Below are positions 1 to 64,000 of a DNA stretch of 64,000 nt, in pieces. The stretch lies in contig NC_135255.1 in NCBI RefSeq assembly GCF_964204865.1, positions 14,632,001-14,696,000 of the forward strand, read 5' to 3'. The notes under the pieces were generated by a model, which searched no databases, was not told the DNA's origin, and saw nothing but the letters and a program-made list of their open reading frames with translations. A program made the position numbers and the translations under genes. Origin of the DNA: Styela clava (taxonomy: Eukaryota). Within the stretch, counting starts at the first letter, position 1. Each line of letters opens with the position of its first letter.

Positions 1-529
1 CTCTTTATTTCTCCTCAATATGCATAAAGCTGATTTATTTGTTCAATCTTTCAAAGATCCTTAGCCAGTGTTATGAATGAGTTGCATTCCCGCTTTTGTA
101 CAGATTAAGTAGTTTATGTGTGCATAGATAAGCATTATAGTATCAAAAATAACAAATATTAGTAGTTCACTACAGCAACTACTAGTTGTACTACAGCAAA
201 TACTAAGAAAATTAGTCCTACAGAAAGACAAAATTACTCCTTGATTGAGAAATAAAAAGTTAAACAAAAACACAATTGTATGCCTGTTTTCGTAGAAATA
301 GTGAAACCGTCCCACTTAATAATGCTATATTTATACTATAAGTATAGTCATTTAAAAGAAATTTAGATTAAACAGACATCACGAAAAAGTAAAACACAAA
401 TGAAATTGAAGAGTAAAACTATTTATTAAACAAAACCATCTTCAATGAATTATGTATGACATATTTCCAGTTTTGGTTAAAAGATCATTAATCAATTTGA
501 AAATATAATATATTGAAAACTAAATGTAC

Positions 530-3500
530 CTGATGAGACCGCTGTTGAAATTTCCAGATGCCGGATCAAAACCTTTCTCCGCTAAGTTGCCGAACCCAAA
601 CCAGAATACAAGAACAGTGAGTGAGAGGATTAGGAAACGAACAACTGGATACAGGAAAGTCCATACACGAAATCTAAATGAAAATGAAGCATTCAACAGC
701 ATGTCTACGTGTTGGAGTGAGTATAATGCACTATAGAAAAATTCTTGGATTCGAAAATTTACCCATACACTGACATCCTTTTTATTTCCGTAATAATCAA
801 TCAACAATAAGTGAACAGTACTGTAACAATTGAAACTTAAGCACAGACGACACCTTTTTACTTTAATACAAATTTTGAGGCGCACTTTTAAATATAGACT
901 CAATTTAGTAGTTTGTGGAGCGTTATTTATTAGTTTATAGCATGTTTCCAAAATCGAGTTAAATTTCGGTCATTTAAAATGATCAATAATCAAAATGTCA
1001 AATAAATCCTCCCTGATATTACAAATTGTTAACAAACGAACACAACATTATCCTGGTTTTTATGAAAATTAGTATGACAGATAACAGAATAAAAAATGCA
1101 GCGAGTTGAAACTGGTGAATTTTACTATAAAAGTGTCAAATATCATCATAATAAACAATTTTACAGACTTAAACACAAAATGGTTCAGAAATTAATTTTA
1201 TTTAGGTATTAGATTGAATTAAAGGTATCAGATTAAAAATTGTGGAATTTTACCCGATTTGAGCATTTTCATCCTTCTCCGCAAAGTAAAGCATCCTTGA
1301 AACATGGAAAAGACATTCCATTGGATAGTGTAGAGCCAGTGTGACGATGCACAATTTCCAAAAACTAAATGAATGATGTAAAAAATAATGATAAATTTTA
1401 ACAATGAGATATCCTACAAAAAATTGATCAATGGAATGTGAAAATTTGGAAAAACTTTTGGTGTGGAGAAGGGCACTATTAAGAAAAATATTCGAATATA
1501 TTAATGCAGAGCATAATATTCATATTAGTGAACTATTTGGTTTTAATCAACATTCCAACTTTCTTAAAAGTTATTCAGGGACTCATTCAATTCAAAAACT
1601 GGATATCTACTTTGTATCCTAGAATCCTGTCTACCCCAATAAATCAAATTCTGAATAATGTAAAGGTATTAATTCTGAGATTATATTCTAGTTAGCATAA
1701 GAAATGCAGGGTTTTGCTTTTTACAAGTGGAAAAATAACTGACGAAGTTCCACATTTCAATAATACTGCTAACGAATAGAAAATATTTTTTACTTGGTGA
1801 AATATGCCGCAAAAATGAAGAAGAAATAAAGACAATAGTATTGGATACGAGTAGAAATTTCTTCTTTTCGAACTTTTTGCAGATACAGTTCAGGAAACAT
1901 ATGCAGCCAGTAAGCAAGCTAAAAATACGTAGATTTTTATTATCAGAAAGAAAAGTGAATAAAATATTGACCGGGGTTCTGCGGCACCCTAAGGTTTCGC
2001 CAGTACAGTAGAGTTTCCCAAGTTTACTTTCAAATCCGAAGTTCTATAATAATATGATTAGTTTTAGATATAATCAAATATATGTTAAGTTTGCCACATT
2101 ATTGAACTTGCTACATTTCAAATATCATTTTATTTTGCCAGCATAATGTTTGCTTTTATATATATTCATAGCTAGTTAAGTTTGCCACAATATTGAACTT
2201 GCTACACTTCAAATATCATATTGTTTTGACAGCATAAGGTTTGCTTCTATATATATTCATAGCTAATACAATTAAGAAAATAAAACTATTGTACAGTGTT
2301 ATTCAACCCTCTAGATCTAGAATGTTTCACTCGGGTTCCACTTTCCCAAAAAAGTTGAAAACCACTGAAGAATTACACGAAGAATCAGTTTAAACAGATT
2401 TATAATAAATATAATTTAGTCGGATGAACTATGGTTTGATGTTAAATAAACAGTAGCAACACATCCTTAACAGGAAGTTAAAGATGCTTCAATATTCTAT
2501 AAATACATTATGCAATCTGTTACTGAAATTAAAAACGACGATTTTATTGGCATTAGATTACAAATAATGATCGACAGCAACCAGGATAATTCATATAGTG
2601 GATTATGTAGTGAATTAATAAAACAAGCCCATATAAAATTCAAAACATTGTTCATAACCTAAATCACTCAATCACGCATGTTTTACAAAGAATTTCAACT
2701 TCTAAATTTATTATTATTGTATGATAGGGTATATAGATTATAACTAGACATAAAGAAGATATCGACTTGACGTTAAAATTCATTCATATCTGATCTTAGA
2801 TTACAGTGGCCTAATTCAATGTGATGAACGTTTTATGAACTCAGTTTCACTTTGAAAAACTAACAATCAGTAAAAAAATATTATCATGAGTATGACAGAT
2901 TTATTTTCATGACAACCATTTGTATGTTATATATATCATTCTGCCACATGTATTCAATTAAAACCATTTGAGAGCTCAGTGTTGCAAATTTTTGTTGGTT
3001 AGCGTTGAATATACGATTAAAAAAATTGAGTTTAAAAATAGCTAGAATCGAGAATATTTAAATAAACTAATTATACATGGCAACAGATTTCTAGGGATCA
3101 AACTAAAATGAAAATAAATCGCAAGATAGAATTCCTCAACATTGAACAATGCGATAAGGCTTGAATAAAATGTAAGAATAAACATACCTGGATGAGCATA
3201 AACAACTTGTTCTCCCAGCGCAAAACAGTATGGGGATATTCTTCCCATAGAGCGGAGACATTTGGAAGCAATTTTGACTGCAGGAAAGATAATATAAAGA
3301 TGTTTATTACAGAATTTTGGACTGAAATGTCTACTAATAATACCATGCTTATTTCATTATATATCAGTAATGATATGTTGGATAGATACTAATTTGGAAA
3401 TATAAAATACATAATTTTGATAAGATGGGTTTTTAAAAGTTTAGTAATAGTTGATGGCTGTATTACTGTATGCTCTCTATTAGAAGATATTTTTTTCATC

Positions 3501-5574
3501 ATGACATTTCATTCTATTGTTTCTACAACATTATTTATGCTTTTAATAGTTGCTTGAATAATGCTTTTTAACATTTATTTCAATAACCCTATAATACAAC
3601 TTGTGATAAAACTTGATACTTTGTTCAATTACCTGATGCACACAATATCCTGCCCAAATAGCAGAGACAGCAGACCACATGGACAGTTGCCCGGATTCAT
3701 TAAATTTGCTGGTTTTAGTTTTGGAAAGATGAAGCTTCCTTGACATTTTCTGAAAAAAAAAAAAAAAAAAATAGTACGAAAATATTTCAAATAGGCCTAC
3801 AGTGTATAGTTGGATGTATAAAGTAATTTCACATTTAAATGTCATTGCGAAGAACAGGAACTTATTCAGCATCATTTAAGTCTATTGACATTTGTATAAT
3901 TATAATTTATACCAACCATTATAAAAGACTTTAACTTTTCAATTTGCCATTTAAATTTTAAACCACTCAAAAGCTATCAAAAATAACAACATATATTCGT
4001 ACCAGGGTGGTCAAAACCAAATATTTCACTATTCTGAATACCATCATGAAAATGTATTTTTGAATATTGAATTTAGAATGCATTCTAAAACGAGGGCAAG
4101 ATCATGCAAAAAATAACTTAAATCACTGAACCTTCATGTTGATCACATCTAAAACGACATAAATCTAAAGGTTTATTGTTTTCTCTGTGTTGTTTTTTTA
4201 TCAGTTGAGATATGGTGGGTTTTCGTCTAGCAGCTCAAAATCTCTAATTTTCAAATATACGGTAAGTATCCTACATTATATAAAAAGTTTAAAAAATTTT
4301 TCATAACGAGTATAATGGAATTCAATTGTATCCAAATCGTTTTGGACGCCCCTGAATTTTGCAAACTTCATGATTTGGTAATATAGTTTTATTTTAATAT
4401 AATGATATCGCAGCATGAGGAAATCGATATTTATTGCAATAAGGGTTAGAACAATATCCGTCTAAAAAGTTGTATTGATTTTATACAATACTGGTAGTCT
4501 GGTACTCACATCAATTATATACTCTTGAATAACTGCATGAACAACAATGACAATCAACATTTGAAAAATCACTGTGAAAGCATCAAACCAACCTCTGTTG
4601 AAATCAACTGGAAATTTCTCTGCGCAATAAAAAGGGTTGAATGTTTAAAATTTATATCAGGGCGCTTGAGAATATAATTATTCAACTTCACAGATGATGA
4701 GGATATTTGATAACCACTAAATTATATAAATTTCACATAAATGACAATAGCTACATACAAATAACACTAAAAAAAATACATAAGTGTACAAAATACACAG
4801 TGTGTACATATGGATCCTAGTGAAATTACTGTTATTGGAGTGCAAAAAACTCAATTTGTCATCCAAAATTTGCTTTTCAGTCATTAAAGAGTTGCATTCT
4901 ATTTCTCTGTAGACGGCATCGCATAGGCTTCTGATACTGGACTTCTTATAGATATATTTGAGCATTGGTGAATTCAGATTGATTTTGAGAAAATACAAAA
5001 GTTACGTATGTAATAATAAAATTACCAATAACTTCATCATCTTCTTCATTTACTTCTTCATCTTGTTTAAGACCATATTGCAGGAAAACAAACAATCTAC
5101 TGATCTTTGCAGTGGCCTGAAAATAAAACAGAATACATGTTAAAATTGTAACACTATGTCTTATATATAAAACATCAATCAATTGAAAGAATAAATTACT
5201 CCAATCGAGCACCAAATTGATATATCAAGTATAGTCGAGAAAGGGCATTGTAATTAAAAATAGGTCTAAATAGCAAACAATCAAAAAAGACAAAAATATA
5301 CCAATTTTTTAGTTGAAATGTTTCGCAATGTTACAAATATTGTTTGTTTTGGCTGCCCAACCTAACAAAATAAGTTGTGAGAGTGTAATGTGAGAGATTT
5401 GTGAACTACACATTACAACGATTTCAATGTAGTAGAAAATAAAGAATGTACCTCAAATAGAAGTCCTAAAATGATGACGATTGCAGTACATGATACAATA
5501 TCTGCATGATTTTGTATAACAAACTCATGACTCATTATTGGCGGACTTTTGCTCTTCTTTCTTGGCATTCCCAT
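530..5574 (-). CDS. TRAM1: Translocating chain-associated membrane protein (TRAM1-like, TLC domain); 8 coding exons in window, 3' end beyond left edge
   Basis: GT-AG exons 5574-5452, 5116-5026, 4607-4510, 3749-3633, 3277-3188, 1918-1794, 1364-1254 and 673-530 join in frame. They give [29 protein letters not shown]..., [39 protein letters not shown] and FDPASGNFN, matching hallmark TRAM1 motifs ([42 protein letters not shown]). Confidence 0.95.
2085..2265 (+). repeat. Local tandem duplication, 2 x ~91 bp, in TRAM1 intron
   Basis: taagtttgccaca(t/a)tattgaacttgctaca...tatatattcatagcta occurs twice in succession (~2086 and ~2177). Confidence 0.85.
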
Positions 5575-6289
5575 GGTGCTGTGTTATCTGATACTTTCTT
5601 AAGCTATTTAAGATTACCTTACAAAGTTTAACAGCAAATCCCTGAATCCTGCAAATTCAAAATTCAGAGACTGATCAGAAATAGTGACTAAAAACAGTCA
5701 CAATGGTTCCTAATCAAGGTGGGAAGTTCTAAGTCTGGAGCATAGAACTGTAGAATTTCAATTTGAGATCATCCTGCGAATTCTTGGGTTCGTTAATTCA
5801 AGTTCATGTACAAATAATCAGGATAAACATCCAAAAATACCAAAGACATGAATTGTGTTGATACTTTTTCTTTCTATGCCTATAAAATTGAGAATTTTTG
5901 AATATTGTTAGCTTGAAATATTATTTCTGTATTTGGTTAATATAAACAAATTCAGCTAAACAAGCAACAATCTGTCAGTGTAGCCTTATACCAGAATACT
6001 GTAAAAACAATAACTGAATACTTGACTAACCCGACACTTTCCGCTGTTCTGTTTGCTGGCCTGTGCACCAAACTGCAAACAACTAGGCCTACAGAACTAG
6101 GGAATCTGAGAATTTTACATCGCAAAAAGATACAAGTAGGTACCATACGGTTCCGAATACCGTCTGTTTTGAAGGAAGAAAACGTACGGTAAGTCTATAA
6201 ATTATGTAATTAATTCTTCCCTTAATACCGTAATTCGGCACGGTAACATAAAACGAATCGCAAATATAAAACAAGACTATATAGTGAGG

Positions 6290-6430
6290 GAGCACGCGCT
6301 ACACGCTGTGTATGACGTCATATTGAAATTGTTGTAGCATATGTTTTAGATTGTTCATTATGACGTTGCACGACTCTTCCAACACGTCGACAATCGGCGC
6401 TGCTTGTTCACCGAAGCATGTCTACGGCTT
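6290..6430. promoter_or_regulatory. Candidate TRAM1 promoter with CRE/ATF palindrome TGACGTCA (6313-6320)
   Basis: Local CpG-rich patch ~0.7 kb upstream of the TRAM1 ATG with a perfect TGACGTCA and a TGACGT half-site near 6361. Function is inferred. Confidence 0.4.
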
Positions 6431-9400
6431 GAGTGTGTGTTTTAGAAGTCGTCTTGAAAATTTTATTTCTAAAAATGTAATATAGGAGCCGTGTGTAACA
6501 TTAAGTTATCATTTGGTCACTGGTTTGCATTTTTATAATTTTGTTCAATTTTTACGGGCGGGTCACATATACTTTGCAATGGCGCTTCAGAAAATCATTT
6601 TTGCGAAGACCCGCACTAAGAAAAGTACTTAATTTTTTAGATACTATATCAGTTTATACCATTAGTTAAAATTTAATTACACGAAATATTCCAAATTAAA
6701 GATTTAAAAAAAAAATATGTTAGACGACAGTAAACACATCAACTGAAACAAATTTATTTGACAAAGCAAAGGAACTCATTTGCAGTAGATTTTCGTGAAT
6801 GAATATTGAAAAAAAAATTCACAACTTTCTCCAAAAGCAGGAGGCTACACAAATGCACTAGCGGGCAACATGCGGTCAATGAAGGTAGTTTGATCATCCC
6901 TGCCAAATCCCGTAGGATATAATTTTGTGCGAGAACGTTGCTGGACCTGCATCATTGCAGTGCGACAAATTAACGACTGGTCGGCTACCGCTTCCTCCTG
7001 CATGTATCCAAGTCGATAAATTTTTTCCTAACGATAATGGAAAATAAAACATCCTCATACCTTATCCTGCCTTTGAAAACGAAAAAGACTTATGTTATGC
7101 TACTGCGTGATATTCTGAGTGACCTTGATTCAGTAAACAGAGAAGAGTTTTCTTCGCGAAACGACTCTTTATCAATCGTTGTTCCGCATTATGACAGATA
7201 CCGAAAACATATTTAAGGATTCCAGTGGAGCACACGTTCATGCCTGCAAAACCTACGAACAAACCAGGCGATATAATTTATAGTGGAGAGAAATTCTTTT
7301 TAGCGCAGAGGTTCCCAAATTAGGGTACATGTACCCCCAGATGTACATTTCTACATTTCTGGAGGTGGACTAAAAATATAACGTTTTGCTTTTTTGAAAC
7401 ACAACAGACAATTAAACGATTGTTTATCGTAACGCCCAGGGCTATAAATAATCGGTAGCTATTTTGAATATGCAAATCGCATGACGATGATTGTTGGGTT
7501 CAACCAGCAGAGACTATAGAGAAGGATTATCACTTAAATCGTGGTCCAAAAGGATGCGCCGCTTCTTGCCGCGCGCCGCGCAAATTAACAGAATGTTAAA
7601 CATGATTCAAATATAATTGAATATTTTACAAATTGTATTTATTATTAATGTTTCGTTATTTTAAATGCTGTGTATATGAAGCACTAAATTCATTTTACCT
7701 TTATAGTTTTACGTAGTGTAGCTATAGAGATAAATTACACTCAATTTTGTTATCGACAACTTTGCGCCTTTTTAAAGTTTGCAGACATGTATAGGCCTAA
7801 AAAAACACTAAAAACCGATGTCCTAGTGCATAGGTTCTCAAAGCTTGCAAAAATCCCACTGTCGGCGTTAAAATCTCAGTAAGTACAATTTACAATCGCG
7901 CAATCAATAACCGATGTGGGCGTATTTAAAATGCCTTGTTTATTGACTCAATTGTGTTCAATGTAATTTTTTGCGATAAAAGTTGATTGATATACTTAAA
8001 TTTAGGTTGCGGATTCACCTCTTTATTAATTATTTTTCGTTTTCCACACTGAACTCACAATTCTTTACAACAAAAAAGTAATTATCGTCGTCCTCGTGGA
8101 ACGATACATGCATAACAAAATTCAATCGCGCACGTTATTAGCGACTTTTTTCAGTCTTCCAAAAACATCAATTTATTAGTATGTTTGTCAAGTGTCAAAT
8201 ATACAGCCTTAGTATATATAATTGGACACGTTTAGTGGACATAACGATCGTTTTGTTGTTATGTTGTTCTTTGACACGTTTTGGACACGTCAGGAACATT
8301 AATCGGTAGTTAACAATGTGTTTTTGCTCGTATTTTTTAAATTTATTTGTGGGGCTCCGTGAATAATAGTCAACCTCTTCGCGTGCTCCCTAACACTAAA
8401 AGTTTGAGAACCCCTGTCCTAGTGGATTAGAGATCTCAACCCTTCCCGGCGTCGTATGTTGAATAAATGCGCAATCCTCTTCGACGCTTTTTTCTGTCAT
8501 TTCCTTCCGTATTTCCTACAGATCCCTATCCACCGTCTCTATCTAATCTCTCGTGTCCAGCCCTCCTCGATACCCCTTCTTACTCACCTTTCCTGTTCCT
8601 TCTACCCTTCTTGATATTTCCATGCCCAGACTTCTTCTATCAACTTTCCTGTCTAATATTCCAGCTCCTTTATCCCGCCTTATGTCCCCTCGCCCAAACC
8701 GCCTGCATACTCTTTCCTGCCTAACATCCCCACTCCCTCCCTTCCGGGTCTTTCTACTCGCGACACTTCAATGACCTCAATGACTCACCCTTCGCTTGCC
8801 TACTACTTATCTAAACCGTACGAAAATAACCTTACAATCTAATCTTCTGTACAGCGGACCCAACATGTGAGCTTTAATTACGGTAAATATGCTAACGAAG
8901 TTAATGAGTTAAACCGAAACAAAACACAATATATTTCAAACTTTACAACCTAAAGTGCATAGAATTGTGCCAGGTCCAATGTTTAAATGGGAATCTCCAT
9001 GATTGATCCCCGGGCTGTGTCCGTTGTCTTGTTTGAATACTATCAAAAGTAGCCGAGTCACTGGAATTGATTAGGTGTTCGCCGCCTGCTCATTAAGTTT
9101 GGTAATTTATTAGCAGCCACCACAATTATTGGTTTACGTTAAAAGACTAATATGCGCAGAAGAAAACTCGGACAAAAAAGGGTAATTTGTCCCCGAGCGT
9201 TTTATTCATAGTCAAGATCATTTATGATTGCATAAATTGGGGACTTTTAGAATTTTAGCAATTTATCTCATATTATTATTTTCGCAGATTGCCGTGATAT
9301 TTTGGAGCAGTAATGCTTTTATTCTATTGTGAGTCGACGCAACCACGAGTTGCGTTCAACAGAATCAAATTAATATAGAAAGACATTGTATACTCTCGTA

Positions 9401-10013
9401 GCTCCAAGGATAGAATATCACGAATGCGAATATTATAAACGAACGCGCAATTGCATAAATCGTTTCAGAAGCCCTTTCTTGGGAATTTCCGATTTTAACC
9501 CCCTGGCTGCGTCCTTGCATGCATCACTTTCCATAAGTAAATTGTATAAATTACATAAGTAAATATTTCCTGCTTTGAAGAAGAACGTAGCTGTATATTA
9601 AAATATTTCCGACAAATTTAACTGATTTTCGCGCATCCATCGAATTTATCATACGAAATTACCGTCCATTCAATGTAGTATTCCATGATCTATCATGACT
9701 TCTACGGGGTTTGGTGCTACTACAGAGAAGAAAAAAACTGTCGAGACACCGGTTTACTATTATCTGTCCTAGGCAATGTTATGTATCGTTAACTGGTATT
9801 ATCATTGCTTTTCAAATCCAAATAGTGCGCCGTGGCGATTTACTGAGTGCGCCCCGAAAATTAACAGATTTGTGTTAAACTACGGTGGCGAGTTTTTTCC
9901 TTATAATAGGGCGACACAAGAACCAAACGTTTGAGAACCGCTATAGCATAGCACAGTTATCTGGATGTAATATCTGTGCATGGGTATTTAACGTCAATCG
10001 TGATGTTGTATAG

Positions 10014-10216
10014 GGTTCCATTACATTTGAACCCACGTACATTTGAACCCATGACATTTTCACCTGTATGCTATTGTACCTATGGAATTTTTTTTGTTTC
10101 ACGGATAGTTAAACCCATACTAACCCTAACCCATGGGTTTTAGCACCCGCATATAGATTGAACCCGTGGATATACGCCAGGGTTCAAATGTACATGGGTT
10201 CAAATGTACGGTCACC
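10014..10216. mobile_element. Mutator-like (MULE) MITE with 9-bp TSD
   Basis: TSD GTTGTATAG at 10005-10013 and 10217-10225. Imperfect ~37-bp TIRs built from repeated TACATTTGAACCC. Confidence 0.8.
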
Positions 10217-11295
10217 GTTGTATAGCTACTGGCTATGATTCAAAATACAATATCGAGACAGAAGGATTGTGGATGCGAGTTTTTTCTAACATTTTTACCT
10301 TTGGAATTCGATGAGCTTCTAAGCTTAATAATAAAACTCCGCACTCAAAGATATATAAACAAATATTTTTTGTTTTCGTAACATGATGAAAAACCAACTT
10401 GCGTGGTACATTCAGTCAATCGTATTTAATGAAGTGTATTGGCACGGTGATGAATGGCCCATGTGATTATGTTTGATTACTAGAAGCTGATAATACAAAA
10501 TCACTGATCTATGCCATTTTCCTATTTGTTGTGGTTTACACATTGTTGTGTCGATATACGACACCGTTTAACAAACCTTGTCGGATCTCACGTTGCATTA
10601 CAATACTTCTCAGGGTATTCCGATCGCCATTGTATCAATATTTAGAGTAAAAACAATATTGTATTTGCGATACGTCAGTCTTGTGTACGGCTGTCGGATT
10701 TGATCACGATGAGAAAGTAGGGCATGACAGACAGCCTTGAAAGGGCAAGATTTGAAAAATTTCGAAGAGTCAGAAAAATGTGTCATCCGCGAAATGGATG
10801 GCAGTTATTATTGCTGTCACCTTACAATTACGCGTTTTCATTTGACGAGCTATTCAACAAATTCTTATGTTTAGTTGGTTCGACAAAATTTTCAATGAAT
10901 GGAATAGCTTTTCAATTTGTTTTATTTAATCGGTTTTAAATTTTAGTTGCCTTCGCAGGTAATACCGCTCCTGTGTCATATTATTTAGTCCGAATTACAG
11001 TAAAAATTGATTTAGTCAAGATACACTCTTTGGAAGCTAATTTAGAACCATTTAGCGGTCGAGGTGAGCATTTTGTACGCATAAAACAGATTGCAAATAT
11101 CCCGCGTTCGTATCTGAGATATTTTTTGATTACAAATTAAACAGAGCATAAGTGGATTGAAGACACAAGACGTTGAGACCACTTGAGTTCATGAAACATT
11201 TTTTCTTTTGAGTTCTCAAGTGCGAGTCAACGATTTAAACATCTGGCAGTTTTGTAGCATTTACTGTAACAGGACAGGCACAGTCGGTAGAAAAT

Positions 11296-14200
11296 ATGGC
11301 AGTCAAATCAAAGCAGGGTATTCCTACCCAAAAAGTAATAACTATAAAGCATGGAAGTGCACCTGAAATCCAGGCTGTAAACATATCTGTGAAGAAAAGA
11401 AGATCTGGTAAGTATGGGGTGAAACTATCGGTATAGCATAGGAACCAATCTCTGATTTTTTTTTAATTGACCGAATTCACAAGAATCGGAAATATTTTTG
11501 TGACGATAAATTGTCGCATTGGTTCAGATGAGGCCGACAAGTAATTAATTTTTCTATGTTCGGGTTTGTATAGTACCTAACAACCTTGCAATCAACTTCA
11601 TAAGTCAACAATCTATGTTCCATTTATATATCGTCACGCTAATAACCGAATTGCGTAAGTCATTTTTGGCGATTTTGAGTTTTTTTTTATAAAATAGGTA
11701 TTTATGTAATGCCGCGCACCTGTCTGTTAACTCAGATTTTATTTTAAGAATTCCGAAACCCATAAAAATGGAGATTTAGTATGACATGCACATTTGTGCA
11801 ATTGTTTCGTCATAATGAATTATCTTTGTTACCTCAGGACTATTCTGACGTCACAAAGGCAAAATAACCTCGGCGAAGTATTTTCGAGTTTTTGCATCTC
11901 GGATTCTAGCTTAGCGCGTATTAATTTGAATTTATACTGCAGTACAGGAAGATGTGCACTTGTGATATTCACTGTCCGAGTCCAATTCACCTTGGTTGGC
12001 TTTTATATTGGGTGCATTGATGTTTTATTCTTTATTTTTATTCTTAGTCTTATTTCGGTGGGTGTGCAGAACGTGTTATATTGATGAAATATATATTTTT
12101 AAACATAAAAAATAATGTAATTGAAACTGATTAGCTATTTTGGGGATACGACATTGTAGATACTGAGAATTACATTCGTTTTAGGAATGTTTAGTTTTCA
12201 GGACTGGTGCATATATATAGTAAAGTTGCAAAATTGCGTATGTCCCCAAGTCATAGACACATTTCTGCCTAAGTGACAGTGCGCCATTATGACGTCACTT
12301 AACTGCGTCATACAAATTAACTTAAATCCGGCTACGATCATAAAATTGAACCATGGCAAATTATTGTCTCTCAATGGCATAACAATATCATTCGGAAGTT
12401 TTTTTACGTTTTTCTCAAAACTGCTAAAAATGACTTACGCTATTCGGTTATTAGCGTGACGATATGTAACCTATTTTTTGTAATCTAATAATTTGTTCAC
12501 TCCCAATAGATGCATCCAGGCAAAGCGATGAAGTTATGTTTCAAGGAGTTGTTGATATGGAACAACCATTTTATCGAAAACGTCCGCCGAGCAAAACCAT
12601 GACAACGACAAAGTCAACGATGACAAACGATGATGAATACCAGACCGAGGTTACGAAGGAAGAAGGACAGGGGACTCCTGTGACGTCGGGTATGGGCGAT
12701 GATCTCGTGGAACAGATAGATGACACGACTGATGAAATTCACATTGCGACAGTGAAAAACGCGCAACACAAAGCTTTAGCATGGAAAATGACACCCAAGG
12801 TAAACATATTTTAAACTTTCAAAGTTTGAAAACATACTAAATCCAAAAACATGTTGTCATAAAATCTGTATATGAAACGGACAAGTGTGATGAAACATAT
12901 TGTTCCCATCAGTGATTGAAAGCGTTCAAATGAATTGAGATAAAACAGCAAAATTTTGAGTGACCTATTGGTTCCGTTAGACTCGGAGAAAATTTGAATA
13001 AAATTAAAATCCTTCTGAAAATATGGAGCAACAATAATAATTGAGCGAAACGATCCATGATTCAACGCCGTGTCAATAAATATAATCGGCAATCTCATAT
13101 ATATATGCTTAAAGATAGGTAAACGTAACCAGCACAAGGGCCACATCGGAGAAAAAAGAATCGTATACTCGTATTATATAGTTGTACATCCAAATAATCA
13201 AACGTTCTACAGGTTCATTTTCCCGTTCGAGAGGATTCACCTCTTTTGACTTCACTTCCTCCTGCGTCTATTCATCAATATCAAGGAAGTTGGATGGCTC
13301 CGAGTCAAGCTGTAGTGAGTTGACTATAAATGTGTAAAACAAATAATTAATATTGATATTATGGTTATTATGCTAGCTTTTTAAAGTGCAAGTAAATAAT
13401 ATTTCACATTCTGAAATGAAAACGAATCGAAATAATATTTATATATATATATTATGTATGTATACAAACCGCGACCTCAACGCTGAACTTCTTCGATAGT
13501 CGCCAGATACTTTATTGTTGAGGTTTACATTATATTTGTCAATTCAAAAGCCATGTATTAAATTTATGTAAAGTGTGTCATATTAATTTAGAGTACGTAG
13601 TGACATACATACATTTCTGAAATGAGGGACCTGTGCGATACAAAATATAACCTGTTATGAACTTTTGTACCCTATTACTGGTTACAACGTAAATTTGCGA
13701 GTCCTTCTTAGCAAAAAAATATTGCTCTGTCGTCTATCATACCCATATGACAACTAGAATTTGATTCAACAAATTTATTTCTAGGATTGGAATTATCTTC
13801 CAGAACCCGTTATCGATCCGCCATTTGAACACCGACCTGATAAGTCATACGTCATTCATCAAAACCAACCCATTCCATTGAATCCACTCAAGGTAATATA
13901 TAGGTATCTTTTAAAGCACGTAAGCTATTTAGCAAATCTGCCTACGTGCATCCGCGAATGAATTTGTAATTTTCTCTTCGAATAGAAGTTTTTCTTCATA
14001 ATTTAAAAGCTCAACCTAAATGATTATATAAAATTACCAAACATTAATTGAATAAATTCCGCAAATGCCGTAATAATTACTCCATATTTAGGTGTGGCCT
14101 GGCTACGGAGGAAACTTGTATTTTGAACCAGTACGAGTAGAGACGAAACCGTTGAATATTAGAGAAGAAAATGGGCGACAAATTGGTAATTATGGAATCA

Positions 14201-16894
14201 ATGCATTACATGATCTTACTTGTGTTAACATTAAAGTGATGGCAAAAATTTGGTATATTTCGTAGAGGCAAAAAAGGATTACATTAGTAATGTTATAAAA
14301 CTATCACAATATGACAAGTTCAACACCGATACCGTAATTGGCCAGTGCTTATCAAGAATTTTCACTGATTGTATTTTTTATTTGACAACAGCACGGAACC
14401 GCAGCAGAGCTACCTCTCGATTCACCTACGCTGATCAGACGACAACACCAGATGCTTTGTCGGACTCAAAATACATGTCTTTACCACCTTCATCTCCTTA
14501 TCACTCGGAAAATCGCAGACATTTTCATTATTCCCCTGGTAAGAATATGCTTTGCGTATTATCGTTGAGCATAGATATGTCATCCTAAATAATGACGTGC
14601 ATATATACATTTCAGCTAGGACATGGACAAACTACGGCCCGCGGGCCCAATCCGACCCGCTGGGTAATTTAACCTTGTACGCCTGATGCTTCTACAATCA
14701 TACTAAAACGAATTTTTTTAATGTTCCAGCTAAAAAAATAGCTCAACGAATTTAATGAAATTGCGATAAAATTTAGTTTGGGCACGAGGCTTATTGTTTT
14801 CCACTTTTGTAACACTGTAAATATTGTTCATAAAATGTCACTTTTCACGTCACACTTACATGGCCCGCCAATCCAGATGGGCAGAATTTTTGGTCCCTGG
14901 TCCAAAACCCTAGCTCACCCCTGTTAGCCGATGCTAATTGCAAAACGATGTATGATATAATACGTACTGCTGACGTCATTTTTGTAATTTTTCGGTTTTT
15001 ATGTCTGTCAAAATAGAATATTCTGCTTCATTAATATGAAATAACGAATTCGGCTATCGGATAGATATCGATTTATCCAATAATAATTTGTTCATATTCA
15101 TAATAGTACGTTGAAAACAACAGGTATCTATCGAAAACTAAAATGTTATAATATTCTATAAATAACGAAGATACTGATGCTTTACAAGAACTTCGAAGTT
15201 CCCATCCAGGAGATCTTTTATTTCAACGACAAATGGCACATTTGGATAAAAATTATGTTCTTAATATGAAAGGAAATCCCAAGTTGCATGAAGATTGGTC
15301 TTGGATCGCAGGTCGAATTCTTTTTTTATGTCCTGTAGCAAAGATTTTTATTCATTAATTCTCTCATTTCGCGTTTTACTATACTTTCGGCTGAATATAA
15401 AATATCCACATTCGATTTCTTTGAGTGGATATCGAAAGAGCGTTTTCGCTCTTTGCATCAAAACCGGCGAAGACAAACGAAGGTCTAAAAGAGTACGCGG
15501 TTGCGTATAATACCCATTTGATATGTTGTTTCCATATACTGTATCAAGAAGGGCTCTTTCGTTGATATTACAAATTTTTCACCTATAAAATTATTTTGTA
15601 CGCCTAAAATGGATATATAACACAATTTATATTCCCCATGCGACGTCAGAGCACAAAATCGTGTTATGATGTTGCTTCATTATGCTATGATGACCCAACC
15701 TACCAGCCTTAAATACGTTTGTTTGACTGACTATTATCGCCATGTGTTCTCTAAGTTTTACAAATTATACAGAATATAACACGACTCTATCCCTCAAATC
15801 AAAATGGTGGGAACTTTTCTGTTTTTGCATGTTGGATATACAAAAAGCCTATTAATTATTGGTTCCAGGACTGGAATCTATCGGGACTCTTTGCATTGGA
15901 GACACTGCTGGAACACAAACCAAAAAATATCCGTCCAAGCCATACTCGAGAACATTAGTCGTAGAAAAAGTACCGAGGAAATTTGTTTTTCATCCCGGCA
16001 ACACTCCCGCCGGAATCAGCGCTAGAAAGCCGGCTCGTCCCGTACCACTTGTGCAAGTAAAAATTGATACCAAGAAACGAAATAAATACCCCCCTAATGA
16101 TTATGCATATTGGAGAGATCAAAGCATAGCAAATTGGAGTGAAAAGAAAAAGGTACAATATTTTTGCAACGAAATAGTTAATACAGAGAAATGGAATGCT
16201 GGATATCTCTATATTCCTCTGTTGTTTTCAAGTGTCTCTCTTTGTAATGCTTCAACAAAAATTACCCCCGACAATTATTGCCAAATTTAGCAATCATTTC
16301 ACTAAATCCTTGCCAGATTTTGTCAAAAAACTGTTAGATTTTTTTTATTACGGATTCAGGGTCTTACTTATATTTCAGAGGTCACCGTTAAAATCACGTG
16401 GTGTCACGAAATACAAGGAAATCAACCGACGAATGCAATTACCAAGTATACCCATTCGGGTCAAAGGTCATAAAGTCAATGAAACAAGCTGCTACAATCC
16501 ATGGGAAATGTTTAAAATAGGTTCAAGCAAACCAATGTACTCAAACAGTACGAGCAGAGGTGGCAGTCCAAATAAATCAAAACATCGGGTTAAAGATATC
16601 ATTTCAGCACAGACGAAATATCAGACGAAATTTTCATCCCCTGAAAACAAAGAAAATGTGTCGTTTTCAGTTACAAATTATCTCAGCAGTACTAGTCCAC
16701 ATGCCACCGAAAAAAATGCTCAACAACGTAGTCTAATAGAGAAGCCAAATACATATTTGCAACAAACTCCGGACCACGAAACTGACGATGAAGATAAGTT
16801 GAATTATGAAACGATCAAATCCGTGCTGTACAGTACACGAGAATATAGAACAACGCGAGAAGGTAGACGAGTCCCAAATTCCACTCCGTGTTAA
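11296..16894 (+). CDS. Uncharacterised ~597-aa S/T/P/K-rich protein, 9-exon model, no recognisable domain
   Basis: GT-AG exons 11296-11407, 12510-12799, 13213-13314, 13785-13892, 14092-14185, 14392-14538, 15171-15311, 15869-16152 and 16379-16894 join with consistent phases into an open 1794-nt frame (MAVKSKQGIPTQK...RRVPNSTPC*). A possible extra 34-nt exon at 15773-15806 does not fit this frame. Confidence 0.7.
11627..12466. mobile_element. ~840-bp non-autonomous TIR DNA transposon, full copy, in intron 1 of the uncharacterised gene
   Basis: ~40-bp TIRs ATATCGTCACGCTAATAACCGAATTGCGTAAGTCATTTTT / AAAAATGACTTACGCTATTCGGTTATTAGCGTGACGATAT in a TA-rich context. A near-identical second copy lies at ~19902-20697. 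Confidence 0.85.
14617..14923. mobile_element. hAT-type MITE
   Basis: Starts TAGGACATGGACAAACTACGGCCCGCGGGCCC and ends GCTCACCCCTG; the GGCCCGC subterminal motifs are typical of hAT/Charlie-like MITEs. Confidence 0.55.
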
Positions 16895-17806
16895 ATATTT
16901 CACTTTTAGGAAAAAATGGTTACATTGATGAACAAACAAATATATCACCCAATGTTAAACTTTTCATTTCATATATAAACATGCACGGCAGTGTTATTTG
17001 GGTTTCTCTGTTTAAAATTGGGCAATTTATCCGGTGCCGTCCGAACGACCAATTTTTGTTAGCGTTTGTGCAATGAAAGGCATGCAAATGCTGAACTGCA
17101 GATGTTTACGGCTTTTCAAAAATCTCATAATACCCTTGAGCACATTTAACCCTTAATTAACGAAACGTGTTCTGCAATTTTAGTTTTTTTTTTGTGATTT
17201 TTGACCGTTTGAGTATGTCAGAAACAATGTTAAATCTGCGAGAGAGACGACTTTAGTATATCCCTGAATAAAATGTGTTATGTCGGTCCACGGCGTTTCC
17301 CGCCGACAATGAACTCATATATTACTTGAAAAAAACATTTGGGGGGTCACAATTTCTTCATGATCAAAATTAATTAGTAAATTCAATTATTAGTAAATAA
17401 AAATCCCAACTTCTAATTGTAATTTATTAATAATTAAAAGTTAAAATGGAAAACAAACTCAATATCTCATTTGCATTTTTGATGGATCAACAGTCACATC
17501 ATTGAAGCATCAAAATTCGGTTTCTATTTCCCTAAACCTGCCAAATTTCCTATAACAAAGTGATGGGAGTTTTTTTTGAAAAAGAAGCAAAAATTGACGT
17601 AATACATACATATATAAAAAATGAAAATAATAAAAAAATAACGCGGTATTCCATTTTCTCCGCAAACGACCTCTTTGTGACAAAATTTACACTATTTTGT
17701 TTTTTTTCATATCATAAGTTGAAAAAAAAAGCAGAAGTTGCCATGGGATATGAAAATAACAGATTAAAGTGTGAATTTGTTTCATTGGTTTCGATCATTA
17801 TATCAA

Positions 17807-18202
17807 TACAAGAGAGCTACGCCCAAATATATGGACACGTCTGTTCGCAGTACAGTACGGTTTACCGTACCGTCAGATCACAGTTTACAAATATATTCAC
17901 ACCAAGCGAAGCAGTACAGTAGGACACAAAATGGCGTCTGATGTCCGCAGAACGTTTAATGACGTCTAAGCAAACGAAAACAAATCTCACAGAGCTATCA
18001 GATATATTTTAAATGAATAAAAGTAATAGCCTTCTGGAGAAAAATTTCATCTTTAACCACTAAAAATTTCAAAGCAATTGGTCCAGTAATCAAAGAGAAA
18101 AGCGTTTTTTTAATAATTTCCACTAGGTGTCCAAAAAGTGTCAAACAACAACAAGAACAACATAACAACAAAATGATCGTTATGTCCACTAAACGTGTCC
18201 AA
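17807..18202 (-). mobile_element. Helentron-associated non-autonomous element (HINE/DINE-1-like), family A, short copy
   Basis: On the minus strand it begins TTGGACACGTTTAGTGGACATAACGATC and ends ACGTGTCCATATATTTGGGCGTAGCTCTCTTGT. It has asymmetric subterminal IRs (TGGACACGT/ACGTGTCCA) and a CTCTTGT end. Related fragments lie at ~8221-8290, ~26480-26662, ~45860-46105 and ~55095-55330. Confidence 0.65.
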
Positions 18203-18245
18203 TAAACACAGAACCTTACTTCGTAGAAATGACCATGGCAGTGAA

Positions 18246-19558
18246 AACAAGAGAGCTATGCTCAAATATATGGACACGTAAAGTCACATAATTTTGATGA
18301 CGTCATAGCGAAAAAAAAAGTAATAGCTTTCTGGAGAAAATTTTTATCTTTAACCACTAAAAATTTCAAAGCAATTGGTCCAGTATTCGAAGAGAAAAGC
18401 GACTTTTTAAAAACGTGTCAAGCGGTACTGAGTTAGCAGTCAGGCAGCATCTTACCTGTACACTGTAGGCCATATACGGTAATTGATCACAGAACAGTTG
18501 TTCCCTTGCAAATTTTATGTTGTTTACACTTTAGGACAGATAATTGATCCCAGAACAATTCTTCCCTTTCAAATTTTATGTTGTTTCCAGTAGACTCTCA
18601 TCAAAATAAACAAATATAGTAGGCTACAAGTGCTACAACGCTTGCATTACTGCACTGGTAGGACCGTGAAAGAATAAGTTACGGTAATTTCATTGTGGTA
18701 AGACACCGGTACCGGCACCAGTACCAGTATCGTACTTACGTACTGAGCTACCAGTACCGGTTAGCAGTCAGCCAGCATCTTACCTGTACACTGTAGGCCA
18801 TATACGGTAATTGATCACAGAACAGTTGTTCCCTTGCAAATTTTATGTTGTTTACACTTTAGGACAGATAATTGATCACAGAACAATTCTTCCCTTTCAA
18901 ATTTTATGTTGTTTCCAGTAGACTCTCATCAAAATAAACAAATACAGTAGGCTACAAGTGCTACAACGCTTGCATTACTGCACTGGTAGGACCGTGAAAG
19001 AATAAGTTACGGTAATTTCATTGTGGTAAGACACCGGTACCGGCAGCAGTACCAGTATCGTACTTACGTACTGAGCTACCAGTACCGGTACCGAACCTGT
19101 AGGTCTGATATTCCGTTCCGCATACGATAGGCTATAAAACTTGCATTGCAGCATTAGTAATACCGCGGAGGGAATAAGTCAATTTCACTGCGTTACGGTA
19201 CCTGTATGGCAACTTACCAGTACCGACCTACAGTAGCTGTAGTACTGAGCAAGACAATCGATCGCGAAACCGCTTGAAATAAGTGTAAAACAGTGTTCCC
19301 ATGAGTAAAAATAAATACCGCGAAATTTTGTATGAAATATCATATCTCATAGGATTCATATAAAATTTAAGAATAAACAAAAGTAATAGCCTTCTAGCGA
19401 AAAAATTAATCTTTAACCACTGAAAATTTCAAAGCAATTGGTCCAGTATTCGAAGAGAAAAGCGACTTTTTAAAAACGTGTCAAAGAACAAGAACAAGAA
19501 CAACAAGAACAACAACAACATAATATTGAAACGATCGTTATGTCCACTACGTGTCCAA
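18246..19558 (-). mobile_element. HINE-like family A element carrying an internal 2 x 328-bp tandem repeat
   Basis: Same termini as the 17807-18202 copy (AACAAGAGAGCTATGCTCAAATATATGGACACGT ... ACGTGTCCAA), with a 3' hairpin GAGC-ATA-GCTC on the minus strand. Near-identical units at 18432-18759 and 18760-19087. Confidence 0.65.
18432..19087 (+). repeat. Direct tandem repeat, 2 x 328 bp, each unit containing a ~60-bp sub-repeat
   Basis: gttagcagtcag(g/c)cagcatcttacctgtacac... begins at 18432 and 18760 with only a few mismatches between units. taattgatc(a/c)cagaaca...aaattttatgttgttt occurs twice per unit. Confidence 0.95.
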
Positions 19559-19901
19559 CAAGCTAAGTGTAATTTAGCTATTGATTTTAAGCTAACACCA
19601 TTCAAATTTGATATATATTCAATTTTGAAAATTTCAAAAATAGTCAAAATACCGAAATAATGATACATTTGTTAAATATTGCAAAAACCATCTGTTTCAA
19701 GTGATTTATTTGTAACTGAATGAACTTTCAGAGTCAGCTATCTTTCAAAATTCATATTAGAATATTAATAATATTAGGAAATTCAGATTGAAAAGAAATT
19801 AAAAGTGGAATTTGGTCATTATGTCAAATTTTTATCATTAATCGACAATGCAAGTCATATAAAAGTGTTTTCATGTTACGATTTTGAGGCGATTGGCGAA
19901 A

Positions 19902-20697
19902 GGCGATTTTGAGTTTTTCATAAAACAGGTATTTATGTAATGCTGCGCACCTGTCTGTTAACTCAGATTTTATTTTAAGAATTCCGAAACCCATAAAAAT
20001 GGAGATTTAGTATGACATGCACATTTGTGCGATTGTTTCGTCATAATGATATCTTTGTTACCTCAGGACTATTCTGACGTCACAAAGGCAAAATAACCTC
20101 GGCGAAGTATTTTCAAGTTTTTGCATCTCGGATTCTAGCTTAGCGCGTATTAATTTGAATTTATACTACAGTATAGGAAGATGTGCACTTGTGATATTCA
20201 CTGTCCGAGTCCAATTCACCTTAGTTGGCTTTTATATTGGGTGCATTGCTGTTTTATTCTTTATATTTAATCTTAGTCTTATTTCGGTGAGTGTGCAGAA
20301 CGTGTTATATTGATGAAATATATATTTTTAAACATAAAAAATAATGTAATTGAAACTGATTAGCTATTTTGGGGATACGACATTGTAGATACTGAGAATT
20401 ACATTCGTTTTTGGAATGTTTAGTTTTCAGGACTGGTGCATATATATAGTAAAGTTGAAAAATTGCGTATGTCCCCAAGTCATAGACACATTTCTGCCTA
20501 AGTGACAGTGCGCCATTATGGCGTCACTTAACTGCGTCATACAAATTAACTTAAATCCGGCTACAATCAAAAAATTGAACCATGGCAATATATTGACTCT
20601 CAATGGCATAACAATATCATTAGGAAATTTTTTACGTTTTTTTTCAAAATATGCTAAAAATGACTTACGCAATTCGGTAATTAGCGTGACGATATAT
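19902..20697. mobile_element. Second copy of the 11627-12466 TIR element, left TIR missing
   Basis: Colinear, highly similar to ~11668-12466 and ending in the same right TIR ...TTAGCGTGACGATATA. Confidence 0.9.
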
Positions 20698-20854
20698 AAA
20701 TAGCTTTCTAGCCACTTCATCCATCTTTGAGTATTAAAAATTTTAAATGGTTTGTGCAGAGTTTGATGGAAAGTGCAGTATTGACGAAAAGACTTCGGCA
20801 TTTGGTGGCGAACGTTCCATTGGGTTCTAAATTCCAATAAATGTTAGGCTCATT

Positions 20855-23800
20855 TCAATAACGTCTTCTCCGGCGCACGATGTTTGCCCTTCTTATCTCC
20901 AGTGGTGGTTGGCGATCTTCGATATGGGTTTTGGTTGGAGCACAGCAAATAAGTAAGAAAAATAAGGTGATCATCCAATGGTATGTTGCATTTTCTTTTA
21001 GCCAATGAATTAAATATATCAATATCATGGAATTCAAAATAACCGCCACAACCTGCAACAATTTATTTACGCCAACGGAATAATCCTGAAATAAAAAAAT
21101 TGAGCATCAGAGATTGATCATCCAACATGATTATCACAGAAATTTGCAAGCCGTTTATTGTTAAGCCTGCTATTTAATGGAACTTTTGGCATTCCTTTAA
21201 TTGAACAATCCTATTTGAATCTGGCTTGTATGTAGTTGTAGCCAATTGAAACAGTTCTTTCACGTGGGCGTCAGAACAGATCAATGCCTTGATTTCACGT
21301 GTTTTAGGGTAGAAAACAAGGATTCGCTGACGTATGTTGACCCCAGAATTCACAATATTCTAAGCAAAGATAGTTTGACATTGGGGTATTTTTCCATGGC
21401 ATTATTATTCATAACTAAATGACCCCTTTCCCTTAAGCGCATTTCAGTTGGTCTTCTTCATAAAGATCGATGATCCTAAACGCAGTTGCAGCCTCTACTG
21501 AGACTAGAGGGAATTTCAAACAATCTGTTTTAAAATAAAAAAGTTGTCGACGACGTAATCTCTGTCGTTTCATCTCCAATTACTTCACTCAAATGGTTAA
21601 CTGCGCATTTGCCGCCGAACTTCGTTTTCAATGTGATTACGGCAGTCGTTGTAGTGCAATAAACGCTTCTCACAACAAAGAATGGATTGTGACGAAATAA
21701 TGGACGATTGCATGGAAAAGTGAATAAAGGCGCCCATGTATCTTCCACGTAAATCAGTGTTTCCCAACCTTTTCATGCAGTGCTCGCGTACCACCTACAA
21801 AAGTTAAGCGCGTCGGAAACAGTCAAAATTTCCCAACCTTAGTGACATTATATGAAGTCACAATCACGCATTTTATCTATACGAGGTGTAATACCAAATT
21901 CTATTAAACTAAGCAGCATCAGTCAAGGTTGATAGGATGCATACGCATGGAATCATTTTTTCACCATTAGTCACAAGAAGAACAACATAATGAAATAACA
22001 AAAAAAGTTAATTCATTTAGCGTGATGGCTGCATTTGTTCATTTATCAGAGTAGAAGTATTTTCAGAAACACTATTTTCTATCATCTACAGCAGGGGTGG
22101 CCAACCCGCGGCCCGCGAGCCGCATGCGGCTCTTGCTCCGGTTTTAAGCGTTTTTTTTTTGCCTAAAGAATTGTTTCAATTAGCAATATGCACATGCCAC
22201 GGTTCTTACTTGAAGGCATCTTTCCCAAAATTCTCTTTTTATGAGATTTAATTGAATCTCTGATATTGATGACGAATTCTAAAAATATATTCGTGAGAGT
22301 AAAGTAAGATATCTTCGATTGAAAGAATGCCCCAAAAATACGACATTTATCAGTGCTATTAGATCCAGTTTTCCATTCTGCTGCAATTGCCCCTTCATAA
22401 GTCGGTTTAGTATTTGAATCAAAAGTTTTAAAAGGCTGCAATTCCACAAAAGCCAATAGTTGTTAAAGAAGAAATTAATTCGCAGTTGTGCAATGTACAT
22501 AGAGAAAAGCTTTTAAAAAAGCTTCGAGTTTTAATTAATAGCAAGTCTAATCTCTAATCTGCAACTACCTTTTGAACTGATTTCTCGACATCTTCCATTC
22601 GTTTGCTCATGTCAATAGACGAACAATTACTACACAATGAATGGTCAGAACAATTTTCACATCGTTCAGTAATTCGAAGACATCTCTAAAAAACAATATA
22701 ATATTAATTAAAAAGCCATTTTACCAATTATTTTTGGGCTGTCAACAATGGCCTAATGGAATCACCTCATAATTCTTGTGTGCTTATATACACAATGTCA
22801 AAAATAGCAAATCTAAAGAATTCAATATGTATTTTTTTTGTAATTCAATATATATGTTGTTTTGTTATCCAATGGGTGAGGTGAAATAGCGATCAACATG
22901 AAGCATATATTTTAACGAATATCTTCAAAATTGATTTAAATCACAAATGTTCAAATTCCTCATTCCGTCAACACATTGTATATAGACTACATAAGAAATG
23001 AATTATTTTATGAACGTATATGATAAATATTTTGGGGAAAGAACCTGACATTTTTTCTTCTGTTTGGTTGTCTTCCGCAAATCAAGCAGACGCACAACAT
23101 ACAGGTTATTCTGAAGTTCGTCAACGCTTTTACATTTCTGCTTGCGACGACATATTGGGCAGCATATACTGAAGTATATAAACATATGGTCAAGTGCAGA
23201 ACTATAATCCATGTTTGAATGCGTGCAAAAAGATTCAACAGCGACTTCTCTGACTGCATCAACATCTGTTGAAACCATGGATACAGGTTGAAAGTCTGTG
23301 TTATGGAATATCTATAATTTGTATACAGTTCAAAATTTTTGTCCTAATTTTTTTAAATCAAGCATATGCGCCACGAATGATGCCAGGTGAAGAAAAAATC
23401 CTACCTTATCACTATAACATTTTGTTTTGTTGGCAAGAGAATGCTTGGTTATCAGCAATCACTTCGCAATAATACTAATCGTAGACATAATGTAATCTGT
23501 GTTGATGTGGGATGATCCCCGCCAAACACAACTAAAGATGTATTTATACATCGTTCAAGTTTTATTTATGTCCTCTAATTAGTAACGACACAGCAAGCCT
23601 TTTAATAACCGACATAAATTTATTGAAAACAGTGTTTCTAGTGTAGGCTACATCCTACATATACATACATACATACATCCTAGATATAGGTATTATGACG
23701 TCACGCTCACGCTCATTCGTACCACGACGTTTTTCACAGCTCTGAGTTCTTTAAGATGTTTTAAATTCAAGTTATTACCGATACCGTGTTTCCCCGAAAA

Positions 23801-24589
23801 TAAGACTGGGTCTTTTTTCAATTTTGTTCTGAAAAATACCAAGAGGACTCATTTTCGGGGGATGTCTTATATTTTCATTTGCCAAAAACAAAATTACATA
23901 GTAGATAATTATGAGATTTTCGAATATACAAAATATGAAACCGATATCATTTAAAACGTGTAGGAGAGATTTCATGCTTTTGACTAGGTCTAAAAAAATT
24001 CGCGTTATTGACTAGGTCTTATTTTAAGAGGGCTTATATTAAAGTCATTTGTGAAACCCAGGCTAGGTCTTATTTTCGGAGAAACACGGTACTTGTTTAT
24101 ACCTGTAATTCTATAGTTTACGATGATCTCCAAAACGTTTATGACATCATACGGCATCTACACGGAAATTACTATGATAATTTAATGTATTTAAAATCCA
24201 CTATGACGCCACAGTGTATTTTCCCGCTGTGCAAAATAAAGAGTATGACGACATAAATTTTTAAAAACGCATCACCGAAACCCTGCGTACAACGCTGGTC
24301 TCTCTATCAACAGAATCTGCAATAAATTGACCAGGAACCAGTAGACCTGACAGGGCAGACTTGTGTAATATGGGGACGAACGCACCAACACAACCTGTAA
24401 CTTTGCTTGCATACATATATAGGAATATACCATGGCTACCATACGTATTTTTACATACCTGTTGTTCTTTAAAATCGCTGCTAAACATGACATACAAAAC
24501 GAATGTTGGCAGGATAGAATTTTCGGAATTCTTTCTTCAGTGGCGTCAAAAGGTTCCATGCAAATATTACATTCTAATAAGTCTTCCAT
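20855..24589 (-). CDS. RING-HC finger protein (putative E3 ligase) with Cys-rich segment and C-terminal hydrophobic/TM segments; ~278 aa, 6 exons
   Basis: Exons 24589-24459, 23168-23045, 22685-22569, 22509-22345, 22278-22210 and 21085-20855 join in frame. RING: CNICMEPFDATEERIPKILSCQHSFCMSCL...CCPICR, then LQNNLYV (TRIM-like post-RING motif) and RCENCSDHSLCSNC. C-terminus: VVAVILNSMILIYLIHWL...WMITLFFLLICC...RRRRRY*. Exons 4-5 are less certain. Confidence 0.7.
23784..24089. mobile_element. pogo/Tigger-like (Tc1/mariner) MITE, TA TSD
   Basis: TA|CCGTGTTTCCCCGAAAATAAGAC ... GTCTTATTTTCGGAGAAACACGG|TA. A related copy lies at ~39298-39674. Confidence 0.85.
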
Positions 24590-27065
24590 ACTTAAAACTC
24601 CGAAGAAATGATTAATCTACAATTAAGTACTTGTTCATCAATTGCTAGGATACTTGAAACGAAAATAATATTAAATTTTGGATACCATTTATATATCTTC
24701 CCGCGAAACTTAAGTGCGAAGGCAGAATACGGTACTCATGTGATTCTTATCAGTGTGTGGTATTTAGTAATCAGGAAGTGCCTAAAAATAACTTGCAGAA
24801 AAATGAACTCAAACGACCAATCATAACCAAGTTTCTCAGTACCAAGTATTTAGTATGTTTTATTTTACTACTAGTAATATAAAACACAGATAAGTGCATT
24901 CCCACCCAATTTATGGTAGATAGAATATTGCAGAATCTGTAGCCCTATGAATAAAGTAATACAATCTGAACCATCTCGTCTAAATGAAACTAAAGTATCG
25001 CATACCACTTCACCGAACAGACGTCATGGTACACTTGTTCTTGTCCTAATGTTGGAAGCAATAGTCAGCGTGACGCATAGGCTTTGTTTTTTTGGTAGAT
25101 CGATCTTCGAAACTAAATTATCATATTTTTAAAGCGTCAGTCTTATAAATTTTATCCATCGACATCACCCTCTAGTCTGACACATATACTGTAGTGTATA
25201 ACTCAAAAGTAATGACATTTAAAGTTAAAACCGTCTAAACTCTAAACCAAGCCATCTACATTAAAAATAAGGTTTAACGAAGTTAAATGTATGAAACGTT
25301 TTTTGTTTCATTTTTCGCTACCTATCTACTGAAAATAAAAATTCTGATCCTCGCCAAGATGTTCATTGTTTCGTTGATTTGGTTGTTTCTGTGGCGAAAG
25401 ACATATTATTAGGTGAATGCTAGACCTTGAAACAACAATAAAACGGACTGTTGGCACCGCTTGGAGTTGTTGAGTGTCACGCGTCCTCATTACATATACG
25501 AAGACGATTTAGTGAGTGAAACCTTTGGTTTTCGATGCCAATTTTAGACTTTGTAATTTGTATAGTTTCAAGTCGAAACTTGCAAGGAAACTAAAAAGAG
25601 TTAGGTTCAGCCTACTACGCATTGCATCTTATTGGACACGAAATGGACCTATGGATCGTTTTGTTATTATTTTGTTTATATTTTATTCTTCTTCCTATTG
25701 TTATGCAAAAAACGCATTTCTGATTTGTGGTACAAAATTTATATTTTGATCTATTGTCTAAATACTCTAAAACATTATTTGAAATGACGACGGAGAGTTG
25801 CGGTGCAGTTTATCATACCGGTTGTAACTTGGGGGTTCACTCTACCAACAACAATATCGCTTTTAGATTTCATAAAGCCTAACCACTAAAAATGTCAAAG
25901 CAATCGGTCCAGTACAGGGTTGGAACAATTGTAATTTGTAATTGATGTAATTAATTACAGTTTTTTATGTGACTGTAACTGTAATGTAATTGAGGCATTT
26001 TCATTCTGTGTAATTGTAAATGTAATTGTAATTTGCTAACATTTTGGCTCAATTACACTTTCAATTAGACCAGGGACCATCAAACTATGGCGTCTTTTCA
26101 TCTGGCACACAATAACACAAAAAAGGCGGAATAATTCTCCAATGGGCGTTTTCCGAGAATCGCCTTCCTTTTTTTCGTAACATTAGCCAATCAGCAAGAT
26201 GCGAAAAAGTGACGTAATCATATACCTTTTCGCATCCGTTAAAATGCTCAGACAGATTTTCAGTCGTGGTTGTTAACAATACCTCATTTTGCGATTTCGA
26301 ATGCTATTCGTTAGTTTGCATTTTGACAAAAACCCATTAATGTATTGGAAGAAGAAATCAGATGAATTTCCCAGGCTTGCTTCTTTAGCCAAGGATATAT
26401 TTTTCGCAGCCTAATGTTCATCAAGTGCAATCCTACAGTTTTTGAGAAAGTGAAACTGTAAATACGAACCAAGATGTTATCGGACAGGTTAGTGGACACA
26501 ATGATCGTTTTGACCAAAACTTTTGGTATTTTGTGTTGTTGTTCTTGTTCTTTGACATAGTTATTGAAAAGTCGTTATTCCCTTCCATTACTAGACCAAA
26601 TGCTCTGAAATTTTCAGTGGTTGAAAATGGAATTTTTTTCTAGAAGGCTGTTACTTTTTTTTATAGAGGACTTGCACGGGTCACGTGACTTTGTTAATGG
26701 ACGGCAATAAAACAAAAACGTCCATTTGGCTCCTGTCAGTTGCAAGTCGGATTATACGTTTCCGTTTTGTTTGGCTGTTGAAAATGGGTATTTTGTATTG
26801 TTCCGTTGGCTGTACGTATAGTATAGACAACGAAATGGATCTTCAGTTATATTCCACTGATTTCAAAAGATCCGTAACGTCGCGCAATGTGGATATCATC
26901 TATTGCCTATTGGCAGAACTGCTTGGTGTCAAGTCCAGAAGCCATCTTACTTGTGTTTCACTGTTTGCGGGCAGCACTTCGTTGATGGTGAGTGATAATG
27001 TGGTGATAGTGTGCCGTTATCAATTTTTTTAAATATTTACAAGCTCCCTCATTTCAATGGAAAGC

Positions 27066-27270
27066 ACGCTGGCCACCGCCTCTCTGATCACCCTGGTAGT
27101 TTCACAGGTTTCAATTCCACGCGGGGATAGTTATGTGCGAGAGGATTGCAGCTCTACTCCCACCGAGGGTGGTTCACATGACCGCTGATCGGTTACGACC
27201 ATTCCCCACCATCCAAGTCCATGCTTCTGAAAACAAATAACTGGCTCCCCCCCAGATAAATCCTATCCTA
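27066..27270 (+). mobile_element. tRNA-derived SINE copy in the left arm of the ISL2EU element (mirror copy at ~28905-29175 on minus)
   Basis: B-box-like GGTTTCAATTCC, then the family body GACCGCTG.TCGGTTACGAC...CCACCATC.AAGTCCATGC.TCTGAAAACAAATAACTGGCT and a GATAAA..TCCTATCCTA tail. Confidence 0.7.
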
Positions 27271-27448
27271 ATGGAGCTTGTACAACTGATCCATAATGTC
27301 TTTTTATTGTCATTGGTAAAAAAGATATGCTACCCGGAATCAAATTCATTTACGACTAGTGGCTGTGGTGGGATATGGACATAAATTTCACACTTCTTGA
27401 TCGTTAGATTTTATGAAAACTATCTGTAAAATATCCATTATCTTACAG

Positions 27449-27950
27449 ATATGGGTGCGACCATGGAATAGATGGATGGCAAAGTATAAGTTGCAACAAG
27501 ACCACAGTGGCACAAGACCTCAGCTTGCGTGACTTGATAATACATCCTCAGTATCCATTTATTGATGCTTATCGTAATGACAAAGTAACTTGTGATTACT
27601 GTGGATTGGTGGAGATAAAGTGTCCATTGTGCTTTAACGGAAGCAACTTCAAGACGACCCTATCAAGAAAAAAAAATTGTTCGGTGGGTCTGGTAGTGAA
27701 GGTTTTAGTCTAACGTTGGACACCGATACTACAACCAGATACAGTTGACAATGAAACTTACCGAAGCGTAATATTGCGACTTTGTAATCTGAAAGGAAAT
27801 TCTGATGGGTAGCCGGCTAGCCGCAACCTTTTGTTTAAAGAATATTATGAGATATGATTTTTAAGAGTCTAAACTTTTATTTGAGAGGGGTGTAACCCAA
27901 GCTAATTTGCAAATGGTATTCATGGTACCAAATGTATCACACACTTTACA
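27449..27950 (+). pseudogene. YqaJ/lambda-exonuclease-like nuclease remnant of the ISL2EU element
   Basis: LIIHPQYPFIDAYRNDKVTCDYCGLVEIKCP and HRYYNQIQLTMKLTEA*YCDFVI are degenerate versions of the YqaJ motifs GASPDG, EIKCP, YYxQxQ and CDFV. Stops and frameshifts are present. Confidence 0.8.
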
Positions 27951-28029
27951 GTAATTATAAATTATATTTGAAAAATAAAGCACATCAAAAATGTATTTTT
28001 AAAAAACAATTGGTTTTATCTGCAGATAC

Positions 28030-29655
28030 TAGGTTGATATTGAGATTGACCATTTCAATGCTAAATTTTCTTTAGTCAAAAGGCACACTTGATTCGCAAA
28101 GATTTGTGAAAGCGCACAGTACACCAATTTGTCTAATGTTTTGATTCCATAGGCAAGAGGTTGTGGATCGGTGCTGATCAGGATGGGATATTTTTGCCTC
28201 TAACTGCATATTACATGTTTCACATGAATCCATCGTGCTCAAATTCGACTGTTTTCAAGGTCTGAAGGCTCCAATAGCCTTATTTTATGGGTACACAAGA
28301 GAATTTTTAGTGTGGCATGCATGGGTCAGTTGGAGTCACTAACCTCAAGATGTCTATAAGCAAGGATAAGATAACCTGGAAATAACATTCCATAATTTAG
28401 AGTAAAAAATGTATCTTCCTCCACAGGCCTTTTTAAATGGAAGATATGATGCCTCGGGGGTAATTTCTATCAAATATTTTACAGTATTATGGTTCTAGTG
28501 AAAAGGGGTGTAGGCGGCTTTTTTAAAGTGTGGTAAGTCTAGTCGAAAGACACATTAAATGTTTATGCTAACAACTGCAAATTAATATTGCAACGCATAC
28601 AAGTTAACAGAATTTGTTGAAATGGTCCTTTTGCCGTTCTTCAAAATCCCCCTCTTTCTAACTATTCTCTTCCTCTCTGGGGATGGCAAAAATTCAAATA
28701 TTGATGGGACATATAAGCAGCTGATAATGGATTATCTTCCCTTTTTCCTGAAAATAAATTAAACACCAATCATCATTTGACAGTGCCAAGTTTGTGTATC
28801 AGATCAATAATAAATTACCTGCTAACTAACAAAACAATCAGACAACACCTTCTGACCATTAATGAAGATTTCTTTCAATTTAAAACGCAACTATGCCTAC
28901 CAATGTGGGTAGTTTTTAGGATAAAATTTATCTGTGGTTGGGGACAGATTGCAAGGTGCAACATCGTACGATTACCATTCTATGTCGAGATTAGTTAGCC
29001 AGTTATTTGTTTTAGAAGCATGGACTTGATGGTGGGGGATGTCGTAATCGACCAGCGGTCATGTGAACCACCTTCAGTGGGAGGAGAGCTGCAATCCCCT
29101 CGCACATAACTATCCCCGCATGGGATTGGAACCTGTGAAACTCCCAGGGGGATCAGAGATGCGGTGGCGAGCGTATTCTTAGATGGAGAATTCAATTGAA
29201 TTCTGGTTATTTTTTGCATTAGCACTGGCGTTAAACTTTAGTTATCTATTCAACTTTTCACACTTACTAATAGATTACCTGCTAACTAGGGAAACAATAC
29301 CTTATGGCAATTATTGATTAATACCTTACACGAGTCAAGTCTGCAAGTAGGCCTACGCCTAGGCCTACCAATAACAGTAGTTTGTCATCTGCTTTCCATT
29401 GAAAGGGAGGGAGCTTATGAATATTCAAAAAAATTGATGACAGCACATTATGACTTACCATCAACGAAGTGCTGTTCGCAAACAGTGAAACACAAGTGAG
29501 ATGGCTTCTGGACTTGATACCAAGCAGTTCTGCCAATAGATGATATCCACATTGCGCGACGTTCCGGATCTTTTGAAAACAGTGGAATATAACTGAAGAT
29601 CCATTTCGTTGTCTATACTTTACGTACAACCAGCGGAACAATACGAAATAACCAT
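28030..29655 (-). pseudogene. THAP + Harbinger-type DDE transposase remnant of the ISL2EU element
   Basis: THAP exon 29655-29459 (MVISYCSAGCT...FHCF/KDPERRAMWISSIGR...VCEQHFVDG|gtaag). The next exon from ~28747 reads GKREDNPLSAAY/VPSIF. DDE fragments follow: NHNTVKYLIEITP, KACGGRY, PGYLILAYRHLEV, ARWIHVKHVI. Multiple frameshifts. Confidence 0.8.
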
Positions 29656-29982
29656 TTTCAACAGCCAAACAAAACGGAAACGTATAATCCGACTTGCAAC
29701 TGACAGGAGCCAAATGGACGTTTTTGTTTTATTGCCGTCCAGTAAACAAGGTCACGTGACCCGTGCAAGTCCTCTATTTCTAAATTTCGTCTGAAATCTG
29801 ATATTTCGTCCAAGATTTTTCTGTCTTATTTTATCCAAGGGAGCACTGGCTGGCTGGTTTGATTCTTGCCACGCGAAACTCGGGATTTTTTTTGAGGGTA
29901 TCGGTAGCGTCGAGAGTAAGGACTGCTTCGCCTTGTGTAACGTGTCCATATATTCGAGCATTGCTTTGTTTTAATTGTAAAT

Positions 29983-30165
29983 GTATAAGTATAAGTTTAT
30001 TTCGACTCCATAATCAGCAATGGACGATAAAAAATAGATAAAAACAAAAGTAAAAGTAACTGATTATAGAATCGGGAAAGCGAACAAAACCTAGAGTAAG
30101 GTTTGAAACGTACAGATTTTAGATGGAAAGGTATTGATAAAAGAAGTAGTACGTGTTCGCTCACT
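29983..30165 (-). repeat. Dispersed repeat, likely 3' end of a LINE or LINE-mobilised SINE; second copy ~35897-36095
   Basis: Both copies share gtttatttcgactcc(a/g)taatcagca...ctgattat...aaacct...taaggtt...aacgtaca...agatgga. On the minus strand they end in GAAATAAAC followed by short (ATACTT)-like repeats. Confidence 0.55.
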
Positions 30166-30476
30166 CAACCCAAATGAAATGTAATTTGACATTTTTTGCA
30201 CGGAGTATATGTAATAAGATTGAAAAATTTAAGGGAGTAATTGTAATGATAATTAAACTGAATTAATGTCATTGATCCAACCCTGGTCCAGTAATTAAAA
30301 AAGAGACAGAGTAGATATTTGACCTTTCGACCCTCCGTAGCAACAGCTTCAAATAGATCGCATATATACCCTAGTGGGCGCAGCTGATTTAGCAAGCAAA
30401 TTTCCTGCAGACTTTCGCTTCTCTAGTTTGTTCGCTTTGGTATTCTTCAACTTGATTTATTCGGCAACTAGAATAA

Positions 30477-33400
30477 ATGAAATCTGAAATGACCTTAGAT
30501 AAAGAGGCAGAGAAAAAGATTCTAACTGAACCAGGAGATAATTTAAAAATAATATGCTTGGGAGACAGTGCGGTTGGAAAATCCAAGTAAGTTGAACATT
30601 GTTTTACTAATCCAGTATTATTGAAGATTTTTTTGTCATCAAATTCTACGGTACCGGTACTTACAGACTTAAAATTATATGTCTTCTTGATTGGTAAACC
30701 AATTGTAAAAAATAATGAAACATCACTAAATTGTATAATATTGACTAGAAATTTGTTTTACTTAAGACATTTCGGGTTTTTTTTGCAGGCTTGTTGAAAG
30801 ATTTCTGATGGATGGATAGTATCCTTTTATTAATGAATTGTCATATTTTTGAATAATAATTAGTACCGGTAGCCTATACGGTAGTATGTATGATAACCAA
30901 TATTGACATAGTCTATATTCATATAACAAATATACCTACTATAAATATTGGGGCCCTGTTCACCCAGTCTGGATTTCATGGCCTTTTTGAACGAGAAATC
31001 GGGCGTGCAATCAGGAATTCCCGCGTGCAAATAAGAATTCCTGGCGTGCAATTATAGCTCACGGCGTGTAAAACAACTGCGCTCGCGTGCAACTGACTTT
31101 GACATTAGATATCTCTCAACACATTTGCGTAAAATTACCGGTATCGGATAAAAAATACGTTGAATCAGAGCAAAAATGGACGTTTGACCTCTGACCCCAA
31201 ACATTATTTCTACAGTTTGTCGCTAATTTTGAAAGTGTTTGTGCGACTTTGGATACCGGTACTGTTCAGTACATCCGCGTAAAATTATTGGATAAAAAAT
31301 ACGTCGACCCAGGGCAAAATGGACATACTTTGTCATTAATTTGGTAGTGTTTTTACGTAGAATTATTGGATAAAAATACGTCAAATTAGAGCAAAATGGC
31401 CGTTTAACCCCAAACATTATCTTCAAAATTATTGTATGAAAAATACGCTGAATCCGAGCTGTACCTGGCCAGCGTTGGTGCGAAGGCGATCTTTTCGTCC
31501 ATAACTCTTCTCACAGGATTCCTATCATTCAACACGATATGGTCTTTTTTGCTTCGCAATTTTCCGATTAGACCAAATCTTGCAAACTAGTATTTGTCGA
31601 CAATTGTGGAGTTATAATTTTTTGGAATCTTTGTATTACTGGATTATTAATTTTAAAACCGATTTACATTGGTGAGCAATTGCAAATTTTCGGCGTGCAA
31701 AATTGAATTTGCTCGCGTGCATTTTTGCGGAGCGCTAGCGCCCTCGGACGTGCTGCCATGTAATCCAGTCTGGCTGTTCACAACACGACTTAAGTACCGT
31801 ACTTCTAGTTGGCGTGGCACAACCATTTTTGCATATGGTATTCCTAAACCCGCCTGACAACATCATTCAGAAATCACGTCACTATGATGTCACAATAATG
31901 TACTAAGGCATTCCAAACTATACTCACTGTTATTTGAGTCGTGGACGATCATTCGAAATCGAGCCAGCTATTTATCGTTGTAACGATCCCAATATAAAAG
32001 AGATGGCTGCCGTTGGTGAGTTCGTAATCGCCGACGCAGATGCCATTTTGGGCGATCGTAGCTATCCTTCGACAAGCTTTATGAGGTGATTGTGACGTCG
32101 TATTGGCGTAATATTTGGATGACATAGCCAGGTGGGGGTTAGTAATAACATATGCAAAAATGGTTGTGCCACACCAAATAGAAGTAGCCTGTTTATGTTG
32201 TTTAGTGAACATGCGCCAAATATTGTATTTCTGGACTCTGGTAATGCTATACTTGTATACAGAGTTTGTTTAAATTATCATTGAATATGGGTAGTTTCAC
32301 ATTCCAGTGATCACTCATGTTTTCTTAAATTTGATTTTGAACGATATTCCTTAACACATTGCTAATATAGCAAACCACAACAATTATCAACATATGCCCT
32401 TACACTCTTCAAATATGAGACAAAGTTAAACGGCCAGAAAATTAATATCGGTGAGAAATCTTAAATGTTTTCACATTGACTGTGTAAAATTAAATTATAT
32501 ATGAAAAAATCTGAAATTGCGCTGTACTAATAATATTCATTAAAACATCACGTCTTGTTCTACTGTAATTTTTGTATTACAATTTAATTGGAAGGCCATT
32601 TTAAAGTGGTTAAATACTTCCACCGCCTAAAATTAGCTTGAACTTGAAAGTTGTCTCTACCCCAGACTATGAGTAAAGTCTTCTTTCAATAAATTTGTAC
32701 TGCATTTGTATTTTTTTTTAGGATATTTAGATATTTTAGGAACTTTCTTTCAGACGATATATATAGGGTGAAATAAAAGAGATCATGTACATATATTGAT
32801 TTCAAAATACCATTCAGTATGTTCACATGGTTAAATTTTAAAGGTATAACTCAATATTTGTGGTATTTTCTCTGTAGATTTCTGGGATACTGCTGGACAA
32901 GAGAGATTTTCAAGTCTCCATGCATCATACTATCATCAAGCTAGTGCATGTATATTAGTATTTGATGCAACAAGAAAAATTACTTACAAAAACTTAGCAA
33001 ATTGGTATAAAGAACTCAGACACTATCGACCAAATATTCCCTGTCTTCTTGCCGTAAATAAAATCGATGGTATGAAATTTTTGTTTCATTTCGACTACTG
33101 ATAAATTGAAGCTGTCAAGAGCATATAGACTTAATTATAGTTATTGTGCTATTATGGCAATGGCAATGTGGAATATTTAAGTCATTTTTCAGTTTACATT
33201 GTGTAGGATTTCAAACTAAATTACCACACAGCATTAAAGGAGATAGGAATAGGCAGTTGTCAGGATACGCCAGATCACATCGCCTAAAATACAAAAAAAA
33301 TTATGATGATACACTGTCAAACTAGTAATGTCGAAATAATAATTTTTAGAGGACATTGGTGTGACACAAAAAAGTTTTGCTTTCGGAAAGAAACATTCAT

Positions 33401-33539
33401 TACCATTTTATTACGTCTCTGCTGCAAATGGAACAAATGTTGTGAAGGTTTGCTTTTACATTTATGATTTGAGTATTAAATGTTACATGTACTATACACT
33501 TTTTGCAAATAGATAATGAGAATTGAAACCAGATTTTTA

Positions 33540-33570
<31 letters not shown>

Positions 33571-34157
33571 AAAAAACAGAATTAGCATTCAGCAAATACT
33601 TTTTTTTCATACTTCATTTTTGCTGAATATGTAATCTTGTGATTACAAGGAAATATTTAATACATTCAGTTTTGAATCTGACAGCATTATATGTGCTTTT
33701 CCATATAAATATTTATAGATATATTTAGTAACTTTGTTAAAATTTTCAGCTCTTCAGGGATTCCATTAAAGCTGCTTTGTCTTATAAGCAAAATACAACA
33801 GATTATATGGATCATGTTTTACAAGAACTTGACGTTAGTATACTCATATTTAAATATATTGTATAGTTTTAAAGATATGTCTTTAGATCACGTAACTGCC
33901 TAAAAATCCTTCATAATTTATAAATATATTATAATTTTTTTGTAGAGTATTGTAAATATTTAGATTAGCTTTTTTTAGTTGAAAAATATTTTTGTAATTG
34001 ATATTTTACACAGAATTTTGATAAACTTGGTGTTAGAGACAGCGATTCAGACTTATCAGAAGATGAGAATGCAGACGGAGATAACGGGATTTCTCAAGAT
34101 AGAGCAACCAGATCAAAAGGATCCAACTCTTATTCCAATTCAAACACCACCACATGA
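30477..34157 (+). CDS. RABL2: Rab-like protein 2 (RABL2A/B orthologue, ciliary/IFT small GTPase), 7 exons
   Basis: Exons 30477-30586, 30789-30818, 32371-32450, 32878-33069, 33350-33447, 33750-33833 and 34014-34157. They give KIICLGDSAVGKSKLVERFLMDGYKPQQLSTYALTLFKY, DFWDTAGQERFSSLHASYYH, NKID and YVSAANGTNVVKLF, the RABL2 signature. Confidence 0.95.
30949..32217. mobile_element. Outer TIR MITE (possibly PIF/Harbinger-like) interrupted by the 30964-31773 element
   Basis: Left arm GGGGCCCTGTTCAC...TACTTCTAGTTGGCGTGGCACAACCATTTTTGCATATGGTATTCCTAAACCC mirrors right arm GGGGTTAGTAATAACATATGCAAAAATGGTTGTGCCACACCAAATAGAAGTA...GTGAACATGCGCC. Confidence 0.65.
30964..31773. mobile_element. 810-bp MITE with 19-bp TIRs and 8-bp TSD (hAT- or P-like), nested
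   Basis: TSD CTGTTCAC at 30956-30963 and 31774-31781. TIRs CCAGTCTGGATTTCATGGC / GCCATGTAATCCAGTCTGG, subterminal CGTGCAA repeats and internal AAAATTATTGGATAAAAAATACG repeats. Confidence 0.85.
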
Positions 34158-36421
34158 ATATGCAAACTATAGTACAAATTTTATGGCCGTGCTTGAAAAT
34201 ATATTATTTTATAATATGCGAGTAACCTTGGAAATTGTGAAAAATTATTTTAATAAATTGTACTCTATGGATCATGTTTAACTTATTATGGATCCTACCA
34301 AAGTAATTTCAATATCATTCTTGGCCAGAATGCCAGAAATGCATAATACTTTCTTATCTTAGTTCAATATTATCTGTTCGCATCTTTAACAATCGCTGTT
34401 ACAATTCTCATGCTTTCAGCACTTTGCCAAAGATTTTACAATGGGTTGCATAATTGTTTTGAGTAATTTGTGGAAATAATATGTTTCGTGTTATTTATGT
34501 ATATTTAGATTGTCTAAATATTAGGAATTACTATTCTGTTATTCAGCTCTTCTGTGAAAATATATATAATTCGCTGTCTTAGTTCAAGGCCTGTTTTGTT
34601 AATTGAATTTTAATCTGTATTATTTTTATACTATGTTGTTCTCCTTATTTCTTTTGTAATTATTCTGTATTTACTGTTGCATTGCCTATTTGTTATCAGT
34701 TTAGTATTTATTTTTGTTAGCGTAAGGTAGTAAATTATGATATTACAAAAGATATCTGATCATCGTACTTTGTTTCACAGGCGGTGTCAACATCTCTATT
34801 GAGATTCAGTTATTGGTTCTAGATTGCTCATATTTGTTGAGTGTGAGCAGTTGTGTGCGTTTTCATTCATTAATAACTAGGGAGGAATATTCTAAAAATG
34901 AGTATATAGTCGCAAAAGATTAGATCATATATTGTATACAGAGATGTGTCATATTTCAATACATGTCTGCACAATTTGAACAAATGTTCAATTGTCAGGA
35001 TACTAGCCATGTTCATGATACGGTGGTGAACGGAATAGCCTACTTATATTTTCTTGTTTTTATCGAGGGTTGTAGTTGGCCACCATAGTGAGCTATTCGT
35101 CAGCATCTTTTTCTAGCCCCATTTGCGAGTGCCACCACGTTAAAAGAGCTGGTTGAGTGAAAAAAAAGTCTCCCGTCCGTTTGCCTCGGCTTAAGAAATG
35201 AGATTTTGCGGGTTGGACCACCTACTCTTCAAAATGAAATGAAAAAAAAAAGCATTTTTCTGTTTCATACGTAGAAATTTTTCAGACTCTCAAGACTTAA
35301 ACCCCGCTTACGGTCGAAACTTAGAACCTCCTTTTAAAAATTCGCGGCTAAGCCCCTGAATTTGCGATAACAATCAATCCATGAACGTTTTTGCATCGTC
35401 GCTGATCAGTCTCGCGAACATGCGAGTGTGCTCCCAGTTCTCAAATTTTAAATTTCGGCGCTCAGTATTTCCATAGTTCGGACAGCAAAATAGTACGGGC
35501 TGGTAATTTTATTACTTTATATTGTGTTATCTACGATAAAAAGCCAGAAAAACGAAGTTTTAGATAACGGTAATGATACACGGTACCGATACGGTATAGA
35601 TACCGCATACCGGTACGGTATAGATACCGCATACCGGTACTGATGTCTGGATGTAGACTTTCTATATACCGGTACCGCAAGATTAAATAGGATTTTCATA
35701 TTTATCCAGGGGGAGAGGAAAACCGATATGACAGCTTAAACTGCCTCTTGGCCGTGGAAATGCACGATATAATGAGCTGGTAAATTACTTGTGTAAAAAC
35801 AGAACAATGTACATTTTTATAACAAAATGGCAAATGCTGAAATGGGTGTATCAAAAACGGAAATAAAAATCATGTGTAATTAATTCGCTGGTGAAGTATA
35901 AGTACAGAAGTAAAAGTTTATTTCGACTCCGTAATCAGCATAACAATACATTTGACAGATAAAAACAAATAAATAAAAACTGATTATGAAATCAGGGGAG
36001 CAAACGAAACCTTAGATAAGGTTCATAACGTACAAAATATAAGATGGAAGGTTTTGCCAAGAGGAAGTGGTACGAACCGGTACGTGTTTACTCACCTAAA
36101 ATTATTAAGTTATTTCACAATTAAATTTATCTCACAAGATTCGAACTCTGGTGCGATGGCTAGAATATTCCTACTGCTTACCACAATGTGCAACGCTGCT
36201 GCACTTTTGTATGTGAGCCTGCCAGTGCAGCAGTGGCAGTTCAATTCTTTAGACTTCTCTAACATATTACAGTATTAATTCTCCCCATACAGTTCTAGTT
36301 TAAATGTTTTGCGAAATAAATTGTGCCATAACCAGTGCTAAAAATAAATACAATGCAATGAATATTTTTGTGCTTGACAGAATATACATACATTGCATAT
36401 TTTTATATTACTCCCGACAAG

Positions 36422-38464
36422 ATGGGTAAATCAAAATATAATACAGAAAAGAAACACCGCAGAGAAAGGTCCAGTAGTCGGGAACAACGTCGAGACAAAG
36501 AACGTGGTTATAAAAAGAAGAAGTCTAAATCACGAAAACGATCACGGTCATTGTCCCATTCATCATCAATTTCCAGGAGCCCCTCTGGGTCTGACCGCTC
36601 CAGAGATGGAGATAAAAAAGAAAAAGAATTTAGTTTGGAAAAAGAAAAGAGAAGAATAAAAGAGGAGAAAAAAATGCAGAAAGAAATTAGGAAAGCTCTT
36701 GAAACTCCAGAAGAAAAACGAGAGAGAAGAATCGCTAAAAAAGAAGAAAAAGAGAGGAAAAGAAGAGAGAAAATGGGATGGGACAAAGAATACATGGGAT
36801 ATACCAATACAGACAATCCATTCGGTGACAGCAAGTTGCTGGACACTTTTGTTTGGCATAAGAAACTTGATCAACAAGGTCTAAAAAATCTATCTGTAAT
36901 AGAGAAAAAGAAAATCATGCATCAAAAACAAGATGTAAACAAAGTCGAGCTTGCAAAAGTCAAGCAACAACGATTGGAACGAGAACGTGAGCGAAATCAA
37001 CGCGATGAAGAAATGGAAATTATTCAAAGAGAAAAAGAAGCGGATCATTTTAAAGTTTGGGAAGAACAAGAAGATAAGTTCCACCTGGAACAAGCGAAGC
37101 TTCGGTCCCGTATTAGAATAAAGGATGGCAGAGCTAAGCCAATTGATTTACTAGCAAAATATGCCAGTAGTGCAGAAAATATGGATGATCTATCTGGAAT
37201 AGAAATGCAGGAACCATATACATATCTAAATGGCTTAACTATTTTTGATCTTGAAGATTTGCTTGCTGATATTAAAATATATATGGAATTGGAACAAAGT
37301 AAAAATATAGATTTCTGGCGTGATATGACTGTAATAACCGAAGAAGAACTCCAAAAATTGAAACGAATTGCTGTGAAAGAGCAGGAACAAAGTACAAGTG
37401 GAATACAAGCTCGGGAATCTCGTAGAGAAGGTGTCAATAGAGCTGTGGCGGACGATGTAGCGAATATTTTTCACAGCAAAAGTCATTCTCAATTAGTTGC
37501 TTTACACAAGAGTATGACAGAACGAATAAAAGCTGGTGGCTCCAGTCTTGATGTTGGGTATTGGGAATCCCTTTTGTCACAGCTAAAAGCATACATGGCA
37601 AAAGCAAGACTCAGAGATAGCCATCAAGAATTGTTGAAAAGTAAATTATATAAACTTAAACTGGATCAACTTGGAGCAGATGCTGTTGAAAATACTTTGT
37701 TCCCTATTAAGCCAGAAACTGATCCTGAAGCTGGAAAAGCAGAGGAAGAAGAAGATGACAGTGAAAAGGAAGAAGAGAAACAAGAGGAAACGATGACGGA
37801 AGAAGATTGGGAGAACAGATTTATGGATGACTACGAAGCAGGGGGATTCAGTCCAAAACTTCTAAGATCTGGGGACATTCCACCTGACACTATTATTATT
37901 GATGCTGCAGAAGCAGCTCTCACATTAGAAGGCAGAAGAAAACTTTTGAAAAAGACTGGAGATGCATCGACAGGAACTGAGGATGCTTTTGTTCGTCACG
38001 TTAAGGAAGGAATGGATAATGCTGCAGATGAAGATGAAGCGGGAGCTACATTTGCAGTTGAGGCTCAAATATCTCAGCAGGTTTATTTATGGGCAGACAA
38101 ATATCGGCCCAGGAAACCAAGGTTTTTCAACCGTGTTCACACCGGGTTTGAATGGAACAAATACAATCAAACCCATTATGATTTTGATAATCCACCACCT
38201 AAAATCGTTCAAGGATACAAATTTAACATCTTTTATCCTGATTTGATAAATAAAAGTGAAGCCCCGACGTACACAATCACTCCAACTGGAGACAAAGACT
38301 TTGCTATTTTACGTTTTTCTTCTGGCCCTCCATATGAAGATATAGCCTTTAAAATAGTAAATCGGGAATGGGAATATTCCCACAAACATGGCTTCCGTTG
38401 CCAATTCATAAATAGTATCTTCCAATTGTGGTTTCATTTTAAAAGATACAGATATCGTCGATAA
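36422..38464 (+). CDS. CACTIN: Cactin (spliceosome C-complex factor), 680 aa, intronless CDS
   Basis: The ORF from ATG 36422 (preceded by an acceptor-like AAG) has an RS-rich N-terminus, GYTNTDNPFGD...FVWHKK and FHLEQAKLRSRIRIKDGRAKPIDLL. Its C-terminal CactinC domain reads KYRPRKPRFFNRVHTGFEWNKYNQTHYDFDNPPPKIVQGYKFNIFYPDL...FKRYRYRR*. Confidence 0.97.
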   Translation: MGKSKYNTEKKHRRERSSSREQRRDKERGYKKKKSKSRKRSRSLSHSSSISRSPSGSDRSRDGDKKEKEFSLEKEKRRIKEEKKMQKEIRKALETPEEKRERRIAKKEEKERKRREKMGWDKEYMGYTNTDNPFGDSKLLDTFVWHKKLDQQGLKNLSVIEKKKIMHQKQDVNKVELAKVKQQRLERERERNQRDEEMEIIQREKEADHFKVWEEQEDKFHLEQAKLRSRIRIKDGRAKPIDLLAKYASSAENMDDLSGIEMQEPYTYLNGLTIFDLEDLLADIKIYMELEQSKNIDFWRDMTVITEEELQKLKRIAVKEQEQSTSGIQARESRREGVNRAVADDVANIFHSKSHSQLVALHKSMTERIKAGGSSLDVGYWESLLSQLKAYMAKARLRDSHQELLKSKLYKLKLDQLGADAVENTLFPIKPETDPEAGKAEEEEDDSEKEEEKQEETMTEEDWENRFMDDYEAGGFSPKLLRSGDIPPDTIIIDAAEAALTLEGRRKLLKKTGDASTGTEDAFVRHVKEGMDNAADEDEAGATFAVEAQISQQVYLWADKYRPRKPRFFNRVHTGFEWNKYNQTHYDFDNPPPKIVQGYKFNIFYPDLINKSEAPTYTITPTGDKDFAILRFSSGPPYEDIAFKIVNREWEYSHKHGFRCQFINSIFQLWFHFKRYRYRR

Positions 38465-39007
38465 TATTTGTTTTCTGACTTTGGAAATTATTCATTGTCA
38501 ATCATGGGATTATAAAATTCGACTAATTATGGTTTTACAATTCCACGAGAATCGTAAATGGTCCAGCTATGTTGTATTTTCAGGGAGATCCACTTTAAAT
38601 CTTTTTTTTTCAAAAATTGATTGTGTACCTCATACGCCGGTGTGCCCAATGTATGGATCAGGAAGTGCTTTATGCTTCATCATTGCCTATAGACTATAGC
38701 AGGGCTACTCAACTATTTTCAACAAAGGTCCGTTTAGAAAACGAAAAAGAATTTGTTATAAAATTTTTTCGATGATTTATTCAAGTAAAACCAATCTCCA
38801 ATATGTTATTTGGAAATGTACAGTTAATTCTGTAAATTTTTCAGATCATGATTTTCTTGTAATGTGAATAGAATTTGTTCAAAAAATCGCAAAGTTCATT
38901 ACAACTTATTTGGTCATCACTACATTTTCTGTGAGAATGTAATAAACTGAATTATCTCTGTTCATTCCAAGAAGTTTGATGTTTTCATTCCAAGTGACCT
39001 TATTAAG

Positions 39008-39810
39008 CAGCGGTTCCCAAACTATGGGAGCGACCCACCGGTGGGTTGCAAAAGGAATCTTAGTGGGTCGTGAAAAGATGTAGGAAGCTTTGGTTAAATA
39101 TACTGGTTATTATGATCGATGGCGACTTGAATACGTAAATCTTCAAAAAAAACAAAAGAAATTAAATTGAATTTAAATTATAATCTGTGAAAGTTTCCTT
39201 TTTACGATCTTCTCAAAAGAACAAAAATTTGCTGCACAAAGAATGACCATGTGGATTTTTTACGCATAGCAGTTTTGTACACTGTACAGCACTCTTACCG
39301 TGTTTCCCCGAAATTCAGACAGGATTTAGATATATTTTCTTTTGAAGAATAACACTATGTTTTTTTTGGAAGAGATCTTTTATATTCATTTATCAAAAAT
39401 AAAATTACATTGTAGAAAATCACAAGATTTTCTACTAAACATTATATGAAAACCGACATCCATTGTTTTTATTTGTATTTCCTATACAAAAATCAAGTGA
39501 CAAATATCATAATTGTGATATCACATAATCTTGAATAGTGGTGTGACCTTCACCTTACCTCAGGCCAATGAACTTTTTTTCCCCCACACATTGGTGTGGT
39601 TTAATTAAAATCATTTTGAAAATTCAAATTATTATCTTATTTTCAGGCCAGGTCTTCATTTCAAGGAAACACGGTAGTTTGTGATGATTAGCCATTGCTT
39701 TGTTCTGTGTTATGTCATAAAAAAACAAAATTAAATTAAAGTTAAGTGGGTCGCCATAAGCTGTGGTAATAAATAGTGGGTCCCAACTCTAAAAAGTTTG
39801 GGAACCACTG
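39008..39810. mobile_element. hAT-type MITE with nested pogo-like MITE (~39298-39674)
   Basis: Outer TIRs CAGCGGTTCCCAAACT / AGTTTGGGAACCACTG. Inner element TA|CCGTGTTTCCCCGAAA ... TTTCAAGGAAACACGG|TA. Confidence 0.8.
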
Positions 39811-40295
39811 ACATAGAGCGTTTTTCAGTTCATTTTGGATTAGTTCAATTTCCAAAAATTTCTATCATTCTGCAATTCTGTCCTGTTTGATGATACAACA
39901 CTGCCATAGTAATGCATCTCCATCTCAAATATCATTATTTAAGCATATTTGATCAGGTCCAGGGTGACCCAAAAACAGAACCCATGAATATTGTAACTAC
40001 CGTATACTTCGAAAATAGAGAAAATTTATTTAATATGATTGTAACTATAAGTTTCAGTAATCTTGTATGCTTTGCACAAAAGTTATGCTCTATCTAAAAT
40101 ATGTTCCAAATGGCCGAGGTTCTGTTTTTTGGGACCTGTACCATCGCAGCTCAATTCATTAGGCATTATTACATTCATACCAAGAAACGTTGCACCGTTT
40201 ATTTTTTGAGGTTTTCTAATATTTGATATTGTTTATTTCTAGTCTTTGGACTAATGTATTTTGATGATTGCTTTGTGACATAGAAATAAACAAAT

Positions 40296-43200
40296 ATGAA
40301 TTTGAACAACAATTCAGAGTTCAAAGATTTGGAGAAATTTTTGGCAAAAGTTGATGATGTGGGTGAGTTGTTGGTCTCTGTCTTGCCTTACATAGAAGTC
40401 GGGTAATTTGATAAGTTATCGTTAATAAACTGGATGCGTATGCTATATCCTAGTAACTGTGTGCGTGCAAGGGGATGATTACTTGTCTAGATGTTGGTAT
40501 AAAGCCGTGAAACAGTACAAAATATTCAAGTTATCTCCTATTTTCAGAAAGTATTGTCAAAGGCTTCACATCAAAAGATGCAGATAAACAAAGTAATGCA
40601 ATGACGAAAGCAGATGAACTTTTGAACAAAGAATCTTCAACAGGATTCAACAAAACCATCATCAATAAGGATGCGTATAAAAATGAACATCCGGTATGTT
40701 GGACAAAACTATAAGATGTTTTATAGTACTGAATGTTAGAACCCACTAATTTGCATTACCTATATTCGTATCCCTCGAAGATTTGCAGATTGAAATTTTT
40801 TGTTGGATGAATTATGTGAGACTAGCAAAATTTATGCGTGATGGTTTATGCGCGTTGATTTTTTTTTTTTGCAAAAAATCTTTGAGCAAACCAATTCTGC
40901 TGCAAATCCCCATTTTCTACAGACACTCAAACCAATTTGCCTGATATTTTTATTTATCCTAACCCATAACAACATGTCAACAAATTTTGTCTGCTAACAA
41001 GTGCTATGCGTAATATCAACCATTTTCCAAAAAAGTTCTCTTTTGAAACTGCCCTTGGTTTATGTAACTGCTGGTCTTTGAGGGCTTCATTCAGTGTTCT
41101 GTGTCCATGACGATGCATCTGTAAGAACTAACAGGTCGATTACGCTACCGACATGCATAGGTATTTTTCGTTCATGTCATTTGGGTATGCTTTTTTGTTG
41201 CCTTCCTTTACCTCTACGAAAAAATATGAAATTGCCATCCATCTGCTGATAGGTTGTGATTATTTTCAATAATGTTTACTTATGGACATGGTAAAATTAT
41301 TGTTCACATTTTTGTGTTTATCAGAATGGAGGAATACATGCAGGACCAACCATGTCTCAGGACCAATTCCTCAACGCTTTGGAAGCTGATGCAAATACGA
41401 GAGCACAAGCTAGAAGAGAGAGGCATAAGAAAGCGAATGAAATAAAAATGAAGGCAAATGATGCTTTCAAAAATGAAGAATACAAAACCGCACTATCATT
41501 GTATAGTGAAGCTATAACCGTTGCAAAGGATCTTACTCCGTTATATACAAATCGTGCGATGACTCATATCAAACTTCAACAATATGATGAGTCGATAGCT
41601 GACTGCGAAATGGCTCTTCGGGTTAGTATAATTAAGTGTTTTTCAAAAAGATTTACTTCTAAGAAAAAGATTTTTTAATGTTTCATAATTTTCGAAATAC
41701 ATTTTCTCGTACTTTTTTTATACAAGGCTTTTTCACATCTTTCGCTCTGAACAAGGCTTGAACAAGCAGCCAATGATATCTAACAATATGTAAGAAGCAT
41801 TATTTGGGAGGTGTCTCACAGTGGCATATCTTCATTTATTTATTATTTCCCGAGTGTAGGAGGGAGGGGGGGGGGGATATGTGATTTGAAGTCTGATGCA
41901 TAGTTAATCATAATGCTTTACACTAGTCCAGTGGTTCCCAACCAACCACCTATTTTGAAACTCTTTATTTCTCCCTCACTTTGCATAAAAACTTCAATCT
42001 TCAGAGTATTGGATTCTGCCGTTGTCCTGCCTTTGTACAATTCAAGTAGTTTATAATCTGTGTATAAATAAGTATTATAGTGATAATGAAGAACTAAAGA
42101 ATATTAGTGATACTACAGCAAATATTAAGCGGAATCCCTCCCCAAGAATAACAAAATTCTTTCATGACGAGGAATTCCCATCGGATTGGAAAGCGCTGCA
42201 CTAGGCCATTGCGTCGCCGGTAAATGTTGAAACCTTACTTTACGAATTACACTGTCGTAACTGGTATCAAGTTTACCACTTTGCAAATTATTTTTTGTTA
42301 TCTGCCCATTTAATCCTCAGTAATGATAACATCAAATTTTAATAGGTGGAATCAACCTGGATCAAGGCCTATGTTGTCAAAGGAAATGCATTAAAATTGC
42401 AAAAGAAATATCCGGAAGCAATCGAAACGTATAAAGAAATACTAACGCATAATAAAGACAAAATGAAATTGGTTCAAGGTAATGAAATAAAAAAATTAAT
42501 ATCATGCATTATTTAAATTATATTCATTAAAATTGCATTAATAATATATCAACTGGGGAATCATCATTTATCGTACATAATTTATTATGTTTTCATCTCA
42601 CTTTTTCTTCGGTTTAAATTGCTGTTTTCTTGCGCTCTGAATCATTTGGTAGAGTTGTGTTGTTCCAGGGGGAAGGCTGTAAGACATTGTTTTGATAAAG
42701 ATGAATCGTTTCGAAGTTATAGAATCTGATGAAGGTGGGATTTTGGAAAAAATATAAATTTGATCAAAATTCCAAAGAATGGCTTTCGAAGAAATTAACT
42801 CCAGTAAAGTTTGTCATTAATGTGTCATTCTGTGATATAGAATTTTAGTAAAATTTGGCAAATTGTAATATTACTGAATAGGGAACCAAAATGAAATAAC
42901 CTGTTCATACCCAGCATATCATCTGTTCGAATATGGCACTCTCAAAAATGGTTAAGCTCTTTTTTCGATCGAATTTTAAGGTTGGGAAAAATTATATTTC
43001 GTCCCATTCTTGGATGTATTTCTTACTTTTTTTTTCCAGATTATGTCAGTCAAGCTGAGGAAGAGCAAAGGGTTGAAGAACTAGAACAAAAAGCAAAGAA
43101 GAGCATCGAAGAAAATGTTCCGGCTGCTGAAGGTGTTGCCAAGTTAATTCATACCATTGGTACAAGGCTTGAAATCAAACATGAGTCTGAAGAAAATATG

Positions 43201-46200
43201 TTTAGATATTATGCTGGAGGTTTCAGAATGTTGTCTGCACAGTTAAAAGATGGTGAGATGTTCTTTAAGTTTGTTTATTTGGTTATTTTTTATTCAACAT
43301 TTTTTTTTATTTGGGTTGACTATCAAGAAATTAAAGACTATTTGTTGCTAAGATTTATATATTTATCCTGACGGAGAGGAAAGTCAATAAGACGACTTAC
43401 TGGGTTTTGTCAACCAGTTACCTGTTTTAGATGCATGGACTTGATGGTGGAGAAGGCCGTAACCGACCAGCGGCCATGTGAACCATTCTGTGGCGACTGT
43501 GAGTCCAGCAATCTTTTCTTACATAATTATCCTGCACAGGATTCGAACCTGGGAACTTTGCTTTTGTACAGTTTAGGTAGTTGCGATGATTTGTGCATAA
43601 ATAAGTTATTAGCAAATACAAAGCAAAATTTCACTTCCCGAATAACAAAAATCCAATCTACGGGAGAAATACTCCCTGGTTGGAAAACTTTATTTTATAG
43701 CAGTGGTTCTCAACCAGGAGTCCGCGGACCCCCGGTGGTCCGCAAAGCATTTCCAGGAGGTCCGCGATCAAATTAAGATTTTAGGAAATTATTTGCAGTT
43801 TAATAACATTTTTTTTTTGTAATTCGCTCGAACAATTGCTGCCTATGACAATGTGACAATAGACTACAAAAGCTATTTTGATTTATCTCCCATAAACCTT
43901 TTGTCACAAATACGAGTTATGACATCACAATGATAAATACGAGAACGCAGCTACAGTGATTTCAAGGGCATGTGGTCACTGGTCACGTTCTCATTTGAAT
44001 CGAAGTAGCTAGTTGTCTCTACAGCCAGTGTGTAACAAAGGAGATTGTGTTGCTTTCTAAAACCTAACCAGCATGGCTAAATCAAAAAAGTACTCGGAAA
44101 GTTATCTTGAAATGGTGTGTCCTCAGTGTCAGAGGGTGGCAAGGAAAAACCGCAATGCCTTTTATGTTGTGTTATACTCAGCACCTTTCTCACAAATCAC
44201 TTTCTCGGTTTTGGTGCGCCATTTTGCTGTCTTACCCAAAAGTCTCAATGGAAGCATTACGTGTTATTGTTTCATTCGCCTCCACTTACCTTTGTGAAAA
44301 TGGATTTTCTGCTCTCGTTCATATCAAATCCAAGGCTCGTAACCAACTAAACGTCGAAGACGATATGCGTCTATCGTTATCAAAACACGACCACATATTT
44401 CAAGACTTGCTTCTGATATGCAACAGCAGAAATCCCATTGAGTGTAATCGATTTGACAAAATAAATAAAATGTCCGCTAGTTTGGTGTAATTTTTGACTT
44501 GGTTGAATCTGTATGGAACATTAGGTTGCTGTTTAAGCTATAAACTAAATTTCAAATAAAAAAAACTTTTGAGGGGTTCGCGACTGCTTTGAGAGCACCA
44601 GAACGGTCCGCAAAGACAAAAAGGTTGAGAACCACAGCTTTATAAGATGTTTATAGGTGACATTAATTCCACTTTGTGCAAGTTTTGAGTAATTTTAATC
44701 ATATTTGACTTGCTTGAAACTAGGCTTCGAACAACTTTTTATTGAATGAGTTATTATGTTTCAAAATATTTTACTATTTTGTTTTATAAATTTCAGATAA
44801 CTCCAGGACGATATTCCGGACAGAAGGTGGATTCAAGATACTTGCAGCAAAACCATATTTGCGAAAAACACTCCTGGGGAAAGCTTTCGCTTACGGTCAA
44901 CAATCTGATTTTGCGTGTTCTGTACTTCACACAATACAATCTGCATGTTCAAAATGCCCAGAGAATACAACTGCATTTCTTCAAGAACAATTAATGTCCG
45001 AGGTAAGGTGTTGATGACTGAATTTTCAGATAAATGGAGAAGTTTTATAATAGACTTAAATTCAGATAATTGTGATTATTGCTTTTGTGATATTAATTTA
45101 ATCTATGTGTTACAATTTTCGTTTGTTTTCCAATTTCTGACAACAAACAAATGAGTTAATCATGCAAAGACTAATTTTTCTTGTGACTGATACAGATGGC
45201 AGAATTTAGAGAATCTTTGAAAATTCGTTTTTATCCCCAATGTTCTTCTAAAAATCTAAAATGTAGTCAATATGGTCATCGATTATCTGTCCTGGTCCAT
45301 GAACGGCTACAGTTTTATTTAGGTTATAGATAATCAGCAATCATTTTTTTTTAGTTTTATTTTATGCTTTAGTCAATAGAAATCCAATTATCGAATCATC
45401 AGTGTTAAGTGTATATGTTTCTCAGAAATAATATATTAACAAAGTTTGTATCAATAAAATTGAGACATATTTCACCATGGAATCCACCAAGCTGAAACAT
45501 GACCTTGACATGGACTGGTAACTGGACGAGAGGCCGTGGTTTCCCATAATTTTTAGGTCTCATTGATTTTCATCTCCTTCGAGATAAATGTGAAAATCCT
45601 TATTTCTCTAGTCTCTAAATTTTTTTCTTTTTGTCTATAGATGATGATGAACTTGATGGAAAGTGACGACAAGCAGGTGAAACGTGCAGCTATATGTTGT
45701 TTCATCGAGTTTGCATCAAATGATAAAATGATCGACACTGTGTTGGATATCTTCAAAGCTACCTGGTAATTTCTTTTATAATGTTTCTCAGACACAAATG
45801 GGTCGTTTTGTCACTTCATATTTTTCTTCTCATTGCTGTGTAAAATTGCTTTTCTCTATTTAACTTTGACATTTTCAGTGGTTAAAGATTGTTGTTGTCG
45901 CTAAAAGTCTTATTTACTTTCTGTGGACACTATAACCTCTATGAATTTCATTTTGATGAGTCGATGACACCATCAAAATAAAAAATTGTCGTGGTTTTGT
46001 GATTGTGAGTGCATTTCAAGAATATCAGGCTGAAGACTACCGGTACTGTAAGATTTGATGCTACTCTGTTTTGGTCGCATATATTTGAGCATCTCTCTCT
46101 TGTTTTGATTGGAATCAATTTTAGAGTAATAATATTCTAACTAGTTTGGCTACTTTTCAGGTTAACAGCAAATCTTCTAAGCAAAGACACAACCAAGTTG

Positions 46201-49200
46201 AAGTTATTAGATGAAGGGATTTTGTGCCTAAATCGATATTCTGAGAATAAAAGGTTGCTTTGCTAGTTTTATTTTTTTATCACTTGTATTCATATTTCGT
46301 GTTCATGATTTTTTCGACATTGCTTTTTTGTAAAAAGTTCTTACGTCTGTGAAAAATTCGCTCATTCCTACAACTAATATATTTTAAAATTTGAGTACTT
46401 GAAAGATAGGAAAAGATACTAAAAGGCTATTACTATTTCTTTTCTATGAATTTTATGGAGCCCGATGTATAATTCATGGGTTTACTTTCATATTACCATA
46501 TATTTGAAACAATTGCTTATGACGTTGAGTCATTTCTTCTATTATTTTACTGACATTGAGGTGGCCATATTAAAACATCATGTCCATATACCGTATTTTA
46601 TGTACCATAAGGCGAACCAATTTATAAGGCGCACTGTGGATAAATTGCATAGATTGGGTTTTTATAAGGTGCATCGGGTTTAAGTGTACACAATAAGGCA
46701 TGAAGCACTACCTGATACACACATTAGGCGCACCGGCTTATAAGGTACACAATTGATTTTTAAGAAAAAGGGGATTTAAAGCGCGTCTTATGGTCCGTTA
46801 AATACAGTATTCGGACACTGGCTCTCTCGTTTTTAATGAATTTTGTAAAAAAATTTCAGCTTTTATACTGAATAATACTCAATATCATTTCCAATGTTCA
46901 CTTACAGGTTTCGACAAGATGTTGTGCCAGAATTCGATGCATTGGTGCTTCAAGTTTTCAAAAAGTTTATTGTAAGTTAATACGACTCTATTATACCATC
47001 ATTTAAATAAATTAACAATTTGGACTTTATAATTAAGTTTTTTCACGAATTATTTCACTGATTATAGCACTATTTTGAATCAAGTATTATTTGCTTCATG
47101 GTATTCTACGTAAATCACGAAATGGTAATGATAATTTGATTTAACTAAATTCTTCGAACATACATGTGATGTGGTCATATTACAGGCATTCAAATTATTA
47201 TAATAATAGCATAATTTCGGATTTCAATGAATATATCTCCAAAATACTGTGAACTTTTTATTTTACTCTCAAATTTTTCGCTCTCTTATAAATAAGAGAC
47301 AACATGAAGTCTGAAGATAATACATTTATTTCAACAGGATGAAATAGCTCATAATCAAAGGAAAGAAATACCAAAATGTATTCAATGTTTATGTACGTTT
47401 GCAAAAAATAAAATGATATGTCAACAAGTATCATCTAATGATGCTTTCTGGGAAAGTCTACTTTCATGTATTGTAAGTGTATTTGATTATTCCTTATCAG
47501 TAAGATGTCATTGGTACATTACGAAAAAAAAAATTTTGTTTAAGTCACTTTTTGTAGTATAATGAAATATTTACATATCAACTCAGAAACTTACAAATAT
47601 AAACATAATATTACATATCAGTTTTTGTCAAATTTAGTGATTTTATTAGAAACTAATTTAATTATGTGGAAATTTTTGCACGAAACGGTTTATTTTTACG
47701 AGGTGGAGATATGTCATACAACTGGGTCTGACAAGACAAGTCCTGCTCGTTCCTGTTATAATTTTTATCAGTTATGTGGATGCACTATATTTTGAGATCG
47801 TTGCATAGCATTATTGCTGCCGATTTTAATTGTTACTGTCAATCTCTTTATAAATATGTTATTATGTGTAATATAAAACATAGGAACTTTTGCAACATCA
47901 TGGTTGTACTTTCTTGCATATATGTTTTTTAATATTATATTTCTTACCATTACGAGACGAATAAACATACATAATATACGTCAAACATATTTGAGATCAT
48001 TTGTAGAATAAGTCATTTCTCTTTTTGTTTTTATAGGATCGATGTATACATGTTATGGAACCCAGTTCATACAGAGATGATATTCTATCAAAAATGATGG
48101 ATATTACAGAGATGCTATTGCTTCATTCCAATGATTCTACAAGTAAAATTTCACCAAGATTAGCAGTTTGTATTCAACCTCTCCTCAATCATGGAAAAGA
48201 ACATCTTGTAGTGGTAATGCTTATCTTTCTCTTATTTCTGAAATTTTAGTTCAAACTTGAGCTGTATTTGAAACCACATTTAATAACTTTCAAAGTAATG
48301 TATTTGAGTAAAACTCATAAATTTGTGACACAAAAAAGAACTGTTTAGAGATGCACTTATAGATTTTTTGTCTCTCGTTTCCACATCTTGACCCTATAAC
48401 AATCTCATCGACAAGAAGCCTTTAATTAACAAGGAGCAACTAATTATGAAGCATCGTGCTTGTCTGGTTTCAAGCTTGAATTTTGTGTGGGATAATTATT
48501 TGCAAGAGGATTGCTGGACTCACAGTTGTGGGTGGTTCACATAACCGCTGTTTGTTTGCGTCTTCCTCCACCATCCTTTCCTTTCCCTCAGACATGAAAA
48601 TCCGAGATCATATCTCATAGATAGCCAACTTCATGAAAAACCAAGTTGAAAATAGCATGGTTTAGGTGGAATTGATGGGCCACGTTGGACATTTCCTTCA
48701 ATGACTTTTTCATACTTTTTTTTGGTTTTTTTTTTGGTATTCGTCCACAATTGATTTATAATAATATTCAGAAAACCATGACTGTTATTACGAGATGTTT
48801 GGAACGTTCAAAGGAAGCTGTGAAAAGTTTTCAGTCGTCTTCTGGATTGGTCTTCATTAAAAAGATTTACAAATCTATGAAGGTAAAAAGGTTTCACAGT
48901 TATTGAACATGACCTATGGATGGATTTGTTGTGTTGTTGTTGAGTTTTTCTTCTCTTCCTTGTTGTTATTGTGGAAAAACCAACTACATTTTTTCAACTA
49001 CTGGGCGAATGGTTTAAAATTTTCAATGGTCAGGTTGTTGTTGTTGCTAGCTGTTTTCAGGATACTAATTTTATCTATTTTGAAAATATTTGTGGGCTCT
49101 ATGACATGAAAAAAAAATTTAAAGTGCACCTTCTGTCCTGTGAAATACAGTGCTTGAAAATTTATTGATTGATTTGCATCTAATTAAATTGACTTTACTT

Positions 49201-50911
49201 ATCTTTTCATCTGTTGCAGAGTGAAGACATTATTATGAGAACATATGCATTGAAGATCATGTGTCACTGTGGACAGACTGATCCCACTCTCCTCAAAAAT
49301 GTACCAAAATTTGATAAAAGTATGTTTATTGATGTTTTTGCTTCTATTTTCACTTACCGTATATATGTGTATAAACAAAATTAAAAATTATATATTTATG
49401 TTTTATCAGGATATAATGCCATCAGAAAAATTCTGAGTTTGGAAGAAAATGAAGCTGATGTCATGAATCAGGGAATGGCTGCACTTTTATTAGGATGTTT
49501 GTCACAGGTAGGGTATATTGACTATAGCTGAATAAAAAGTTTGTTATATATACCATATTTTATGGAACATTAGGAGCGCTGTTAATAAATTGCTTAGATT
49601 GGGTTTTTATTCATACATAACGGCACACCGGGCTATAAGACGCAGCAGTTTTTAAGAGGTTATATACGGCGGTGTGTATGTTAAACAATAGGAGCAGTAC
49701 TGGTTTTGAATGTAGGCAATAAGGCATATAGCACTAGCTTATCCAGACGTTAGGCACACCAGCTTATAAAGCACTCGATTAACTTTTGTCAAAAAAATAG
49801 GGTTTAATATCTGATATTCTGATATCAGAATCCATATCTGATTTCAGAACATTGTTTTCATCGCTGAGTTTTTTCAGCTTGTCCGCTTCGTTAGTTTTCT
49901 ATTTGAATGTCAGCAAGCAGATCAAAACTGGAAATGAACAACACAGACGAACCAATGACATTTCTGTTTTTATTGTTTTAGATGTGATCGACCGGAAAAT
50001 ATATTGATTTATGTCACTTTCCACTTCAACTTGCCCCCATTTAGAATGTATTCCATATTCAAAATTATTTTCTCACAATGTATTCGGAATAGTGAAATAT
50101 TTGGTTTTGGGCCGACCCTGCTTCCAGCCTAAGCAAACACTGCCATAGCTAAAGCGAATTTTCAGCAAATGAGGTTACCATTAACTTTAATCGTAGCTTG
50201 TAATCAGTATATCTGATCTTGAAATCTAATTTTAAATCGATAGTTACCTGGTGGAATGGATCCTTTGGTTGATTACAAAGAGGAAGCCTCCAATGTTGTT
50301 AAACACATGTTGGAATTGTGCAGATATTCAAAAAATAACAATACAAGATACAACTGTGTCATTGCTCTCGGAAAAATGGCAAGCAATGATGGAAGGTATG
50401 GCTACAAACAAGTAGAGGAAACAATAATTTTATTTTGTGTAGTTCTCTTTAATAATGTATACATGGGAAGAAGTTTAGGTCATGGGATCAACTGATAGAT
50501 TTTTTTGATTTGGTCAATGTTTTTTCTCTGTTCATAAACCCTACCTCTGCATACTAGTTTTATTAGGTGTAATCATCATTATTGGGATTAAAGCTAGTTC
50601 ATGCATCTGAAACAAATTACTGGCTAACTAATTCAATACCTGTCATGGACTGGTAACTGGGAGAGAGGCATTGGTTTGCCATATCATTAAGCCATCCTAT
50701 TACCTTTCCTCTCCCCCGGTTTTAATATGTAAATCCTATCCTATTCAAGACTTGTAAATGGTATCAACTTGATTGAATTATGTACACTTGTGATAAGTTG
50801 AACTAAATTATTGAAGTTAATATCTGAACTTTGTTTTACAGGATACTTGGGGAAGTTCGAAGATTTGATGGAATCAACATATTGTCCAAAAATAAGCCAC
50901 CCCATGTTTAG
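40296..50911 (+). CDS. TTC12: Tetratricopeptide repeat protein 12 (TPR + armadillo-like; axonemal dynein assembly), ~16 exons
   Basis: Exons start near 40296, 40548, 41325, 42346, 43040, 44797, 45641, 46161, 46909, 47338, 48037, 48772, 49220, 49410, 50244 and 50842. They give KDLEKFLAKVDDV, QFLNALEADANTRAQARRE, a TPR (KMKANDAFKNEEYKTALSLYSEAI...LYTNRAMTHIKLQQYDESIADCEMAL), RTIFRTEGG and NCVIALGKMASNDGR...VRRFDGINIL, matching the TTC12 layout. Confidence 0.88.
43370..43555 (-). mobile_element. tRNA-derived SINE copy (family also at ~45500-45610, 48480-48600, 50600-50745, 54085-54345, 59275-59390)
   Basis: Minus strand contains the B-box GGTTCGAATCC followed by the family body GATTGCTGGACTC...GGTTCACATGGCCGCTGGTCGGTTACGGCC...CCACCATCAAGTCCATGCATCT. 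Confidence 0.7.
43701..44637 (+). mobile_element. Internally deleted hAT (Buster/Charlie-type) transposon in TTC12 intron
   Basis: TIRs CAGTGGTTCTCAACC / GGTTGAGAACCACAG with degenerate 8-bp TSD TTTTATAG/CTTTATAA. It retains the transposase N-terminus (KKYSESYLE, EKPQCLLCCVIL, BED-finger start) fused to the hATC C-terminus (FWCAILLSYPKVSMEAL...FASTYLCENGFSALVHIKSKARNQLNVEDDMRLSLS). Confidence 0.9.
46591..46807. mobile_element. pogo-like MITE (second family), TA-flanked; decayed copy ~49552-49800
   Basis: TA|CCGTATTTTATGTACCATAAGGCG ... GCGTCTTATGGTCCGTTAAAATACAG|TA with internal TAAGGCGCAC repeats. Confidence 0.65.
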
Positions 50912-52396
50912 TGATTTTTGATATTGTGTGTTATTAATTTTTTACTTCAAATATTTATTTTAGTACAATGTTTTGTGTAGTGTTTTTTAGTTTTATACTT
51001 GTGTACGTTTGGTACTTAATATTTGTGATGTAGTGTCACTGTATAATTCTGTATTTAAAATCAAATTGTTCCACAAAATATAGATTCTATTTCAGTTTCT
51101 ACATCAATGTTCAGACGTTGGTATTGGTTTGATAGAGGAACAGGGTAGATAAATTTTATGAATCATTCGTGTTGCTTCGCAGAGGCCTGAGTGCATGACC
51201 TTAACCTCGTCCATCATATTTATGTTGTTGTGTTGTATATGAAACATGATCCTTCCTCGTTGGTTGGGCACAGAAATTGGCACGGCATTGGATGGGGGTT
51301 CGTCAAAACTAAGATTCACAAATCAGGATGCGCGGTGCAAAAAGTTCGAGAAACTCTGCGTTAGAGCAACGATTCCCAATTGAGGAGGAATTTTGATTTT
51401 CTATATTAAATTGTATTTGGTGTAGTTTAACAAATATTATTTAGTATTATTGTGATACGTACTCATGGATATTTTATAAAACTAAGCAAACTGTGCAAAA
51501 GCCAGAGCACAGACTAACTAGCTAAAGATTGAACAAATACAAATGAAGAGATCGAAAAAAAAAAAAATTATTGAAAAAGGTTGGGAACCACTGCACTATG
51601 ACAGTTCAGTTTTGGTATTAAGTGAGCCAGTCTCACCTAAACTTATCCTACCTTACGATTCTCTCATTCAAATTTGTTCGTAATTCTAAATAAGGCCATT
51701 ATGGTGGAATGATAAACAAGAGTCAGTTACTCAAGTGAGCACCTCAAGCTCCACAAAGTTTTCATGGCGCTCCCGAAGTCTGCGCATCAAAAGAGTGCAC
51801 AACCTGAACGATGCCTGGTACACATACTATGTTCAGGAAGTGCGCCATCTTGGTGCACATACTTCTGGAGGTTCGTTAGTTGCAAACGAAAATCTTGAAT
51901 CTCGGTGAACATGTGCCGATACATTTCTTAGACTGACAGGAATTCAGCTCTCATAGCCCAAGATCAAAAGGAAATTGTCGAATGTTCTATGTCCTAAATT
52001 GTTTTGACGAGCAGGTGAGTAGCAACTATTAGTTAAACCATGTCGCTGATGCCAACAAACAGTCAGAGCTACACGCACAGATTCAAATAAATGTTCTCTA
52101 ATACAACAAGAAGCAAATCTTGCAGTGTGAGGAATCGTTGCCAAGTAATCCACTAATGGTAATCTCGTATTTGACCGACAGACACACAATGCAGAAATTC
52201 CTGATTTTATTACCAACAATATAAAAATACATTACAAGAATGATTTATAAAGACACTATAGGTCCCACCAACTAGTCCAAAAGAATTTTGCTAGTAACTG
52301 ACTAATGTTTAGAAACATTGAGTGTAACTGCACAATTCTTAGAAACGTTTATATGAATTACTGAAAAATAAACAATAATGCTTTAAAACTTTCAAA

Positions 52397-55300
52397 TCAT
52401 CCATCTGCACCCCTTGCATGTCGGAAATGAAAATTAACTACATAATCGGTACTCGTTCTCTGCACTGAAATTGCAAAAGGTTCGAATGGATGAAAAGTGA
52501 AAGCTACTAATCTTCTTGATGACGTGGCGGGATGAGATCCTCCTTTACCTGCATAAATGCGGAACTTCAGTATTCCCGAATCTCGAGCGTAAAACCTGTT
52601 CAAAAATAAATTGTTCTAATAAAAAACTACTAGCGCTAAATTCCTGAACAATCAAAGTAATGCCAAATTTTATAAAAAATTGGAATGGAATGTGAAATGT
52701 CAGTGTTGGGAGTTAATGGTGATACACATCAATGAGTATGTAATCTTTCAAAGTGACTCTATTTATCTAAATCAGGGGTATGCAACTGGTGGCTGCTGGC
52801 CCGCCAAGCCATTCAGTGTGGCTCTTGTCAACACTCAGATTTTTCCTCATCTAGCATAAAATCCTAATCCGACAAATTATTCTCGAAAAGACAATGCCCA
52901 AAATACAAAATATTATTTTGCTCTTGTTGCTGCATTATATCTTATTCCGTTTTTCCCGTAAGGTTAGGCGATAGCCGCATTATCTTTTCTTGCCTTTCCT
53001 ACATTGCTAAGGTTGTCGTTTTGTACATGAGAAAACACATTTTTTTGTATGGCACAGATAGATAGATATCTGACATTGGTTATACGGCCCACCGACAAAA
53101 AATGTTACACACCCCTGATCCAAACTAAATGACTCAGATAACCTCCAAAGAGATTTGAACTGAGATAATATTGAAATCATAAAAAAAACGTGGATGAAGA
53201 TTCACCATGTTGAGTATGTATTGAAAGAATTGAAAATTCATTATGTGTTGTGTTGATTCCAAGCTAAATGTTACCAATATATGATTAAATTAAGTTTGAT
53301 CATCAAAAGGGGGTTTTACAGGGAGATGGGAGGTATAGGCCTCATAAGTGTGATTCGTATTTATCTATTTCGCTGTTGCTTATCAAACATGCTATGACTC
53401 CGACTGGACTGTTCACTCAAAACAGCAGCAACTCTGTTTGTTTTTTGACTCATGATTACAGTGACTCAACTGACCTCAGGACTCTGACTTGACTCCAGGC
53501 TTAAAACCCATTATGGACTAACATCATCACTTGATCAAAGTCAAAATCATATTGAAAATTTTTGTATTCCCCCTATTTGGCAAACAAATGTTCCATTGAA
53601 TATACAGAACATTCAGGAAGTCTTGTTATATTCGACAATTGGCTTTGAAGGCAGTTGTCAATTTTATTTTTATATATATTTTTACTTTGTTTAATATACC
53701 TTTATATGCCCATTATTAGTTGCACAAAGAATTTTATAGTTTTTTTTTCAACTTATGAAGACAGTGTAAATCTGAATAAAATTGACAATCAATTTCAAAC
53801 CTTATGGGATGATCTCCACAGCTTTTAGGACGTTCGAGTGATGATATCCATTTGTCATCATAACTAAACAAAGAAAGGTCCAAATACGGACTACAATTAT
53901 GTGACTGCGCTGGTACTGGTAGTTGTGCAAGAAGTCTTTTGATTGCTTCTGTATGACCACCATATTTTGCATTTATGATTGTTTCTTTGAATCTGAAAAG
54001 AAATACAAAAACAAAAATAATTTATTTTTTCAAACTCTTTCCAGTTCTTGTTTATGATGATAAGATGTGATCTACATATTTATGCCAGGGGTGAAGAAAG
54101 CCAAAAAGAGGGCTTAACCATATATGGCGAACCATGGCCTGTCGTCCAGTTGCCTGTCCATGTCGGGTACCACATTAGTTAGCGAGTTATTTATTTGTGA
54201 TGCATGGACTTGATAGTGGAGAAAGTCGTAATGAACTAGTGGTCACGTAAACTCCTCTCACGGCAAAAGTCGTAATAAACCAGTGTTTACGTAAACCCCC
54301 CTTGCGGCGGCGAGGAGTCCAGCAATCCCCTTGCACAGAATTATCTTCACATGATGCTCTGGAGAATTACTATGATAGTATAAACTTTAGCAGGCTCTGT
54401 AAATTACGGTACTCAATTTGTAGAATGTTCAAAAATCAAAAAATATTGATATTACCTCTTTTGTATTTTGAGTGTGTGTACATTAGCTGCGGCTGCTGCT
54501 TGTTGTTGCCAAGCACCGCCTGGTTGTCCAGGGTTACCAGTGTCTGCTGGAGATCCTGTCCACACAAACAATAAATATATATATTAAACCACTCCTACTG
54601 CTTACCCACATGGTATAGCTATAACGATAAAAAAGAAACGAGAATATCGGTCAGAGACCGAAGACTTATGGATTGAAAGTTAGGGAATCCCCCAAAACAG
54701 CGCTCTTACTCCATAGTGACACCTTGTGTCCCATCACTAATTAATTAATAACTCGCTAATTATACAACATAATTCGCCCAAAATCAATAGGCTTCTGGTC
54801 CGAGATATGATGAATGCACATGCAAAATTTGGAGCAGATTCAATCTCGCTTTCGTGAGATATCGCGTGCATCTAACAGACAGACAGATTAAAATCGATAA
54901 GTAATTACCTGGAGGCCTGAATAAATCAGGATGACGTTCAAAGATGGATAAAAGATCACATGACGTATTTTCGTATACTGCAAGTACCTTGGCATCGGGT
55001 ATATCATATGTAACAAAAAATGATGGCTGAGCTCCAGGTTCTTGTACTCGTGAACTCACAACATCTTCACTTGCATACTATATATAAAATAAAACAAGAT
55101 AAGCCACACTCAAATATATGGATATGAAGGTCAAAACGAAGTAGCATCAGATCTTTTACGGTACTGGTAGGCTGACCATGGGATCGCTGAAATTCATTTT
55201 AAATTTTGATGACATCTTCGTACACAAAAAACAAATTTTACAGAGCCCACAGAAATTTTTAAAATAAATAAAAGTAAGTAATAGCCTTCTAGCGAGAAAA

Positions 55301-58300
55301 ACAATGTTTAACCACAGATAATTTCAAAGTTAATGAGATTATAATTTTAGGATTTATTAAAATTTTCAATATTGTAAAATAAAAAAAGAAATACATATCC
55401 CCTGGGCCCCCTTTTTTTGATAAATTTCGGATATTTGGATCGGATATTTGAGTACCCTCTGAAAACATTTTCAGATGATTTGTTAAATTGGAATAAACTT
55501 TTTGTAATGAAAAAGGTTTTCAGATAATTTTAATATTTCTAAATACATGATGATCGCTATTGAATGGGTACAAAATTTACCTATGGAGTTTAGCATTTAC
55601 GATATATTACAGCACATTAGAATACTATTGAGAAGCACATCCAGAATAGAAATTCTGAATTAAAAAGATATGGAGAAATAGTCAGCACAATTTTACCCAA
55701 AACTCTTAAAATAAAAATGATAATTCAGTCAAGACAACATATTTATTTCAACTTTCATTTAAATATCATTTTGTAAATTGTCAATATCTAATAATCACCT
55801 TAATTAAAAGATGGTTCTCATCCAGCAACTGCATTTTCCACATCCTGAGAGAACATAAAAATTCAAAATGTTGATGAAAACGGCGAACATGTTCTCTCCC
55901 TTGCTTTTCTGCTTGCTTGTATAAATGCACAAGAATCCTTGAGTAAATGGTCGAAAATTAGAAAATGTTGGAAAAATCTGATTTCATATCCACGTTATAT
56001 TTAACTAATTGAGTCAGGCAGTAGTTTATTTTTACACACGCTGAAAATACACATTGACATGCAGAATAAAGAAAGATAATTGAGTAACCTGTAACCTTTA
56101 TTTTAAACCAGTAATAGACATTGTGCAGCGTCACCTATGAGGAGGTCTAACATTGAATTATACTAAGGAAAAAAAGTCAAACATAAAATACTAAAAGACG
56201 GAAGAGACCCGATATCCGAGTGTCGCTCGTTACAATGGGAGAGAACAACTCCAGATACGACAGGCAGGGAAACCATGGCAACCACAGTTTATTTGAATCT
56301 TAAAACCATTTTTCTCCCTACCTGTGCTTTAATGAATTGATGGGTTTCTCAGCATAAGGCATTCTTAATGCTTCTTCTGCTGCTGGATCTCGCAAGTTTG
56401 ATAAAACAAACTGATCATCATCGAAGCAAAATCGTCCAATTGTATTTGTTTCTATCAACTCACCATCATTTGTTACCTGTGCAATCATTTAATATTGAAA
56501 ATGCTATATATTATTGCACTAAATATCACAAAAAATATACGCTGTTTATAAAGTAACTTATATTTTTTTTTCAGTTTCACAATAGAACTGTTAATTCACA
56601 AAATAAACCTTAATTCAAGATTGTACTGTGACATAATTATAACTTTTATTTGAGTGGTTCGAGACATTTTATTTCAATACATAAAATTCATCTTCATTCA
56701 GTGCCTAGGAATCCACAAACACAAATTACATTCATTTCAATTACATTCAAAAATTTACACTTGAAAAACTATTCCACTTTCCGCTGTGACATAAGTACAC
56801 CGTATCATTCACTAATAAGCCTGACAATACAATATATTTAAAAAGTTCTATTACTGCAATTGTATAGTTACCTGAAATATGTATATAGTCTGATGTTGAA
56901 CTGAAAGTATAGCAAGAGTGTTTCGATACAGATAAAGTCCTTGGTTGTGAGAAGGAAATATTTTGTCACAGCTGTTACAAATATTAACAAAGAACTGTTA
57001 AAATCTTGTAAACACAGAAAAAATTCGACAATGTGGTACATCGTGCTAACCCTCAGGAATACCCTGATTACCCTTTCAGACTCGAACCCAGTTGGGGATT
57101 ATTATGTACAAAAAGATTGATGGACTCCTTGTGGCCTAGGGTAGTTTATGTAACCGCTGGTCAGTTACAACTTCCTCCACCATCAAGACCATGCATCTGA
57201 AAACAAACAACTGGCTAACCTTCCCACACCTGACGAGAGGCCGTGGTTCGCGATATGATTAAGTCATCTTATCATCTTCCCTCTCCCCCAGGATAAATAT
57301 GTAAATTTCTTATCCTAAGGTGATGGCATTAGAGCATTGGACCGAGTCATGTTGACATTCAAGGACAAAGATTTCTGATTGAACCCCCATGCCTCACATG
57401 GCGTATAATCAATCATGTGGGCTATGCCAAGGACAGGAGATTTCTGCCCTTTCATAAGTAATGGCTGTTTATCTAGCTCCTTTTTTTGCAGTGGATGTGT
57501 AAAAATATTACATGCATATAAGTCTTCAATGGTTAGATATGAGTGAATCAAATAAAATAAAACAGCAACAGTGAAAGCCATAATCTATGTTATCACATTT
57601 CATGATCAAAGTTGATATGAAATATTTTAGTCCAAGGGTGGGCAACATACGTTCCGTGGGCCGGCCCACAACGAGATTTTGACCGGCCCGCTGACTGTAC
57701 ATCAGTACATTATGATATTACATTATTACACTTTTAGTACATTATGATAAATTTATTATGTGTTTTTTGGTCTCTATTTTTTGTAAATTTCAACTTCACT
57801 TTAAACGCGATTTATAATTTTCTTCCTTGCATCAGCAAATAAATATGTGATTAAGATATTGCACACTATTCCTGTAATAATCCGGACCACCGAGGACTTC
57901 ATTTTCCCACATCTGGCCCGCCGGCTAGCAAAGTTGCCCACCCTTGTTTCAGTCTGTGAGTCATGAGAAAACACTAGAAATTGAATGCCATACGTTTTTT
58001 CTTTCAATGTGGGATAATCTATGAATGCCTTATTCAAAGTTAAACACATGAAGCTTGGGTATACATGAATGAATCCAATTTACAGAAATGAATAATAACA
58101 ATATCTTCAACATACTTGAATTCTCGACTGAAGCATAAAACTCCAGTCTTTATGTTTACTACATGCAGAGTATAATTTTCCAGTGGTGAACGTGGGTTAG
58201 GACTAATACTCTCATTGTTTGTATAAATATCTGAAAAGGCTGGTCTTGGCTCCTGTCTTGTGTGACATGCGGCAGATACAATAACGTAACGAGAATCTTC

Positions 58301-60379
58301 CGTAAACAAACTGCATTCTCTGAATATTAATTCAAGTGATTACAAAAATTTAATAATGAGCAACAGCTTGAATACAAAATATTGTATTGGGATTCCCCGC
58401 CGAAAGCCCTTGGCCCACAAGTGGGCCCCAGCGTGGTTGGCGGGGGCAACAATGCTAGGCGCAAAACTGATTTTATCTTTTCCCTTCACAAAAAAACGCT
58501 AGGTTATTTCACAGGGTGTTTTCACTTTGTTGAGAATGAATTGTTTGAATATAATGGGATTTGGAATACACTAATCAAAATAATACTATACATACCACTG
58601 GAATGATGAACAATGGGCCATGAGTGCTAAAAGCCTGAAAAGGTTGGAAACCACTGAACTATAGACTTTTGAAACTATCATATATACGTCAGTTACTATC
58701 ATATATATATATATAGCCTAAATAAATAATATTCATTAAAAATTGCAAACAAGTGCTTTGTTATAACTCCAACATGATTCCAATAAAAGAACTTTTTTTA
58801 TTCGAGAAAATGTCACATTGCTAGCAAAATTCATGAAACAAAGATGAATTAAATAAGACAATCTATATTTCAGTTTAAGCCCATTTCAAAATTAGTAGGT
58901 TTCTTCTCATTGACTTTGCCCTGAATATCGGAAAAGTAAGTCATTAAATTATTCTATCCAAATTTATCCATTGTATTGATATCAAATTTGTCCAATCAAA
59001 TCTGAATATGGCATTTGAAAACCGTAAAAAATGTATGATGAAATAAACTGTATACAAATAATAAACATACCTATTTAAATGTTGACCTTCTGTTGCCACG
59101 GGTACTAAATGTTTTCGCTTGAAAAACGTTGCAAATAATTGCTCTTTCACTCTGTCATAAAAAGCTTTTATTGCTGGATTTTGTAAACGACTTGATTTTT
59201 CATGCATGACATCACTGGATACTGATGAAAGAAGATTTTCTGCAGCATCACAGCCTGAAAACCATGAAAAGAATAGGATTTACATATTTATCCTGAGAGA
59301 GAGGAAAGGTGGCTCAATCTATGGCGAGTCAGATCCTCATGTCGAATATGAGATTAGTTAGCCAGGTATTTGTTTCAGATGGATGAATCTGAATAAATTA
59401 TTCAATTATAGAGATAAGTTTCTTTTGTGTGTTAATATATTCCAAATAAACACAGAAAAGGGTTATTCAATTACAAAACTACCCACTAAAAACCAAAAAT
59501 AGCGCATCAAAGTATAGCTACAATCGCTCAAAATGACATCAGCGCCGACGATGACCCCCTTACTAATGCCAACGATCTCATATTGGGATTGTTAGGGTGA
59601 GAAAACAAGTGAAATAGCTTGCTCGACTTCGGGTAATCTTCTGCACATTTTGGACAACCATTCGTATACATCGTGGTGAAGTAATTTTTTGATGACGTAG
59701 TCATGTGGGGGTTAGAAATGACTGTTACGCCATGCCCACTAGAAGTTATGAAACTGCACGAGACCCAAAAAAGTTAGCATTGGTTTGATGCCCAATATTT
59801 TATAATTCAATTTACATTTATAGAACCAATAGGTAATTTAATATATTTACAACCTTTGAATTCAAATATTTCCACTGATGTTTGATCAGCTGAAAATGCA
59901 AGAAAATGTCGTCCATCTGGTGAAAACTTTCTTAGAAAACATGGTGGCTTCTCAACATTTACTACAGTAAAATTTGGAAATATGTTTTTGTAAAAATCTC
60001 TCGTCACATGCCATGGAGTTCCAGGCTTTAACTTGTGTATTTCACGTTGCTGGATTCTGGAATTTTTAAATACAGTTTGTATTAAGATAGTATTTTCAGA
60101 TTTTGGGCTTTCAAATAGTTCAAAACACACTGATGCAATATTTTCAATATGTACAATATTTTAATTCTGAATTGAACTTCATAAAATATATTACTTAACA
60201 GTGCAAGTAATTCAATGTAATATAACTTGTAGATAAGTGTGATGAACACAAAGTAACTCAAAGAGTCCCTACCTGTGAAAAACATTCTGATTTCTTATTC
60301 GTCGGCGAATAATATCTAATTTCCGTTCATCGCCATCTACTTTTCTCCTCTTTCTGTCAGACACATCTGGAACCTGCAT
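52397..60379 (-). CDS. DET1: De-etiolated 1 homolog (CUL4-DDB1-COP1 partner), 11 exons
   Basis: Exons 60379-60273, 60056-59854, ~59254-59072, ~58319-58116, ~56970-56872, ~56476-56322, 55937-55799, 55077-54909, ~54554-54456, ~53992-53801 and ~52595-52397. They give [79 protein letters not shown] and [20 protein letters not shown]. Confidence 0.96.
52773..53118. mobile_element. hAT-type MITE in DET1 last intron
   Basis: CAGGGGTATGCAAC ... GTTACACACCCCTG TIRs with GGCCCGCC subterminal motifs. Confidence 0.65.
54637..54904 (-). mobile_element. HINE/DINE-1-like element, family B, at the 5' end of a DET1 intron
   Basis: Minus strand starts TTACTTATCGATTTTAATCTGTCTGTCTG (subTIR plus CTGT microsatellite). 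It ends AATCCATAAGT (subTIR) CTTCGGTC-TCT-GACCGA (hairpin) TATTCTCGTTT. Confidence 0.75.
57045..57315 (+). mobile_element. Near full-length tRNA-derived SINE in DET1 intron
   Basis: B-box-like GACTCGAACCC, the family body (AACCGCTGGTCAGTTAC..CCTCCACCATCAAGACCATGCATCTGAAAACAAACAACTGGCTAAC; GACGAGAGGCCGTGGTT) and the tail CTCTCCCCCAGGATAAATATGTAAAT. Confidence 0.7.
57633..57946. mobile_element. hAT-type MITE with 8-bp TSD
   Basis: TIRs CAAGGGTGGGCAAC / GTTGCCCACCCTTG; TSD TTTTAGTC / TTTCAGTC. Confidence 0.8.
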
Positions 60380-60600
60380 ATCAAACCTCCTTGGGGCGGT
60401 GCAGAGAACTCCAACGGGAAGTGCAAAGTGTAAAAAACGCTTTTCCCCTTCGGGAATTTCCCTTTTTGAAATGAGTCAGAATCACGCATTCGTTACGTTA
60501 TCTCGTGATACAGTGCGTACCGTGGCTACGTCACTACGTTCGAGTTGATTTTCTTGTCCGGCCGACACTCGACCGTGTCTGGTCGGTTCTGTCGTGTTAA
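60380..60600. promoter_or_regulatory. Candidate bidirectional promoter between DET1 (-) and the small ORF/CHMP1A (+)
   Basis: CpG-dense, GC-elevated ~220-bp patch between the head-to-head ATGs at 60379 and 60631. Confidence 0.6.
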
Positions 60601-60630
60601 GTTAATATTGCAGATGAACAGTTGTGGGTC

Positions 60631-61032
60631 ATGGGATGCTTTCCGAGTAAATGGACAGATATAGAAGAGTGTTGCTTTGTTCATGGTGATATACCAATTA
60701 AAATACAACACAAAGGCAGAATGTCCGTCGCACAAATGGATTATGAAATCAGAAGTAAAAGAAACGCAGTTCAACCATATTCTTGTAGTCAACAACCCAG
60801 AAGAATGAGCATTGATATATCAGATTTGGGTCGATTTAAAGCTACGAGCGAAAGAGCATCTTCCAGTGTATCAGATGATATATTGCCAAACTTAAAAAAG
60901 ATGAATAATAGAAGAGTGAGCATAGCTAGTGAAGAGTCTACAGAAAGATATGAGTTTGATACAAATTCAATTCCTGACATTAAATTATCTGATGCGCCTA
61001 TTGTGAAATTGAAAAGTATTCTCAAAAATTGA
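60631..61032 (+). CDS. Single-exon uncharacterised 133-aa protein with MGCxxSK N-terminus, RRxS sites and C-terminal KSILK
   Basis: Open 402-nt frame from ATG 60631: MGCFPSKWTDIEECC...PRRMSID...RRVSIASEE...KLKSILKN*. It has a hydrophilic, protein-like composition, unlike the spurious AT-rich ORFs nearby. Confidence 0.6.
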   Translation: MGCFPSKWTDIEECCFVHGDIPIKIQHKGRMSVAQMDYEIRSKRNAVQPYSCSQQPRRMSIDISDLGRFKATSERASSSVSDDILPNLKKMNNRRVSIASEESTERYEFDTNSIPDIKLSDAPIVKLKSILKN

Positions 61033-61991
61033 TTGAACATTAAAAATCTATTATGCCATTAAAAACATAGGAATTCCTATAGAAAAATTAATGCAGAGGC
61101 GCATTGGTACCGATAAATGTCTAATTATTCACCTATAATACAGTAATATTTCACTTATCCCAACCCTGAACCAGTTTATATTATCATACTGTCATATGCA
61201 CTTTATCAAGAAGTATATTTTTGAAATCAACTTTTTAACCAATACCGTTTTTCTGCCAAAGTACCATACAACTCTAGTGAATAGCATGAGTTAAAATAGT
61301 AGAATTTTCATATATTCTCAAAATGTTTTTGTGGTGCTACCTTATCTAACTGTCTGAACTCATAATAATATCATATATCCCTTCGATTATGTTTTACGAA
61401 CAATGGCACGCTAAATTAACAAGTATTGAATCAAGCTTTAACTTGAAATTTCAAACAGTGTAGCTCAGTTTGTGTTGCAAACATTGGATTTGATTACTTA
61501 TTTTGTTATAATTGTGCATTTGTTTTGAACAGCAGTTGGGTTTCAGTGCATGTTTAGAGTAATTTAGAGGTTGGAAACTTTGTTTTTATGTTACAATTCC
61601 CAACTGAGTGAGCTGCTTCTGTGCTTTGGCAGATTCCTTTCTTATAGTAGTTTGTTGAGTTTGAGAAGCAAGAGTCTTTATAATTAGGCAATATTGTTTT
61701 AATAGCATAGTCAGGCGACGATTTTTAAAGATGAAAATATTACAATAGAAAGTGGACAAATTGAGAAAAGATTTATCAAAAATTGGCTATTTATTTATTG
61801 AAGGTGTTCTGTGTCAATATTATAAGGGTTATTTAACTCACGGCTAGTAGTACATCTAGTAATGTCAATGTTGAAAATTCTGTATATCTGTGACTGCTTC
61901 ATCTATCACTGTTAATTCATGGAATCCCAATATTTTATAATAGATTCTTAATATATATCATACTATTTCTATATTAGTGATTGATATCACC

Positions 61992-63804
61992 ATGTTTGGA
62001 TTTGGGAAAAAGCAATCCTTGGATGGTAAGTAAAGTCAATTTGGTAATATGACTTGAAACTGTGAGATCACTACAATAAACTAATTTTACAGACTCAATA
62101 TTTCAACTTCGATTTACTGCGAAGCAATTGGAAAAATCAGCAAGCAAATGTGAAAAAGCTCAAAATGTTGAAAAAAGGAAAGTCATAAAGGTGGAATTTA
62201 ATTTTGATTGTAAAACATAAAATTCAAGCCCTCAAAGAGTAGAGTGTCTACTGAAATGTATAGAGCTGCCAAGGGGTTTCAAACCTTTCTCCTTTACCCT
62301 GTTTTGGAACCCTTTCCTCCCCACCCATGCATAAAAACTATATCTCTAATGGATCTCTAGCTAGTGTTATGCACAAGTCACTCTCCCACTTACCGGTAAG
62401 TATTTTTTAATGTGTGAATAAATATGTATTATAGTAATAATGAGGACTGTTGGTAATACTACAGCAAATAAAAAGTTGAAACTTCATATATATTTCATGT
62501 AGAATTGAAAAGCTAATTGTGATTATGCAGGATGTGGCTGTTCAGAAATTGTTTCTTTTTGAAATCACAGTGCGAACATTCATTTTCCACAGGCAATCAG
62601 TGAAAAAAGATTAGATTTTGCACGTCTGTATGCAGAGAATGCAATAAGGTAATATACATTCTATTCAATTTAAAATTATGTCATTTCCCATTAGTTGTTC
62701 TGTTACAAACCGCTAGTTATGACCGCTGGTTAATTTTTGATACTAAAATATTGCAATTCATAAACAGTGAGTTGGTACATACGTTGGCGCAGGAAGTTTA
62801 ATAATATTGAATAGCCGAGCTACTTGCAAGCTTTGTCACAAAATGCATTTCCTTATTTTATTAGCCTTCTATTTCATTCCAGAAAGAAAAATGAAAGTTT
62901 AAATTACCTTAGACTTGCATCAAGGCTAGATGCTGTACAATCAAGAATTAAAACAGCTCAATCAATGAATCAAGTAAGTATCGAAATGGACGTAAGATGT
63001 GCATTGGAAGTTTCATTTGATCACTGATAAACATAATTATTATTTAGATAACAAAACAAATGACGGGAGTTGTAGCTGGGCTTGACAAAGCTATGAAGTC
63101 TATGAATTTAGAACAGATATCACAAATTATGGAGAAATTTGAATCACAGTTTGAAGATTTGGATGTTCACTCAAAGGTGATTTAATTTTGTTTTCTTTTG
63201 AAATCATTCCAGATGGTTTTTCATCTACTGAAATATCTGCGAATTTTGACCGACTAATATAATATATTGACTAATTTGCCAGGTTTTGGAAGATTCAATG
63301 GGATCCGCAACAACAGTCTCAACGCCACAATCACAAGTAGATGCATTAATACAACAAGTTGCCGATGAAAATGGCTTGGAAATGATATCTCAGGTCGATC
63401 AAGCTCCCATTGGTGAAGGCTCCCTCAGCTCGCAAGCACAGGCTTCAACTTCTGCTGATGCAGATTTAGAAAGAAGGTACGTTTTTCAAGATACTGATAT
63501 CGCGGGAAATTGCCAGATTTCAAAGGTCTTTCAGAAGTTCTTTCAAAGACTATGACCAGGAACTAGGACATGGTTGCTAAATGATAGGGATAAATCTGTA
63601 TGAAAAATGATCATCTTTGATGTGTTCAGGTTTGGTATCTCAGTATACAAGGCACAATACCAACAACCATAAGTGGGTGCACCTGTAAAATGCAGTCTGT
63701 ATAATTACAGCTAGCTTAGACTGAATGTGTAAAATCGGTGATGCAAACAATATTTAATTAACACAAACTTTTCTTTTTGCAGATTACGGGCGATGAGAAA
63801 CTAA
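61992..63804 (+). CDS. CHMP1A: Charged multivesicular body protein 1A (ESCRT-III), 207 aa, 7 exons
   Basis: Exons 61992-62025, 62093-62190, 62593-62648, 62883-62973, 63048-63176, 63283-63476 and 63783-63804. They give [73 protein letters not shown] and a C-terminal MIM1-type DLERRLRAMRN*. Confidence 0.93.
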
Positions 63805-64000
63805 AAATATGACAACAATAATTTTACTGTTTCATTTGTACAACTACAAGAATTGGCTGTGATTCCGTCCATGTAAGATGAACTGCTGGCCGATATTTAT
63901 AGGAAATATATGACTAATTGCGTATGTATCCCGTAGCTCCAATCATGGCGCTCTTCTGCAACCTAAATTCTTCCCATTTCTATCAACTAGAAGTAATGAG

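Follow-up and report, generated by a model that had tools for sequence, protein, structure and literature searches.

An ISL2EU-type transposon copy in Styela clava carries its transposase end twice and probably belongs to a non-autonomous sub-family

The 64,000-nt stretch of Styela clava DNA analysed here (contig NC_135255.1, positions 14,632,001 to 14,696,000; hereafter the window) contains a 3,111-bp transposon at 26665..29775. Very probably this transposon is a member of a non-autonomous ISL2EU sub-family in which one end is duplicated; the replacement of the other end would have taken place in an already dead element, which would then have spread.

The two termini of the element are identical over 25 nt and are flanked by AT, as a first-pass annotation of the sequence had described. 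The target-site duplication lies at 26663..26664 on the left, where the empty site has one AT, and at 29776..29777 on the right. The insertion interrupts a dispersed host repeat (26477..26664) that resumes past 29777. The empty site rebuilt with a single AT aligns over the junction with a second copy of this host repeat at 19556-19291, and contigs of the sequencing runs X1 and X5 join 26660 to 29776, which is the empty-site form with one AT. The terminal 16-mer occurs 2 times within the window, against 0.10 expected. ISL2EU elements, the PHIS group, are described as duplicating AT and as pairing a THAP-HTH-DDE_Tnp_4 transposase with a YqaJ gene (PMC4482050, PMC4122938, PMC9179366). The present element resembles them in the AT duplication, the domain set (THAP, HTH_Tnp_4 and DDE_Tnp_4, as remnants), the YqaJ gene and the animal host, and with its two gene remnants convergent, the ISL2EU ancestry proposed at first reading is supported. 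It differs from them in its target and first bases: the usual target is reported as A|AT|T with repeats starting GG (PMC4482050), whereas here a T stands 5' of the AT (T-AT-T) and the ends start with AG. Judged from the sequences of relatives, whose ends likewise start with AG and whose flanks are mixed, the AG start looks like a trait of the sub-clade. An Rfam search of the element gave a single match, at chance level only, and the terminal 24-mer was found in none of the metagenome contigs searched.

Both expected genes are present and face each other, as first noted, and both are dead; the two intact ORFs and the catalytic triad of an autonomous ISL2EU are not found. The transposase remnant from exon 2 onward (28072..28747, minus strand) carries internal deletions, stops and frameshifts, and all three DDE residues are lost: the first D is missing, the second D is changed to Tyr (28358) and the E to Lys (28220). 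An HMMER search for transposase relatives gave 8 matches, of which P0003, P0007 and P0008 were rejected as unrelated repeat proteins and left out. The YqaJ gene remnant (27272..27922, plus strand) corresponds to about residues 340-533 in a relative of 615 aa, is frameshifted and has a probable intron ending at 27448. It was identified by tblastn with Pfam-confirmed YqaJ relatives (E 4e-12), and a Pfam search of the remnant itself gave no match. The remnant opens in the middle of a motif, where the left arm joins the middle of the YqaJ coding sequence. The protein has lost about 340 residues from its N terminus, and a search with the N-terminal 335 residues gave no match anywhere within the window; thus the left exon does point into a YqaJ remnant, as the first-pass annotation stated, but not into a whole gene. 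Homologue searches using the THAP piece and the YqaJ piece were blank, which is weak evidence with queries so decayed.

The arms were compared by alignment. The stretches 26665-27246 and 29775-28997 show 35 mismatches in 561 aligned bases and one 215-nt indel, and an extra 22-nt homology block extends the arms to 27271 and 28916; the homology therefore runs inward for about 600 bp, longer than the ~400 bp first estimated. The whole left arm (26665..27271, plus strand) duplicates the transposase end, starting at the terminus and stopping at the tail of a SINE. The leaders that include the termini (26665..26783, plus strand; 29656..29775, minus strand) are near-identical, with 2 mismatches in 119 positions. 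The inner arms are more diverged (22/245) than the outer arms (13/316; Fisher p 0.02), a difference that is not explained by one copying event just before spread.

Transposase intron 1 (28748..29458, minus strand; GT and AG, phase 1) contains a SINE-like repeat at 28916..29178, which is 5'-truncated and oriented as the transposase gene. The left arm carries the same insertion at 27067..27271 (plus strand), with an internal deletion at 27246/27247. A 9-nt deletion in the SINE tail is present in both arms and absent from all 4 other copies in the window; because both arms carry it, two independent SINE insertions are disfavoured, although a crossover in the last ~16 nt may have occurred. The 3' tail of the left-arm SINE forms the junction to YqaJ, the arm ending within 1-2 nt of it. 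In the right arm, a diverged direct duplicate (28787..28915, minus strand) of the intron stretch 29251-29383 begins directly past the SINE tail (alignment score 70; shuffles reached at most 37, mean 24).

A junction of this kind could also have arisen through RNA, with the same outcome, a route that we consider unlikely. A read-through transcript that ran from the terminus through exon 1 and the intron, left unspliced, and ended at the SINE tail would have been reverse-transcribed by a LINE enzyme into the YqaJ exon of a sister copy, and the inner pair of ends would then have been mobilised. The position of the left-arm breakpoint at the SINE tail, the sense orientation of the SINE relative to the transposase, the completeness of the arm out to the terminus and the 130-nt duplication adjoining the right-arm SINE tail all fit such a route. 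However, it depends on an uncommon target and on an RNA that reads through; chance microhomology of a few bases, or SINE-SINE pairing, would equally yield the join, and a progenitor still bearing the native end is unseen.

The THAP exon of the transposase lies at 29459..29655 (minus strand) and its left copy, which has an additional 7-nt insertion, at 26784..26987 (plus strand). The exon ends and GT donors first reported at 29459 and 26987 were confirmed, but the exons are not intact ATG-initiated frames. A THAP profile built from 32 relatives and applied to both arms matched the ATG frame at its start only and the remainder in another frame. Pfam THAP gave no match on the ATG frames of either arm, and PF05485 matched the right exon on its second frame (E 9.8e-06). 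The frame break is common to both arms. On the right, the proposed splice toward transposase exon 2, starting at 28747, agrees in GT/AG and in phase 1. The left donor is also of phase 1, and none of the 9 candidate acceptors tested there keeps THAP in frame with the nuclease region of YqaJ. The suggestion that one THAP module serves both proteins is not supported, given the broken frames, the left acceptors and the relatives, which have a single THAP and none on the YqaJ side. The twin THAP exons are very probably passengers rather than a common protein module.

The relatives were taken from 80 loci. Those without a THAP match (22) were set aside, as were 32 of the remaining 58 in which the motif test gave no pair of ends; this left 26 (11 sequence clusters), 25 of them from one assembly. 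Each of these 26 two-ended loci has one THAP and none has an inverted second one; THAP was found on 0 of 25 YqaJ-side ORFs, and is absent among the Pfam families listed for 8 Atlas clusters. The relatives carry PF05485, PF13613 and PF13359, and share the convergent gene layout and the first terminal bases of the present element; their ends are imperfect and about 25-80 bp long. With proteins roughly 35-60% identical across aligned stretches, these loci do not represent the parent family. The end of locus L034 is probably mis-set. An inverted THAP at L038 belongs to a different, adjacent element and was not counted, and a 219-nt repeat around L023 lies outside the element ends. No relatives were found in the viral contigs searched.

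These results bear on the first-pass proposal of an autonomous parent whose long repeats supplied a promoter and a THAP exon to both transposase and YqaJ, the present copy having decayed. The convergent genes with near-identical leaders are what such a parent would show, both repeats of MuDR contain promoters (PMC3440606), 3 of the 25 ISL2EU families listed exceed 100 bp in repeat length, and the parent is unseen. We nevertheless regard it as very improbable, given that both arms share one frame break and one SINE, that the junction falls in YqaJ coding sequence with no tested acceptor in frame, and that the relatives have no THAP on the YqaJ side. In addition, one contig of run X7 tracks the terminus to 26772 and then enters other sequence with its own ATG; this single contig resembles what a native YqaJ end would show.

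To what extent the symmetric form occurs in other copies was examined in public sequencing runs. The arm/YqaJ junction is spanned by record 9 of run X5 (27217-27353, depth 60, 2 other letters) and by record 17 of run X7 (27162-27477), and both contigs have the majority letters at 27275 and 27294; at 27275, 60 of 60 reads of run X21 differ from the present copy. Low-depth contigs of X5 are at 3-11, a contig depth in this comparison being no copy number. Of 14,316 aligned reads, only 194 are at least 99% alike to the present copy. From these contigs the symmetric form appears to be multi-copy; because other copies seem to carry the junction, the symmetry is probably no one-off of the present copy. 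The first-pass annotation had expected that short TIRs and a distinct left end lacking a THAP exon in other copies would mark the symmetry as one-off; intact relatives do have short repeats and a YqaJ end of a different kind, but the symmetry is probably not one-off. That it arose once, in this copy and after insertion, is hardly credible to us: only one whole copy is seen and its arms are 6% different, but the junction is bridged in two other runs, and 91-94% of X21 reads carry the other arm's letter at 4 of the 13 outer-arm mismatches, those among the positions listed. Long inverted repeats can mislead assemblers, and a mirrored end would be the result; such an artefact has a negligible probability, since 35 substitutions and several indels separate the two arms, the flanks rejoin as a clean empty site and the junction is present in independent runs.

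Contigs of the same runs indicate that the lesions are older than the spread. Record 23 of X7 covers the THAP frame break with 0 gaps at depth 88. Record 13 of X5 (27861-28520, depth 102) differs from the present copy by 13 letters and 1 gap, and in its 12 listed letters three stops and two lost catalytic residues are all unaltered. The comparison listed 40 of 424 substitutions, 12 of 49 indels and 15 of 265 joints. Among the contigs listed none covers the whole element, and among the 15 joints listed there is no splice joint; X7 is only presumed to be RNA, and this result says nothing on expression.

Replacement of one end by the other, the second option of the first-pass annotation, is supported by the frame break and SINE common to the arms and by the joining of YqaJ in mid-coding sequence. 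We infer the following succession of steps, together with its copying mechanism and a helper acting in trans. An ordinary ISL2EU, with convergent genes and short repeats, would have acquired the SINE in transposase intron 1 and lost the THAP exon frame. The transposase end, from terminus to SINE tail, would then have taken the place of the YqaJ end together with the initial ~340 codons of YqaJ. The simplest means would be a deletion spanning two copies that lay inverted or nested, or else a template switch during gap repair, the join falling at the SINE tail. Later the left arm would have shed about 215 nt plus part of the SINE. A related active transposase could then have acted in trans on the dead element, which now had two transposase-binding ends, and carried it to many sites, including the AT inside the host repeat here. 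A whole second copy and an autonomous parent from Styela clava are both unseen.

An end swap of this kind is already known from mariner, Galileo and Mu killer. In the mariner sub-lineages described in Drosophila (Dromar7/11/28/36; PMC4161770) and Rhodnius (Rpmar49/Rpmar17; PMC4678618), an end with transposase sequence likewise supplants the other, the repeats are unusually long, and a non-autonomous lineage was amplified from a single progenitor; the present arms have the same long repeat with transposase homology. Those elements belong to another superfamily, have one gene and are mostly less than 1 kb, whereas this is a 3.1-kb two-gene remnant with its breakpoint at a SINE tail. Galileo of Drosophila willistoni (PMC4168063) has coding sequence and a secondary TE insertion within both repeats of transposing copies; it differs in belonging to the P superfamily, in recruiting the 3' end of the ORF and in that long repeats are normal there. 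Mu killer of maize (PMC3440606) has the transposase-side end twice and partial transposase copies in inverted order, and MuDR has convergent genes, each repeat driving one; unlike the present, apparently multi-copy element, with its 1.6-kb spacer and known from DNA alone, Mu killer is a single locus with demonstrated silencing. Among ISL2EU families, the listed repeats span 6-259 bp and are at most 81 bp in 22 of 25 families (PMC4482050 Table S2); the ~600-bp arms here exceed this range, incorporate exon 1, the intron and the SINE, and flank two dead genes. No published case of end replacement in ISL2EU was found in the literature searched.

End replacement as a source of non-autonomous lineages, known from mariner and Galileo, would thereby extend to the two-gene ISL2EU group, and two transposase-side ends would suffice in cis for ISL2EU movement. 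Nothing new is learned here about YqaJ function. For annotators, a THAP exon upstream of YqaJ can reflect a rearrangement instead of a gene. A more speculative reading, which we think rather improbable, is that a LINE enzyme priming on the intron SINE tail copied a whole transposon end into a sister element. This would have given rise to a new mobile sub-family whose two ends bear identical promoters, and its copies could make fold-back or convergent RNA against active ISL2EU, like a self-spreading animal Mu killer. Of wider interest, the breakpoint at the SINE tail may be an instance in which a retroelement reshaped a DNA transposon.

The element occupies 26665-29775, and its termini are identical over 25 nt and flanked on each side by AT, as proposed in the first-pass annotation. 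Chance would give 0.10 occurrences of the terminal 16-mer in the window, which contains two. The element inserted into a copy of a dispersed host repeat. When its two flanks are put together around a single AT, they align through the junction to the repeat copy at 19556-19291, and the empty-site joint (26660 to 29776) is present in contigs of two public runs. Members of this repeat family lie at 17955-18421, 19291-19561, 26477-26664, 45860-45920 and 55205-55333. The host, most likely an animal, has densely packed genes with introns; the neighbours are a RING gene on the left side and, on the right, Cactin and a Ras-like gene. Cactin (36362-38461) is a single stop-free frame of 700 codons, while other genes there are split into exons. 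The window also holds a repeat of about 800 bp in two copies (11622-12469 and 19902-20701; 96% alike, inverted ends of about 57 nt), which is probably another non-autonomous DNA transposon, and 328 bp duplicated in tandem at 18432-19089 (98% alike).

The THAP exon of each arm is accompanied by a leader, a partial intron and a dispersed repeat. The arm homology, previously put at about 400 bp, is longer: 26665-27246 matches 29775-28997 (561 aligned bases, 35 of them mismatched), the right arm holding 215 nt absent from the left, and a further 22-nt matching block reaches 27271/28916. The dispersed repeat, which has at least 7 other fragments within the window, was read as a tRNA-type SINE from its short tandem tail and from head motifs that we take to be A-box-like and B-box-like; an Rfam search over the element gave no match. 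Other copies lie at 43353-43555, 48478-48576, 50596-50744, 54060-54353, 57082-57317 and 59350-59387. Between the two arms the SINE portions are 91% alike, against 73-82% for comparisons with other copies, and 9 nt of the tail, present in all four other aligned copies, are missing from both arms. The SINE insertion is thus one and the same in the two arms. The right-arm SINE tail also borders a diverged 130-nt duplication. The inner arms differ by 9.0% and the outer arms by 4.1% (p 0.02); the lower outer value may reflect later conversion of the outer part.

In both arms, a THAP profile built from 32 relatives with THAP follows the ATG frame for its first 24 positions only and then continues in another frame; the left exon has one additional shift from a 7-nt insertion, and Pfam detects THAP in the right arm only, in the second frame. 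The THAP exon, described earlier as ATG-initiated, is thus frame-broken and dead in each arm. Its donor is phase 1 and compatible with the transposase exon 2 acceptor at 28747, consistent with the proposed splicing of the right exon toward the transposase. From the left exon, none of 9 candidate acceptors (26990-27470) gives an in-frame route into the YqaJ nuclease region; with the exons broken as well, the idea that both proteins receive a single THAP module is unsupported. The minus-strand remnant retrieved DDE_Tnp_4 transposases in 5 of 8 matches; compared with these, two large internal stretches are deleted, the first D is absent, and Tyr stands in place of the second D and Lys in place of E. 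The plus-strand remnant had no Pfam match by itself and aligns (E 4e-12) to approximately residues 340-533 of the 615 in relatives' YqaJ proteins. Its start, immediately after the SINE tail at 27271, lies just past a conserved motif, and the N-terminal 335 residues (four relatives as queries) match nowhere in the window; the left arm is thus joined into the middle of the YqaJ coding sequence. The left exon does face a YqaJ remnant, as was noted, but one that lacks its N-terminal part and is reached in frame from none of the 9 candidate acceptors.

Scanning with a 38-transposase alignment identified 80 loci, of which 58 have a THAP match and 26 (11 clusters) have both ends by a terminal-motif test; one assembly supplied 25 of these 26, and none represents the parent family of the element. 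The two-ended relatives are 2.3-4.6 kb long, contain convergent YqaJ genes and begin with the same first terminal bases as the element. In 25 of them the best end-to-end match ends no more than 81 nt from the terminus and does not pass the start codon; the exception is locus L034, where an end has probably been set wrongly. None of the 26 carries a second, inverted THAP internally. Among 25 YqaJ-side ORFs, 15 have a YqaJ match, some with PHD too, and none a THAP match; nor does THAP appear among the families listed for the Atlas clusters nearest one such ORF. Short ends and a left end free of THAP had been expected to mark the symmetry as a one-off; the relatives have both, yet the symmetry is very probably not a one-off, since contigs of other runs carry the junction. 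Locus L038 holds an intact ISL2EU element immediately adjoined, at 10633-13155, by another element that has THAP and related ends.

Four public runs were compared by their best-supported rows: X1, X5, X7 and X21 (raw reads of a Hi-C library), the organism label of X5 differing from that of the others. The arm/YqaJ junction is bridged by a contig of X5 (record 9, at depth 60, extending 55 letters to one side and 82 beyond) and by one of X7 (record 17). At 27275, beside the junction, 60 of 60 X21 reads (about 50 starts) differ from the window copy. X21 depth is 30-214 in interior bins and 287-403 in SINE-free arm bins, and only 194 of 14,316 reads are at least 99% alike to the window copy, which is no more than about 8-fold across the stretch; the copy number is estimated from Hi-C depth at 8 or more, probably tens. 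At each of the outer arm mismatches listed (4 of 13), the other arm's letter is found in 91-94% of reads, so these mismatches are private to the window copy. At depth 88, an X7 contig (record 23) spans the THAP frame break gap-free, and the best 12 of 49 indels all lie outside both THAP exons. Over 660 nt of the DDE region, an X5 contig (record 13, depth 102) shows 13 other letters and one gap; the 12 letters listed alter neither the three stops nor the two lost catalytic residues. The window copy thus lies about 2% from an already-dead family form, and the lesions are older than the spread of the element. Joints 27014-29210, 27207-28435 and 27250-27521 in X1, with 1-4 reads in X21, resemble shorter deletion derivatives of the symmetric element. 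Over 29535-29777, three contigs (X1 record 7, X5 record 16, X7 record 24) show an identity of only about 85-88% with the right end and point to older or autonomous relatives. One X7 contig tracks the terminus to 26772 and then continues into other sequence with an ATG, spaced about as YqaJ starts are in relatives; this single contig hints at the native YqaJ end.

The element is a non-autonomous derivative, and its anatomy, common lesions and multi-copy state are demonstrated. As to the order of events, helper and copying step, we infer that the transposase end, its frame already broken and the SINE inside, took the place of the YqaJ end, and that two valid ends would have let a helper mobilise the element in trans. 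The common lesions and the junction inside YqaJ coding sequence favour the alternative already raised, that one end was overwritten. The arm breakpoint coincides, to within 1-2 nt, with the SINE tail. Copying of the arm by reverse transcription primed on that tail would predict this position; we regard such copying as improbable, and a deletion between inverted or nested copies can end at the SINE tail too, by microhomology.

Published accounts of ISL2EU describe AT duplications, THAP-HTH-DDE and YqaJ proteins, and repeats of 6-259 bp (PMC4482050, PMC9179366, PMC4122938). The element agrees in its AT duplication and its remnants of THAP, DDE_Tnp_4 and YqaJ, whereas its arm homology of 561 aligned bases exceeds the published repeats. 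In mariner, end replacement is described as yielding long repeats and amplified non-autonomous lineages (PMC4161770, PMC4678618), with deletion between inverted or nested copies proposed as a route; similarly, Galileo is described as having recruited coding sequence and a TE insertion into both repeats (PMC4168063), and Mu killer as having two transposase-side ends (PMC3440606). No end replacement in ISL2EU was found among the publications searched, and Repbase, Dfam, subscription journals or the figure supplements of PMC4482050 may hold one. End replacement itself has precedents in mariner, Galileo and Mu killer; the ISL2EU instance is a variant of it, and the feature is real. Loci L010-L079, from one assembly, contain at least 10 ISL2EU clusters with AG-starting ends and several long open YqaJ-PHD frames (600-645 aa), and are good material for study of the YqaJ partner.
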